Source: Takakia lepidozioides
Taxonomy: Eukaryota; Plantae; Bryophyta
Direction of reading: 5' to 3'
Length of the DNA stretch: 64,000 nt
NCBI GenBank assembly: GCA_030704615.1
Contig: CM060734.1
Location: 43,152,001-43,216,000 of the forward strand
Shown here: positions 1 through 64,000 of the stretch, piece by piece
Layout of the letters: the number at the start of each line of letters is the position of its first letter
How positions within the stretch are numbered: position 1 is the stretch's first letter
The notes under the pieces: model-generated
Databases searched by the model: none
Told to the model about the DNA's origin: nothing
What the model saw: the letters and a program-made list of their open reading frames with translations, nothing else
Translations under genes and position numbers: made by a program

Positions 1-2507
1 AGAACTCATAAGAAGCTGTTTGCCGTAGCCTTATGGCCATAGCAACAACACAGCTAAGAACAAAGAAATGACTGAAGACTAGTCTTGTTTAACTAATGAC
101 AAGCTAGTTCATGATGAATACAGATACAGACATTTCTGCGGTCCACCTTTACTGTTCACACCAAAAGTGTGAGTCAGACATAACGTTATAAGGTAACGAG
201 TCACAGATCAAGCAATTGGGGTTTCCTCTTAACTAAAACAATGATTGTAAAGAGAATGCAATATCTTTTGGACTGCATATTTGGAACAGAGTTAGTCAAA
301 GGACAACTTAGTTCATATGATTATTCTCATATGAGGCCTCCCTCATGTGGACGTTCCCAACTCAGTTAGTGTTTATGGCCTCAAGTGAACCTGCACCTTG
401 GATCCCAATACATTACACTGGAAAACCATTGGCAGGGACGCAGCAGGGAAAGTGGCCTATCTCAGCAAATGTAGCCAACGGCCTCGACCGTTGGATACGT
501 TTTGTAGACCTGGTGGGTGACCGGGCTGGCCTTGTAGTCACTCAAAGCCTATTTGCCACAGTGTCAGCAACCCTGAAGATGGCTGCTGGTTCCCATACAC
601 TGTCAAAACAGCTCAGTGTGGAGGCCTTGTTGGAGCAAGGGCACAAAGTCGACATGGCCGTTCACTCAAAACAACTACTTGAGGCATTTCAGCAGGTATC
701 CTTCTTAAGACTAGACCTATCAGTAATTTTTTTCTGTCTATGAACCAGAGTGCACTGTAGAAAAGAGGCAAACATGTCCTATACAGCCACCCCACACCAT
801 TGTGTTGGTGTTCATCATCCCTTTTAATTGGGCAGAAGGTTGAGGTTGATTACTCTAACACTGAAAATTGCACTTACTTCTATAAATGTTACTGTTTTGC
901 AGGGTAAAGGGAGGGTGAATCTGCTTGACCACACTGAGGCAAATCTATTTGTGCCTGCTCATCCCAACCTTGTCGAGACCCCCAAGGCTGGAAACCTCGG
1001 CAAGAGGCTGAATCAGCTGAGCGTAGAGCTCCGTTCAATTGAACTATGCAAGGCTTCCCATTCTTTCGTGGTATTGAGAGCCCGCGAGCTGTTGCGGTGG
1101 GCAGAGGAAGAAGAAAGAAAGAAAAAGAAAGAGGAATAGGAAGAGGAGAATGATTGAAGAAGATCAGGAACTGATGAGGAAGGAAGAAGAAGACGAAGAA
1201 GAAGAAAGGAAACGAAGAATGATGCTCATCGGAGACAGCCCGCCGTGACAGCCAAATCTTAATGGCAGTTGCGTTCCTTACAGTTCCCTGTGGCAACCAG
1301 GAAGACCTAACCAAAGGCAAGGCCCCACCCAACGTCTGGAGAACAGCATACGGTCACGTGCTTGAGTCAAGATCATCTACATCGTAGTCCCACTGCCCTC
1401 ATGTATCTCTCGCAAGCTCACAGTGGGCACGTAAAGACAGCCCATCTAGAGAGTGCAATGGGGAGAGTGCAATGGGGAGCACTTCGATTGAATGCATAAC
1501 CACCCTGCTTGATGCAATTCATCACAGGGTCTATCTATTCAATGTACATGACTCTTTTTCCTATAATGTGGACGTTGAAGTCCCTATCTCTGATACCTCC
1601 AAGATCCCGGTGTCCCACTTCGTAGGTACTCACACTAATATTTGTTCAAACCTTTCTACATGGGATAGGAGTACTTTGACATGAAATGATGAAACCAAAG
1701 AAACTTACACATCGCGCATGGGAGATTTGCCATTGGAGATTCTCGCACCAGCTCCTCATGGGTACTGGAAATATTCACTCAATGTCAAACATCCAGAGAA
1801 CCCAAACTCCCACGCCATGTCCACGCAATCTGCGAGAGGAGCACGCAGATCGGATGCAGACTCTCTCTCAAATTCCTCGAGTTCTTCAATCTGGTATTCA
1901 GTATTACATGTATCCGAAGACAGCTGCATGGAATTCTCCACGAAGTCGATTTCATGCACATTGGGTGGGCAAAGCATCGGATTATTTCAAACACTCCACG
2001 CCTGGTCGGTGATCCGCGGTTCAAATCCAAAAGGAACACTCATCGAGCATCAACGGTACCTCGAGAATCGGTAGGAGCTCTCCATCCTGGCTACACTGTG
2101 ACTGTCCAGACATAACATCAACGGTATACATCGCTCTGCAAAGTAGCGGCTCCCTCGTTGATAGGTGTCCTCCTTTTTGGTGGCTCAGAATTCATATCAC
2201 TTTATCTCAGCTTGTCATCCTCGTGGAATTTGAACTCTCTCACTTCTCACTTGCTGCGTGTTTTCCTTCTCTTTATCCGAACCATAGCTTGGAGCAAAGT
2301 GCAAGGCATTGCGAGTGTCTCTGTATTTGAGAACTTGATACTTCGTAGATCCCCCTTCGTTCTCTCTCCATATTGTTTCTCAACCCCTCCCGCTGCTCTC
2401 TTTATTTGCTATATTCTACAGCTACATTTGATTCTTGGGGCAGTGGGTATATCATATCCTGCTTGAATCTGTTTTCTCTGACTTGGGTGCACATGCAGTC
2501 ACCCACA

Positions 2508-4301
2508 ATGACATCACGCATTTCAACTGCGCACCATTCTCTCGCAATTTTCAACGGAACCTCCTCTTCCCCCCGTTCGGCCAGGAAAAGAAGCCAGTTT
2601 TTTCGTGGAGACTGTAGACAATTTTCAGCACAATTTGTAAAGAATGGAACCGCAGCAGTCCAGAGGAGAAGGGGGAAGGTGGTTTGTGGGCTAGGAGATT
2701 TTGTTGGAGGAGATTTGTTGGGATTGGACCTCGGCAAGTGGGTTTCCGATGTAGAGACGTATGGCTGCATAGCTGTGTATCCTCCTCCTGAGGGAGGATA
2801 TGAAGGGCGATATGCAACCCGGCTGAAGATGGAAGGATACCATTTCATGAATATTAGTGCGAGAGGATTGGGTGATCCCGAGGCCTATCTTACGAAAGTC
2901 CATGGCGTCCGGCCGGTATGTGTCTTGTCACAGTGAGAATCTGTAACGTGATCTGACATTAATTTTGTCCAGCGCATGCAGGCAAAACATCAGCGTAATC
3001 TTCCTTTGTTCTATCATAATAGTGAAGTCTTCTCTCTGTGCTGGAGATTGATTTTCGACGTCTTCACCCGTGAAATGTTTGCTTGTACCTCTCACACCCC
3101 GGTCACGTCACCCAACCCCTTCTGATAAGAAATTATAAATTTCTCTGTCTAGCTGCTTTCTTGAGAATGGATGCAGCATTACATCTTGGAGTCCTGTGCA
3201 TGTGGAACTGAATGAATTTTTCTAGGGTATGTACTTTTTCAGTGAGAAGGTTTCCTACAAACCATTTCACAAACTCTACTTTTGTGCTGAAAGCAGTAAC
3301 AGATGTGAGTTCCAGAGAGACTTGGGAGAAGTAAGAGAGGATTTGATAGTCACAGATGGGCTTACGAGAGAAAATAAGAGAAGTGGTTGCAATAATGCAG
3401 CCTCATCTTGGGAAGCAAGCTATCGTGCGCTGGTACTTTCCCCCTCAAGTTGACTACAGGCTCTCTCTGCTGCCCAAAAACTCAAAGGGCCTTGTTCTTT
3501 GGGTCCTTGAAGCAAAGGTATTATGCATCACACTAGCTTCTTCTGTTGGCAGGTGGGGTTACTGTGAATTCATTTGCATCAGTTGGATTATTCCCCACTG
3601 CTTTGCTGTTATTTGTAGGTTTCTACAGCAGCATGAAACCTGACTACTTCAGATTTGTGAAATTTGTTCTATGACCATTTGACTTACAAAGCGAGACTGT
3701 CACATGGTAGCAGGTGTTATCAAAGACAGAGCTGCAGTATTTGGCATTGTTGCCAGCCTATCGCCCAGATGTGAAGGTGATTGCAGAGTGTGGCTCCTGG
3801 TATGACCTTGCCGCCTATATAGGCCTCTCTCTTGCTACTTCATTGAAACACGTCCTTGCCTTAAGTGTCTCCTAACATGTAGGCCCTTATGTACAAGAGG
3901 TACTAGAGCGTGGTGACTTTAGACCTTCTCATTTGCAAGAAGTGGCATAACTCTCCCATAACCCTCAGCCAGTCCCCTTTACAAGACTGAACTATTTTTG
4001 TATGTAGTCAATAAAATTGAACCCCCTCTCTCTTCTTTTCACTATGGCATTTTTAGGGCAAGGTTCTCACAGTAGCACAGCCTGCCAGCGCACCATGTAG
4101 TTGGCCACTCCAGTCAATTACAAAATGCACAATTGTGTGTGTTGCAGGCGATCATTCAGATGGAAGCCATTGAAGGAGGTGGCAGGGCTCCCAATGACAA
4201 GTGAGACCAAGGCTGTCAAGGCACCCCCTGTACCAGAGAGGCCCAAGGTTGTCTCAGAAGAAAAGAAAGAGAAGGAAAGTCCAGTTGCTGTAGGCTCATG
4301 A
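2508..4301 (+). CDS. ndhN: NAD(P)H-quinone oxidoreductase subunit N, chloroplastic; exons 2508-2915, 3401-3517, 3714-3799, 4148-4301
   Basis: Spliced translation: transit peptide, then GGDLLGLDLGKW..YPPPEGGYEGRYATRL..ARGLGDPEAYLTKVHGVRP|PHLGKQAIVRWYFPP..GLVLWVLEAK|VLSKTELQYLALLP..KVIAECGSW|RSFRWKPLKEVAG. All introns are GT-AG with consistent phase. ATG 2508 is inferred (ATG 2493 is an in-frame alternative). Confidence 0.95.
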
Positions 4302-5801
4302 GAATAGTAGTTCATTAACCATTGGTAGCAGAATTGCTACTTTTCTTTATCCTTTGTCATTTCTCCCCCTTTCCTCTGTCGCTGCCTCACTGTATGTAAG
4401 AGGCACCTCGCATTCTTCAATTTTGAAGTGAAGGATTGATGCATTGCTAGATCTAGCGTCTAGAGGTTGTATCATACATAATGACTGCCACAGTCATTTG
4501 TATAGTGTACCCAAATAGTGCAACTTCTGTACCATGGAGTTTTACTCAACATGGTTCTATTTCCCAAAGTCTTCAGTATAATGGCCATTTTTTTCAGCGC
4601 TGGTGGATTCTGGCTGTCACTTTGTTGGGCCTTGTTCCTGGGCTTTGGACAACCTGGTCAAGTTTGCATTTTCTTCTACCGCCGTAGATTATCCTGGCTG
4701 CAGGAGGGAGAATCTCATCAGGTGTTGAGAGCCGTACTCTAAGTGTCACAATACAAGAGAGCACCCTTGACTGGCACCATGGTCAAATACAAGGCATTGT
4801 ATTACTTGCAAGACGGAGGATCTGTTCCCATCATAGCGCTTCTGGTTGAAGTTGAGGTTATGAGTTGGTCACTGGGGCGTTCACCTGCACAATCAAGACA
4901 ATATTATTCACTCTAGTAAATAAGGGTGTACCTTCATGCGGCACGAGGCCACTCTCTAGCTTGCATAAGCCTTGGGCCATAAAATTTATAAAGCCATGAA
5001 CAGAATGCCTCTCTAAAGGCCTGTCAAGAAGATCACCAAGAGAAAATTTACTGAGCTGCAGCCTTACCAACGCTCTCATGAGGTGAAGAACTGTGATTAT
5101 ATCTCAGCTACTCTCAGATCATCCGGTAGGGTCAAGTAAGGGTCCGATATACAGGGACATTTTGGGAACCTTGGGGAACAAGAGAACATGCGAGAGGATG
5201 AGCTAGTGGGTGAGGTTTTCTCTTTGGATCTCCCTTCCTTGCAAGCCTACGTGCTCGAGTGGGTCCAAGCACTAAGTTAGCGGATGGACTATTTGAACCT
5301 TTTCGGGCTTGATGGAGGAGTTTTCTACTGGAACACATTTCATGGGCAGGACATATTTGCAAGGATAATTTTTTTTTTGGATTGGTGTGCATCATTTTCG
5401 GTGTCCGTCATGTTTCTTGTTGGAAATTTCTTGAAGGAGCTTCAATGGATCCGCTCCAAGATTAGTTCTTCTTGCTGCAAGACTGTCGTCACTAAGAGAG
5501 GACGGCATCGAGAGAGAAAAGAGAGTGATCGAATATGTTGGGTTTGAGTATGTGTGTGTGTGAACAATTGTAGAACAGCGTGCATGCGGAAATGATTTTC
5601 AAGGCCCTCCAGCCGGAGGTGGGTACGTGGGTACACCAAATGCCTGGGAGATTTCCATCATTAAATACCAGTGCCAGTTTCAAACAGGCAATCAACAAAT
5701 CTATATTCCGAACCCTAAATTGTGCGTGGCTGTGGTTGTGCTTTGTGAGAATATTGAGGCTGGAGGCCTGAATTCAGGCGAATGCTACAAGAATTCGGAC
5801 T

Positions 5802-6875
5802 GTGACAATGTCCGAAGAGTTGGATCCAGATCGGTGGGGCACGCTGCCCGATGAATTGAGGGAGAGGGTATTTGCTTGGTTGCCGCCCGACAGTTTCTGC
5901 AGATTCCGATGTGTGCATAAGAACTGGGACGAAATGTTACTTTCCCAGACTTTTATGGATGCCTACTCTCGGGCTTGTGAAGCTCGAGACCCATGGGTTC
6001 TCCTGGAATTGTACAGGCCATTCGAAAGTCCTCAACCGCAGATATGGTTTTACAATCCCGTTTCTGAAAGATGGTACAGGCACCCCTTCTCATTTCTCCC
6101 CACACCAGGAGCTGAAGTTCTAGCCACAGATGGCGGGCTGGTATGCTGTCAGACAGAGTCAGGCATCTATGTATGCAATCCATTGACGGGCTGCTGGGCA
6201 GAGATTTTCCCGATGTACGTCTTCAATTTATATTCAGACTCTGTGGCCTTAACTGTGGATTGTACCACCAAGGCTTACAAGGTGATCTTAGTTGGGCTTC
6301 AGGTAGAGATCGACACCTATGAAGTTCATATCTTTGACTCAGCAACCCAAACTTGGGAGAGGGGTGCGAGGGCACCATATGGCTATAAAGTAACAGATCT
6401 GGTTGTCACAAATGGACATCTTTACTGCGTAACCATCAACTGGGATGTGGTTGCTTACAATTTGGAAAGAAGAGAGTGGTCAAGGATCGAAGTGCCTGAT
6501 GACATGAGACCTTGTCTGACAGTTTATCAGGGTTGCCTGCTTATGGGCAATGCATTCATTTCAGATGAGGGTCTCTTCTCCAATATAGTGGTCTTTGAGG
6601 TGGAGCTTCAGCGAAGGCAGGTGAGGCAGGTGGCAGCAATGCCTGAGGAGTTTCTGCAGGTTATCAATGATCATGAAGGTCATGACAACTATGGGATCGA
6701 ATTTCTTGAGGGTAACACAATTTGCATCCGACTAGACACAAACAATCAGCGACTTTTGATGTACAAAGCAGCCAAAAGTTTGTGGCAATGGTTGCCAGAA
6801 TGCCCAGCCGAAGGCTGCTCAGACATGATTGAGCCTTGTTATTTCTTCAAGCCCCTGCTCGATGCCTCTGTCTAG
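5802..6875 (+). CDS. Intronless F-box protein with C-terminal beta-propeller (FBA/kelch-like) domain
   Basis: 357-aa ORF with F-box WGTLPDELRERVFAWLPPDSFCRFRCVHKNW, followed by ATDGGLVC..YVCNPLTGCW..YKVILVG..VHIFDSATQTW, typical of plant F-box proteins. Confidence 0.92.
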   Translation: MTMSEELDPDRWGTLPDELRERVFAWLPPDSFCRFRCVHKNWDEMLLSQTFMDAYSRACEARDPWVLLELYRPFESPQPQIWFYNPVSERWYRHPFSFLPTPGAEVLATDGGLVCCQTESGIYVCNPLTGCWAEIFPMYVFNLYSDSVALTVDCTTKAYKVILVGLQVEIDTYEVHIFDSATQTWERGARAPYGYKVTDLVVTNGHLYCVTINWDVVAYNLERREWSRIEVPDDMRPCLTVYQGCLLMGNAFISDEGLFSNIVVFEVELQRRQVRQVAAMPEEFLQVINDHEGHDNYGIEFLEGNTICIRLDTNNQRLLMYKAAKSLWQWLPECPAEGCSDMIEPCYFFKPLLDASV

Positions 6876-7904
6876 AGCTTACAATTTCAATCAACCATCC
6901 TCCTGCTAAGCATCACTGGAAAAATGACAAACTCAAGAATCCAGTGCAAATGCTGTTGATGCCAGTAGTGATGCCATATGTACAGCTGATCTTTAGAACA
7001 ACAGTGTATTTCAAACATTGTGAGGAGAATTATTCAGCAAATCCTTTCTAAGAGCCATAAACCAATTTCCCCTCACTTCACCTTTGGCTATGCTCCCATT
7101 AATGTGCAAAAAGAATAGAAGGCCAAAGTGCATGTGAGAGAGAGAGAATGTACTCATAAGACATTTTTACCCATATCCCTTGTGGCCATAGACCTCACGC
7201 CCAGTTTGTATAGAACAAGAGGGAATAGACACTGCCTTTGTAAGGGGCTCACTCCAGTAGGGGGGTTTACCTTGATGTAAAGAATCCATTCAGGCTTTCC
7301 AGATTCCCTTTACATACAAGCATCAATCTGATGTGTGTGAGCTGCCCAATTAGACCCCAACAGGGCCAGGGCTTTAGGCTCAGCCTCAAGTTTTTCAAAA
7401 GTTGGTGAACACAGGTCCAAGGACTATGTTCTAGATGGTCCTGAAGAGGGTCAACTTCAGACCACCTGCACATCAGGCATTGGCAACCTCCCTTCCGCAG
7501 GCACTTGGCTGAAGGCAAACTCAACAGCCCGATTTCAGAGTTATCTATTTTAGTTTTATAGCCATGTGTTACCATAGAAATGACATAGACGGGAAAAGGC
7601 ATCTTCCCGTCTTTCTGGGTTGTGTGCAGTGAGTTCTTGAGAGAAAGGTTATCATGTTTGTGTGAGACCCAAAGAGCCCAAAGGATTGAAAAAAGAGAGT
7701 GGCACAGGAATTGCTCTAGGAATCGATTCTCAATGTGTCAGACATCAGAGAATCTCACCGTGATTAAACCAACCCTCTTCCATCCCTGAATTGACATGCC
7801 ATACACACAAATACTGTGCAGATAGACGGACCCACTCACCTCAAATGTAATTCCGAAGGGGCCTATTGATGAAATTGGAGATTTGGCATCAGGGTACTTC
7901 TGAA

Positions 7905-8175
7905 CTGATCTGCAAGAACAGACCCCATCTTGGAAATGGATCATGTACAACAACTTCTCGCCCTGTAATTTTTTAGATAACCTTCGAGGCGATATGGAGT
8001 CATGCTTTAGGTCCCCAGCCCAAAGCAGTAGCCAGCTTCTCACTGTGGTGTCGAAGAGAAATTTCCTTGTGCTTTCCTCTGCATCGTGCAGTGTCAAGAA
8101 CATATTCAGCCTCCTTCATTTGCACATGCAATCTCTTTAGCTCCGCCTGGATTTCCTCAATTTGTGTCATCTACA
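7905..8175 (-). pseudogene. Decayed E+/DYW cytidine-deaminase domain of a PLS-class PPR RNA-editing factor
   Basis: Minus strand reads EEIQAELKRLHVQMKEAEYVLDT..KEISLRHHSEKLATALG..(D-H)IASKVI*KITGREVVVHD/HFQDGVCSCR. The HSEKLA and HF.DG.CSC motifs are present, with stops, frameshifts and deletion of the KNLRVC segment. Confidence 0.8.
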
Positions 8176-10625
8176 ACTAATAGTGAAGGTCCTACCCTGG
8201 CCGCCAGTCTCATGGTCACCAGATACTTGCACCTGATTCACCCTGCTGACCCCAAACACCAGGGTGAAACTTTTGTTCAACAAATCTAGACACTTGCAGA
8301 AAATCCTCACGAAAAATTAGTAAACCTCGTTCAGGAACCAATCCCTGAAGACAGTCGCACCAGCAGCCAACCCACAGTTGTGGCAGGAAAAGTGGTGTTA
8401 TCATAATCCCTTTGAAGAGGAAGGCAATTCGTCAATTGTCAAGGACCTCTTGCTGATTTCCTCTGCTGATAAACATTTCGAGAGGATTTTATTGTAACTT
8501 TGCATACACTTTGACAGAACTTATGAGTTCAGGAAAGTTTGGGAAGTGAAGTAATCATGACTGTGCAGTTTTAGTTTGTACACTTCCCTTTTCTTCCATC
8601 CAAGAAATGTCGGGAAGGGTGTATGTGGCCACACAGAAAGTATGTTACATCTCCCCTCCTTCGGACCCTTTTGACCTCTTGCAAAAGCAATGAGATTCAT
8701 CCGCAAAAAAAGAAGAGGAAGTTCAACAGAGCAATCGTGGTTACAGCTCTATGCAGATAGAGAGTGAATCACTTTCTTTACAGAGCTGTAATCTTGAATT
8801 GTTTGTGTTAAACTTCCTCTCTTTCTTTGCAGACATAATCACTTTCTCCCTCTCTTTACAGCACTGTAACCTTGTATGCTCTGCAAATTGCTGACAGACT
8901 TCTCACTGAATTTTGACAAAATCACAGTGATGTAAGTCGCATTTAACATCATCCACCGAGACCTATTGTACTCCGGGCTTGAAGGTCCATGCTGAATACC
9001 ACAATGGTACCATCACCAGATTGTGCTCCACCCCGTGTCATAGCTGCTTGCACCCATTGGTGTCTGACTGACTCTCAATCCATCGGGCCTTTTTTCCTCT
9101 CTTGTCTTCAAAGTCTTGACATTTAGAATTTCTGTGTGAAAAACATTATGGCAAACCCACCCAAGCTCCCAAGCATTCAAAACACAGGACACAACTTCGA
9201 AACACTCAACTTCAAAAGTCTTTGCGATTACAACCTTTGATCCAACAATACAAACAACTGTGGAATGCATGAAACCCAGAGAAAACATCATAATCATCAT
9301 AAATCGATGCAACTAACTACAGTAGTCCAAATCTACATGCATCATGATACCAGCTTCTGAAGGAACAAACTCACAGGTTCAGGGAAGATATTTTGCATAA
9401 CTTCATTGTCAGCAGACAATTTCCTGCCATCAGATGACTTTGGATCCCCTTCAACCTCACAGCCCATAGGATGCATGCATTTCTTAGTCTCACAATATCA
9501 AACCTGTGGTCCCTCCAGTCCACAGTGATCGGTCTGACATGAACTCCTGCCAAATCTCTTCTCTGCTCGTTGCTGAGCTTTTCTCCAAGTCGACCTTTTA
9601 ACCGCCCATAACATCACTCCAATGACTCTCTCTCTCCCTCTCCCTCTTCCCCACTCCTTTTGTATGAGGGTGAAATCTTCAAATTAAACCTAGTCAAATC
9701 CTTGTAATTTTATTCATAGTAAATAGCTTCTAGATTCTCTAAAGAGTAGAAAACATTAGACAGTAAATCCTAACCGTTCATATGGCCATGTGGCAGGTGA
9801 GAAAGATATCCAGAAACTCCAGCTTGAAAAAGCCCTAATTCTCATCCGCACGTGCCAAACTGTAGGGAGGTGTTAGTGGGGAAGGGAGTGGTTTTATTAG
9901 TCCCGTTAACTCGCAGACTGATCAGCTTCAATCGTGTTCGATCTTCTACTCTTGTGTCGGAATTTGGAGTGAAGGGTTTGTCTTTTGTTTTGTATTTGTA
10001 CTGAAGAGATTGAATCATCTTCGTTGCGCTCTCGAGGTGTGTGTTGGGAGCTGGAGTCTCTCCCATTTGCTTTCCTTCCTTTTTCTGAAAGACCCAAAGT
10101 CTTAATTCCAGTAGCGGGGAGGTATGGAAGAAGCAGGACATGCAAGCACTGCGCGCTGGGCGATATATGACCGCCTCAAGAATCTCCCCATTCTTTACTC
10201 AACCAATGACTCCGGCATTTCCCCAGCACGGACCTTTAAGTGTACTCCTTTTCCCTGCTTGTTTGAAAGCTCACTGTATACTGAGTGTTTCGCCCTCTGA
10301 CCTGCGTTCCTTCTTTCGTTGGTTCCGTGAGTGGATGGTTAGTGACTGTTTTAGGCCGGGCCGGAATATTTTTGGCTTTTGCCCGCAATTTTTTATGTTC
10401 TTTTGGTGGTTTAAGTATTTTAACTGAGTAGATTAGGTTTGTGTTAAGGTTTCGCGCAACTTGCCCTTGAACCTCCAGCTATGGCTTTGAATTAATTGCC
10501 GGAAAATTCACGTCTTACAATGAAGATGCTGTCTGAGGATGTGGGTGGGTCAGTTTGCGAAGATCAGCCTCTGTCGAAGTAGCTTTTCCTGCGTTCACTT
10601 GTCTGACCAATTGTTAGCGAAATCA

Positions 10626-13600
10626 ATGTCGTCACATAGTTGTGGTGATTTGATTACAGTGGAAACAACAAAGAGCTTGGTGGAGAAGGAAGTGCAGACG
10701 GAGGTTGATGATCCGCCTGATCCAGAGGTCTCTCTCTCTCTGTGGCTGTTATACAGTTTCTTTCTTTCTTTCTTCTCTCATCCCTTGGGTCTTCTTTTTT
10801 GCGCTGACCAGCTCTGTGACAGACATGTCCAGGTATAGTAGAGCTAAGCCCTGTAAAGCGAAGTCCTGAACTGGATCATTCCTTGATGATTAAATAGACA
10901 CATGACTAATTGCTTTTCTGCTCCAGCATCGACTTAGGGAAATCAAGAAGATTTCACATGACCTCCATGTGTCCTCTCTCTTTGGATTTTACAGGAGCAC
11001 AAATGGGAGATGCTCTCACAGTACTCGAGCATTCCTCGCAACGAATTCGTGCAGAGAGAGTGGGTGTTTCTTGTATTGGACTTCTAGGCTCATTCTCCAT
11101 ATCGTGGTAGATGTGCATTAAATCTTTGGAATGGGTGATGCCTTGCTTATGCATCAGATTTGCATATTTCTAATGATTCCCATTGAGCAGATGCCACCGT
11201 TCCCTTCGGCCCCCGGAATAGAACCCTTCCTGGTTGGTTGCCAATCTCAGTATGGAACTGAACTGCCATCACTCTCTCATCGTCAATGGTGTCCTGTTTG
11301 CAAGATACAGGTCCACAATGACTGGTCAAACTCAATTTCAACATTGAGTGTGAGTGGTGCAACCACTAATACAATACTTCCTGATATTACACCAATGATA
11401 TTGATTGGAACTGATAACACCACCATTGTACGGAAGAAAGGAATAGAGTTCGCTGAAAGCCTGTAAGCCCAGGGTGGCAAAGGAAGGTTTAGAATGAGAT
11501 TTCGAAAACGAGATACCCCTAAATACAAGCAGACTCAGTAAGTTCCTTCCCAGCAGTACTTTGATGGAGTGCCTCTGTGAGAACCTGGTTTGGATATGGG
11601 TTCCACTTTGAAATGGTTATATTGCCCCAACCCAAAGAGACAGAAGTTGATGGTGACATCCTGTGACAATGTTTGGTGAGATTGTAATTCTTCTGGAGGT
11701 TGTTTGCTTACTCTTGGGGGGGAGAGAGGGACACAGAAATTCATCATGTCCACAAGAGGTCTTCTAGTGTAGTTTGATCTGGGTCTTGACAATTCTTCCC
11801 TAGAAAGTTAAGATAAGATAGACACAATATGGTGATCTCAAGACCATATAATTGCATGCTGTTCTGTGATGTGGTGGCACATCTGAACCGAAATCTCTGA
11901 TACAGAGTACATCGATGACTTCTCCCTTCTGAGCTTTCAAACAGGGCCTATCTGCATTGTGTTCCTCATCTCTCACAACCTATTGACTCTTGGCCTTGGC
12001 TTGATTGGCCTGCTGCATGAAGGCATGTGACTCAGAAGGAGGATGACATAGCAGTGTGTAACTGCAAATGCGAGGAGGGTCACCCAGAGAGTGTGTGTGG
12101 AGAACGCTGTTTGAATCTGTTGACCAGTACAGAATGTACACCTGGACATTGCCCCTGTGGTGCTCTGTGCAAAAACCAGGTAGGTTTTAAACTGGTCCCT
12201 AAGTAGCCCCATCCTGGCTAGTTCGGCCAAGGTAACTTATGATCAGCCAGAAAGGTAGTGCTTTAGTTTGGAGGTGAGTCTGGTGTTATCGTCCATCACC
12301 ACAGGTGTAGATACATGGTAATATTTTCGGAGTCCAAGAACCATAAGAGAAGCACTGCAAGTGCAGTCAGTGTGTCAGATTTTCATCCATTCCGGTTTTG
12401 AAGCTCCGTTGTGTGCAGCGTTTTCAACGCTGTGAGTGTGCGAAGGTGAAGCTGGTGAGGACTGCTTCACGAGGCTGGGGTCTCTTGGCAGACCAGGACA
12501 TCAAGGTTTGGACAACATCACTCTTCACCCCTCCAGTCTTGACCCACCTGGGCTTTCTGTCTCTCTATCTTATGTCACATTCTTCTCTCCCAGCTGTCTA
12601 TCTCTCCCACCTCTTGCTTGGCACTTCCCTTGAAGCAGTTACCGTGTCGTATCTTGGTAAACATGACACAAAGTCTTAGACTGAAAGTGATGGGGTTGGA
12701 GAGTGGAGGGAAGTAGGAAGGGGAGTTTGTGATGGAGTACTGCGGGGAGGTGATATCTGACAAAGTGGCGCAATCACGCGTCCATGTTTATGAGGCGGCA
12801 GGTTAGACAACATTGCCTGCTCCAATGATTTGATTTCTCTCTTACTCTCTCAAGCGCAATGAAATTTTGTTTTCTGCAGGTAGAGCATGTCTTGACAGTA
12901 GTCCTGGGTTCAAACCCACTTGTGACCTTGTTAGAGACTATGGCATGTAGTCCCTTGTCATATTGTCAAGGGCTGTCAGCTCTTGAAGTGAAAGAATTGT
13001 GCACAGTTTGCCCAGTCACTGTCCAAGACACCGTAAAGAGGTGCCCACCACTGGACAAGCCTAAGGTGTACAGGGAGCTCGTGTCACTGTTTTGAAGCTA
13101 AAGGGACTTGGATGCATGAGTAGGACTGTGGATGTGTCCCAGTCCACTTGTTTGTATTGCATGGATGCAAACATGTGCATGAAGGTGAAAGAAAGCGTTT
13201 ATATGCCAGGTGTCAAGGACAAGTACATTATAGCCTTGGATGGGTCAGAGTTCATTGATGCCACCAGGAAAGGCAGCCTTGCTCGCTTCATCAATCATTC
13301 GTGGTGAGTAGTTTCTGACCTCCATTTTAACAACGGTGGAGTACTCGAGATGCATTGAAAAACTGGAGGATACTTGAAATATATCAGAGTTGTTTACTAA
13401 ATTTCGTTCGATACACTGTTACTGCCTTCTTAGCCTCAGAGGCTACATCTTGGAATTTGTTCAGGTATCGTCCACGAAAAGTACATGCATCTTGTTAGAA
13501 TAATTTTGATTGGTTAGTTTTATACATAGATATCCAAATGTGAGTCAGCCTTGGAATTGTTGTGTATGTAACACAACTTATTTGTTTCTATTGATTCTGA

Positions 13601-16245
13601 CGTAGTCAGTACCTGAGCTCATATTGTTTATGTCATGGCATTAGACCTGTGACAAGGTTCTTTATGTGGTCAATTGATGAATGAATGGAGATAGTTTATT
13701 AGGCACTGTCCTGGTGGGTTGATATAATTGAGACATTCATGGACGATGGAGGTAATTTATTTCTGAATGTGTAGTTGGCCAAAGCTAAAGCCCATGTCAA
13801 TTTTACCCTGTTTGGGTGGATGACCTGCAAAGATCGTTGGATTACAGCTCCTGTGACTGGAAAGGACTTTGCTGTTGTGAACGTGAACTCTTATCCTTTT
13901 GTTTGCACCAGTATAAACTTTTTCATCTGGGAAGTGTACACTGAGTACGTGATTTTCTAATATGAGTCACTTTCTTTGCCCTGGGCTGTACAGTGAACCC
14001 AACTGCGTGACAAGGAAGTGGACAGTATTGGGGGAGGTCCGCATTGGTATATTTGCCATTGAAGATATCAATGCCGGAACTGAGCTTTCTTACAACTACA
14101 ACTTCCAGTGGTATGGGGGTGACAAAGTTCGCTGTAGGTGTGGGGCTCCTTCATGTGCAGGGTTTCTTGGTGCCAGGTCGCGAGGTTTTCAGGTACATTT
14201 TAATTCTTCGATATGCCTGTTTACTAAAGGCTTGTGTTCAGGGTGTGTTTGGCTCTATTGTTGCCCTTGTGGTTTCCCTTTGTGGTTTCGTACCCTTTGT
14301 GGCTTCTTAACCTTTGTGGTGCCCCACTTTGCTGAGGTGTTAGATGAAGGGGTTGTTCTAGTAGACTGAAATGGAAATTTTTGACAAGAAACCAATTTAT
14401 CTAGTATGTTCTAGTGTTTCTAGGAAGTGGTTATTGACAAAAAGAGAAGAAACAGAGAGACAGAAAGATGGAGAGAGGTATACTGATGGATATTATATTT
14501 CTGTGTACGCAGAAAGATGCTCTTGCATTTGTGGAGGAGGAATATAGGTGGGTGCCTTGTGTACTTGCAAATGTGTGTGTGGCAATATTGCAATGATGTT
14601 TTCTGGGAGGAAGTTGGTAAGCTTTGATCATTTTGAGGGTTGAAAGGGCCTGCCGTATTTGATTGGATGGTAAGTAGTGCGTGTGTGATCTCAAACAGGG
14701 GTACTCCAGAGAGGCCAAAAGACGAAGATCCACCCCTGGAGCTGAGCTCCAGCAATCTTACACCACTACATCAGGGCTCCAGCAGTCGTGAGCTGCCTTT
14801 CAGTCTCTTTGATATAGCGGTAGGTCTCAGAGATTTCAAGGTACCTGATCCAAAGCCTAGGTCGAAAAGCACACAAACTGTTGCTCAATCTCTGGGCGAT
14901 ATCAGGCGAGGACCTGGTCGTCCAAGGAAGTCCACTGACAAATCGAAAGCATTGCAAAGTGAGGTAGTAATGGGTGCAGAGAAAGTATCCCTACCAGCTC
15001 TCAAGAAAGGTATGATAGCTGTAGGGGGGGAAAAAGAGAAGATACAAGCAGCCAAACTCCAAATCGAGAGAACAGATGGGACTAGCAAGAATCAAATGCC
15101 TTCTACTGCAAAGCAACTTGATGTCGTCAAAAGTCTGAAACACTCGCCAGGGACAGACTCCGTGAGGAAGATTGCAAAACCAAAGATTTTGAGAGCAGAG
15201 AGTTCGAAATTTCAGCCTCCTGTGTCTGCTTTGGAGGATGAGGAGATAAAGATGGCAAAGAAACAAGCAAGGAAAGCAGAGGAAGCTGGGTTTGGGAGAC
15301 AGAGAGCCACATCTGAGGAACATTTAGTATCTAGGAAAAAGGCAAGATTTGCTGCCTTCCAGCAGTCAAAGAACATGGTGAATCAATTCATCCATGCCCT
15401 CTCCCTCAACCAACAGTTGCTCCCTGAGGCAGTCTCTGCTGAGGTTGCTGCTGCACAGGTAAGCTCTTTCCTCATTCCAGGTCTACCAAAGTTATCAATG
15501 ATCAGGGAAGTTTTATGCCTAACTTCATTTTCATCAGACAGTCTTTGGGCATTTGACATGGCATTAGACACTGCAACCTCCAGGTCAGCTGCATCCAGCA
15601 GGGTCAATTCTTCTGGGCTAATATTCAGATACTTGAAAATCTCTTCTACCTGTTTCCACCAGGACTTATCCTGTTTAACACGACGGTATTGCTTCCAAGA
15701 AATATCCAATATCCAAAATCTTGGGTATCTGCAACTGTGTATCAAATTCTTTGTTTGTCAGTCTGTTGTTCTTAAAGAGGAACAAGCTGTCAATCTTTGT
15801 GTTTGTCATTAGCCTTAATGCACTGCTATTATTGAGCGCCTAGACCACAATAAATGCACCTTGAAGATCCTACAACCAGGAGAAGCTTTGAACAAGGTGG
15901 TTGAGGTCCTTCCATACACTTTCCATACACCTCGTATTCATGGTTCTTAGGGGTTGATGCTACTCTCCTTAAATTTGTTATCAGGAGGAGGAGGTAGCAG
16001 CAGCAGCTGAGATGGCCAAAGTGTTTGATGAGATTCGGCCAATCCTGAAAGAACATGAGAAAGCTGGTAATGATTCTTTCCCAGCTGAGCTAACAGAGCG
16101 TTGGATTGCGGCAACATCTAAGCAGCTGCGCACTGCATTTGACTTCCATTTTACAGTGGTCCGACATCTGGCAGGGCCTACGCAGGCCTTAAGTGGGGCA
16201 GGGGTTTCATTCCCGGAAGTGAGCAGATTTTTTCCCAACCCTTAA
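10626..16245 (+). CDS. ASHH1: Histone-lysine N-methyltransferase ASHH1/SDG26-like (AWS-SET-postSET); exons 10626-10727, 10995-11059, 12023-12179, 12419-12505, 12717-12801, 13210-13303, 13994-14192, 14513-14547, 14699-15458, 15985-16245
   Basis: AWS domain DDIAVCNC..CGERCLNLLTSTECTPGHCPCGALCKNQ; SET domain RGWGL..[38 protein letters not shown]; post-SET CRCGAPSCAGFLG; C-terminal DEIRPILKEHEK..RWIAAT..FDFHF resembles ASHH1. Phases are consistent; exon 1 and the micro-exon 14513-14547 are less certain. Confidence 0.92.
15465..15745 (-). mobile_element. LINE ORF2 fragment (post-RT region) inside the last ASHH1 intron
   Basis: KSWWKQVEEIFKYLNISPEELTLLDAADLEVAVSNAMSNAQRLSDENEVR aligns with KSWQKRVEKILKDLDLDPQVLTLLDKSDLEAVVSEAMSVAMRLSDENEVR at 30626-30808 and 31374-31510. 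The DNA shares cctaacttcattttcatcagaca. Confidence 0.8.
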
Positions 16246-17129
16246 TGGGAATCTGCTTTCTAGAAAGATACCTGGGTTTGCAGCAAGGTTCTGTTACATA
16301 CTTGCCAGTGAGATTCTCCCATTTGCTCCCACCTACCTCAGGCATTTTCTAGAGAATCTGACGAGGTGGTCTGTTCACATCCTGAAAGGTAGTTCCTGCT
16401 GTCCTCGTGAGTCCGCAGTGGTAGCCAAACTTGGATGGCTATTTAATCAGTGTATCTCGAGCCCCATTTGTCATATCCCATCCACACTGGCAGTTCTTCC
16501 TTGTATATCACATTCTTGCTGGACTTGAACAGTTTTTGGACATAATTTCAAGGTTTTGTCGAGTGGCTAGATATTTGGTTGGCACCTGCAGGTTCCAAAC
16601 TGGATGAAAGAACAAACCAGTATGTACACTTTTCGCAAAATGTGTTTGGCCATTGAGGTTCTTCCAACTTCCCAACACTTCATTGTAACCAATTATGCAC
16701 CGATAGGGAGTTTTGTGATGTGTTATCCCTTTGAGGTCTCTTTCATGACCCTCGTTTGATAAAATTGAGAGAATATTCACCTTGAGCCATTCAGCACAAC
16801 TTCTTTTCTGGTCTTCACTAGCACTGCAGGCTTCCACATTTTGGTGCCATTACTGTTGAGTTTGTGAATGAGGACTGTCTGATGCACTGATCATGAGATT
16901 GTTTATCAAAGCGGCTCTATTTTGGAATAGAAGAGGTAAGCTCTCATCTACTGCTCCAATCTGAACCACATTGTCCAAGACTAAAAATCTACAAAACTAT
17001 GTGTCATCTATAAGTCCCGACTCTTAGAGAACTCTTCACCTTCGGTCCATCTGTGGTGCTTTCAGCCTTGACGTCGCAGCACCTGCCATGGACCAATTAT
17101 GCATAAGAGTTACCGAATGCGCTCTGGCT

Positions 17130-18808
17130 CTAGTCAGATACTGATTCAGCAACATCTTCACTAGCAGTTTCCTTCCTGAAGTTGTACTCTTCAATTAGAT
17201 TCAAGTTGTCCACCAGTTGGTGGTATGCCTCGCACCCTGCACACTGTCACCCAACCCTCTCACTTCCATCAGATTGTAGGGAACACACATGCTTGCTTTT
17301 CAAACCTTACAAATGGTGATCTTTTCTCACCTATCATCAAGTTGAATCTGAGCAAATCAAAGCCAATGGGGATCTATTCACCAGGGCCATTACCACATAC
17401 ACTAATGAGGGTAAGGTTTTGCCATAACAAGATGCCACTCACTATCTGCATCATAAGCCCCAGTTACCCAGTTGCGTGAAACTATTAGTAAGGAGCTGCC
17501 ACATCTCTCATTTTATCCAGCTTGCCAGAGCTCCCAATCTCCACCCAGGTATAAATCTTGTGGGAGAAAAATTTACATCAGTGTTGATGTAGTGCGACCT
17601 TGCAAAGGAATGAAATATACCTGAACAAAGACCGTGCCATTGCGATAGGCTTCTGGGTTAATCAGTCGCTGAGAGCGTGTCTGGCATACATTGCATGTGA
17701 ACTCCACTTGCTGTGACCTCCGGGGTAGACCCAAGTCAATTTGGATCCCCTGTCCCCAACTCCCATCATCCATTTCACTGGTGAGCAAGACGTGGTAAGA
17801 GAGGCATGGAAATAGTGGTAGATTCCAACTGTCATAGGCAGTTTGGTCAGGGACTAACTTCATGCCATCAACTTCACCCTACATTTCAACTGATAAGGGA
17901 AAATGCCACACATTAAAACCTGGCAAACCTGTGCTGATGAAGGCTTCTCATCTAAGCTGCTCTCCCCCGAGCTGCTGCTGCTCTCTTCCTCACTCGTTGA
18001 CGACACAGACAATGATGGTGATGATGATGATGATAATGATGACACCGATTGGGAAACATTATTTGCTGCAGAGCCATTTCCCAACATCACAAGAGGTTAC
18101 AGGACAGCCAATAATGTAAGGTTGTTGGGTTCACACAAATCTGAGTTGACATACATATCAACGAATTGCCAGTAAGATAAAGATTAAAACCAAACTTTGA
18201 AGCTCTCTCTCTCACACACATCCTAATTTCCTACCTTCTAGTCTCTATCAAGAGTACTCAACAAAAGTACCATTTTATCACACGTACATTCTTCGGAGCT
18301 CCTGCACTTCACGCCTTGAATTGCCTTGCCTTTTGCAGATTGATGGAAGAAAGCCATGCTTGACCACCTGTTGAGAAACAAACAACAAAACCCCAAATTA
18401 GTACACACGCAAATGTCCAGAACCTGCCACTGATGTTAGAAAGAACCGATAAATTTTGAGTGACTCCCCTTCGGTCCTTTGCTACTCACAAATTGCAACT
18501 CAAAAGTCAACAACCTGAAAGCTTATAAATTACACTGAGGCTCAAGGACACCTAGCAACATCCCATATATTTTTTAGAGTTGTGGCAGTATAACCTCAGT
18601 CGTCAAACAACATACTACTGATGACCAATTTCAACCGGCGAAATGTTGAGCCCATCGGAACAATGCAATAGAGATAATAGCAACCAAAATCTCACCGGCA
18701 CTGGAGCTGAGTTCCACAAAAAGCTCTTGTAGCAGAGTTCCTCCAAACACCCACAGACACAATCCCAGAAGGAGGAGACTTGGCAATGGCAACTGAGGGA
18801 CACGCCAT
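17130..18808 (-). CDS. DNL-type zinc-finger protein (Zim17/Hep Hsp70-escort family), probably organellar; exons 18808-18696, 18367-18288, 18065-17929, 17749-17621, 17243-17130
   Basis: LPRRSQQVEFTCNVCQTRSQRLINPEAYRNGTVFVQ|CAGCEAYHQLVDNLNLIEEY gives two CxxC motifs and the HxLVDNL signature. N-terminus is transit-like and Ser-rich; GT-AG introns are in phase. Confidence 0.9.
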
Positions 18809-19559
18809 GCTTGATGTCGTTGGAAGAGATGCAACTCTCATGGTGAACATAGCTAGTATGCACAAGCGATCAAGTTTGAAAAACGCTCAGAAGAATACCA
18901 AAGTAACTGCGCCTAAGTGTGATGTAATGAATCCCAATTCTGAATGTGTGGAAAACTTTCCGAGAAGGTTTCCTGGAATTCACTAGATAACTGCAGCTTA
19001 TTTATCACGAAACGCTCCCGTTGCGCCCTTCAGATTTATCCCTGTTCGAGCGAGTAACCAAAGTTATACCTTGCATATCAGGAATGAATTTCAAGCCACA
19101 AAGTTGAATACCAACTATTCTACATGACCAGGACAAAATAAGACCAGCGACAGCATGCCGGATTGGAAATGGAGAGTCAAGCAAAAAACTCCTGAGCTCG
19201 AGGATATTATAACTGCGAGGATAAAGTCAAGTAAGTGGGTATGTAGGGATTCCCACTGCTGGATTCGTACATCTGGAAATGGAGGGAGAGACACCCTAGG
19301 GATGATTGACGGATATGAGACGCAACTCCCAAACAAAAAGATCAGTTTCTTCTGCGTGCTTTGCCACCTTATTACTGACAAGGAAAGTTAGGGTTGGACC
19401 GGGCCAAAAATTGCTTCCTGAAGCAGGATAGATATGTAGAGCTCTCCAGGATGAGTTGAGTGATGCAACCTTAGTTCTACATGCTTGAGCTATTCTGTGA
19501 TGCATCTTGTGGGGTTGCAGTGTTATTTGAGCTGACTTTCAAGTAGGGGCTGCCACAGC

Positions 19560-22500
19560 ATGGAAGCTCATGGAATTTCTTCGATCAGCAGCTGCCTGGC
19601 CAGTGTGTCAAGGCAGGCTTTTTGCGAGTGCCAAGCCACAGCTTCGAGAACTGGCAGCTATGCGCATCCGAGAAAATTAATGCCTAATCACCGTGGGAGC
19701 ACAGTTGGTCTGCCATGCGTGCATGAGATTATTTCCCCTCTCGCTCAAAAGAGATTTTTTGAATTTAGTGTAGTACCTGAGCCATTTACATGTGGGAATA
19801 CTTCAGGTAGACAACAGCAAACAGGGGGCCTTGTGAGGGCCAGCAGCCGTCAGCCCAAGCCCCCTCTGTTTGTGCTGCATGACAATCCCAACAGAAAACG
19901 ACTGGACAACGCAGATAGCAGCAATGTCCCTCCGTCCTCTCAGCCGGACTTCGATATGAACGACTTGCAGGTGGACCCTGACCACCGAAGCGGTTCGCTC
20001 CCATGCTCTTTTCTTCCAATGCTGCAATTGAAAATTTTGGCCCAGCAGAAACAACGGATTTTGATAGGGGAGGGATAGTGATATATAAGAAAGAAATGCG
20101 CATGTCTTTCTAGAATGTATTATATCAGTTTGTGTCACCATAAAGAAAACCAGCAAAGAACGATGTGGCTCACACACCTCACCCACTAAGTCGAGCTATC
20201 TGACTCAATGAATGCGAAGGGAGGGGGGAAATTTTAGTTCTCACAGCAGGTCGTTGGGTAATTGGTTGGTGGCGGAATGTGTTGATTGACACGATGGAAG
20301 GTTGGTAATACGCTAATTGGAGGTGGACAATGCAGGTTATATAGCTCTGGTGGGGAAGCCCAATGTCGGCAAGAGCACGCTGCTGAATCAGATGTTAGGT
20401 CAGAAACTGTCTATTGTGACCGACAAGCCTCAGACCACACGGCACCGGATTCTGGGAATTTGCTCGAGTTCGGACTATCAGGTGCCCAGATAGACAGTTC
20501 TTAACACCAAAGATATAAGAGGGGATAACATCTAGCGATTGGCTAGAGTTGTTTGCACTATTCAAGTGGGTTTAGCTGATGCTGCAGCTGGAAGGCTGTG
20601 GATGTCTGGTATTGGGGAACTACTCAATGTGGTAGAATAGTATGACTACAACAGATGGTGGAGCATGGGAAGCGTTCTCCCATATGATGATCATCAGTTA
20701 GAAATTGGTTAATCTTAGAGGCGTATATCAAAGAAGCGCATTGCATCTGCAGATCACACACTTTATACAGTACTTTTGAAGGATGAAAGCTGAGATAAAA
20801 ATTGGAGGTGGAAGTGACTAGAGTGGATGGTCCTAACAGATGATATTGTACGATACGCCTGGAGTAATCCGAAAGAAAATCCGGAAGCTGGATGAGATGA
20901 TGATGCAAAATGTGCGCACTGCCACTCTCAATGCTGACTGTGTGCTGGTGGTAGTGGACGCCTGCGATGCCCGTGAACAGGTTTTGTTTTCATAATCTCT
21001 GATTTAACACTTATCCGATACTTCTTGGTAAAATACCTGTATCTAGTACCTGATGAGAATTTCACAGTTCCTCTATTAGAGGTGCTTTGCAGATTGTTGC
21101 TAGGTATGAAGTTTGTGCAGTGAGGTTAACCAGATGGTCCAGGTGTCAGAGATGTTAGAGGAAGCTGTCACAGACCGACGACCCAGTCTGTTGGTGCTGA
21201 ATAAGAAGGATCTGCTGAGACCTGATGAAATTGCAGAGAAGAAGGAGGTACTTATGCAGGAGTCCTTTGCACCTTCGCCAATTTTTGGAGCATTAGTTGA
21301 ACCCAAGAGGGTCCCACAATATACTATTGAAGAAATATTCTTTATTATTTGCTATCCTTAAAATTGTGAGACAGGCTTTAGGGGAGAGCCCTAGCTGTGC
21401 ATGGAGTCTGTTTGTAGGAGGAGGTTTGAGCATGTTACTTCTCTGGGATCCCTAGGATGTTTACCTGACATGGAGAGTATTTGGGGTGCTTTGTAGTGGT
21501 ACGAGAAATTCGGCGGTGTAGATGAAGTGATTGCTGTGAGTGCGAAGCTAGGTCATGGGGTGGAAGAGGTGAAAAACTGGCTTGTAGGTCGACTTCCGTA
21601 TGGGCCTGCCTACTATCCCAAGGTACCCAGGTGCATGAGTGGCACTTTGTTGCTCCTTTCAGTAACACTTTACTGTCAGTGACATGCATATGTTCCATGC
21701 TTATGTTGTAAAAGATTTTCCCTTGAATACTTGATCAACTATTAATGTAGCATTGATGGCTTGCAGCCTCAATTCAGATTCATTTGGGCAGATTGTGGCC
21801 TGAAACAGCATATACTGAGAGTGAGATAAACCAATTTGTAAATGCATGCCCAATGGCAACAAGTATGGACTGTTGTCCCAATTTCAGGGTTCTACGCTGC
21901 TTGTCTTCACAAAGGATGGGAAATGTTTTCAAAATGGTAGACATGTCAAACAATTGCATCAGATCGGTGTCCTGAATTTTTAAAGAGCTACCTGTTGTCT
22001 AAAGGAAGAGAGCACATCTCTTCATTCCAGTGGGAGGTTTCATTGTTGCAGGATATTGTTAGCGAGCACCCAGAACGGTTCTTTGTTGCTGAGATTGTGA
22101 GGGAGAAGATATTTCTACAGTACCGGCAAGAAATACCTTATGTGTGCCAAGTATGTTCATCTCAAAGTGAAGATCTTGTGTTCATGCTGATTAGTACTTT
22201 CGCATTTCCAGCTTTCAAAATGGGGTTCTCCCAGCAGCCAGATTAGTTATCTTTGTACTGCCATGGCATGCTAGCCTGAGTGTGGTTTGCCGGTCTGTGA
22301 TTCTGGTTGCTTACCTCAGCAAGGGTGACAGGTGAACGTAGTAAATTATATGGAGAGGAGAGCAGCCAAGGACTTCATTGAGCTGGAGATTTTGGTTGAA
22401 AAGGATTCACAAAAGGGTGTTCTGATTGGGAAGGTGTGCTCCTCGTCACTTCCTTACAATCCCACAGAGATGGTCTATATGGTAGCAGTATGCCAGATGT

Positions 22501-23273
22501 TCTTTCATTGTTGAACATCCTCTTAAGGAACGTCTGGCCGTCATCTTATGGAAGCTTAATTCTATTTCAAAAATGAGCAACCCATACTTTGTTTATTTTT
22601 GAAGTATGAGTAATGTTACATTAGACTTTTAGGGACCTGGCTGGGACTACAGCACGCTTGAACACTTGCAAAGTAGTGCATGAACTTAAGCTCATAAAGA
22701 TTGTGCATACATTATGTTTAGGGACCTGGCCAGGACTGCACGCTTGAACACTTGCAAAGTAGTACTTCAGCTCATAAAATGAAAGGAAAAGAAAGAGAAC
22801 CCACTAATTCGCTGGGAACTTGCACACAGGAGGGGCATGCTCTGAAGTTGCTTGCAACTGCATCAAGACTGGATATTGAGGATTTTGTGGGGAGAGAAGT
22901 CTATGTAGAGGTATTTTGCTGTCACCTGTCTCCGATTGTTTGACATTTTTGCTTTCAACAACCATTTGGCTTAACAAGAGTCCCGAATGAATTGCTCCTT
23001 TACATAGGAGACATTGGTGTGCAATGAAGTTAGGTAGACGGGGCAAGCTGTGCTCATGGATGTCTTTGTGCCTTATCAAGGATTCAACTTTGAATAAGCT
23101 TCTTGGGTAGTAGTATTGTCTTGGCCTGTCATTGCACTTCGTCTACACTCATGGCCAAGTAAAGATTGGCACGCTTGTAACAGCTGAAAGTGAAGGTAAG
23201 GGAGAACTGGCGCGAAAACGAGGAACTTCTGGACAACTATGGTTACAGTGGCAAGATGCCATATGGAACGTGA
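19560..23273 (+). CDS. ERA: GTPase Era, chloroplastic; exons 19560-19992, 20336-20481, 20840-20980, 21143-21247, 21497-21622, 22052-22150, 22332-22433, 22830-22910, 23184-23273
   Basis: G1 [10 protein letters not shown]2 PQTTR, G3 DTPG, G4 NKKD, G5 VSAK; KH domain [38 protein letters not shown]. All phases are consistent. Confidence 0.96.
22628..22779 (+). repeat. Imperfect tandem duplication (~90-bp period) in Era intron 7
   Basis: ttagggacctgg..gcacgcttgaacacttgcaaagtagt..agctcataaa occurs twice (~22629 and ~22718). Confidence 0.8.
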
Positions 23274-24093
23274 AGCTGGCCAACTTTTAGGGTACTCAGA
23301 TTACATTCAAGGAGAAGAGTCTCTGCTGACCCAGCTGTTTGCAAAGTTAACTCTCGCTTTGTAAATGCCGGTTTATTGCAATTGCATGGTCATGTGGATT
23401 CTTGACATGTACAGGAAAAATTTGCAATCTCATCTAGTTGAGTCGGAAGCCACTCTAGTGGTCATTTGTTGAGCTTGGAGTGCATGTGATTATCTCATAC
23501 CGTATCTTCAAGAGGGATTAACCAGATTGAGACCAGATTATTTCCCAGGATAATGTATAGCAGCACCTGTTAGGATGGGGGTTGTATCTACAGGAAACCG
23601 GTTGCACAATCCTTCAATTATCCCATATTGCTTTTGCACCCACTTGGGTATAAAGGAGGGGCCAGGTTGCTGGTGGTGCTTTTATAACAAACTTTTGAGG
23701 CAGGCATAGAGCTATCTAGAGATGTGTCGTGACATCTACCATCTATCACAAGTCAGTCCAACTACACAATAATAGTGGGTGTTATAAGTCAGTGTACCTC
23801 AGCTCTACTCTGCAATGACAGGCCATTGACCAGTTTCAAGGAATATAACAAGGACCTTGCTCTACACCTGCAGTAAGGCATCTTGAAAGCTTTTGCACAA
23901 TACACAGCATAAGCTCTACCTCCTTCCTAGATGTGCAGTTACCTTCCACTGACAGGCCTGGAAAGGGTGCTAAAAGAATCTTGTCAGTGAATGTTAATGC
24001 TGGCAAAGCTGTCAGAGCTAGGTAGGCTCCCAGTATTGCAAATGCCTCTAAAATCTGGACGCAGAATGCATTACCAGAACAGGAGCATTCCCA

Positions 24094-25839
24094 TCAATGT
24101 TTCTTCTCCTTGCTTGCAAATGCTTCACTAATTTTGGCCCAGGAACGGAGCAGGATAAGTGCAGGAATCACAACCCAAAGGCCATTCAAGAAGACGAAGT
24201 AGAACCAGAAGTAGAAAGCACCAGGTACTCTAACCTCCTTGCCTTCTAAGGGAATTGTTGAGAAGTACACAATATCTCCATAAAGCTGCCCCAACGACAC
24301 TGCCAGCTGCAGTGTGTGCTCGTATGTTGTATGTGCTGAAATTGCGTAGCTGCACCCACCATCAGCACTGCCACAAGTCAACCTCTTTCTCCCTACCAAG
24401 GCCTGTTTCCTCTCTTTCTTTCTTAAGCTCTATGAGCTTTCCGCGGACATTATAAAGCACCGTTTCATTTCATTTCATTTCATTTCTGTCAGTCTAGGAG
24501 GTCAGAATTCACATCAAGTTCAACAACGGTAGTGTTTCCCCCCTCACCCATACCTTAACCATTCCCCAAGTTACAGTCCACATTCATCCTCTATCAAACC
24601 AGAGTGCTGGGGAAGGCTAGAACAAGTTACAGGGTGTAAGACTCTACTCCTTCCTCCAAGCATACTTGAGCTGTACTCTTTGTCGTCTGCATCTATCAGT
24701 GCCTAGACGTACCTCTTTTAATGAGACATTCCACTGTTCTCTCACTCCATTTTCTAAAGGCGTGACGTGTGTTGATCTGACAACATGAAAGTATCTAGAG
24801 TGCATGTATCTGTGGATCAGGAGAATTGAGTGTTTGCTTACATAGCAACAATACAGCCCGGGCCTGCCAGAACTGCAGTGATCCCTTCTACAATCACAAC
24901 AGTTGGGTCCCGAGCTACATAGCGAGAGTCGGCCAAGCTGTACTCCTTCCCTGCAAACCGCACCCAACTAAATATCAACCAAAAATGATAAAGTTGGCGG
25001 TGACGAAATCAATGTATGGTCAAGGTAGCTCGAATGTTTGAGCCAGAAACCATTATCTCCACGATAATTTTTTGGTTGAGAGAGAGAGAGAGAGAGAGAG
25101 GGCCGTACAGCATTCCGCCAAGATATTAGGTGTATCGAACTTGAAGAAGTCGGGAGTGAACACAAAGTAGCCCTCAAGCACTATGTGAGTGACTCCCGAG
25201 AACACAAACCAGCACATTAAGAGTCTGTCCAATGGCGTCACCTTCTTGTTTCTCGCTGCGGTCACACATCCAAACAGTGTAAAACAATCACGTCCAATTG
25301 CTCCTCACACCCTTTGCCCCGCCGATGCTATATTGTAAACATGTTTAATCGTATCACTGCCAAAGACTTACTAAATGCAGCCTCATTCTCCCAAGCACAC
25401 ACACACAATTCCCTGATCGGTCTGCCCTGACGAGTTTCCAATCATTTATGCGGCCGTAAGAGCAAAGTCTGCTCTTAGCAGCAAATCAAACAAACTCTAG
25501 TGCTAGGCAAGCTGACATATACTCTGGCATTCAAATGTCTGGCTCCTAACTAGAACGATGACTGGAATGTCGCAGCGAACCCACCTAGGCAATTGCTGAA
25601 GGGAGGGTCTAGCACCGGCTGTACCAAATGATACCGTGCATGTATTTAATTGGGGGAAAAAAAAAGACGAGGTGTGGAGGTCGGGAGGGACCTGAGAAGA
25701 GCCAGACTGCAAGAGTGACAAAGACAGAAGCAGCCCCGTAGGTAGACAGCACGTAGACATCTGACAGAAGCCGCGGTGTAAACCCTTCAAGCACCAAGTC
25801 CCTAGGATAGTAGGGATGGGGCGCTCCAGTGCTCGCCAT
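24094..25839 (-). CDS. HYD1: 3-beta-hydroxysteroid Delta8-Delta7 isomerase (EBP/HYDRA1); exons 25839-25692, 25255-25109, 24950-24842, 24349-24094
   Basis: HPYYPRDLVL..CWFVFSGVTHIVLEGYFV..WKEYSLADSRY..VEGITAVLAGP..LQLAVSLGQLYG..FWFYFVFLNGLWVVIP are EBP family motifs. Confidence 0.95.
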
Positions 25840-26639
25840 TGCTTGTCCCCTCTCTCTCACACACACACTCCGTCCTGATCTCTTCTCTCCTCTCCTCTCG
25901 TCTCCTATGAGAACAAATAGATTCCAAGGTGGCAACTGCCAGATAATTTATACCGTGGATTGAAAGCATAACACAACAACAAACGGCTTGTTGAGGCCAC
26001 CTTACTATTATCGTATGTATTCCAAGTTACATATGTAGCTTCGCCTGAGGATAGAGCAGGGGAACAGTCTGCGGGGGAGAGGACCTGATTAAGCAAAATC
26101 CCCCACTAGAACATGACAACGTTATTATTACTAGGATCACAGATCAGGCTGTAATTCTTTCTCCTTATCGCATCTAAGACTCGGGTCGATTGATTGGGTG
26201 AAATTCCTCTGAGCATCTTTGCATTTGCAGAGCCAGACTTTTATTGAGCCTGGACCCAACCATTTCAGATCCAGAATGCATACGACGGAGTAGAAAGAAG
26301 AGAGGGGCTGAAAGGATTGCCTCCCCATGCAATCTAGCGTCGATTTCTCCCTCTTGCTCAAACTGGGCGAGGACAGTCATCTTGGTTGAATTGATTCCGG
26401 GTGCAAGGAATGACGCCAGATTACCTACCAAGATCTTCTACGAGACCATTGCAGCTCCAGAGGAATCGAGGATTTGGACTGTTGCGAAGCGGGAATCAAT
26501 TCAGGTGTTTTGGACTCACCTGCGCCCAATTCATGACCCTATTATTAAAAAATGAGGCGTTAGAAAAGTGGCTATATTACAGGTGTCATATTTTTAACAT
26601 GTCCACGTATGACAAATCTGGCTCCTGATACTTGACATT

Positions 26640-26777
26640 GGCACTTTCTGGCGATTTTTTAAACTTTTCACTCCCGTAATTCCTTAGTAAAAGTAGCTGA
26701 CCCATTTCCCAGGTCAAAATCTGGCGGTTTTTCGCCAGATTAAAAAACACTGGCGACTGCTCACAATTCAGGCCCTT
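26640..26777. mobile_element. Possible right end of a hAT-like DNA transposon
   Basis: Repeated ctggcg motifs, a 9-bp hairpin aatctggcg-gttttt-cgccagatt (26718-26741) and a terminus caattcaggccct. No partner TIR was found. Confidence 0.3.
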
Positions 26778-28199
26778 GAGGAGGGCGGGAATCTTCATCA
26801 TCACAGGTGGCTTACCAGGAATAGTAAAAAGAAAAAAAGAAAAACAACTTCATTAAACAAAGAGAAATTAAATTAAATTAAACTGAGAGAAAGAAACAAT
26901 GTTTGTGTGCCACAAAGATATCCATCCAGCAACAAGCCACATATCAAATGAGGACATGCGTCAGCTATCATACTCGGCCCGTTTGGTGTCTCTCTTGTGG
27001 GCTGCCCCCCTCCCAAAAGCAATAAAAGACCATTCTAAGATCTATTACATGATTAATTTGCAAGTTCTTTGGCAGGATATGAGAATGAAACACTATTTTA
27101 ACTAATTCTGGACTTTTGTTTGGTCCAGAAATAATATGAGAAATATGAATAAACAAAATTTATTATTGAAAAAATAATATATATGATTATTTTGGTTATT
27201 TTATATACAATATAATCCTCCAAACATTTTTTGGAGACAATATAAGTATGTATTGTGGTTTTAGAAGAACATCCACTGCCAAGTTGACGTTCACGAAAAA
27301 ATTGGGATGATGCAATAAATTACATCATGATGTGAGGTTAGATATGTAAAACTTTTTGCAGAATATGGTTGCCATATCAGATGACATACAAAACCAAACA
27401 TAGAACAATCATGGCATGTGATGAAGATGATGATATGAAAGAATGTGTCCGCATACATTGATGATAAACATTCATATTTTATTAGAGATTGCAACTTTGG
27501 CGTTGCAGTCAGACCTAATGTAACATCAACTGTACATCCGTTGGACTTAATGTTATCCAGCGGCTCGAAGCCATACAACGGCTTACACTAACCCATTAAT
27601 ATTACAAAGCCTCCTCCCAAACAGCTCGCAGTCAAGGCATGTGTTGGAAGACGCCTCCGGTTACCACAACCACTTGCAACGGTCTCCGCACCAGATGAAA
27701 CAGAAATACTTTCGGAGAACTCGAACCTAGTAGTAACATTATCATCCAAAATGTTACTTGGAACTCTACTTGTTGAATCTCTTGATGCCCTTGAAGCCTG
27801 TCGGGAAGCCCGCCAGCCAATCACGAAGCTCTTCTTCTTCTTTTCGAATTCGCTCCTTGAATGTGACTGGGCAAAACAATTTTTCATATGACAAATGTCA
27901 GCTGAAATGTGGAACATTTGTAGAAAAAATGATAAAGTGCAAGTGCAAGTGGAAGACACTTTCAAGATCAAATTCTCTATAAACAATAAACAGTGGGATA
28001 AGTACATACCAAGGTAATCGGGTTCCTTTTGTTGTGGGATCCAAATACGAGGATCAACATATCTTCCATACCAAGCCCAATAGGCATGGTCACGACCAAT
28101 AGACTTACGAGAACACTTGGCAGGGTTCTCGCTGATGTAATCTACGACTGTTGAAGCTGCAGTCATTTTCAATATATATGGCCACACAGCTTTTGTGCA

Positions 28200-28905
28200 A
28201 AAGCACATTGAAAGCCTGGACATATCCCCGAATGTCGTATGTTTGCTTCAAATTCCTCATCTTGTCCCGGGCAAGCCAGGACGCGTTGAGGGGCACAAAC
28301 TGTCTCTTCATCAATTCCTTGAACCCACTCCAGTTCAAGGTTTCCGGGCTTGGACCTCGGTCGTGAAGGCGTTTCTGCCACCATTGTTGAGCATAGCCCC
28401 TCAAATAGGTGGGAGCCACTTCCACCCGATCCTTGTCATTCAACTTGGCCGCCCGGAAGTACTGCTCTAGCTCCAAGAGCCAGGTGTTGAGTGCCTTCCG
28501 ATTTCGGACGCCCTCGAAGATGCTGGGTTCCTTAGGCTTCACCTTAAACTTTGCCTTAGTGGAAGTAGCATTAGCCGCCTTCAACACGTCTTTCAACGTC
28601 CTGCCAAACTGCGCCAACAACCCTTCCCAAAAAGCTGCCGGCATGGGAGACATCTATTGGTCTGTCGGAGCTCTCAGGGATTCCTCGGGCTCCGACTCCT
28701 CGGATTCCTCCCGCTCATGAGCGGCCTCGTTTTCAGAAACCTGCGTCGCTTCCTCAAACGGCCGCTTCGGTGACACGTCGCCCCCATCGGGCTCACCAGG
28801 TTCATCATCTTTTGGGCCGTTCCGCTTTCGCTTTGGCTTGCCAACCCCATGATGAGGCCAATCCCAAGGACGATCACGTACTGAACTCTAAGCTCTGATA
28901 CCAAG
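28200..28905 (-). mobile_element. gag: Ty3/gypsy internal region: tRNA-iMet PBS (28892-28903) and truncated gag; pol and 3' LTR missing
   Basis: TGGTATCAGAGC lies 2 nt after the LTR. Gag reads KPKEPSIFEG..WLLELEQYF..TYLRGYAQQWW..WSGFKELMKRQF..ARDKMRNLKQT..YVQAFN, and similarity stops at ~28200. Confidence 0.9.
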
Positions 28906-29621
28906 TGTCGCGCACCTCACTTCGGTAAGCTTCCCTTCAAGTCATAGCTCGATGCGCGTGCCTAACTCCCAACCTAGCCGCCGGGCCAACTTGGAGCTTC
29001 GGCTGCTCACCGGGGCATAACGGTCCCCCTTTGATCTCCCAAAGAACCCTCCACCGATTTGGGCCAGCGGGAATTCCCTTTGGTAGTTGGCAGTCCGGAA
29101 CAGCTCCCCACTCTTTGGTCGCTTTCCGGCTCGCTCGCTTACTCACTAGTTTTTGGTCACCAACAGGCTTGCACCGTTCTCGGGGTTACTACTCCCTATA
29201 TATACTTCTGTAGTTGTCCGCGGGGGTTTCACAAACAACCATGCCATTTTATGGCGAACCACCACGAAAACCCTCGACTCCCGGTGGTGAGTCGCGGTGA
29301 ATCTTGGCCCACTCACCACGGCCCCATTGGGCCGTGATGAGTCCCGAGACTCCCCACGACTCCCACCACGAGGTCTCCACCCCATGGTGAGTCCTATGTC
29401 ACCCCCACTAAGTCCCGCTAAGCTACCACCACCCCTTGTGGAGCCACCCCCACCGCAACCCGGTGTGCGGGGCTCCGCCTAGTGAGCGCCTCTGCCTCCT
29501 TGAGTGCCTTGGGCACTCAAGGGTGCTTCAGACCCCGTACCTATCGCTGCTACTGCCCCCACCACAGGGGCAGCCCCTTCTGTGTCCCGACCCCTTGCTC
29601 TCAAGGCAAAGGGCCGCGACA
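28906..29621 (-). mobile_element. 5' LTR (716 bp) of the Ty3/gypsy element
   Basis: Terminal inverted repeats TGTCGCG (28906) and CGCGACA (29615-29621); TATA-like tatatata at ~29197; abuts the PBS. Confidence 0.88.
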
Positions 29622-30179
29622 CAGAGGGTAACATTATGTCCATTGTCAACGGAAATACTGACCTCATGCCCCGGGGGGTGCACTCCAGCCAATATGTATC
29701 AGCCACGTGCGTGCACAAGAGGGGGTATTTTAAACCCCTCCATGTACAACATTATAAATATAGAGGGGGTTTTATATCACCTTAAATATAATCTTACAGG
29801 AGGGGATTACTAAGTTTTAGGAGTAGTCTAGTGGTAAGGGCATAGAATGATGTGTGACACATCGCGGGATCAAATCGCGATGCAATGTTTTTTGCTTTTC
29901 TTTTTTTCTTTTCCCCGCGATCTGTCTCCCGCGGGCTCTCTTTTCCCTCCTCCCCCGCACCCCTTCCGTGTCAGCATGGTCTTAGCATTCCATGAGCTTT
30001 CTTTCTTGTTTCTTTTTTCCTCTTATCCCATAAGATCTTTGAGCTTCCTGCAGCCATTGTGAAGTACAATCGCATTCTACCAAGATTTGGCGTTTGCGGA
30101 ATAGTGGCACCCTTCCATGGCCTAAGGCCTGGCTCCGGAGGCTGAGACAGAAGCTTAAGTTCATCTTGTGGCTCCTGAG

Positions 30180-31860
30180 AAACCTGGTCGCTATCTCTCA
30201 TTGGCGTCTGGTAGCACCTGCTGGTCCTAAGTTTGGTCATCGGGTTTGGGTTTTGATTCAGGTATGTCCAAACTGATTGTTTTTTTCGTTCTGTTCCTCT
30301 GCGCCTCTCCACCTATCCTCAGCCTCGAGACTTTCAAAGTTGGTAAACAGGGGTATAGGCACAATTCCCTTGATAGAATTGAAGAGAGCGTCTCTTTGGT
30401 GAGAGAACCCCGGACAGTGTATCAGAAAACGAATACTGTCTTCAGGTTGCCCACACAACGGACAATTGCACTCTCCCTTTCCTCTCTGCTTTTGTTTGCT
30501 GTTCAAAGGTAGGCTTCCTTCCCTCAGTTTAAATTTCAGTCTAGTGCCGAGAGTGGGTAGACCCTTGAGGTCATCCAAGATGTCCACCCCCATGTCACTG
30601 ACTGGAACAAGTTCAGGGAAGTTCTCTACCTAACTTCATTTTCATCAGACAATCTCATGGCAACAGACATGGCTTCAGACACTACAGCCTCTAAGTCAGA
30701 TTTATCCAGCAGGGTCAAGACTTGCGGATCCAGGTCAAGGTCCTTGAGAATCTTTTCTACTCTCTTCTGCCAGGACTTCGCCTGTTTGACAGGGTTTAGG
30801 GTTTCCAAGATATAGAGTCGATTAACTTAGGATATCTGGTGTTGGGCATATGTTGCAGCTGACCCCACCATCTGACCTTGATTTCATCTCGTCGGGAGCT
30901 TAATGATGGAATGCCAAACTCACCCCGAACAGCCACATTGGCTGTTTTGGAGCATGCTGACATACACTCCTTAAGCGCCCCACTTGAATGGATTCTAGAG
31001 ACTTAGCCTGGTTGGAGTTATCAACCCATATAGCAGATCCGTACTCCAAGGCAGGTCTAATAACGCGAGAAAGCATGGTTTTCTTAACCTCAGAGTTGAC
31101 CCCTGTGCAGTGGAAAATTTAGTGAGCCCCAGAGCTTTGCCCATTTGGTGAGAGAACCCCAGACAGTGTATCAGAAAATGAATATTGTCTCCAGATTGCC
31201 CACACAATGGGCAGTGCACTCCCCCTTTCCTCTCTGCTTCTGTTTGTTGTTCAAAGGTAAGCTTCCTGCCCTGAGTTTATATTTCAGTCTAGTGTCGAGA
31301 GTGGGTGGACCCTTGAGGTCATCCAAGATGTCCACCCCCATGTCACTGACTGGAACAAGTTCAGGGAAGTTCTCTACCTAACTTCATTTTCATCAGACAA
31401 TCTCATGGCAACAGACATGGCTTCAGACACTACAGCCTCTAAGTCAGATTTATCCAGCAGGGTCAAGACTTGCGGATCCAGGTCAAGGTCCTTGAGAATC
31501 TTTTCTACTCTGGTGTTGGGAAAACACCTTTTGATCTCAGTCCAAACCAGGAAGTGGTCAGAGGTACCAATATCAGTTCTGTCGATCATCGAAGAGAAAC
31601 ACTCGGGGAACAAATTTTTGTCCATTATGATATAGTCCACAATGGAACGTTCCCATTTTGGGATTTCTCACGAGTCCACTACACTTGGTCACCTCTTGTC
31701 TTGTTATTCAAGGTCAAAAGCTGAAGCTCTTCCAGACAGTTAATTAACCGTCTGCCATTAGAATTCAGCTCGTCCTCACCAGAAGACCCAATGATATCGT
31801 CCTGATGGAGCCCTTTGCCCACTTGCGCATTGAAGTCACCTTGCAATAGCACCACAAACA
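30180..31860 (-). mobile_element. Rearranged LINE ORF2 fragments nested in the P-like element (endonuclease, RT remnant, duplicated C-terminal CCHC region)
   Basis: APE endonuclease motifs GDFNAQVG, NSNGRRL, DYII and SDH (31510-31860); RT remnant RKPCFLALLDL (~31060-31090); AVRGEFG..VRWWGQL (~30860-30950); CPLCG..EDSIRFLIHC at ~30400-30470 and ~31150-31220. Confidence 0.85.
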
Positions 31861-32659
31861 TGAAGAGAAACTTTGGAATCTGACACTTTTCTGCCCCCAG
31901 TCAATGGTGGGACAATGTGGGTGGATGGTCAACTGGAAACTGCAACGGCAACAGCGCAATTGATAGAGCAAGGCATTGCTGATGAAGGTACCTTCTTCAA
32001 CACATTTCAGCCTGAGGGCACCTTCTGGTTAGACCTGTTTCAGCCTGTTTTTCCTCTCATCCTCCTCAGCCCTAAAGCATATGTATTGAATTCTGTAAGT
32101 TAGCTCGTGGGTGGATTTGCGGTGCGTTGGAGTGACTTTGCAAGTTTAGGGCCGAGGTGGCAGCATGACAGGGAGGGGTAGCTGTTGATGCAGGGAGAGG
32201 ATCGCGGGTGCAAAATCATCCAAGAGGGCCAGATTTGGAGCAAGGAACAGCGCTGGCAGGAGTTCTATAAATATGATCCACAACGGTGGGACAATATTGT
32301 CAACAAGGTGAACTTTCTTCATGCAATCGTAGGGAGTTTGACAGAACTTGTATTTAAATATGTTAGTGTGGAGGGAGGGGTAGCCGCTGATGCAAGGATG
32401 GACTGTGGGTTCAGGATCACCCAAGAGGGCTACCAGCAGTGGAAGTAGCAGCATTTGGTCAATAGCAGCAGCAAGAATTAGCAACGTCAAACTCATCAAT
32501 CAGGTACTTGCTTCTGTATACATTTTATCATCTTATCAACGTAGTCCCTGCTTGGACAGCCTATAGGGTTGTATAAAACAGGACTTTGGAACCTTCCAAC
32601 CCGGGTGCTTTGTTATTGGTCTATCAAGGTCTGATTTGAAATGTTTTCATTGCATTTTG

Positions 32660-35600
32660 CAGTGTGAACTCATCATGGAAGAAGAGTTGGAAGTAAAAGT
32701 CCTGCTCGTTGGAGGAGATGCATCACCAAATAGGCTTGGTTCTGTGTTCACTATGCAAGGTGTCACATACAAATGCATCCGAGCAGAAATTATAGGTGAT
32801 GAGCTTGTCTCAGCAAAATTTCATTTCATTTCCATGGGGGGTAGTGTCCTTTCAGCCAAGCAAGAAGAGAGGATGGTTCTGAAAGGGGATACTGTACACA
32901 TTAAGATTTCAGAAAACGATGGGGACCAAGGATTGAAAAGACCTCTATCTTCCAGTGGTTCTACGATCTTGCATGAGGACAGACCAGGCAAGGACCCGGC
33001 ACCAGTGTCTACCAAGATGAGGATGGACCCTGATACACCCTTTGCTGGCGATGGTGGAAATGAAGACCATGCACATGAGCATGCACTTCAGCAGAGATCT
33101 GGTAGATTGTGCAGCACGTTGGCTACATCCAACGATATTCAAAAATGGCAGAAAGAGATTAGAGCCGTTGAAAGGAAAATCTCTGCAGAAGGACGATGTG
33201 ACAAGTTTGAGCTGATGACAAAGGATCAAGAAGGACAAGCAATGTTCCACATATGGTGTGTTGAGTGTGAGGATGTTTATGCACGGTCTGGGAAAAGCAA
33301 ACCATATGATGCATGTGCAAACTTTATGAGATCTCATTTGAGAGTGAGGGGCATCGCATAGCCTATGAGAGGCGTCATGGGAAGGGTTCATCACAATGTG
33401 TCATCAGCCCTGTAAATGCAGATGAAGCATTAGACGCAAAGAAGAACAGGGTGAAGGAGGCATTAGAGGAAGTCGCTCGGTTTTGTGAGGACAATCCTGG
33501 AAACAGATTTGAGATTGTGGAAGCCACAATTGGAGACTATTCGTAGTTGGGTTCCATAAGGATTAGGTGCCACTTGATTCGAAGTGGCTACTCTTGTTTC
33601 CAAGGACAGGTTCTTTGCAATCTTCTTTGACAGAGCATGTGAAAGGAAAAACTCATGTCGATGCAGAGATTTGCCAGAAGGTTGAAAGTAGTGAAGGACC
33701 TTGCAAAAAGAGAGGAAGGCCTCCAAAGCCTATGATTGCCAAAGATGTAAAGCAACCGGATCTAAGCTCTTTCTTGGTCAGTCAAACCTGTGTTGCCGTC
33801 CCCACCACTTGACAATCCAATGTGGCATCAAAATGGGAGCATCCTCGTCACAAACTCCATACGCTTTGTTGACGCTGCCCAACGGGGAGATCTGATCGAG
33901 GATTGACAATTACAGCAAAGGTCCCAATGCAACAAAGGAAGAGACAGTTTGTGTTGGGGCCTATGGGATGAATGGTGGGAGTACAACCAGAAGAGAATAA
34001 GTCTGAAACCATTCCTTCAAGATAGCAAGGGAGGAAAGAAGTGGTATGTCGAGCCGTTGACAAATGCAACCATCACTCTAAACAATCAAGAGCATAAGGG
34101 TTGGTACGTTTGGCACGCGGATTGTTTTAGAGTGTCATTGGATGGGGAGCCATTTCCAAACTTGAGATGTTCAGCATGTTCTTCCATTCCCTTGGAAAAT
34201 GACTTCAGAATGAGGGTATATAGAGAAAGAGGTGCATGGAATGTGAGGGGAGAGAGATACTGGCAAGGGAAGAAGGTTGTCATATCTTGGAAATGCGAGA
34301 TTGTCAAACAGTTTACAAAAACAGACAGGAGTTGAGGCAGTTGAGGTTCAAATTGTGGGAGGCCAGGACCAAAGTGGCATCCTTGTCTGTGCGATGTAGG
34401 AGTTTGAAGGAGTCTGGGATTGAGGCAATTGAAAGAGGAGATGTTCTCAAATTTTGTCGTGATATTGTTGATGCACATAGGAGGGGGATTTTGAAGGAAA
34501 AGAAAGTTTGTGGGATTTCTTGTTGATATGGGCAAGAATATTGACAGGTCTCCACAAGGGAAGAGGTATGGTACTAGCACAAAAACAATGTTTGAGACTG
34601 TGCAGCTTTGGGGGGGTCCGAGATTGCATCATTTTTTGGCTTCAAATGTGGGGGGTCCTTTATTGATACTACAAGACGGTCTTTGAGGAAAGGTTTGAAG
34701 TATAGAGCGGGAGAAACGGATGATATATTTCAGCATGTGGCTGGAATTTACAGAGATGTGATGGAAGATGCAAATATTCCATTAGGAAGCATCCCAGTGA
34801 TGGTGGCCGAAGATGAAACTGTTGTGAAACGATTGGTACGTTGGATTGCTAGGGATGACACCCTTCTCGGTTTTGTGGGCTTCAAGACAACCATGTATGT
34901 ATTTCAAATTTTGTGGTGCAAGTGGGAGAAGGGGAATCAGGGTACAAACATATTGTGGAGGCATTCAAAAACAATGTGGTTGCCCATTATGCTAGAGTGT
35001 TGATAGCAAATCCTCTACATGTACGGTTAACTCGATTGGTATTGGTAATCCAGCTCACTTGCAATAGATTTGACAACAATTTTGTGAGATCACAATGGGA
35101 AGTGGTGAGACAATTGTGGGACAAATATGTGAGGGACGTGGTTGGGCCTATAATTGGGCATGCTTCAGACGGAGAAGATTATGCCAATGGGGCTGAAAGT
35201 AGATTTTGCATCCCTTGGGAAGGATGGTTGTTTACAGGTCGAGTGTGCAACGGGGGATATATACGGACTCCATGATCAGGACTTCATCCACAATGGGAAA
35301 AATTTGGTAAATCCCTTGGACAGTGCATCACGGACTTTGTGTTGGGTGATGAGGTTGCTACATTGAATCATGTGTTATTGGTCTACCATTCATTTTCAGT
35401 GGACAAGCATGGACTTCGGGAATGTGATATCAAAAGAGAAGATCGACAGAATTGGCAGCAGCTCAACGACTGGCATCTCGGAAGGTGCAAGCTTGTTTGA
35501 GGGAGTTACAATCAACTGTGAATCATCGAAGAGAGAGGACCAAAGGTACTGAAATTTACCTATACATCATTTCATGCTACATCGACATTTTTTTGTCTCC

Positions 35601-37031
35601 TCACATGTCATTGTGTGAGAGGGTACAATCTGCTGCGAAGGTATCATTTTTTTCAGATTGTGGAAGTTGTGGCTATTCCACCACGAGGTGTATAATCTGA
35701 AATCCTTCTTCATTAGCAGGGAAGCATACTTGGATTTACAAATTTCATGCCACTACGTGGTTTTACTTATCAAATTGTTCAAGGATAAGTTTAATCATGT
35801 GCAAGTTCCTTTGAGCCTTGTTGGTTCAGATGTGTGTGAAATATTCTTCAGCAAAGTGGGAGGTATGTTACGGAATGAGAGGACATATGACGGGTGTGAT
35901 TTGATTGAGAATGCGGGAGCATTAACACGCATATCCGAGTTCGAGGCGAATCCAAAAGGACCCAAGTTCTCAAGAGCTCACAAGAAAACAAGAACACATA
36001 TGGTCTTCTTTGGAGAAGAAGCCAGGTATCCCCCTTGCTGATTTGTCCGACTTTTCTACTGTCCAATCGGATGATTGCATTGTGGAGGCTTTGAAAACTG
36101 GATTTCTAGAAGCGCAACTTTTATGCCATAAACTTGGGATGAAACCAAACAAAGCAACAAACTTGGATTGGTGGAATGAGCCATGGACAATTGAGAGACA
36201 AATGGAGGCGAGCTATTCAAAAGCATGGAAGAGGAGGGTGATGATGTCGATGCCATAGATTCTATTTGTCCTCTTAATGCAGACACACATATTCAAAATG
36301 AGGTCGTGGAAGATGAATTGGTGTGCGGGCCTTCGAATTCAATGGAGGATGTTTGAGCCAACCTTTGGATGATCATGCAGAAGAGGTACTTGTTCAAAGT
36401 GAATTGAGACATACTCTGGATGCTGTCATTGATGAGTTTGAACAAGAGAAAGATGGATCGAAGGCAGTGGTTCCATTTGTCAAAGTAGACGGAAGACCAT
36501 ATTCAAAAACACTTTGGTTAGCCAACTCAATGGCAACCCTACTCTATCCAAGGATAGACACGAGTAAGAAGTGCATCGATGTTGTTTTGCCGAGAAAACA
36601 AACCAACTACCAACAACAAAGCCACGAGCTTGGGATTGGGTTCGGATTGTGCTGTATTTTTGTTGATGGGGGACTGCGATCCAAATTACAAACAGGAAAG
36701 GTAGACCAGGGAAAACCTGCAGAGGAGCAACCAAAGGCACTTGGTATTTGGGCAGGGGGTTCAAAGAATGCGGAAGAAAATCAATAAGCGGTTTGTAGAA
36801 TGTAGGGATTCTGTTGATTTATTGGAGCGTCCTTCTCATATGGAGATTGGGTTAGCATGGTACCAAAAAATTCGAGGAGGGGTCTATACGTACGATTTGA
36901 CGGATAACATGATGGTTGATTTGGATTCCATTATCGCGTTAGCATGTTTAAAGTACAATGTCAAGTCAAACACATATGTTCTTGATGCAAATGACCGAAA
37001 AGTATTTGACAACTTTATCAAAGATAAATAA
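32660..37031 (+). pseudogene. Multiply frameshifted P-element-type transposase with N-terminal zinc fingers and a C-terminal BAH-like domain
   Basis: Ordered motifs: AEDET (~34810), GHASDG (~35160), DQDFIHNGKNLVN (~35275; DxxH..K..N), DRQN.AAAQRL (~35445), GSDVCEIFFSKVGG (~35825). N-terminal WCVEC..FMRSH and EHVKGKTH zinc-finger-like segments. Confidence 0.75.
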
Positions 37032-37332
37032 TTTTTTTAATTAATTTGTTAGATTTTATTATGTTTTAAATGAATAAATTCGATATAATATAAAAACATA
37101 CATATATATTGGAGGGTTATTTTTAATGATGAAAAATGAGAATATACATACAGAAGGGGGTACTTTCCAAAAATTGTAAATTTTTGTATATTTACAGGAG
37201 GGGATTTTATAATCTTCAAAAAGTATGTACAGAGGGGGTATAAATTATCCAAGGACCCGTATACAGGGGGTTTTTTTATTAGGCGACGAACGCACGTGAT
37301 ACGCACAGTTTATAAAGAGTGCACCCCCCGGG

Positions 37333-39563
37333 CCTCATGCCCCATAAGACAAGATGCATTGGGGAGGGAAGAAATGATACTTTGAGAGTCTTACCACCTA
37401 AAATGAACTGGATGCGAATACAAGACGAGTCCAACGAGGTATGAAATCTCCATTCTTCAATTTCTTTCCTGGAAGATTTTTCTGATTCAATGTGGATGAT
37501 CCTCCCTTCGATTTTGACTCTTTCGACTGTGGTTCCAGCTTCATGAACCTCCACTGTCCAGTGGACGTTCCTATCCTGACCCTGCCTTATTGTAACAGAC
37601 CAACAGACTTTTCGGGTTGGAAGGAGTCTCGCAGTCGGCTGTTAGCCGCATCCGGAGTCGGATTTTTCCTAACGTGGAGGTTCGTAAAACTGGGAGTACA
37701 TTGGCGAAGTGCACGGAGTGTGAGATGTTCAAGGACCTGATCAGAAAGTCTGTCAAGAGAAGTGCGGAACAGGTGACATACAAACGAGCGCTTGATAAAC
37801 ATTTGAGGCACCAAGAGTCGTGCAGAAGACTGTACCATAGCTGGAGGAATGAGTCTGTTATGATTCCGGAGGAGTTTCTCTGTATTATTCACGACAAAAT
37901 GGATCATAAGAAAATAGCTGTTCCAAGGCTACAGACTCCAAATAAGATGATTTCTGGATTGGGTCAGCTTCCAGTTTCACTAACGGGAATGGTCACGCAC
38001 GGACACGGTGGTGGAGCTTACGGTCAGTATTCTCTTGAGTTCTGGAAGGGAAATTCAAACTTTACAATTGGTTCTTTGGCACGTTGCCTGCGCCAGCTGA
38101 AGAAGCCAACCTGTCGCGAGTCCAGGAACATTTTCGATTACCGACTTCAAAACGAGTTCTTCGAATCACTTTTAAGAGGTAAATCGAGATGTTTGGATGC
38201 TCTTAAACCCTGCAGGCCGGAAGACAAACATGGTGCTCGTCCACTTCCGAGAAGACTGTACTTGCGAATGGACAACTTTGCGAAGGACAATAAGAACAGA
38301 TGGATGCTTGCTTTTCTATCCCTCCTGACCGCCAAAGATGTTTTTGAAGAAATCCAGCTAGGGTTCCTAATGGTCGGACACACCCATAAGGACATCGACG
38401 GGTTCTTCAGCTACCTTTCGAAGAAGCTGAAGGAACGAAGCACCTACATTCTTTCGGATTTGATGAGGTCTTTTATGACCTCGCAAGATCTGCATTTCAT
38501 TCCACAGATTATTCAGGAGATTCTCGACTTCAAGAATTTTGTTAAGGGCTGTATTCTGGATGGAAAGGAGGCGTTGGTCGCGATTTCGGAGATGCACGTC
38601 TTCCGTTTTTTTAAGGATGCGGAGGGCTGGCCCGTCATGAAGTACAAGAAGTCCGCTACTGATTCGGATTGGCTTCCAATAAACAATAGCGTGAAGATGT
38701 GGAAGTCCAATCCTGACGGGACTCTGAAGCTCCTTGAAGGAGACCCAGACGCCGTTCCAAGGAGACCTATCTGGGGCGTCGGGGACGACTCCTCTGAAAA
38801 ACAGTCATTCATTAAGAATGGAATAAAAAAATACAGGGATTTTTGGACGAAAGGAATGATGCTTGACGATCATTACAGAGGTCGAATGGAACAATACGAC
38901 CAGTACTGGGGAAAGATTCTCGCCAAGCTGGATAAGCCAATTCCAGAAGCTCCCGACCGTATTCAGCTTCTTGAGGGATTTTGGCCGAAAACAATTTGGT
39001 CCAAGAATCATCACAAAGATGGAATCCATCCACATATATTGCCAGATGTGGAAGAAGAGGATGAAATCCTAGAACCTTATTGTGGCTCGAGGTGTGAGCG
39101 ACCAAGAATATCCCTGAATCCGTTCAAGGATATTGAGAAAGGGTTTTTTGTGCTCGTTCGCCCTTATGACCCAAGTACGTGCCCGGTCTGGATAGGGGTG
39201 GCAATATCTGACGTGATCCGCGAAAAGGAGGATCCTAATTTTAAGAAGGTGAAGGTGGAGTGGTGGAGACAGAGAAAAGGTGGTAACCCAATAGACTTGG
39301 AAAGGTACAGGGACTATTGGTCAAAACTTTGGGAGTATAACTCGTCAGATCCTTCTCAATGGATCCATGTGAACAATGTTGTGTGGACAATGCCTCCACG
39401 AAAAAATACGACAAGGAATAGCACTAAGAGAATTACTGCCGCCGAAGCAGTGAAGGCGCGCGCTAATTTGGAGGAGGCTAATTGTCAATCAGAAAACGAG
39501 TCGTGCGAGCGAGTTCCAGACCAAGGACATATTGTTGAGCTCAACTCCAGTACTTCGATTTAA
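37333..39563 (+). mobile_element. Sola-like (DDD-type) transposase gene, 5' part disrupted; exon piece 29622-29669 joins 37341-37438, intron 37439-37598, last exon 37599-39563
   Basis: 648-aa open frame with KCTEC..HLRH, IIHDKMD, LYLRMDNFAKDNKN and FLMVGHTHKDIDGFF. Removing the P-like element restores an open frame EGNIMSIVNGNTDLMPHKTRC..LPPKMNW..NE that splices in phase. The superfamily label comes from recalled motif similarity. Confidence 0.75.
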
Positions 39564-40259
39564 GAAATAAATTTTTCTTCTCTACATGGCCCTTCTTGTT
39601 TGCGTTGGGGGATCTTTTTTCTTATCTTCTTATGTCGCACTGAACCTCGAATGTCCAATGGACGTTCTCGTCCTTTGTTTCTGGTTTGCTGGATGCTGGC
39701 CTGCTATACGTCCTGGTCAACAAAGATGACCTTGTGGGGGAGTTTCGCCTACATAACATATGGATCACAAGAACAAAATGGGCGGGCACGACCACTGGAG
39801 TCTTCAAATTCTGTCAAAGAGGTTTTTAACAACGGAAGAAAATAGCCCCATTTCCAGTCATTCTCTGAAACATTGGACTTGCTTTTCGCATAACCAATTC
39901 TCCCACTGAAGTCTCCCACTAGGAGGAGCCTTACTCAATCGTTGTTGACATACAGTTCTTCAATTTGCCAGTCCTCAAGTTTTCCTATGAGGTTTCCCTC
40001 TTTTTTCCCTCTAAGCTCTACGACTTTTCTGCACCAAATTTTCATTTCATTTCATTTTCATACTTCTCATCTTTGGCCCTGGTTTAAGATGGAATTTCAC
40101 ATGTCCTTTGCCGTTGTTCAAATTTTAAGCAAATTTTATTTCTCATAGTTTTTATTTGGTGGTCTGACTTTTTATCCTCTCTCATGTTTTCTTCAAATCC
40201 ATTTTTCCCATGAGATCCAGGCGCTTCCCAAAAGTTGTTATATAACGCCATTTTCTTTC

Positions 40260-41900
40260 CAAATCTATTCATACCATAACCATAGCCATAACCATAACCA
40301 TTATGGTTATTGAAATGTCTTCTCCCTTCACATTTGCGCTAGCTTTTTTCTTTGTTTTGGATTGACATGCATTTAGGCATGTTATAGTTTGCTTTCTATG
40401 TTACATCTTAATACTAGATCTAGGTTCCAACGACGAGTCTTTCATTTAAATACTTGTCCATAATATTAGGTTCTTCATTTTTTTTTTGCTTACTAGTACC
40501 CTACTAACAACACTAAGTTCTAGCAAAGTCTGGAGTTTTCCATAAGTTTGTCTATTTTGTAACTTTAAACAAAAACCCTAAACCCTTACCCTAAACCCTT
40601 ACTAGAAAACCCTAAACATTTACCCTTAATCCAATACCCCAGAACCCTTTCCCTTCCCTTTGCAAATGGCAACCAACTATCCGTACCATAATTATAACCA
40701 TTTTGGTTATCCAAATCTCTTCAATGTAACCAAATTTCTATTTTTGTACCATACTAACACACACTAAGTTGTAGCGAGTGCGAGTCTTCCGGCATGTATA
40801 TTCACCATTTCTGCCTTCAACCCAAGCCCTAAACCCTCGTCGAAAACCCTACGCCATTGTTACATCTAAACCCTTACCCTTCCCCTGTGTAACTGGGAAT
40901 AAAGTATCCATACCATAACTATTTATGGTTATTCAAATCTCTTCGCCCTTCACCTTGCGCAAGGTTTTGCCTTTGGTTTGGATTGACATGCACTTACCTT
41001 TTTTATCGAACTTTGCTTTCTATGTATCTTAATACCATGTTCCAAGGACGAGTCTTTCATTTAAATACTTGTCCGATGCAATGACTACACTTCCATAATA
41101 TTAGGTTCTTCATTTTTATTTTGCTTAGTACTACCTTACTAACAACACTAAGTTGTAGCGAGTGCGAGTCTTCCGGCATGTATGCTCATCATTTTTGCCT
41201 TCAACCCAAACCCTAAACCCTCGTCGGGAACCCTAAACAAAACCCTACGCCATTGTTACGTCTAAACCCTTACCCTTCCCTTGCAAATGGGAATGAAGTA
41301 TCCATACCATAACCATATATATCTTAATACCAGGTTCCAAGGACGAATCCTCAATCTAAATACTTCTCCGGCCCAATGACTATTCCATACTATTTGTTTC
41401 TCCATTTTTATTTTTATTTTTTATCCTTCTAACACACACCAAGTTCTAGCGACTGTGAGTCTTCCATATTTGTTTGTCCAATAGTGTTTTTAAACCCAAA
41501 CCGAAAACCCTATCTTTACCATCACCCCTAAACCATTAATCTTACCATAAATCAATAACTTTAGTGTACTACCCTAGTTACACTCCAAACCTTATTGTAC
41601 TACCATGTTACATCTTCTCAATGTTTCATGCTCTTTTAATATTTTCTTTTGTTGGATAAGGTATGATAGAATGATTACAGGGATATCAAATTCCTCAACC
41701 ATTTCTTTAATTCTACCGAGTGTGAGTCCATCATATTTGTTTGTCTTTTTGTACCCTAAATCCAAACCCTAAACCCTTACCCTTACTGTAAACCCAAACC
41801 TTGTTACACTTCTCTCTAGTTACACCCCAAACCTTATTGTACTACCCTAGTACCTCTTCCAAATGTTTCATGTTATTCTAATATTTTACTGCCCTTGTCA
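40260..41900 (+). repeat. Degenerate complex tandem array (units ~230-420 bp) containing telomere-like AAACCCT motifs
   Basis: Recurring blocks ataccataac, ggattgacatgca, gacgagtctttcatttaaatactt, cactaagtt(g/c)tagc and aaaccctaaaccc at ~40270, 40680, 40905, 41300 and 41500. Confidence 0.8.
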
Positions 41901-42806
41901 CATCCAAAACATGATTCATTCCAATGGCGTGGTATGTGAACATTGTGCTTCATATGAAGATTCAATCAATAAAATTACTAGCAAGTTGTATCGAGTATGG
42001 TAGAGTACGAGTTTGGCCCATGTTCGATGCGACCCATTTGTTTATCATGATGACCTGCAATGGAATATTACTTTATTCGACTTCCAAGTGGACGTTCAAT
42101 GAATTGTTCAATACTGCTACTTCACATTGAGCACTTCAATGTCAAATGGACCTCTTCTATGACACATTTTGAAACAAGTATGACATCACCTGAAATTTTG
42201 CAAAGTTCAATCACACATTACACCATGATATTATTAATATTTCAATTAAATTTAATACAAATATATATTAAGTTTAGTCCGGATTTAAGCCAAAAGTCCA
42301 GAATGAATTAAAATAGGGTTATGATCTGACCACACAAAAGATCACTACTGGAATTATTTAAAAAATTGCCAATGACAAACAAAGCATGCCAAGCGCACTA
42401 CTTTCAAATTAGCATTGATAACTGTGGATACTGGAACTCACAGGGAGGTGGGAAAGGGCTGGGCCATGAGTCGGGGGGCAAGAGCACAGGGACATTCTCA
42501 AAGGGGTGCCCTGATGTCTTTTGCTCCAATATTTCTACAAACCTTGAGAGGAAAAAAAAATCCAATCTCAGTACTGCAGCAAAACCCCACAGCATAATCG
42601 TTTTAATTGCTCCAAACTTCTTAGACACAGCAGCCCACACCGGTGCGTTTAAGGAGAAGACATAAACAGAGAATACAAAACAATCATACCATCCAGATTG
42701 ATAATTCCAAGCTTGATTCATCTTCCAGTAAGCCCACATCATGAAGCTGGTGCCAAGTGAAGACTATATGTATTTCTTGCTACAGAAACCAATCAGAAAA
42801 ACAATA

Positions 42807-43000
42807 CTAATTATCCAAACAACAGTTACTGGCATACATGTCCATGAGGGTATTGTTCAGAATGACATCTAGTACAATTCCAACTTTCGCGATGCAACCA
42901 TGCACATCTTTGCCCTTTTCCAGGGCTGCCAGGCTTGCACATGTATTGCAAATGCACAAAAACGTGATGTGGTTGGGCTTCACCCCTTCCCCCATCATTT
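42807..43000 (-). pseudogene. Isolated PLS-class PPR fragment (about 1.5 motifs)
   Basis: MMGEGVKPNHITFLCICNTCASLAALEKGKDVHGCIAKVGIVLDVILNNTLMDMYA; no flanking motifs in frame. Confidence 0.8.
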
Positions 43001-43204
43001 GATCTCAGATCTTTCATCTTGATGCACTTAAGCAAGAGAGAGACATACGTATCTAAATCTGCTGAAATGCCTCCTTGGTTTAAAGTCTGTAGAGCCTCTT
43101 TCAGTTTGTCTGCCTCACAAACATCTTCACATGCCCAGAAGTGCCAGAAGAGGCATTGTGGAGTACTCCCTCTCTTGATCCTCTTTCAGAAGCTGTGGTC
43201 ATGG

Positions 43205-44055
43205 TTGAGGTGCTTGATTTTATCAACTGTGCCGCTGCAGCACCTGCCTTTAGTTGACCATCTACCCATGCAGGTTTCTTGTAGCTATTGATGCACATGG
43301 AATCATAGATAATCTTGTGCTTGAAATCTGGCCCTCTTGGATGAATCTGGACCCAAATTCTATCCCTGCCCCTTCAGCTATCACTGCCTCTACACAAATC
43401 ATGCATACATCATTGCCTTGCAGCTGATAATGACAGCCTATATTTGTTCTAGTTAACACCCAACTCAGCTTATCACACTAGTTCCTATGTTGAATTACGC
43501 CTGCTACTCTGTGTAATCTAACATGCATTCACCTTTCTGCCAAGTGGTTGTCCCACCATTGACTGGGATCAGAAAAGTATTCATTCCGCAGCTATACCTC
43601 ATCTCTGTTACATGTTTTTGGATATTTTCTTGTTGTCATGTTGGCAGTATCATGTCAAAGTCACTCCAAACTGTCAAAGATTCACTCAACCAGCTAACTT
43701 GCAGAACTCAACATGGAATTTTAGGGCCGATTCTGATAAGAGGGGAAAACAAGGTGAAATGTGTTGAAGAAGGTACCTTCATTAGCAGTGCCTGATTTTA
43801 TCAAATTATGCCGCTGTTGCTGCGGCTTCCAGTTGACCATCTACCCATGCAGGTTTTTTGCAGCAATGGATCCACAGGGTATCATATGTAATCTTGAGCT
43901 TGAAATCCGGCACTCTTGGATGAATCTAGACCCAAACTCTACCCCTGCTCCTTAAGCTATCCATGCTCTGCACAAATCATGCATACATCCTTGCCTTGCT
44001 GCTAGCAACTGACAATGACGGCCTACATTTGTTCTAGCAAACACCCCAACCGTGT
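43205..44055. repeat. Two diverged ~265-bp copies (43210-43475, 43790-44055) of an unidentified dispersed family, also present inverted at 31870-32450
   Basis: The two copies share agttgaccatctacccatgcagg, ctcttggatgaatct and cacaaatcatgcatacatc. The segment ttgaagaaggtaccttcat at ~43765 is the reverse complement of 31983-32001. Confidence 0.75.
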
Positions 44056-44833
44056 TCTAGCAAACGCCCCAATCGTACATTAAGAAAAAGTCTCACCTTG
44101 CGATTGTCCCACCATCGTGAAGGATCTTTAAAAAACTCATGTCAGCTCTGCTCCGTGCTGCAAATTCAGGGCTGAGTCTGATGAGAGGGCTGAAATAGGT
44201 TGAAGAAGAAGGTGCCCTCACCACATTGTCCTCGACCTTGTGTCATGACCCATGGAGGATTTGACTGACCACCTCTGCTTGTGTCTGTAGTCAGGTAATG
44301 TCGGATTGGTCTATGAGAAAAACCACGGTGCAGCTGATTGGGCAGAGATTGAAACACGGCCTGCTAAGACCAAGCTGACTCTCCCAAAAACCTTGTAAAC
44401 ATCAGGAAGAATACCAAATCATGGTACTAACACGAGCCAAGAGCCCACATGTGTAGGATGGACAAACTTCTTCACATCCTACTAACGAAAAAGCCACACC
44501 TTGCGATTGCGGTTGTCCACCCAAGCTATGCATATCATGCAGATCAACAAGACCATCTACCGTGTTTTGGCTCTAAGAAGACGCAGACCCCAAAAAACAC
44601 TAAGTCCCAGCCCCTGCAACACTGCGACCTAACAACCCTAAACTCGAGCACATTCATCCATCCATCCATCCATTCATATTTTACATGTATAAGATTCACC
44701 TATGGGTCTTATCCAATCAGGTACATTCAAGTTAGCATTTGAGTGGGGGAGGATTATGTGCTTCATGTAGGTACTATCTAGTGGAGGTATATCAGGATCT
44801 TACTCATTTTTTGCACCAATGCGTGGTCTCTCC

Positions 44834-45994
44834 CAGTGTTGGGAGGGTATATTTATTTTTCCTACCCTCAGGGTAAGGGTATATATGATTTTGGGGGTCA
44901 AACTTATCCTCAGGGTAAGGGTATAAGCTATTTTTTGAAAATATTTACCCTCCGGGTAAGTGTATATATAAATTTTAGATAAACACCCTCAGGGTAAGGG
45001 TATTGGGTGCCACATATACCATGAGGGTAAGGGTAATTGCAAGATAATGGTACCATTTTTAAGGTTAATTAATTTAATTAATTTAATTTGTGAATTTTAT
45101 TAAATACTTAGAATAAAACATTTCAACTGTATAACATCTCCGTTATGTAGAATTTAAAGGGCTATGCCTTTTATTTTGAAAACATAAAATATTTTTGTTT
45201 ACTTTTTATGTGACTTATGAATAGCAAAATTTTAGCCCTCATTTATGCTCCTCTAATGGCCCTAAAATATAACAAGCCTAAAACGGCGATTGGCTCTCTT
45301 GCTTTAGTAAAAATAAGAGGAAGGTGAGAGAGGGGCATGACTCAGCACAACTCACCAATCGGAGCCTTGACACGGTGTAAGGTCCTTTGACCACATTTTC
45401 TCCGTTGACTTCAACATGTTGCAAAGTCTCTCTCTATAAGAGAACCAATAACAAAACAACACATTTGATCACAATGAGGTCCAAAATCACCAATGCCTGA
45501 AGTAGACGTTTTGCACGATAGAGAGAATGGCGGGACGGAGGAAGGAGAGAGTGGCAGTGGCGGGGACCGCCACTAGCATACGCTTTTTGCAAAGAGAGAG
45601 TGGCAAGGACCGGTCTTGGAGCACAAGTTACGAAGAGGAAGACCAACGAAGGGGAAAAAAAAACAAAAAAAACAAAAACAAAAAACAAAAACATGCTAGT
45701 GTTTGCCATCTCTACTAGCAAATACCACACCTAAACCTAAAACCCCTAGTAATCAAATTATTATACCCTTCCCTATTACCCGGCCATTGAACAGATTTAC
45801 CCTCAGGGTAAGGGTATCCTTCAAAATTTCAAACCCCAGGGTATAATCCATTAAAGGTATAACAAAAATAATTACCCCTGACAAGGATATGATAAGGGTA
45901 TTTTGGAATTTCCAGGGTAGGATATATCCATATACCCTTATTGGGTTTTATCCTCAGGGTATAATGGCAGAAAAAAGGTATCCTCCCAACACTG
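44834..45994. mobile_element. Non-autonomous hAT element (1161 bp)
   Basis: TIRs CAGTGTTGGGAGG / CCTCCCAACACTG; 8-bp TSD GTCTCTCC (44826-44833, 45995-46002); many subterminal accctcagggtaagggta repeats. Confidence 0.92.
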
Positions 45995-47573
45995 GTCTCT
46001 CCCTTATAGGGAGGAGCCAATAAAATTCACCGTTAAGATTGTGGTTTCTATTAATTAATTGATTCATGTTTGCTGTTTTTTTTGGGGGGCCTTGCCTTTG
46101 CAGAGCCCACTATTTACTAATTTAGTAAGTAATAAGTTAGTAGGTAGTAAGAGGGGGGCTCCCTTATATACCCTCTCAGGGCGGTGGGACCTTTCTAGAA
46201 GCCCGCCGACCCTGGGACCCTTCTAGAAGGCCCTGGACACATGTCAACCGTACAAGACTCCTTATTCTAAATTTGGCCAATTCATCCATTTTGTTTTTGG
46301 ACCCCCTCATCTCATTCCTTAATACACGTGGCCTTACTACATAAGCCCCCCACTCTAATTCCTGGGCCATAGTAATTCCTAGACCACTCTAGAATCAGGG
46401 CCGGAATGAAACTGTTGTACATACAGTTCTTTAATACATATCGTGACATTATTTCTCAGTAACGATATTTCTCAGCAACGAGGAGAGTCAACTGGTTGTT
46501 GTCATTTTTTCCAAACTCGCATATTTTTCTGAATTCTAATTTTAAACAAGGGCATTCCAAATGCTGATTGGTTCAGATGACAGAAACCTTGTGACGGTTT
46601 GTGTGGCCAAAGTCGTGATATACAGGGGTCGATCATACATAGGTATGCTGCATCTTGGATAGGGGTCTGCAATGAATGTAGGAGTCACATCTTTCTTTGA
46701 AAGGGTTGCTCGTTGGATAAAGGGAGTTTCTATGAATGAATTCAATGCAAAATCTTGGAAGACCTTTACAACTGGATTGATTAGGATTGTGCAATTTAAT
46801 TCTGCAAGACGGAGTGACTCTTAGTTATGTCGACTTATATAATCGCATTCCTCTCTCTTTTTCTTACAGTTTTCCAAGCAACAAAATTTCTAACTTAGCC
46901 ATTTAGAAATTTTATCCATATTTGTGAATTTGTTTCTAACTTTGTATTTAAGGTTGCAAAAACTTTTCATTCCCACAATAAAACTATAAGATTCCAACTC
47001 CTAACAACAAAATGGCATAAAACTTTATTTGCAGATAAATTAAGGATGTAGAAACATTGTTGTAGATTTGAGCGTGTTTTGAGTTAGGAATAAAAAAATG
47101 GCACATGTGCAAACTTTACAATCAAAGGTGGAAAAAATTGTATGGCGCTGCATGAAGGTTCAAAATCCAACTCTATGTAATACAAAAATTGATGCTCTTA
47201 TGCTCATTGTTGCATATTAAGCCAAAAGAAGGAGACCTTTGGCACACGACGCTACGGTATTTGACGAATTATTTGTTGTCACATGGAACATTGTTGGAAA
47301 GTCCGAAAACCCTACCCCAACAACCAACTGGTCAACCCAACCAATCATACGTTGAACATTGGGACATTGTTCAATCTCACTTTTTATGTAGACAAGTTGG
47401 ATTAATCAGTGAAAATTCTATCATGTAAAGCATATTGGTTCCCACCACAAGCTCGTTCCAACTAACAATGCATTTGTAAGTATGAAAGGTCACACCACCT
47501 GTTTCAATATAGGGTCATTGCTTTTGCTAACAATGAGTTTTTAGCATACTATGAGACCCAAGTAGTTACAACT

Positions 47574-48604
47574 TTCTTTTCTTTTCGTTTTTAAAGAAAG
47601 GGGATGGAGGCCCTTTTAATCAAATTAAAATAAAAGGAGGTACATCAGTGGAAAAGTAACCATTGTAGGGGCCGTGAAGGCCTACTGCGGGGGAACTTCC
47701 CCGAGTCCTAAGCAAACTAGCTACGAAAGGCCGAAGTATGGGGTAAGTGGAGATGTGTGAGAGGCATTGGTGAGACTAGGAAGAGACTGTTGTCTTAGCT
47801 TAGCATATGGTGAAACCAAGCAAAGAAGATGTGGAAAAAGCTGTCTGGGATTTCTAAAGTGGAGATGGAGGAAATAGGTTGGTTGGTATCTCGATAAAGC
47901 TATTCTTTGTCCCTAGTCTCTGCGAGTGTGGAGGGGCCCAAGACATCTATGAAGCCCACAACAGAGGAGCCCAAGGTAACAGAGCCCAAAGATATCATAA
48001 CTTTAGCTGCATTCTAAATTTCGGATCCCTCGCTTTCTTGTGGCACCAGTTGAAGTCAGCTCCTCCCCCTCACCAGGGGACTTCCCATTGAGGGGGGATG
48101 GATTTTTGCTAGGTAAAATGCATGTCGGGAATGTAGGTTCCGAGCACATCGCCTTTGCCCCAGGAGTGTTGGAAATCTTGTAGCATCTTCCTCCCCCGCT
48201 GCTCTGAAGTTCTGGGAATAGCTCGAGCACATTGGTGGAATCGGCCCGAACAAGCCCATACTTCTTCAACAAACTCCTACCTTTCGAAGCTGCCTCCACT
48301 AGGAATTAAAGGATTTCTTTCCAACTTTGCAGTTGGTGTGACCTTCACAACCGCTCTTGGCACGCAATCTCCTTCACTCCTAGGTGTGGTGGGCTCATCC
48401 ACCTCACCTCTGTCTTCAACCACTTGAGCTAGACATGAACTCATGCAATGGCTGGAAGCGATCAAAGGGGTTGCATGAAATCTCCGTCAAAAGGCTTTGT
48501 GAAGGTGGGCTCGAGATGAAGATGTGCACGAGCTTGCCGCAACAAGAAGTCCTCAAGCTTTCGCCGCTACTCTTTCTTGTAGGGCTTTATGGAGTTTGAA
48601 AAGC
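47574..48604 (-). mobile_element. Probable 5'-truncated retroposed (non-LTR) insertion
   Basis: GC-richer 1.03-kb block in AT-rich flanks, bounded by the direct repeat TTACAACT (47566-47573, 48605-48612), with a T-rich run at the left end (A-rich tail on minus). No protein motif was recognised. Confidence 0.45.
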
Positions 48605-51600
48605 TTACAACTAAAAGTGGACAAATAGGCAGTATCACTGGAACACAATGTTTAGATACTACTTTTTGGTATATTTGACATTGATTTAAGATTTGTGTAA
48701 ATAATTTTTACTACATATGATAAACAATGAACACTGGTGTAATTAGTCTTGATTTTGCATGAATATGACAGTTCAAAATATTGTCTTTTTCATTTTGCAT
48801 GGGCTATATTGAATCTTGAGTGAGAAAGATTTTTTGTTTGATTGATTAATTAAGATATCCATTCTTGAATCTCACCAATAAACCACTTGTCATCTTGCAA
48901 TATTCTTCGAGTTGGGGATATTACCCATCGCACCTTCAGTCTATTTTCAAGCACTGCAAAGGTATGTCCTTTCATATTAATCATGGGAACTAGAAGGACC
49001 TCCCTGACTAGAAGACCCTCCCAACGATCTCCGAGGAACATCACCTTCATCTTGTACAGACCTAGACCTAGATCTCATCATTCCACTCCTCACCAGGAGC
49101 AAATGCTGATGATTGTTGGTCCAAGTAGCAAAGAGAGTGGCTTGAACATCAAAAGGACATCTCAGCCCAAGAAGGGCAAAGCCACCACGGAGAAAATAAT
49201 CTAGCCGTAATATAAAGTCATGCATGGCTTGTGGTTGTCACCACATCTTGAACAATTGTCTCTTAAAAGAACCTCCGCAAAAAGAGGATAAGATCTTCCT
49301 CGAAGGTACTAAACGACATTGCCTCATGGTCTCGTAACATATCCCGTTCAAGATATTGGAAGACACCATAGGAAGTGGCAAGAATATCTGTCATACTACC
49401 ATACTCATGAGCAACAAAATCTTTTATACGAAGGCCCTGCAAAATCAAATGCACAGATACATTTCAGTTTTTGCCTTTTGGATAGTCATAACAAATTTAG
49501 TAACACAAAAGCTGGTGCACAATATAGAATTGAAGTGTAGTCTATTTACTCACCGTGAGAGGCTATTCATGCTCCATGCCTACGAGCTCCATATCCACAA
49601 ATTCTACAAACTGCAACTAGTACTATAAAGGGCCTATCCCTCTCTCCGTCTTCACCTCTGTGCTTCTTGATCCTTTTATCTTTTCACCTCAACCTCTCCT
49701 CATATATCGCATCATTCTCGCAACGGCATCAAGGGGCTCATGACTGGTTACATCATGATGTGTCTTGTTGCTACTCTTGAGAAATCATAATTCCATGAAA
49801 GTGGTTTTTCCTTTTTATAAGTGTTTTGCTTTTAATAGCCGTTGATGGTGTTATAAGCGTGGAATGCCACAAACATCATATTTTTCTTTTTGATGAGATC
49901 TAGTTCTTTATGATGTTTCTTCTTCTTCTTAGAGTTCAATCAGACGTACATGTCGGCGACGAAGCAATCAATCAGCTCCTAGAGACGAATTTAGGCTTGC
50001 GAGAAGCAAGCGATGTCAGCCGGTTATGGCGCAGTAACTTGCGAAACAAGAAGCTGGTAAGAATGCGAATCAGACTCGCATGGTGAGTAGGGTTGATTGG
50101 CCCTGCTCTTTCATGAAGATATGGACTATGCATCGGTCTGAGTCCTTAGAGTTAAGCAACTTGATCAACTCGATCATCAATTTGAGGATTTGAGGATAAA
50201 ATATGTTTCAAACTTGTTGGATTCAGCTACAAGCACTTCAGATGTAGCGCCTGATATGGTGCTCTGACAAGTCCCGAAATATTACACAAAGAACATATCA
50301 TGGTATTGTGGCGTGGCTTTCTAGGACTATATGCTAGGAAGTGTGGTTGGACAGCAATGTATGTTGTAGCAGGATGCTTAGGTGCATGACAAACAATCTG
50401 GTGTCAAACGTCTCGTAATATATCTATATGTATTTTTTTTCAACATCATGTCATGGAGCTCGAATCTGTCGTACTATTACGTTCATCTCTCTATTATTAT
50501 CACATTTCTACCTTTCTATTCATCCGATCACTGGACTTAAATTTCACGATCGTTACTGCGAGCATTCAAGAAACTAGTAAATTTGGTCATGTGATAAGTC
50601 GAATGTACTAGTTTAAAAAAATAAATGAATTTATGTTAAGTTTGATTCAGTCTGGAGTGTTAGGTGATCTAAAAGTTGATTCGGTGTCTAGACTAGATTA
50701 CTATAACTTAGATTTTTTTGTCCCTCCGCACCATTCATGGAGACTACGAAAATAAGAAGTCGTGTACATCGTCATTGAGATGCAACATTGTTGTTCAAAA
50801 GACCATTTTGTTGTACACATGTTTATAATGTATGGTTTTTTTTTATGAATTTATTTGTATTCTTGAATTCACATCAATACACTGTTTGTTGCTTCTTTTT
50901 TATAATTTGTACTTTAATTATTTTTGTTTGCGCTTGCTAAAATGAATAGACGAGGCGAGTCCATAATTACGACGATCGATACATTGATCCCTAATCTTCA
51001 AGGCGACACATTTGGATGATGTATTCTTAATTGGTACGGTTCTTTTGATCGAACTTCGGAAAGCCGTTCGCTATTTCTACACTGTGACATGACTAATGAA
51101 TATCGATACATTATGGTCACTGTGACTTTGGAAGATCTTTTAGCCAATGTGCATTCTCCCTTTAGCTCCAAGTAGAAAATTATGTTCGACTTGAAATATT
51201 TTCAATTAAGCCCAAATTTAAAGTTGCACATGGTGACAGTCCATATATGCTTAGTGTTTCATTTCCCATGACCATAAGCTTGATTGAGCCCCAAACCCAT
51301 CACTCTGAATTTGTTGAGTATGGATAAAATTAGGCACTATTTCGGAAAAATAGTTTCAATGGACAAATGGGCTACAACTTTTATAGCCCCAGTGGTGGTG
51401 AAAATACTCGGGGAACGTTGGCAACACTTTCGATCTACAAATAGCTGATGGTTTTGGATAGGACAACATACGAAATGTAAGTGATGATTTTCATTGTTAT
51501 CTGTGTGATATTGAATTTGTACTGATGTTGTTATTATCAAATTGTGATAACCATAATAAGTTCTAATATGGATTTGTAATTGTGCATGCAGATATCTTTC

Positions 51601-52835
51601 TATCCAATTTTTTTTTTTCAATTCAACGAATTGGCTAACACGTACAATACTAGTGCACTAACATCCATCCATACTGTTAAAAAAAATCTTGTGCTCGAAA
51701 TCAGGTGCATCGAGGTTGATCACCACACCAACACCCATGATAATAATTTCAGTTCATGATGAAAAAACTCGTGATAAGTTGACTATCATTCACAAAGTTC
51801 ATACACGTTGGACTACTTTCTCATCGCAATGTAAGTATTTTCAAAAACCCATTGATATAATTCGATCACTAAATTTTCAAGTTTCTTCTCCAAAGTCATT
51901 CATTTTATTATTATTTCCTAATGAATTAATGTAATAAATCTCGAGAAACTTATGTGCGATCTCTCCGATCGTGCGACCCATCAGAATGCCATCTCTCTTT
52001 ATCCATCGTAAAGTCATGGCCATCGTCATTGTCAGTTTTGTCGATTATTCATTGATTTTGAAGAAGAGTCGAGGTGGCTTGTTACATAACAACTGCAATA
52101 GGAAAGGATGTGATGTGATTGTAAGTAAAGCTCGCCGCTTAACATATAGAGCTCCTCTTGACAACCAAGTTGTAGCCCATGTGGTAATGGACACATACCA
52201 CCTCGGAAGTGGTTGTGGGTTCAATCCACCAATTGGTGTCACAAAGGTGTCCACTTTCCTAACGGAAGGCAATAACCCTGCAAGGTAAGGAGACTCCATA
52301 ATTTACACTCCCTTGGGGAGGCGTCAAATATATCATAAAAGGAGAGAAGACGGAGCCCCCCCCCCCCCCTCTTCTTCTGCGCGTTGCTCCATACGTGTGA
52401 TTGTAGCATACTTTTCATCCCATCTTTCATCTCGAGATTTCATCCGACAGACGGACGACGACATTAAATGTTGCTTCATATAGAGAGAGGGAGAGAGAGA
52501 GAGAGAGAAATAGGTGAAGGCAACATTTTTTTTATGCGCGAAATTTCGCCACTTTTCGATCCAGAAATTGGCCTCACGAAATTTACAAATGAATTATGAG
52601 TTAAAATATGGCACTGTTTCGCATTACTGCCCTCCCTAATGCCATTATGTCGTTGCAATGAGGATGCTGCCTATACAATTGTCACACAAGGAAAGAGCCA
52701 AATGCCATTTGGGTTCGTTAGATCCAGATGATCTTGCCTATCAAGGAGCAAAGCCTTGGGTTCAAACTCTTCCCGCTTTCGCCAAGGGGTCGAGCTATAG
52801 AGGGAACTCTCATTTAGGTTTCGCTTACCCGCCTA

Positions 52836-53961
52836 GGGAATTCCAAAAAGGCCTTGATGTGAAATGCGTCGCAATTCACTTGATCACCCCCCTAAAAGTG
52901 CGCAATTCAATTGAATTGCTGACTACAATTCAATTGAATTGTAATCTATAATTTTTAACTTATTTCTGTATATAATATATAATATATATGTATATATATA
53001 TTTAAATTATACTTATACACATATAAGAGTATAAGCTAAAAATACATGTTGCCTGTCTATTCTTGCTGGCCCTCTTTCTTGTGCCGTTGAGGAAATTGTG
53101 GAGTTGTGAAGCCACCCTCAGCCTCAGCAAGAAAGGAGAGCCAGAGACGGAGAGAGATGAGCAGCTTCCTGTGATTCACTGGCAAAAGAAACATGGCTGG
53201 CTCCGAAAGAAACAGACAAAATCAAACATGACAATTGATGAAAGGCTTCCCCTGCATCATCATGTAGTCCCCTAACACTAGTATCTGGCCCAGGACAAAG
53301 AAAGCAAAAAATATGTTCATCTTGAGAATTATAAAAAATAATATTGTTTTGATACCCTTACAAAGGTATCATGTTGAAGTTGGGATGTGTGTTCCATATA
53401 AGTTTAATATATCAAACTCTTACACGTTGATACTCTTACATTGGTATCATGTTTGGTATATGTACATAGCCATATATTGGCACCAACATCTACAAAAAGA
53501 GACAATCCCGCTTTTACAAGCGCTTCGTGACTTCCTCTCTCTCTCTCGCTCTCTCGCTCTCCCTTAGGCTTATCTCGGGCTCAAGCCTTACCACAGGCAA
53601 AGGATTGACAGACGGACAGCAAGAATAGACAGGCAACATGTATTTTTAGCTTATACTTTTGTATGCGTATATGTATAATTTAAATATATACATATATATT
53701 ATATACAGAAATAAGTTAAAAATTATAGATTACAATTCAATTGATTTGCAAATTCACAATTCAATTGAATTGCAGTCAACAATTCAATTGAATTGTCAAT
53801 TCACAATTCAATTGAATCGTGTGCCGACAATTCAATTGAATTGCAAAATAGGGTTGTTTCAAGCTAGTTTTAGCATGCAATTCAATTGAATTGCGCACTT
53901 TTTATGGGGGTGATCAAGTGAATTGCGATGCATTTCACATCAAGGCCTTTTTGGAATTCCC
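52836..53961. mobile_element. Non-autonomous Mutator-like element (1126 bp) with long TIRs
   Basis: TIR GGGAATTCCAAAAAGGCCTTGATGTGAAATGC.. extends ~230 bp (to ~53068; partner from ~53617). 10-bp TSD TACCCGCCTA (52826-52835, 53962-53971). Palindromic CAATTCAATTGAATTG repeats lie inside the TIRs. Confidence 0.93.
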
Positions 53962-54145
53962 TACCCGCCTAGTATCCGTGTCATGCACCTCCATTTAAGC
54001 AGACTTGCACCGTCTTTGGCACTGGCACATGAGGCTTTGAGCAGAGTTGCTGATCTTGCACAAGATTAGTCATATTTGTCAATGGATTGTATCCATGTGA
54101 CAGAGTTGTGCTAGGCTTTGCAAGATGCAATGTCGTTGTTACTTA

Positions 54146-54425
54146 GAAAAAATTACCTCCCTTGTCGCTCCCACAAACCGAACACTACATGAGTTGAGTT
54201 CGCATAAAACTCATCAAACATTCTTGACAGTAGCCACTGGTTCGAAATCACATGCCAGTCGCTTCCTCATAGGCCAACGAGGAGCGAAAAAATTACCTCC
54301 CTTGTCGCTCCCACAAACCGAACACTACATGAGTTGAGTTCGCATAAAACTCATCAAACATTCTTGACAGTAGCCACCGGTTCGAGATCACATGCCAGTC
54401 GCTTCCTCATAGGCCAGCGAGGAGC
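54146..54425 (+). repeat. Near-perfect 140-bp tandem duplication upstream of purB
   Basis: gaaaaaattacctcccttgtcgctcccacaaaccg..cataggcca(a/g)cgaggagc starts at 54146 and again at 54286. Confidence 0.93.
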
Positions 54426-54479
54426 TAACGTGGCTCAAGTTCTTAAATGAAAAAAAAAACGTTGGTTGAAGGGGAGAAC

Positions 54480-54612
54480 TTTTAGGGTTGTGACTTTTAG
54501 GGTTGCGTGTGCAGAAGGGTTAGGGTTTATATAGAGAGAGTAAGAGGGAGAAAGAGACATTTGAAGGGGAGAATTTTTAGGGTTGTGTGTGCAGAAGGGT
54601 TAGGGTTTAGGA
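54480..54612 (+). promoter_or_regulatory. Cluster of telo-box-like motifs (TTTAGGG / TAGGGTTT) in the purB 5' region
   Basis: Several TTTAGGGTT/TTAGGGTTT motifs within 40-170 bp of the ATG, partly from a ~85-bp local duplication. Confidence 0.45.
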
Positions 54613-54651
54613 AGGAAGGGTGCGTTGGGACGAGCTCGCTTCGGTCTGGGG

Positions 54652-59460
<4,809 letters not shown>

Positions 59461-60184
59461 GTTCCCTGGTGTCCAGTAGATTACAACCACCTCTTTACTA
59501 ACAAAGTGAAAGAATTGGCCGGGAGGGAGACTAACAAAATCACAATCTGTGTAGTCAAAACAGAAACTACCCAGGAAGAAATAGAAAACAATGAGAGCTT
59601 CAAGTTGCAGACCTAACCTTCGGAGGATGATATGGTGACTGTCTGTGTAGAAAGGAATCAAAGGGGCTCCATGTAAGTGTCTCATAATCATGCTTGGTGC
59701 CTAGATTTCAGCGAGATAAGCACCATGCTGACTTTCTAGTGTATGGCTAGGCAAAGCTCTTATGTGCATTCTTTTAATAAAACCAAAAGTTTTGAGTCAA
59801 ATCCAGGTTTTTAGTGTGTAATCTATTGTTGCCATGTGCTGATGACATCCTGCAAGAGTGAGTCACACAGCTTCAGATGGCACAAGCTGGAAGAATACCC
59901 AAAAAAAATGGGTTCATAAGCCTCTGAACAGCAACTTTGAGGAAGCCTGCTGAAGTAAGACATGAAAATCAGTGTTTGCTGTCCAACAGCTGGTGACATC
60001 GAACAAGGATCACTTACCATCACATTATTTTTCTTGAGTAATATTACAATATATTGTGGTTTCGACATGCACAGAAAGATGTTACTATGAGAGATTACTA
60101 TGATGGGGCCAACTTTCCCATTCTCAACATAAATATATGACGTCTCTTGAAGGAAGAAGAGCGCAAGGATTTTGCCACTACTCT

Positions 60185-61625
60185 TTGTCATTAACATCAA
60201 TTAATATGAAACTAGTGCACACACATAGATAATTCTCCCAGATTTCCAAGAAAATATGGCACATTCAAATTGACGAAGCTGAAAGAACAATACGAGTGAT
60301 GAACTCCACCATAGTCATAACAGTTGGCAGAACTAGAAGGTCTCAAGAATTTAGCCACCACCTTGTGTCATAAGCTTCATTTGAGATGAAACCATTGCAC
60401 ACATGTAAATAACGCCCCAGATTTTCAAGACAATAGGCACACTCAAATGATGAAGCTGAAAGAACAAGTGATGACCTCCACCATAGTCAAATCAGTTGGC
60501 AGACCTAGAAGGTCTCAAGAGTTTGGTCACCACCTTGTGTCATGAGCTCCAATTCAGATGAAACCACTGCACCCACAAAAATAACTTTTGTAGCTTTCCA
60601 GAATATTATGACACACTCACATTTGATGAAGCTGGAAGAACAATACAAACGATGAACTCCACCATACTCAAATCAATTGGCACAACTAGAAGGTCTCAAG
60701 AGTCTGGCCACCACCTTGTGTCATGAGCTTCAATTGAGATGAAACCATTGCACACACATAAATAACGCCTCCAGATTTTCACGACAATAGGCACACTCAG
60801 ATTGATGAAGCTGAAAAAACAATACAAGCGATGAAGTCCACCATACCGTAGAGTCCTTCGATGTCCGGCGCATTGCTGCCAAATATTTAATTATTTCAGA
60901 GAAAGTAGGTCCGGCACCTAATTTAGATTTTTACAATTTTTGAACAAGCTGGTCACATACATTTAAATTACCTCTAGGGAGGTAATTAGGGTATATTCTA
61001 GAGGATAACCCTATCGTGGAATTCTTTATCGCTTCGACATTGAGGTCATTACTTTTCTGAATATTTCAGGTAAGCAAAATTTGAATTAACGACGGACATT
61101 GAAGGACTCTGCGGTAGTCAAATCAGTTGGCAGAACTAGAAGGTCTTAAGAGTTTGGCCACCACCTTTGGGTCATGAGCTTCAATTTAGATGACCACACA
61201 CATAGATAACTTTCATAGCTTTCCAGAATATTATGACACACTCAGATTTGATGAAGCTGAAAGAACAATACAAGCGATGAACTCCACGATACTCAAATCA
61301 GTTGGCAGAACTAGAAGGTCTCAAGAGTTTGGCCACCACCTTGTGTCATGAGCTTCAATTAAGATGAAACCAGTTCACACATATAGATAATTCTCCTACA
61401 TTTCCAAAACACTATGGCACACTCAAAGTGATGAAAATTACAATAAATTAGACGTGATCAACCGGAAGGTAGTCAAACAAGGTCGCAGAACATGAAGGGC
61501 TCTAGGAGGTGGCCACAACTCAATGGTGTCATTAGTTTCAATTGATATGAAACTAGCGTACTCACTCACGTAGACATTTAGCATAGGTTTCCAAAACAAT
61601 ATGTCACATTCAATTTGATGAAGTA
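60185..61625 (+). repeat. Tandem satellite, ~172-181-bp unit, about 6.5 copies
   Basis: Anchor ctagaaggtct(c/t)aaga at ~60333, 60505, 60686, 61137 and 61311, with a diverged copy at ~61491. Confidence 0.9.
60846..61114. mobile_element. Tc1/mariner-type MITE (269 bp) inserted in the satellite
   Basis: 22-bp TIRs CCGTAGAGTCCTTCGATGTCCG / CGGACATTGAAGGACTCTGCGG (20/22 match). TA duplication at 60844-45 and 61115-16. The empty site ccaccaTAgtcaaatc is visible in neighbouring repeat units. Confidence 0.92.
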
Positions 61626-62284
61626 AACAATATTAAGCATCAATTTCAAAAATGTTGAAGTTGATACATTCAATTTGATGAAGAGACAATGAGCTTCATC
61701 CTCAAATTGATGAACCTAACATTATAGGAAAACAATGCATCAATGATTCACATTCGGGGGCTACATAGCAAGTCCAATGGTTTTCAAATCATCACCAATA
61801 TATATCAAGGCTGAAAGGTATCCATTGCCGATGTCCTTTGAAGCTTGGATTCGTTCTTTCAAGTTACATAGTTTCTCTATGTCGTATGTTCTCTTGGGCT
61901 CGTGTATCTATCATGGCGGAAATAACCTTCTCTTTGCTGGTCTACAGAGCAAAAGCTAAACCTTCAACAATTCGTAATGAGACCCTCCGCCGTTTTGCAT
62001 TGATGGAGAATCAGATTTGTCACCACCATCCTCCTATGATAATTCCCCCCTGCCATTCTGCAACTCGTAAGTGGTTATATGTGCATGAGCATACATTTTA
62101 AAATGGACGAAGCATAAATGTAACTATTCACAAGCATTCATCTTTTCATGGAAACACATTGTACCTCCTCTTTGGGCATTGTAGACGTATCAATGGGGGC
62201 ACATCTCCAGCTACACAGCCTTGGATTGCTCTACATACCACTCAGATTGTGTTGAAAATACCTCCAGGGTCATCTGAACCTTAA

Positions 62285-62400
62285 AACCGGGGAATGCTTG
62301 CGCGTGAGCCTGGCCGCGTGAGCCTGTGAGCCTGTGAGCCTGGCTAGGCTCACGCCACGTCAGCAAGCTTCCACGTGTTCAGGCCGTAATTCCGTGCTTA
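62285..62400. mobile_element. Putative transposon terminus with subterminal GTGAGCC repeats
   Basis: Abrupt GC-rich start ccggggaatgcttgcgc, then four direct GTGAGCCTG motifs and one inverted GGCTCAC. The partner end is not in the window. Confidence 0.45.
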
Positions 62401-62820
62401 CCCCCCCTATTACCGCGGATCAGCTGTCGCCTATGTCCTAATTTTTTATCCCTCTTCAAGGCCCCCACATGAATATTCTTTGTGGCCGAGAACAATGGCA
62501 GGTTTGCGGATGAATTATGATTGAGGTCATGACTTTGGAATGAGGAGATCGTCCACTAGAGAACTGAATAATAAAACCAAACATTTTTTTTGGGCAAAGC
62601 AGTACATTCATTCCAACACACAATCATTTTTCAATTCCGCAATCCGAAGACCTATTTTAGGCAATCCCCAACTGTACTTACGGGAACGCGCAAAGAACTT
62701 GAAAAACAGTTTGGAGATGGAAGCAAAACCAAAATACAATTTATTGAGCCTCGGTACTTGAACCTAAAGAAATATTGGAGGTTTCAGAGGAACCACTTCC
62801 AGAGTGTACAGCAATATCAT

Positions 62821-64000
62821 CTATGAATACAGCAGCACATCCATGACGTTTTTTTTTTCCTCGACCTTCATGGAGATGCGAGTACAGTGTTTGTTCGGAT
62901 AATACCCGTGCGCAAGCTTCCGCGTAAACCGGCAAGCGGTTCGATCTAGGGGACTCGGGGACATGTAGTATCCTTGGAAACCGAAAGGCGTCTGCTGATT
63001 CGATGACTGGTGCTGAACTCTGCAAAGCAAGAAGAGGAATGGTGGTATATGTTAACATCCAGATATAGACAACGGAAGCCACTATTTCTCGAATGGGAAC
63101 GACACAAGGAAATGTAACATATTTTGCACGAGTACACAAGAACTTACTCACACTCAAAATCGGAGTCCACGTCCAGATCCTCGTCAGGCGCTTCGGGCTC
63201 CTCCAGAAGTCCCTCTGTGGATGGGGCAGAAGTAGTGCCCGACTCAAGCTGACGAAGCTCGCTTGAGAAGAGCTCTGTATCAGCTTCCATGCCGAAGAAG
63301 TGCCTTCCGGCGCTCTTGCAAGCATGAAAACATGCTCCTGCAAATCCAAGAAGAACGAGAAATAAAAACCAGGATTCCCTAAGGTCACTGCCCATATGTC
63401 AAACACAATGTGAAGGGCCCCACCTGTGCCCATAGACAAGTCAACCACTCGTCCACCATGACGGCTGCATGTCTCCACCAAAGTCTGCATGAAAGCTGGA
63501 GATTTCTCCCGTGCACCTCTCCAAGGGACACCATTCGTCCTTTTCATAGTCCGACCCGAGTCGACGTAATTGAAGATAACATCATCCTCCACAGGCTCGC
63601 AGGTGGGGTCAATGTGAGCTGCAAGGTCCCTCAACTGAAACTCAGCAACACCAGCAGGAAGAGTGTCCGTCCGCCTCACCAGGCACAAAGCTTCGAACAC
63701 TCGTGTCTGTCATTAATCACGAAGAGGGAATGAGACAGAAGTCATAACCCACCATTTTGATTTACCGGAAAACCACGAAACATCAATTGAAAGGAACCAA
63801 CTCACTTTCTGCCCCGGGAACTTGCCCTTCGTAAGAGGCAGAGTATTGATGCATGTCCAAGTTTTGATGACACGAAACCCGGAAGCTTTCATGTAGCTGA
63901 AAAGAGTTCTTCGAGCCGACATGTCCTTTGACTGCATGAGACGAAAGGAACTTGTTGCTGAACGAGAAAGCCCACTGCCAGTAACGAGAATCCGATTTGT
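62821..64000 (-). CDS. Spliced gene (5' end outside window) encoding a beta-class amino (N4-C/N6-A) DNA methyltransferase-like protein; exons >=63928-63806, 63706-63424, 63337-63148, 63019-62821
   Basis: Spliced reading WRGAREKSPAFMQTLVETCSRHGGRVVDLSMGT|GACFHACKSAGRHFFGMEADTELF follows the N6_N4_Mtase C-terminal pattern (motif X xKP..L..LI...S, motif I D.F.G.G, then GR.F.G.E.D). An acidic tail follows; GT-AG introns are in phase. Confidence 0.72.

Follow-up and report, generated by a model that had tools for sequence, protein, structure and literature searches.

We analysed a stretch of 64,000 nucleotides from the bryophyte Takakia lepidozioides (contig CM060734.1); "the window" denotes this whole stretch. 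Positions 29670-37332 hold an element, which is flanked by perfect 16-bp inverted repeats and by an exact 8-bp duplication, CCTCATGC. The ends are made up of the following features:

29662-29669, no strand: left target-site duplication (TSD) CCTCATGC, same letters as 37333-37340
29670-29685, plus strand: 5' terminal inverted repeat (TIR) CCCGGGGGGTGCACTC, 16/16 complementary to 37317-37332
29704-29712, plus strand: subterminal CACGTGCGT motif, 5' side, 35-43 bp from the 5' end, with an equal distance at the 3' end
37290-37298, minus strand: subterminal CACGTGCGT motif, 3' side, 35-43 bp from the 3' end
37317-37332, minus strand: 3' TIR, 16/16 complementary to 29670-29685
37333-37340, no strand: right TSD CCTCATGC, same letters as 29662-29669

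The TIRs and the TSD are exact, far beyond chance, and agree with a preliminary description of this DNA that had reported both. With up to three mismatches allowed, the window contains just these two copies of the TIR (chance expectation 0.26). Given symmetric TIRs, 8 bp is the sole consistent TSD length; the direct match extends three bases further only because CCC, the first three letters of the TIR, by chance also follows the TSD in the right flank. Beyond the TIRs, the two ends share an imperfect similarity out to about 45 bp. By analogy with the P element, the CACGTGCGT motif may be a transposase-binding site.

The interior holds the remains of a transposase gene, whose features are listed below together with a group of LINE-like fragments on the opposite strand:

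30258-31971, minus strand: LINE-like fragments (ORF translations with GDFNA / SDH / CxxC...H motifs; weak Exo_endo_phos_2 match, E 0.056)
32675-37031, plus strand: decayed transposase gene of about 1,400 codons (tblastn with relatives, HMM tiling)
33254-33731, plus strand: two C2H2-like Cys/His patterns and an AT-hook-like KKRGRPPKP (alignments to relatives P0027, P0256, P0215 and P0282)
33949-34260, plus strand: N-terminal Cys-rich domain, LCWG...WYxEP...C...CxxC..IP...FRxR (family HMM)
34224-34683, plus strand: coiled-coil-like stretch, then helix-turn-helix (HTH) region, GKRYG...LWGGPRLHHFL (profile alignment, HMM tile 16-69)
34806-34820, plus strand: AEDET, putative first catalytic Asp, strand beta1 (profile alignment to Drosophila P transposase D230)
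35159-35176, plus strand: HASDGE, putative second catalytic Asp, then a nine-codon deletion (relative's model)
35274-35312, plus strand: DQDFIHNGKNLVN, DxxH signature (D441, H444, K448 and N451 nearly invariant in 37 relatives)
35313-35822, plus strand: predicted insertion domain made up of helices only, from the DxxH motif to the putative catalytic Glu (relative's model)
35435-35478, plus strand: REDRQNW/AAAQRLAS (motif listing)
35823-35864, plus strand: GSDVCEIFFSKVGG, putative catalytic Glu (invariant in 37 relatives)

As the preliminary description had stated, the gene is decayed. Its reading frame shifts about 15 times and is broken by in-frame stop codons in at least two places, 33544-33546 and 36702-36704. 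Comparison with relatives P0027, P0042 and P0188 also shows that 27 bp next to the second putative catalytic Asp have been deleted. Eight stop-free pieces tile positions 16-579 of the family HMM, with seven frame changes within the catalytic core alone. This copy is dead and unable to make transposase, and any movement after its decay would thus have been in trans. The LINE-like fragments (endonuclease and C-terminal zinc-knuckle remnants) lie within the 5' non-coding part of the element; a segment of about 370 bp in that region is duplicated as direct repeats at 30395-30763 and 31144-31511, with a 748-bp spacing.

An exhaustive protein search retrieved 316 relatives of the transposase. Homology runs through the whole protein: fern, liverwort and metagenome relatives cover 33290-37025 in tblastn, and the C-terminal ending resembles that of fern protein P0188. 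One distant relative belongs to a second element of the family on a metagenome contig (L007:4378-11135), with the TIR CCCGGGGGGGGCACT and an exact 8-bp TSD, ACTGGGGG. Its termini are nearly those of the window copy, although the two are only distantly related. The preliminary description had remarked on termini that start with CCC rather than CA and on the lack of a recognisable THAP domain; both observations hold, and both are traits of the family rather than quirks of the window copy.

Throughout the family, the Cys-rich domain stands in the place of THAP. An HMM search found it in 78 family proteins, with W46, G65, C73, C88 and C91 invariant across 50 sequences. The AlphaFold2 (AF2) model of the window's own Cys-rich piece (pLDDT 78.9) had no match among solved structures, the best Foldseek E being 0.44 and the best VIA Z 2.1. 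Pfam THAP was found neither in the window pieces nor in the family relatives, and Pfam BED was likewise not found in the window pieces. The C2H2-like fingers noticed earlier at the N-terminus are real Cys/His patterns that align with plant-clade relatives, to which the AT-hook-like motif is also common.

Further along the protein, all five motifs named in the preliminary description (EDET, SDG, DxxHxxKxxxN, DRQN.AAAQRL and SDxCExFFS) were located in that order on the plus strand, in window 34806-35864. Their structural setting was read from a metagenome relative (P0065:150-720), which was folded instead of the broken window protein and gave an AF2 model with a pLDDT of 95.5. In this model, the EDET Asp is on strand 114-122, the SDG Asp immediately follows strand 233-238 (beta4), and residues 306-476 are helical throughout. 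The profile places the Glu of the CE motif on E531 of the P transposase, the Asp before it on D528 and the family HTH on the HTH of chain residues 98-198. The Asp in EDET, the Asp in SDG and the Glu in GSDxCE are the putative catalytic residues.

On the strength of the model, the all-helical insertion would be the counterpart of the GTP-binding insertion domain of the P element, and the profile alignment brings AQRLAS next to ATQLFS of P and YIDIFLS next to WFDIFNS. To our knowledge, the P transposase is the sole transposase known to require GTP. The published GTP contacts in its insertion domain are D528, K385, K400, V401, S409, F443, D444 and N447. Three of these eight (D528, S409 and D444, in GSDVCE, AQRLAS and YIDIF of the window) are matched in what is a weak profile alignment; the window has Ile and Leu in place of F443 and N447, and K385, K400 and V401 are unplaceable. 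The helical GTP-binding insertion of the preliminary description is thus borne out as a helical domain, and GTP use by the family is a conjecture by analogy with P.

The fold itself is of the P type. Foldseek matched the P0065 model to the Drosophila P transposase (6pe2/6p5a) with E 1e-11 and TM 0.65-0.68, and VIA superposed it on 6p5a at Z 26.4 over 416/442 residues (chain 129-566), at a sequence identity of about 15% in the structural alignment. All other transposase folds scored at most 12.3 (Transib Z about 12, RAG1 11, Hermes 8.6). Every annotated structural neighbour in the ESM-Atlas carries PF21787, PF21788, PF21789 or PF12017, the fold neighbours include a chordate THAP9 cluster (TM 0.65), and the Atlas features for the piece from the window itself indicate PF21789 clusters. 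A family profile search of the PDB ranked 6p5a first, at a marginal E of 0.028, with D230 and E531 on the conserved Asp and Glu. The family has the RNase H-fold DDE core split by an all-helical insertion with an HTH ahead (relative's model), the D, D, E residues with D(2)H after the second Asp (itself a predicted position) and, in the two elements with defined ends, a TSD within the 7-8 bp of the superfamily. It differs in having no N-terminal THAP and no match at gathering scores to Pfam Tnp_P_element, TNP-like RNaseH_N, GBD or RNaseH_C. Neither the window pieces nor the full-length relatives matched Pfam at threshold, P-family cut-offs included; below threshold, 37 relatives yielded PF12017 (Tnp_P_element HTH) in two, at best 6.4e-5, and PF21787 (TNP-like_RNaseH_N) in one, at 0.0022. 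The P/THAP9 identity first proposed is consequently supported by fold, as modelled, and by profile, and not by the Pfam P models suggested for checking it.

The same comparisons bear on a different reading, namely that these elements form a separate unnamed superfamily that is sister to P, not inside it, with the HTH, split RNase H and helical insertion retained by ancient descent, with a DNA-binding domain and termini of its own and possibly with no need for GTP. The Pfam P models stay below threshold in every member tested, and the identity to the P transposase is low. Instead of THAP, the N-terminus has a domain with no solved counterpart, the CCCGGG termini differ from the CA type and are conserved in both plant-type and animal-type clades, and unannotated basidiomycete clusters (TM 0.92) are structurally nearer than any annotated P cluster. 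However, the whole catalytic region superposes on P at a score well over that of other transposases, the 8-bp TSD and DxxH signature are as in P, and the sub-threshold Pfam matches are to P families alone. We regard a sister superfamily as unlikely; superfamily borders are conventional, and this reading differs from ours in name more than in mechanism.

Among plant superfamilies, hAT is the standard one with 8-bp TSDs; its members have C2H2 fingers of the BED type and, at the C-terminus, an S..ER.FS-like motif. Several features here could be taken for those of a hAT element, namely the 8-bp TSD, the DxxH, the ...CE.FFS motif and the C2H2-like fingers that precede the core, and hAT elements such as Ac/Ds and Hermes also have an insertion domain in their RNase H fold. 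However, the fold comparison contradicts a hAT identity, which is very improbable: Hermes matches the model far more weakly than P does (Z 8.6, TM about 0.2), no hAT cluster is found among the Atlas fold neighbours, the termini differ, and neither the window pieces nor the 37 relatives match hAT, BED or the hAT dimerisation domain (Dimer_Tnp_hAT) in Pfam. The protein thus did not group with hAT, as it should not on the initial assignment.

MuDR/MULE elements have TSDs of 9-10 bp and usually long TIRs. The window copy has an 8-bp TSD and 16-bp TIRs, and no MULE or Transposase_mut Pfam match was obtained with the window pieces or the 37 relatives. Kolobok and MuDR have the C/DxxH signature in common with P (PMC9587614). 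Kolobok is presumed to be related to P and is characterised by TTAA 4-bp TSDs and RR...YY termini (PMC9587614), whereas the two elements here have 8-bp non-TTAA TSDs and CCC...GGG ends. The PDB matches include no structure of either type, so the fold comparison excludes neither directly; every annotated fold neighbour in the Atlas belongs to a P family, and a Kolobok or MuDR-type element is very unlikely.

The host, as judged from sequences on the same contig, is confirmed to be a land plant. The contig carries an NdhN exon, which is 77-80% identical to liverwort NdhN and has bryophyte proteins as its closest matches, an F-box/KIB1-4 ORF and plant retrotransposon remnants. Ferns, liverworts and marine animals have members of the family as well. 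In the tree, the window copy groups with proteins from fern and liverworts (a clade of 20 rows, SH-aLRT 99), and the animal copies are separate. Marine invertebrates and metagenomes supply the majority of the relatives, but it is extremely unlikely that the copy was recently transferred from an animal or that it is a contaminant of the assembly: it is heavily decayed and flanked by plant genes and plant retrotransposon remnants, and the named proteins nearest to it come from fern and liverworts, with no named animal sequence in their clade. We conclude that window 29670-37332 is very probably a complete, non-functional cut-and-paste insertion of a deep THAP-less branch of P/THAP9 in a land-plant host of bryophyte grade.

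As with the Drosophila P element, vertebrate THAP9 and zebrafish Pdre, the domain order from the HTH on is HTH, RNase H split by a helical insertion, and C-terminal region, and a coiled-coil-like stretch separates the HTH from the DNA-binding region at the N-terminus. The 8-bp TSD is likewise that of P and Pdre (PMC7776569). In contrast, the P TIR is 31 bp and starts with CATG, whereas that of the window copy is 16 bp and starts with CCCGGGGGG; the Pfam P models miss the family, and its hosts include liverworts, a fern and this bryophyte. As the THAP domain is reported to be restricted to animals and absent from plants (PMC7776569), THAP may not define the P superfamily outside animals.

By analogy with P, transposition would begin with recognition of subterminal sites, for which CACGTGCGT is the candidate, by an N-terminal DNA-binding region. 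This region would be the family-specific Cys-rich domain, to which plant copies add the C2H2-like fingers and the AT-hook-like motif. The coiled coil and HTH would pair the element ends, and the split RNase H, interrupted by its helical insertion, would cut at the CCCGGG... termini. Joining to target DNA with an 8-bp stagger would then produce the 8-bp duplication.

P elements are a textbook animal transposon. In 2025, a survey that used Pfam models to look for P in 1007 plant genomes reported activity in only seven other superfamilies (PMC12973397). Pfam-based screens are blind to the present family, and surveys reporting no plant P elements would therefore have missed it (PMC12973397). P-type MITEs of 'lower plants' do appear in an older MITE database, which assigned them by TIR and TSD features alone (PMC3964958). 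It is possible, though we hold this only tentatively, that the family is an ancient THAP-less P-type lineage with a Cys-rich DNA-binding domain of its own, whose fold is absent from solved structures, and with CCCGGGGGG...GCACT termini conserved between plant- and animal-type clades despite about 30% protein identity, which descended vertically in land plants since before the liverwort/fern split and which seed plants afterwards lost or did not fix.

P-fold transposases with intact element ends in bryophytes and ferns would widen the host range of the superfamily, and they suggest a catalytic module that can function when joined to another kind of DNA-binding head. That very distant relatives have near-identical termini offers a testable handle on end recognition. 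As the window copy is dead, its value lies in being a fully bounded reference for the structure of this element in the Takakia lepidozioides genome.

The element occupies positions 29670-37332 of the window, and both of its ends can be read directly, each with a terminal inverted repeat (TIR) abutting one copy of the target-site duplication (TSD).

Ends and transposase motifs of the element
29662-29685, left end: TSD CCTCATGC, then TIR CCCGGGGGGTGCACTC
34806-34820, + strand: AEDET
35159-35176, + strand: HASDGE
35274-35312, + strand: DQDFIHNGKNLVN
35435-35478, + strand: REDRQNW / AAAQRLAS
35823-35864, + strand: GSDVCEIFFSKVGG
37317-37340, right end: TIR GAGTGCACCCCCCGGG, then TSD CCTCATGC

The preliminary description had reported perfect 16-bp TIRs and an exact 8-bp TSD, and both hold. 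The repeat finder paired arms at 29670-29685 and 37317-37332, which are 16 nt long and 100% complementary, and the same CCTCATGC runs from 29662 onward and up to 37340. In the 64-kb window, these are the only two copies of the 16-mer with three or fewer mismatches (chance expectation 0.26). The symmetry of the TIRs leaves 8 bp as the one possible duplication length; the direct match seems 3 bases longer solely because CCC both opens the TIR and comes next in the right flank. An alternative reading, which places a palindromic CCCGGG outside the TIR, was ruled out, since the flanks are then not direct repeats. Similarity between the two ends reaches ~45 bp, imperfectly, and CACGTGCGT is found exactly 35-43 bp from either terminus.

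Stop-free pieces in all three + strand frames span ~32675 to 37031, and the transposase motifs previously described are all present on this strand in the order in which they had been listed. Positions 16 to 579 of the family core HMM are tiled by eight window pieces. Successive pieces continue one another in HMM coordinates and overlap in DNA coordinates, which makes the seven frame changes of the core indels rather than introns. The decay that had been noticed is extensive: with the N-terminal, coiled-coil, and C-terminal parts included, the whole gene carries ~15 frame changes, in-frame stops (33544-33546 and 36702-36704), and a 9-codon deletion directly 3′ of the SDG motif (SDGDSRRR in relatives). 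The final residues match the C-terminus of a fern relative, which identifies 37031 as the true gene end. The window copy of the transposon is dead.

Pfam searches with 14 stop-free window pieces returned nothing relevant, phmmer searches of PDB sequences with three pieces gave chance matches only, and the full-length relatives were likewise without a Pfam match at threshold. An exhaustive protein search with window:35619-36038 as the query yielded 316 relatives (117 with E 1e-10 or better); the named sources include Adiantum nelumboides (a fern), Riccia sorocarpa (a liverwort), and Desmophyllum pertusum (a coral). Proteins of four more species came from a profile search: Calypogeia fissa (liverwort), Mytilus edulis (mussel), Amphiura filiformis (brittle star), and Clytia hemisphaerica (hydrozoan); they are annotated as hypothetical and have no P-family Pfam domain on record. 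When Pfam was applied to 37 relatives, the sole transposase-related matches were sub-threshold and all to P families, namely, the Tnp_P_element HTH in 2 of the 37 (best 6.4e-5) and TNP-like_RNaseH_N in one (0.0022). Searched against the PDB, the profile of these 37 relatives ranked the Drosophila P transposase (6p5a) first, at E 0.028, in three colinear stretches. The alignment covers the HTH and the first catalytic Asp, with the EDET Asp over D230, and its last stretch places the invariant Glu over E531 and the preceding Asp over D528. The middle stretch, a weak alignment, matches AQRLAS to ATQLFS and YIDIFLS to WFDIFNS and covers S409 and D444, two published GTP contacts of the P transposase (PMC7776569). 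A language-model search that took a piece of the window itself as query likewise led to PF21789 clusters.

The closest relative of the window transposase (69% protein and 65% DNA identity) is a single locus found in five metagenome assemblies (L001-L005, ENA ERZ247944xx); contigs L001 and L002, the two longest, are 98% identical and represent one locus in different samples. The DNA presumably comes from another bryophyte present in the sampled environments. A distant member, P0091 (TARA Oceans contig L008, 4606-7977), ends in a PTM/DIR17-like Tudor domain (E 9.7e-10). Such a C-terminal domain was rejected as a family trait, as ten relatives gave no Pfam match over their C-terminal 180-230 residues.

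The fold and profile evidence together support the P-type reading of the preliminary description. The AF2 model of a relative, P0065:150-720, has a pLDDT of 95.5 and a pTM of 0.94, and VIA-align superimposes it on the P transposase with Z 26.4 over 416 of 442 residues (chain 129-566), compared with Z 12.3 for Transib, 10.9 for RAG1, and 8.6 for Hermes. In Foldseek, the P transposase matches at E 1e-11 (TM 0.65-0.68); RAG1 and Transib come next, at 1e-3, and Hermes follows at 2e-2 with a TM of ~0.2. All annotated fold neighbours in the ESM Atlas carry PF21787, PF21788, PF21789, or PF12017, among them a chordate THAP9 cluster (TM 0.65); unannotated basidiomycete clusters are nearer still (TM 0.92). 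In the model, the first strand holds the EDET Asp, strand 233-238 directly precedes the SDG Asp, the next helix starts at DxxH, helices alone make up residues 306-476, and helix 477-489 carries the Glu. The modelled layout, a split RNase H with a helical insertion, is that of the P transposase. Fold and Pfam results rule out hAT.

A THAP domain is absent from the transposase family. The zinc-finger-like patterns described earlier are real: the plant-clade proteins have two C2H2-like patterns and a KRGRP AT-hook-like motif in common. Next toward the C-terminus is a Cys-rich domain (LCWG...WYxEP...C...CxxC..IP...FRxR) that 78 family proteins of both clades carry and in which the W, the G, and three Cys are invariant across 50 sequences. 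The window encodes it in an uninterrupted piece (33907-34332), whose model has a pLDDT of 78.9 and found no match in the PDB (best Foldseek E 0.44, best VIA Z 2.1); from its position, the domain might bind DNA. Further upstream, window 32675-33300 (+) holds the first ~200 residues of the plant-type protein (MEEELEVKVLLVGG...), which by eye resemble the N-termini of the fern protein P0027 and the liverwort protein P0042. No search aligned these fern and liverwort N-termini, and the segment had no Pfam match; it could be an extra domain specific to the plant clade.

A second bounded element was found on ENA metagenome contig L007, where the gene for P0061, a member of the animal-type clade, lies within an element at 4378-11135 with TIRs CCCGGGGGGGGCACT and an exact 8-bp duplication, ACTGGGGG. 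The preliminary description had named TSDs of other than 7-8 bp in further copies as an outcome that would count against it, and here too the length is 8 bp. These ends establish the terminus type (short forms CCCGGGGGGTGCAC and CCCGGGGGG) and the 8-bp stagger as family traits, kept between clades with ~30% protein identity. Both elements also have palindromic hexamers at much the same distance from either end, GGTACC at 29-36 bp in L007 and CACGTG at 35-40 bp in the window, and this sequence pattern suggests a candidate subterminal binding site. The hexamer differs in sequence between the clades and is a candidate family-specific site for transposase binding. Kolobok is ruled out by the TSD and termini (PMC9587614). 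The Riccia sorocarpa locus L006 showed no TIR/TSD pair and no terminal motifs, element ends were not found in L001 and L002, and matching termini were not found in L008-L011.

The insertion sits in a transposon-rich stretch. Left of the element, two overlapping ORFs occupy 27588-28653 (-), of which 28105-28653 matches Retrotrans_gag and the Ty3 capsid. The 5′ non-coding part of the element contains LINE-like remnants (30258-31971, -) with GDFNA and SDH endonuclease motifs and a C-terminal CxxC...H knuckle; within them a ~370-bp segment is doubled (30395-30763 and 31144-31511, spacing 748 bp, 90-97% identical). These remnants may be either a nested insertion or DNA that the element captured. 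Starting 277 bp right of the element, an uninterrupted 648-aa ORF at 37617-39563 (+) matches DUF7869 (E 1.2e-40), and its Atlas neighbours are DUF7869 clusters, chiefly from Streptophyta. This ORF may be part of another mobile element, which the P-type element entered or landed next to.

We found no paper describing this transposase family. The P domain order, 8-bp TSD, and GTP contacts have been published, with THAP stated to be absent from plants (PMC7776569). A screen of 1007 plant genomes for 17 superfamilies, which used Pfam HMMs for P, reported seven as recently active, P not included (PMC12973397), and P- and Novosib-type MITEs were reported in 'lower plants' by TIR/TSD features alone (PMC3964958).

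Two host genes lie in the same window.

Host genes in the window
2373-2936, + strand: exon of nuclear NdhN (chloroplast NDH complex)
5802-6875, + strand: F-box/Kelch ORF with a plant KIB1-4 beta-propeller

To liverwort proteins (Calypogeia, Riccia) the NdhN exon shows 77-80% identity, to that of the moss Ceratodon 62%, and to those of vascular plants less, which places the host among land plants of bryophyte grade. An unrooted maximum-likelihood tree of 116 cores (quick method, LG+G4), with the window core read through and X at each frame break, recovers one clade (SH-aLRT 99) made up of the window copy, the two fern proteins, the four liverwort proteins, and 13 unnamed sequences; all named animal proteins sit in a separate clade of 60. 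This pattern agrees better with a long stay in land plants than with a recent animal-to-plant transfer. The element belongs to a THAP-less DNA transposon family with a P fold; it is a dead copy, bounded at both ends, in a plant of bryophyte grade.
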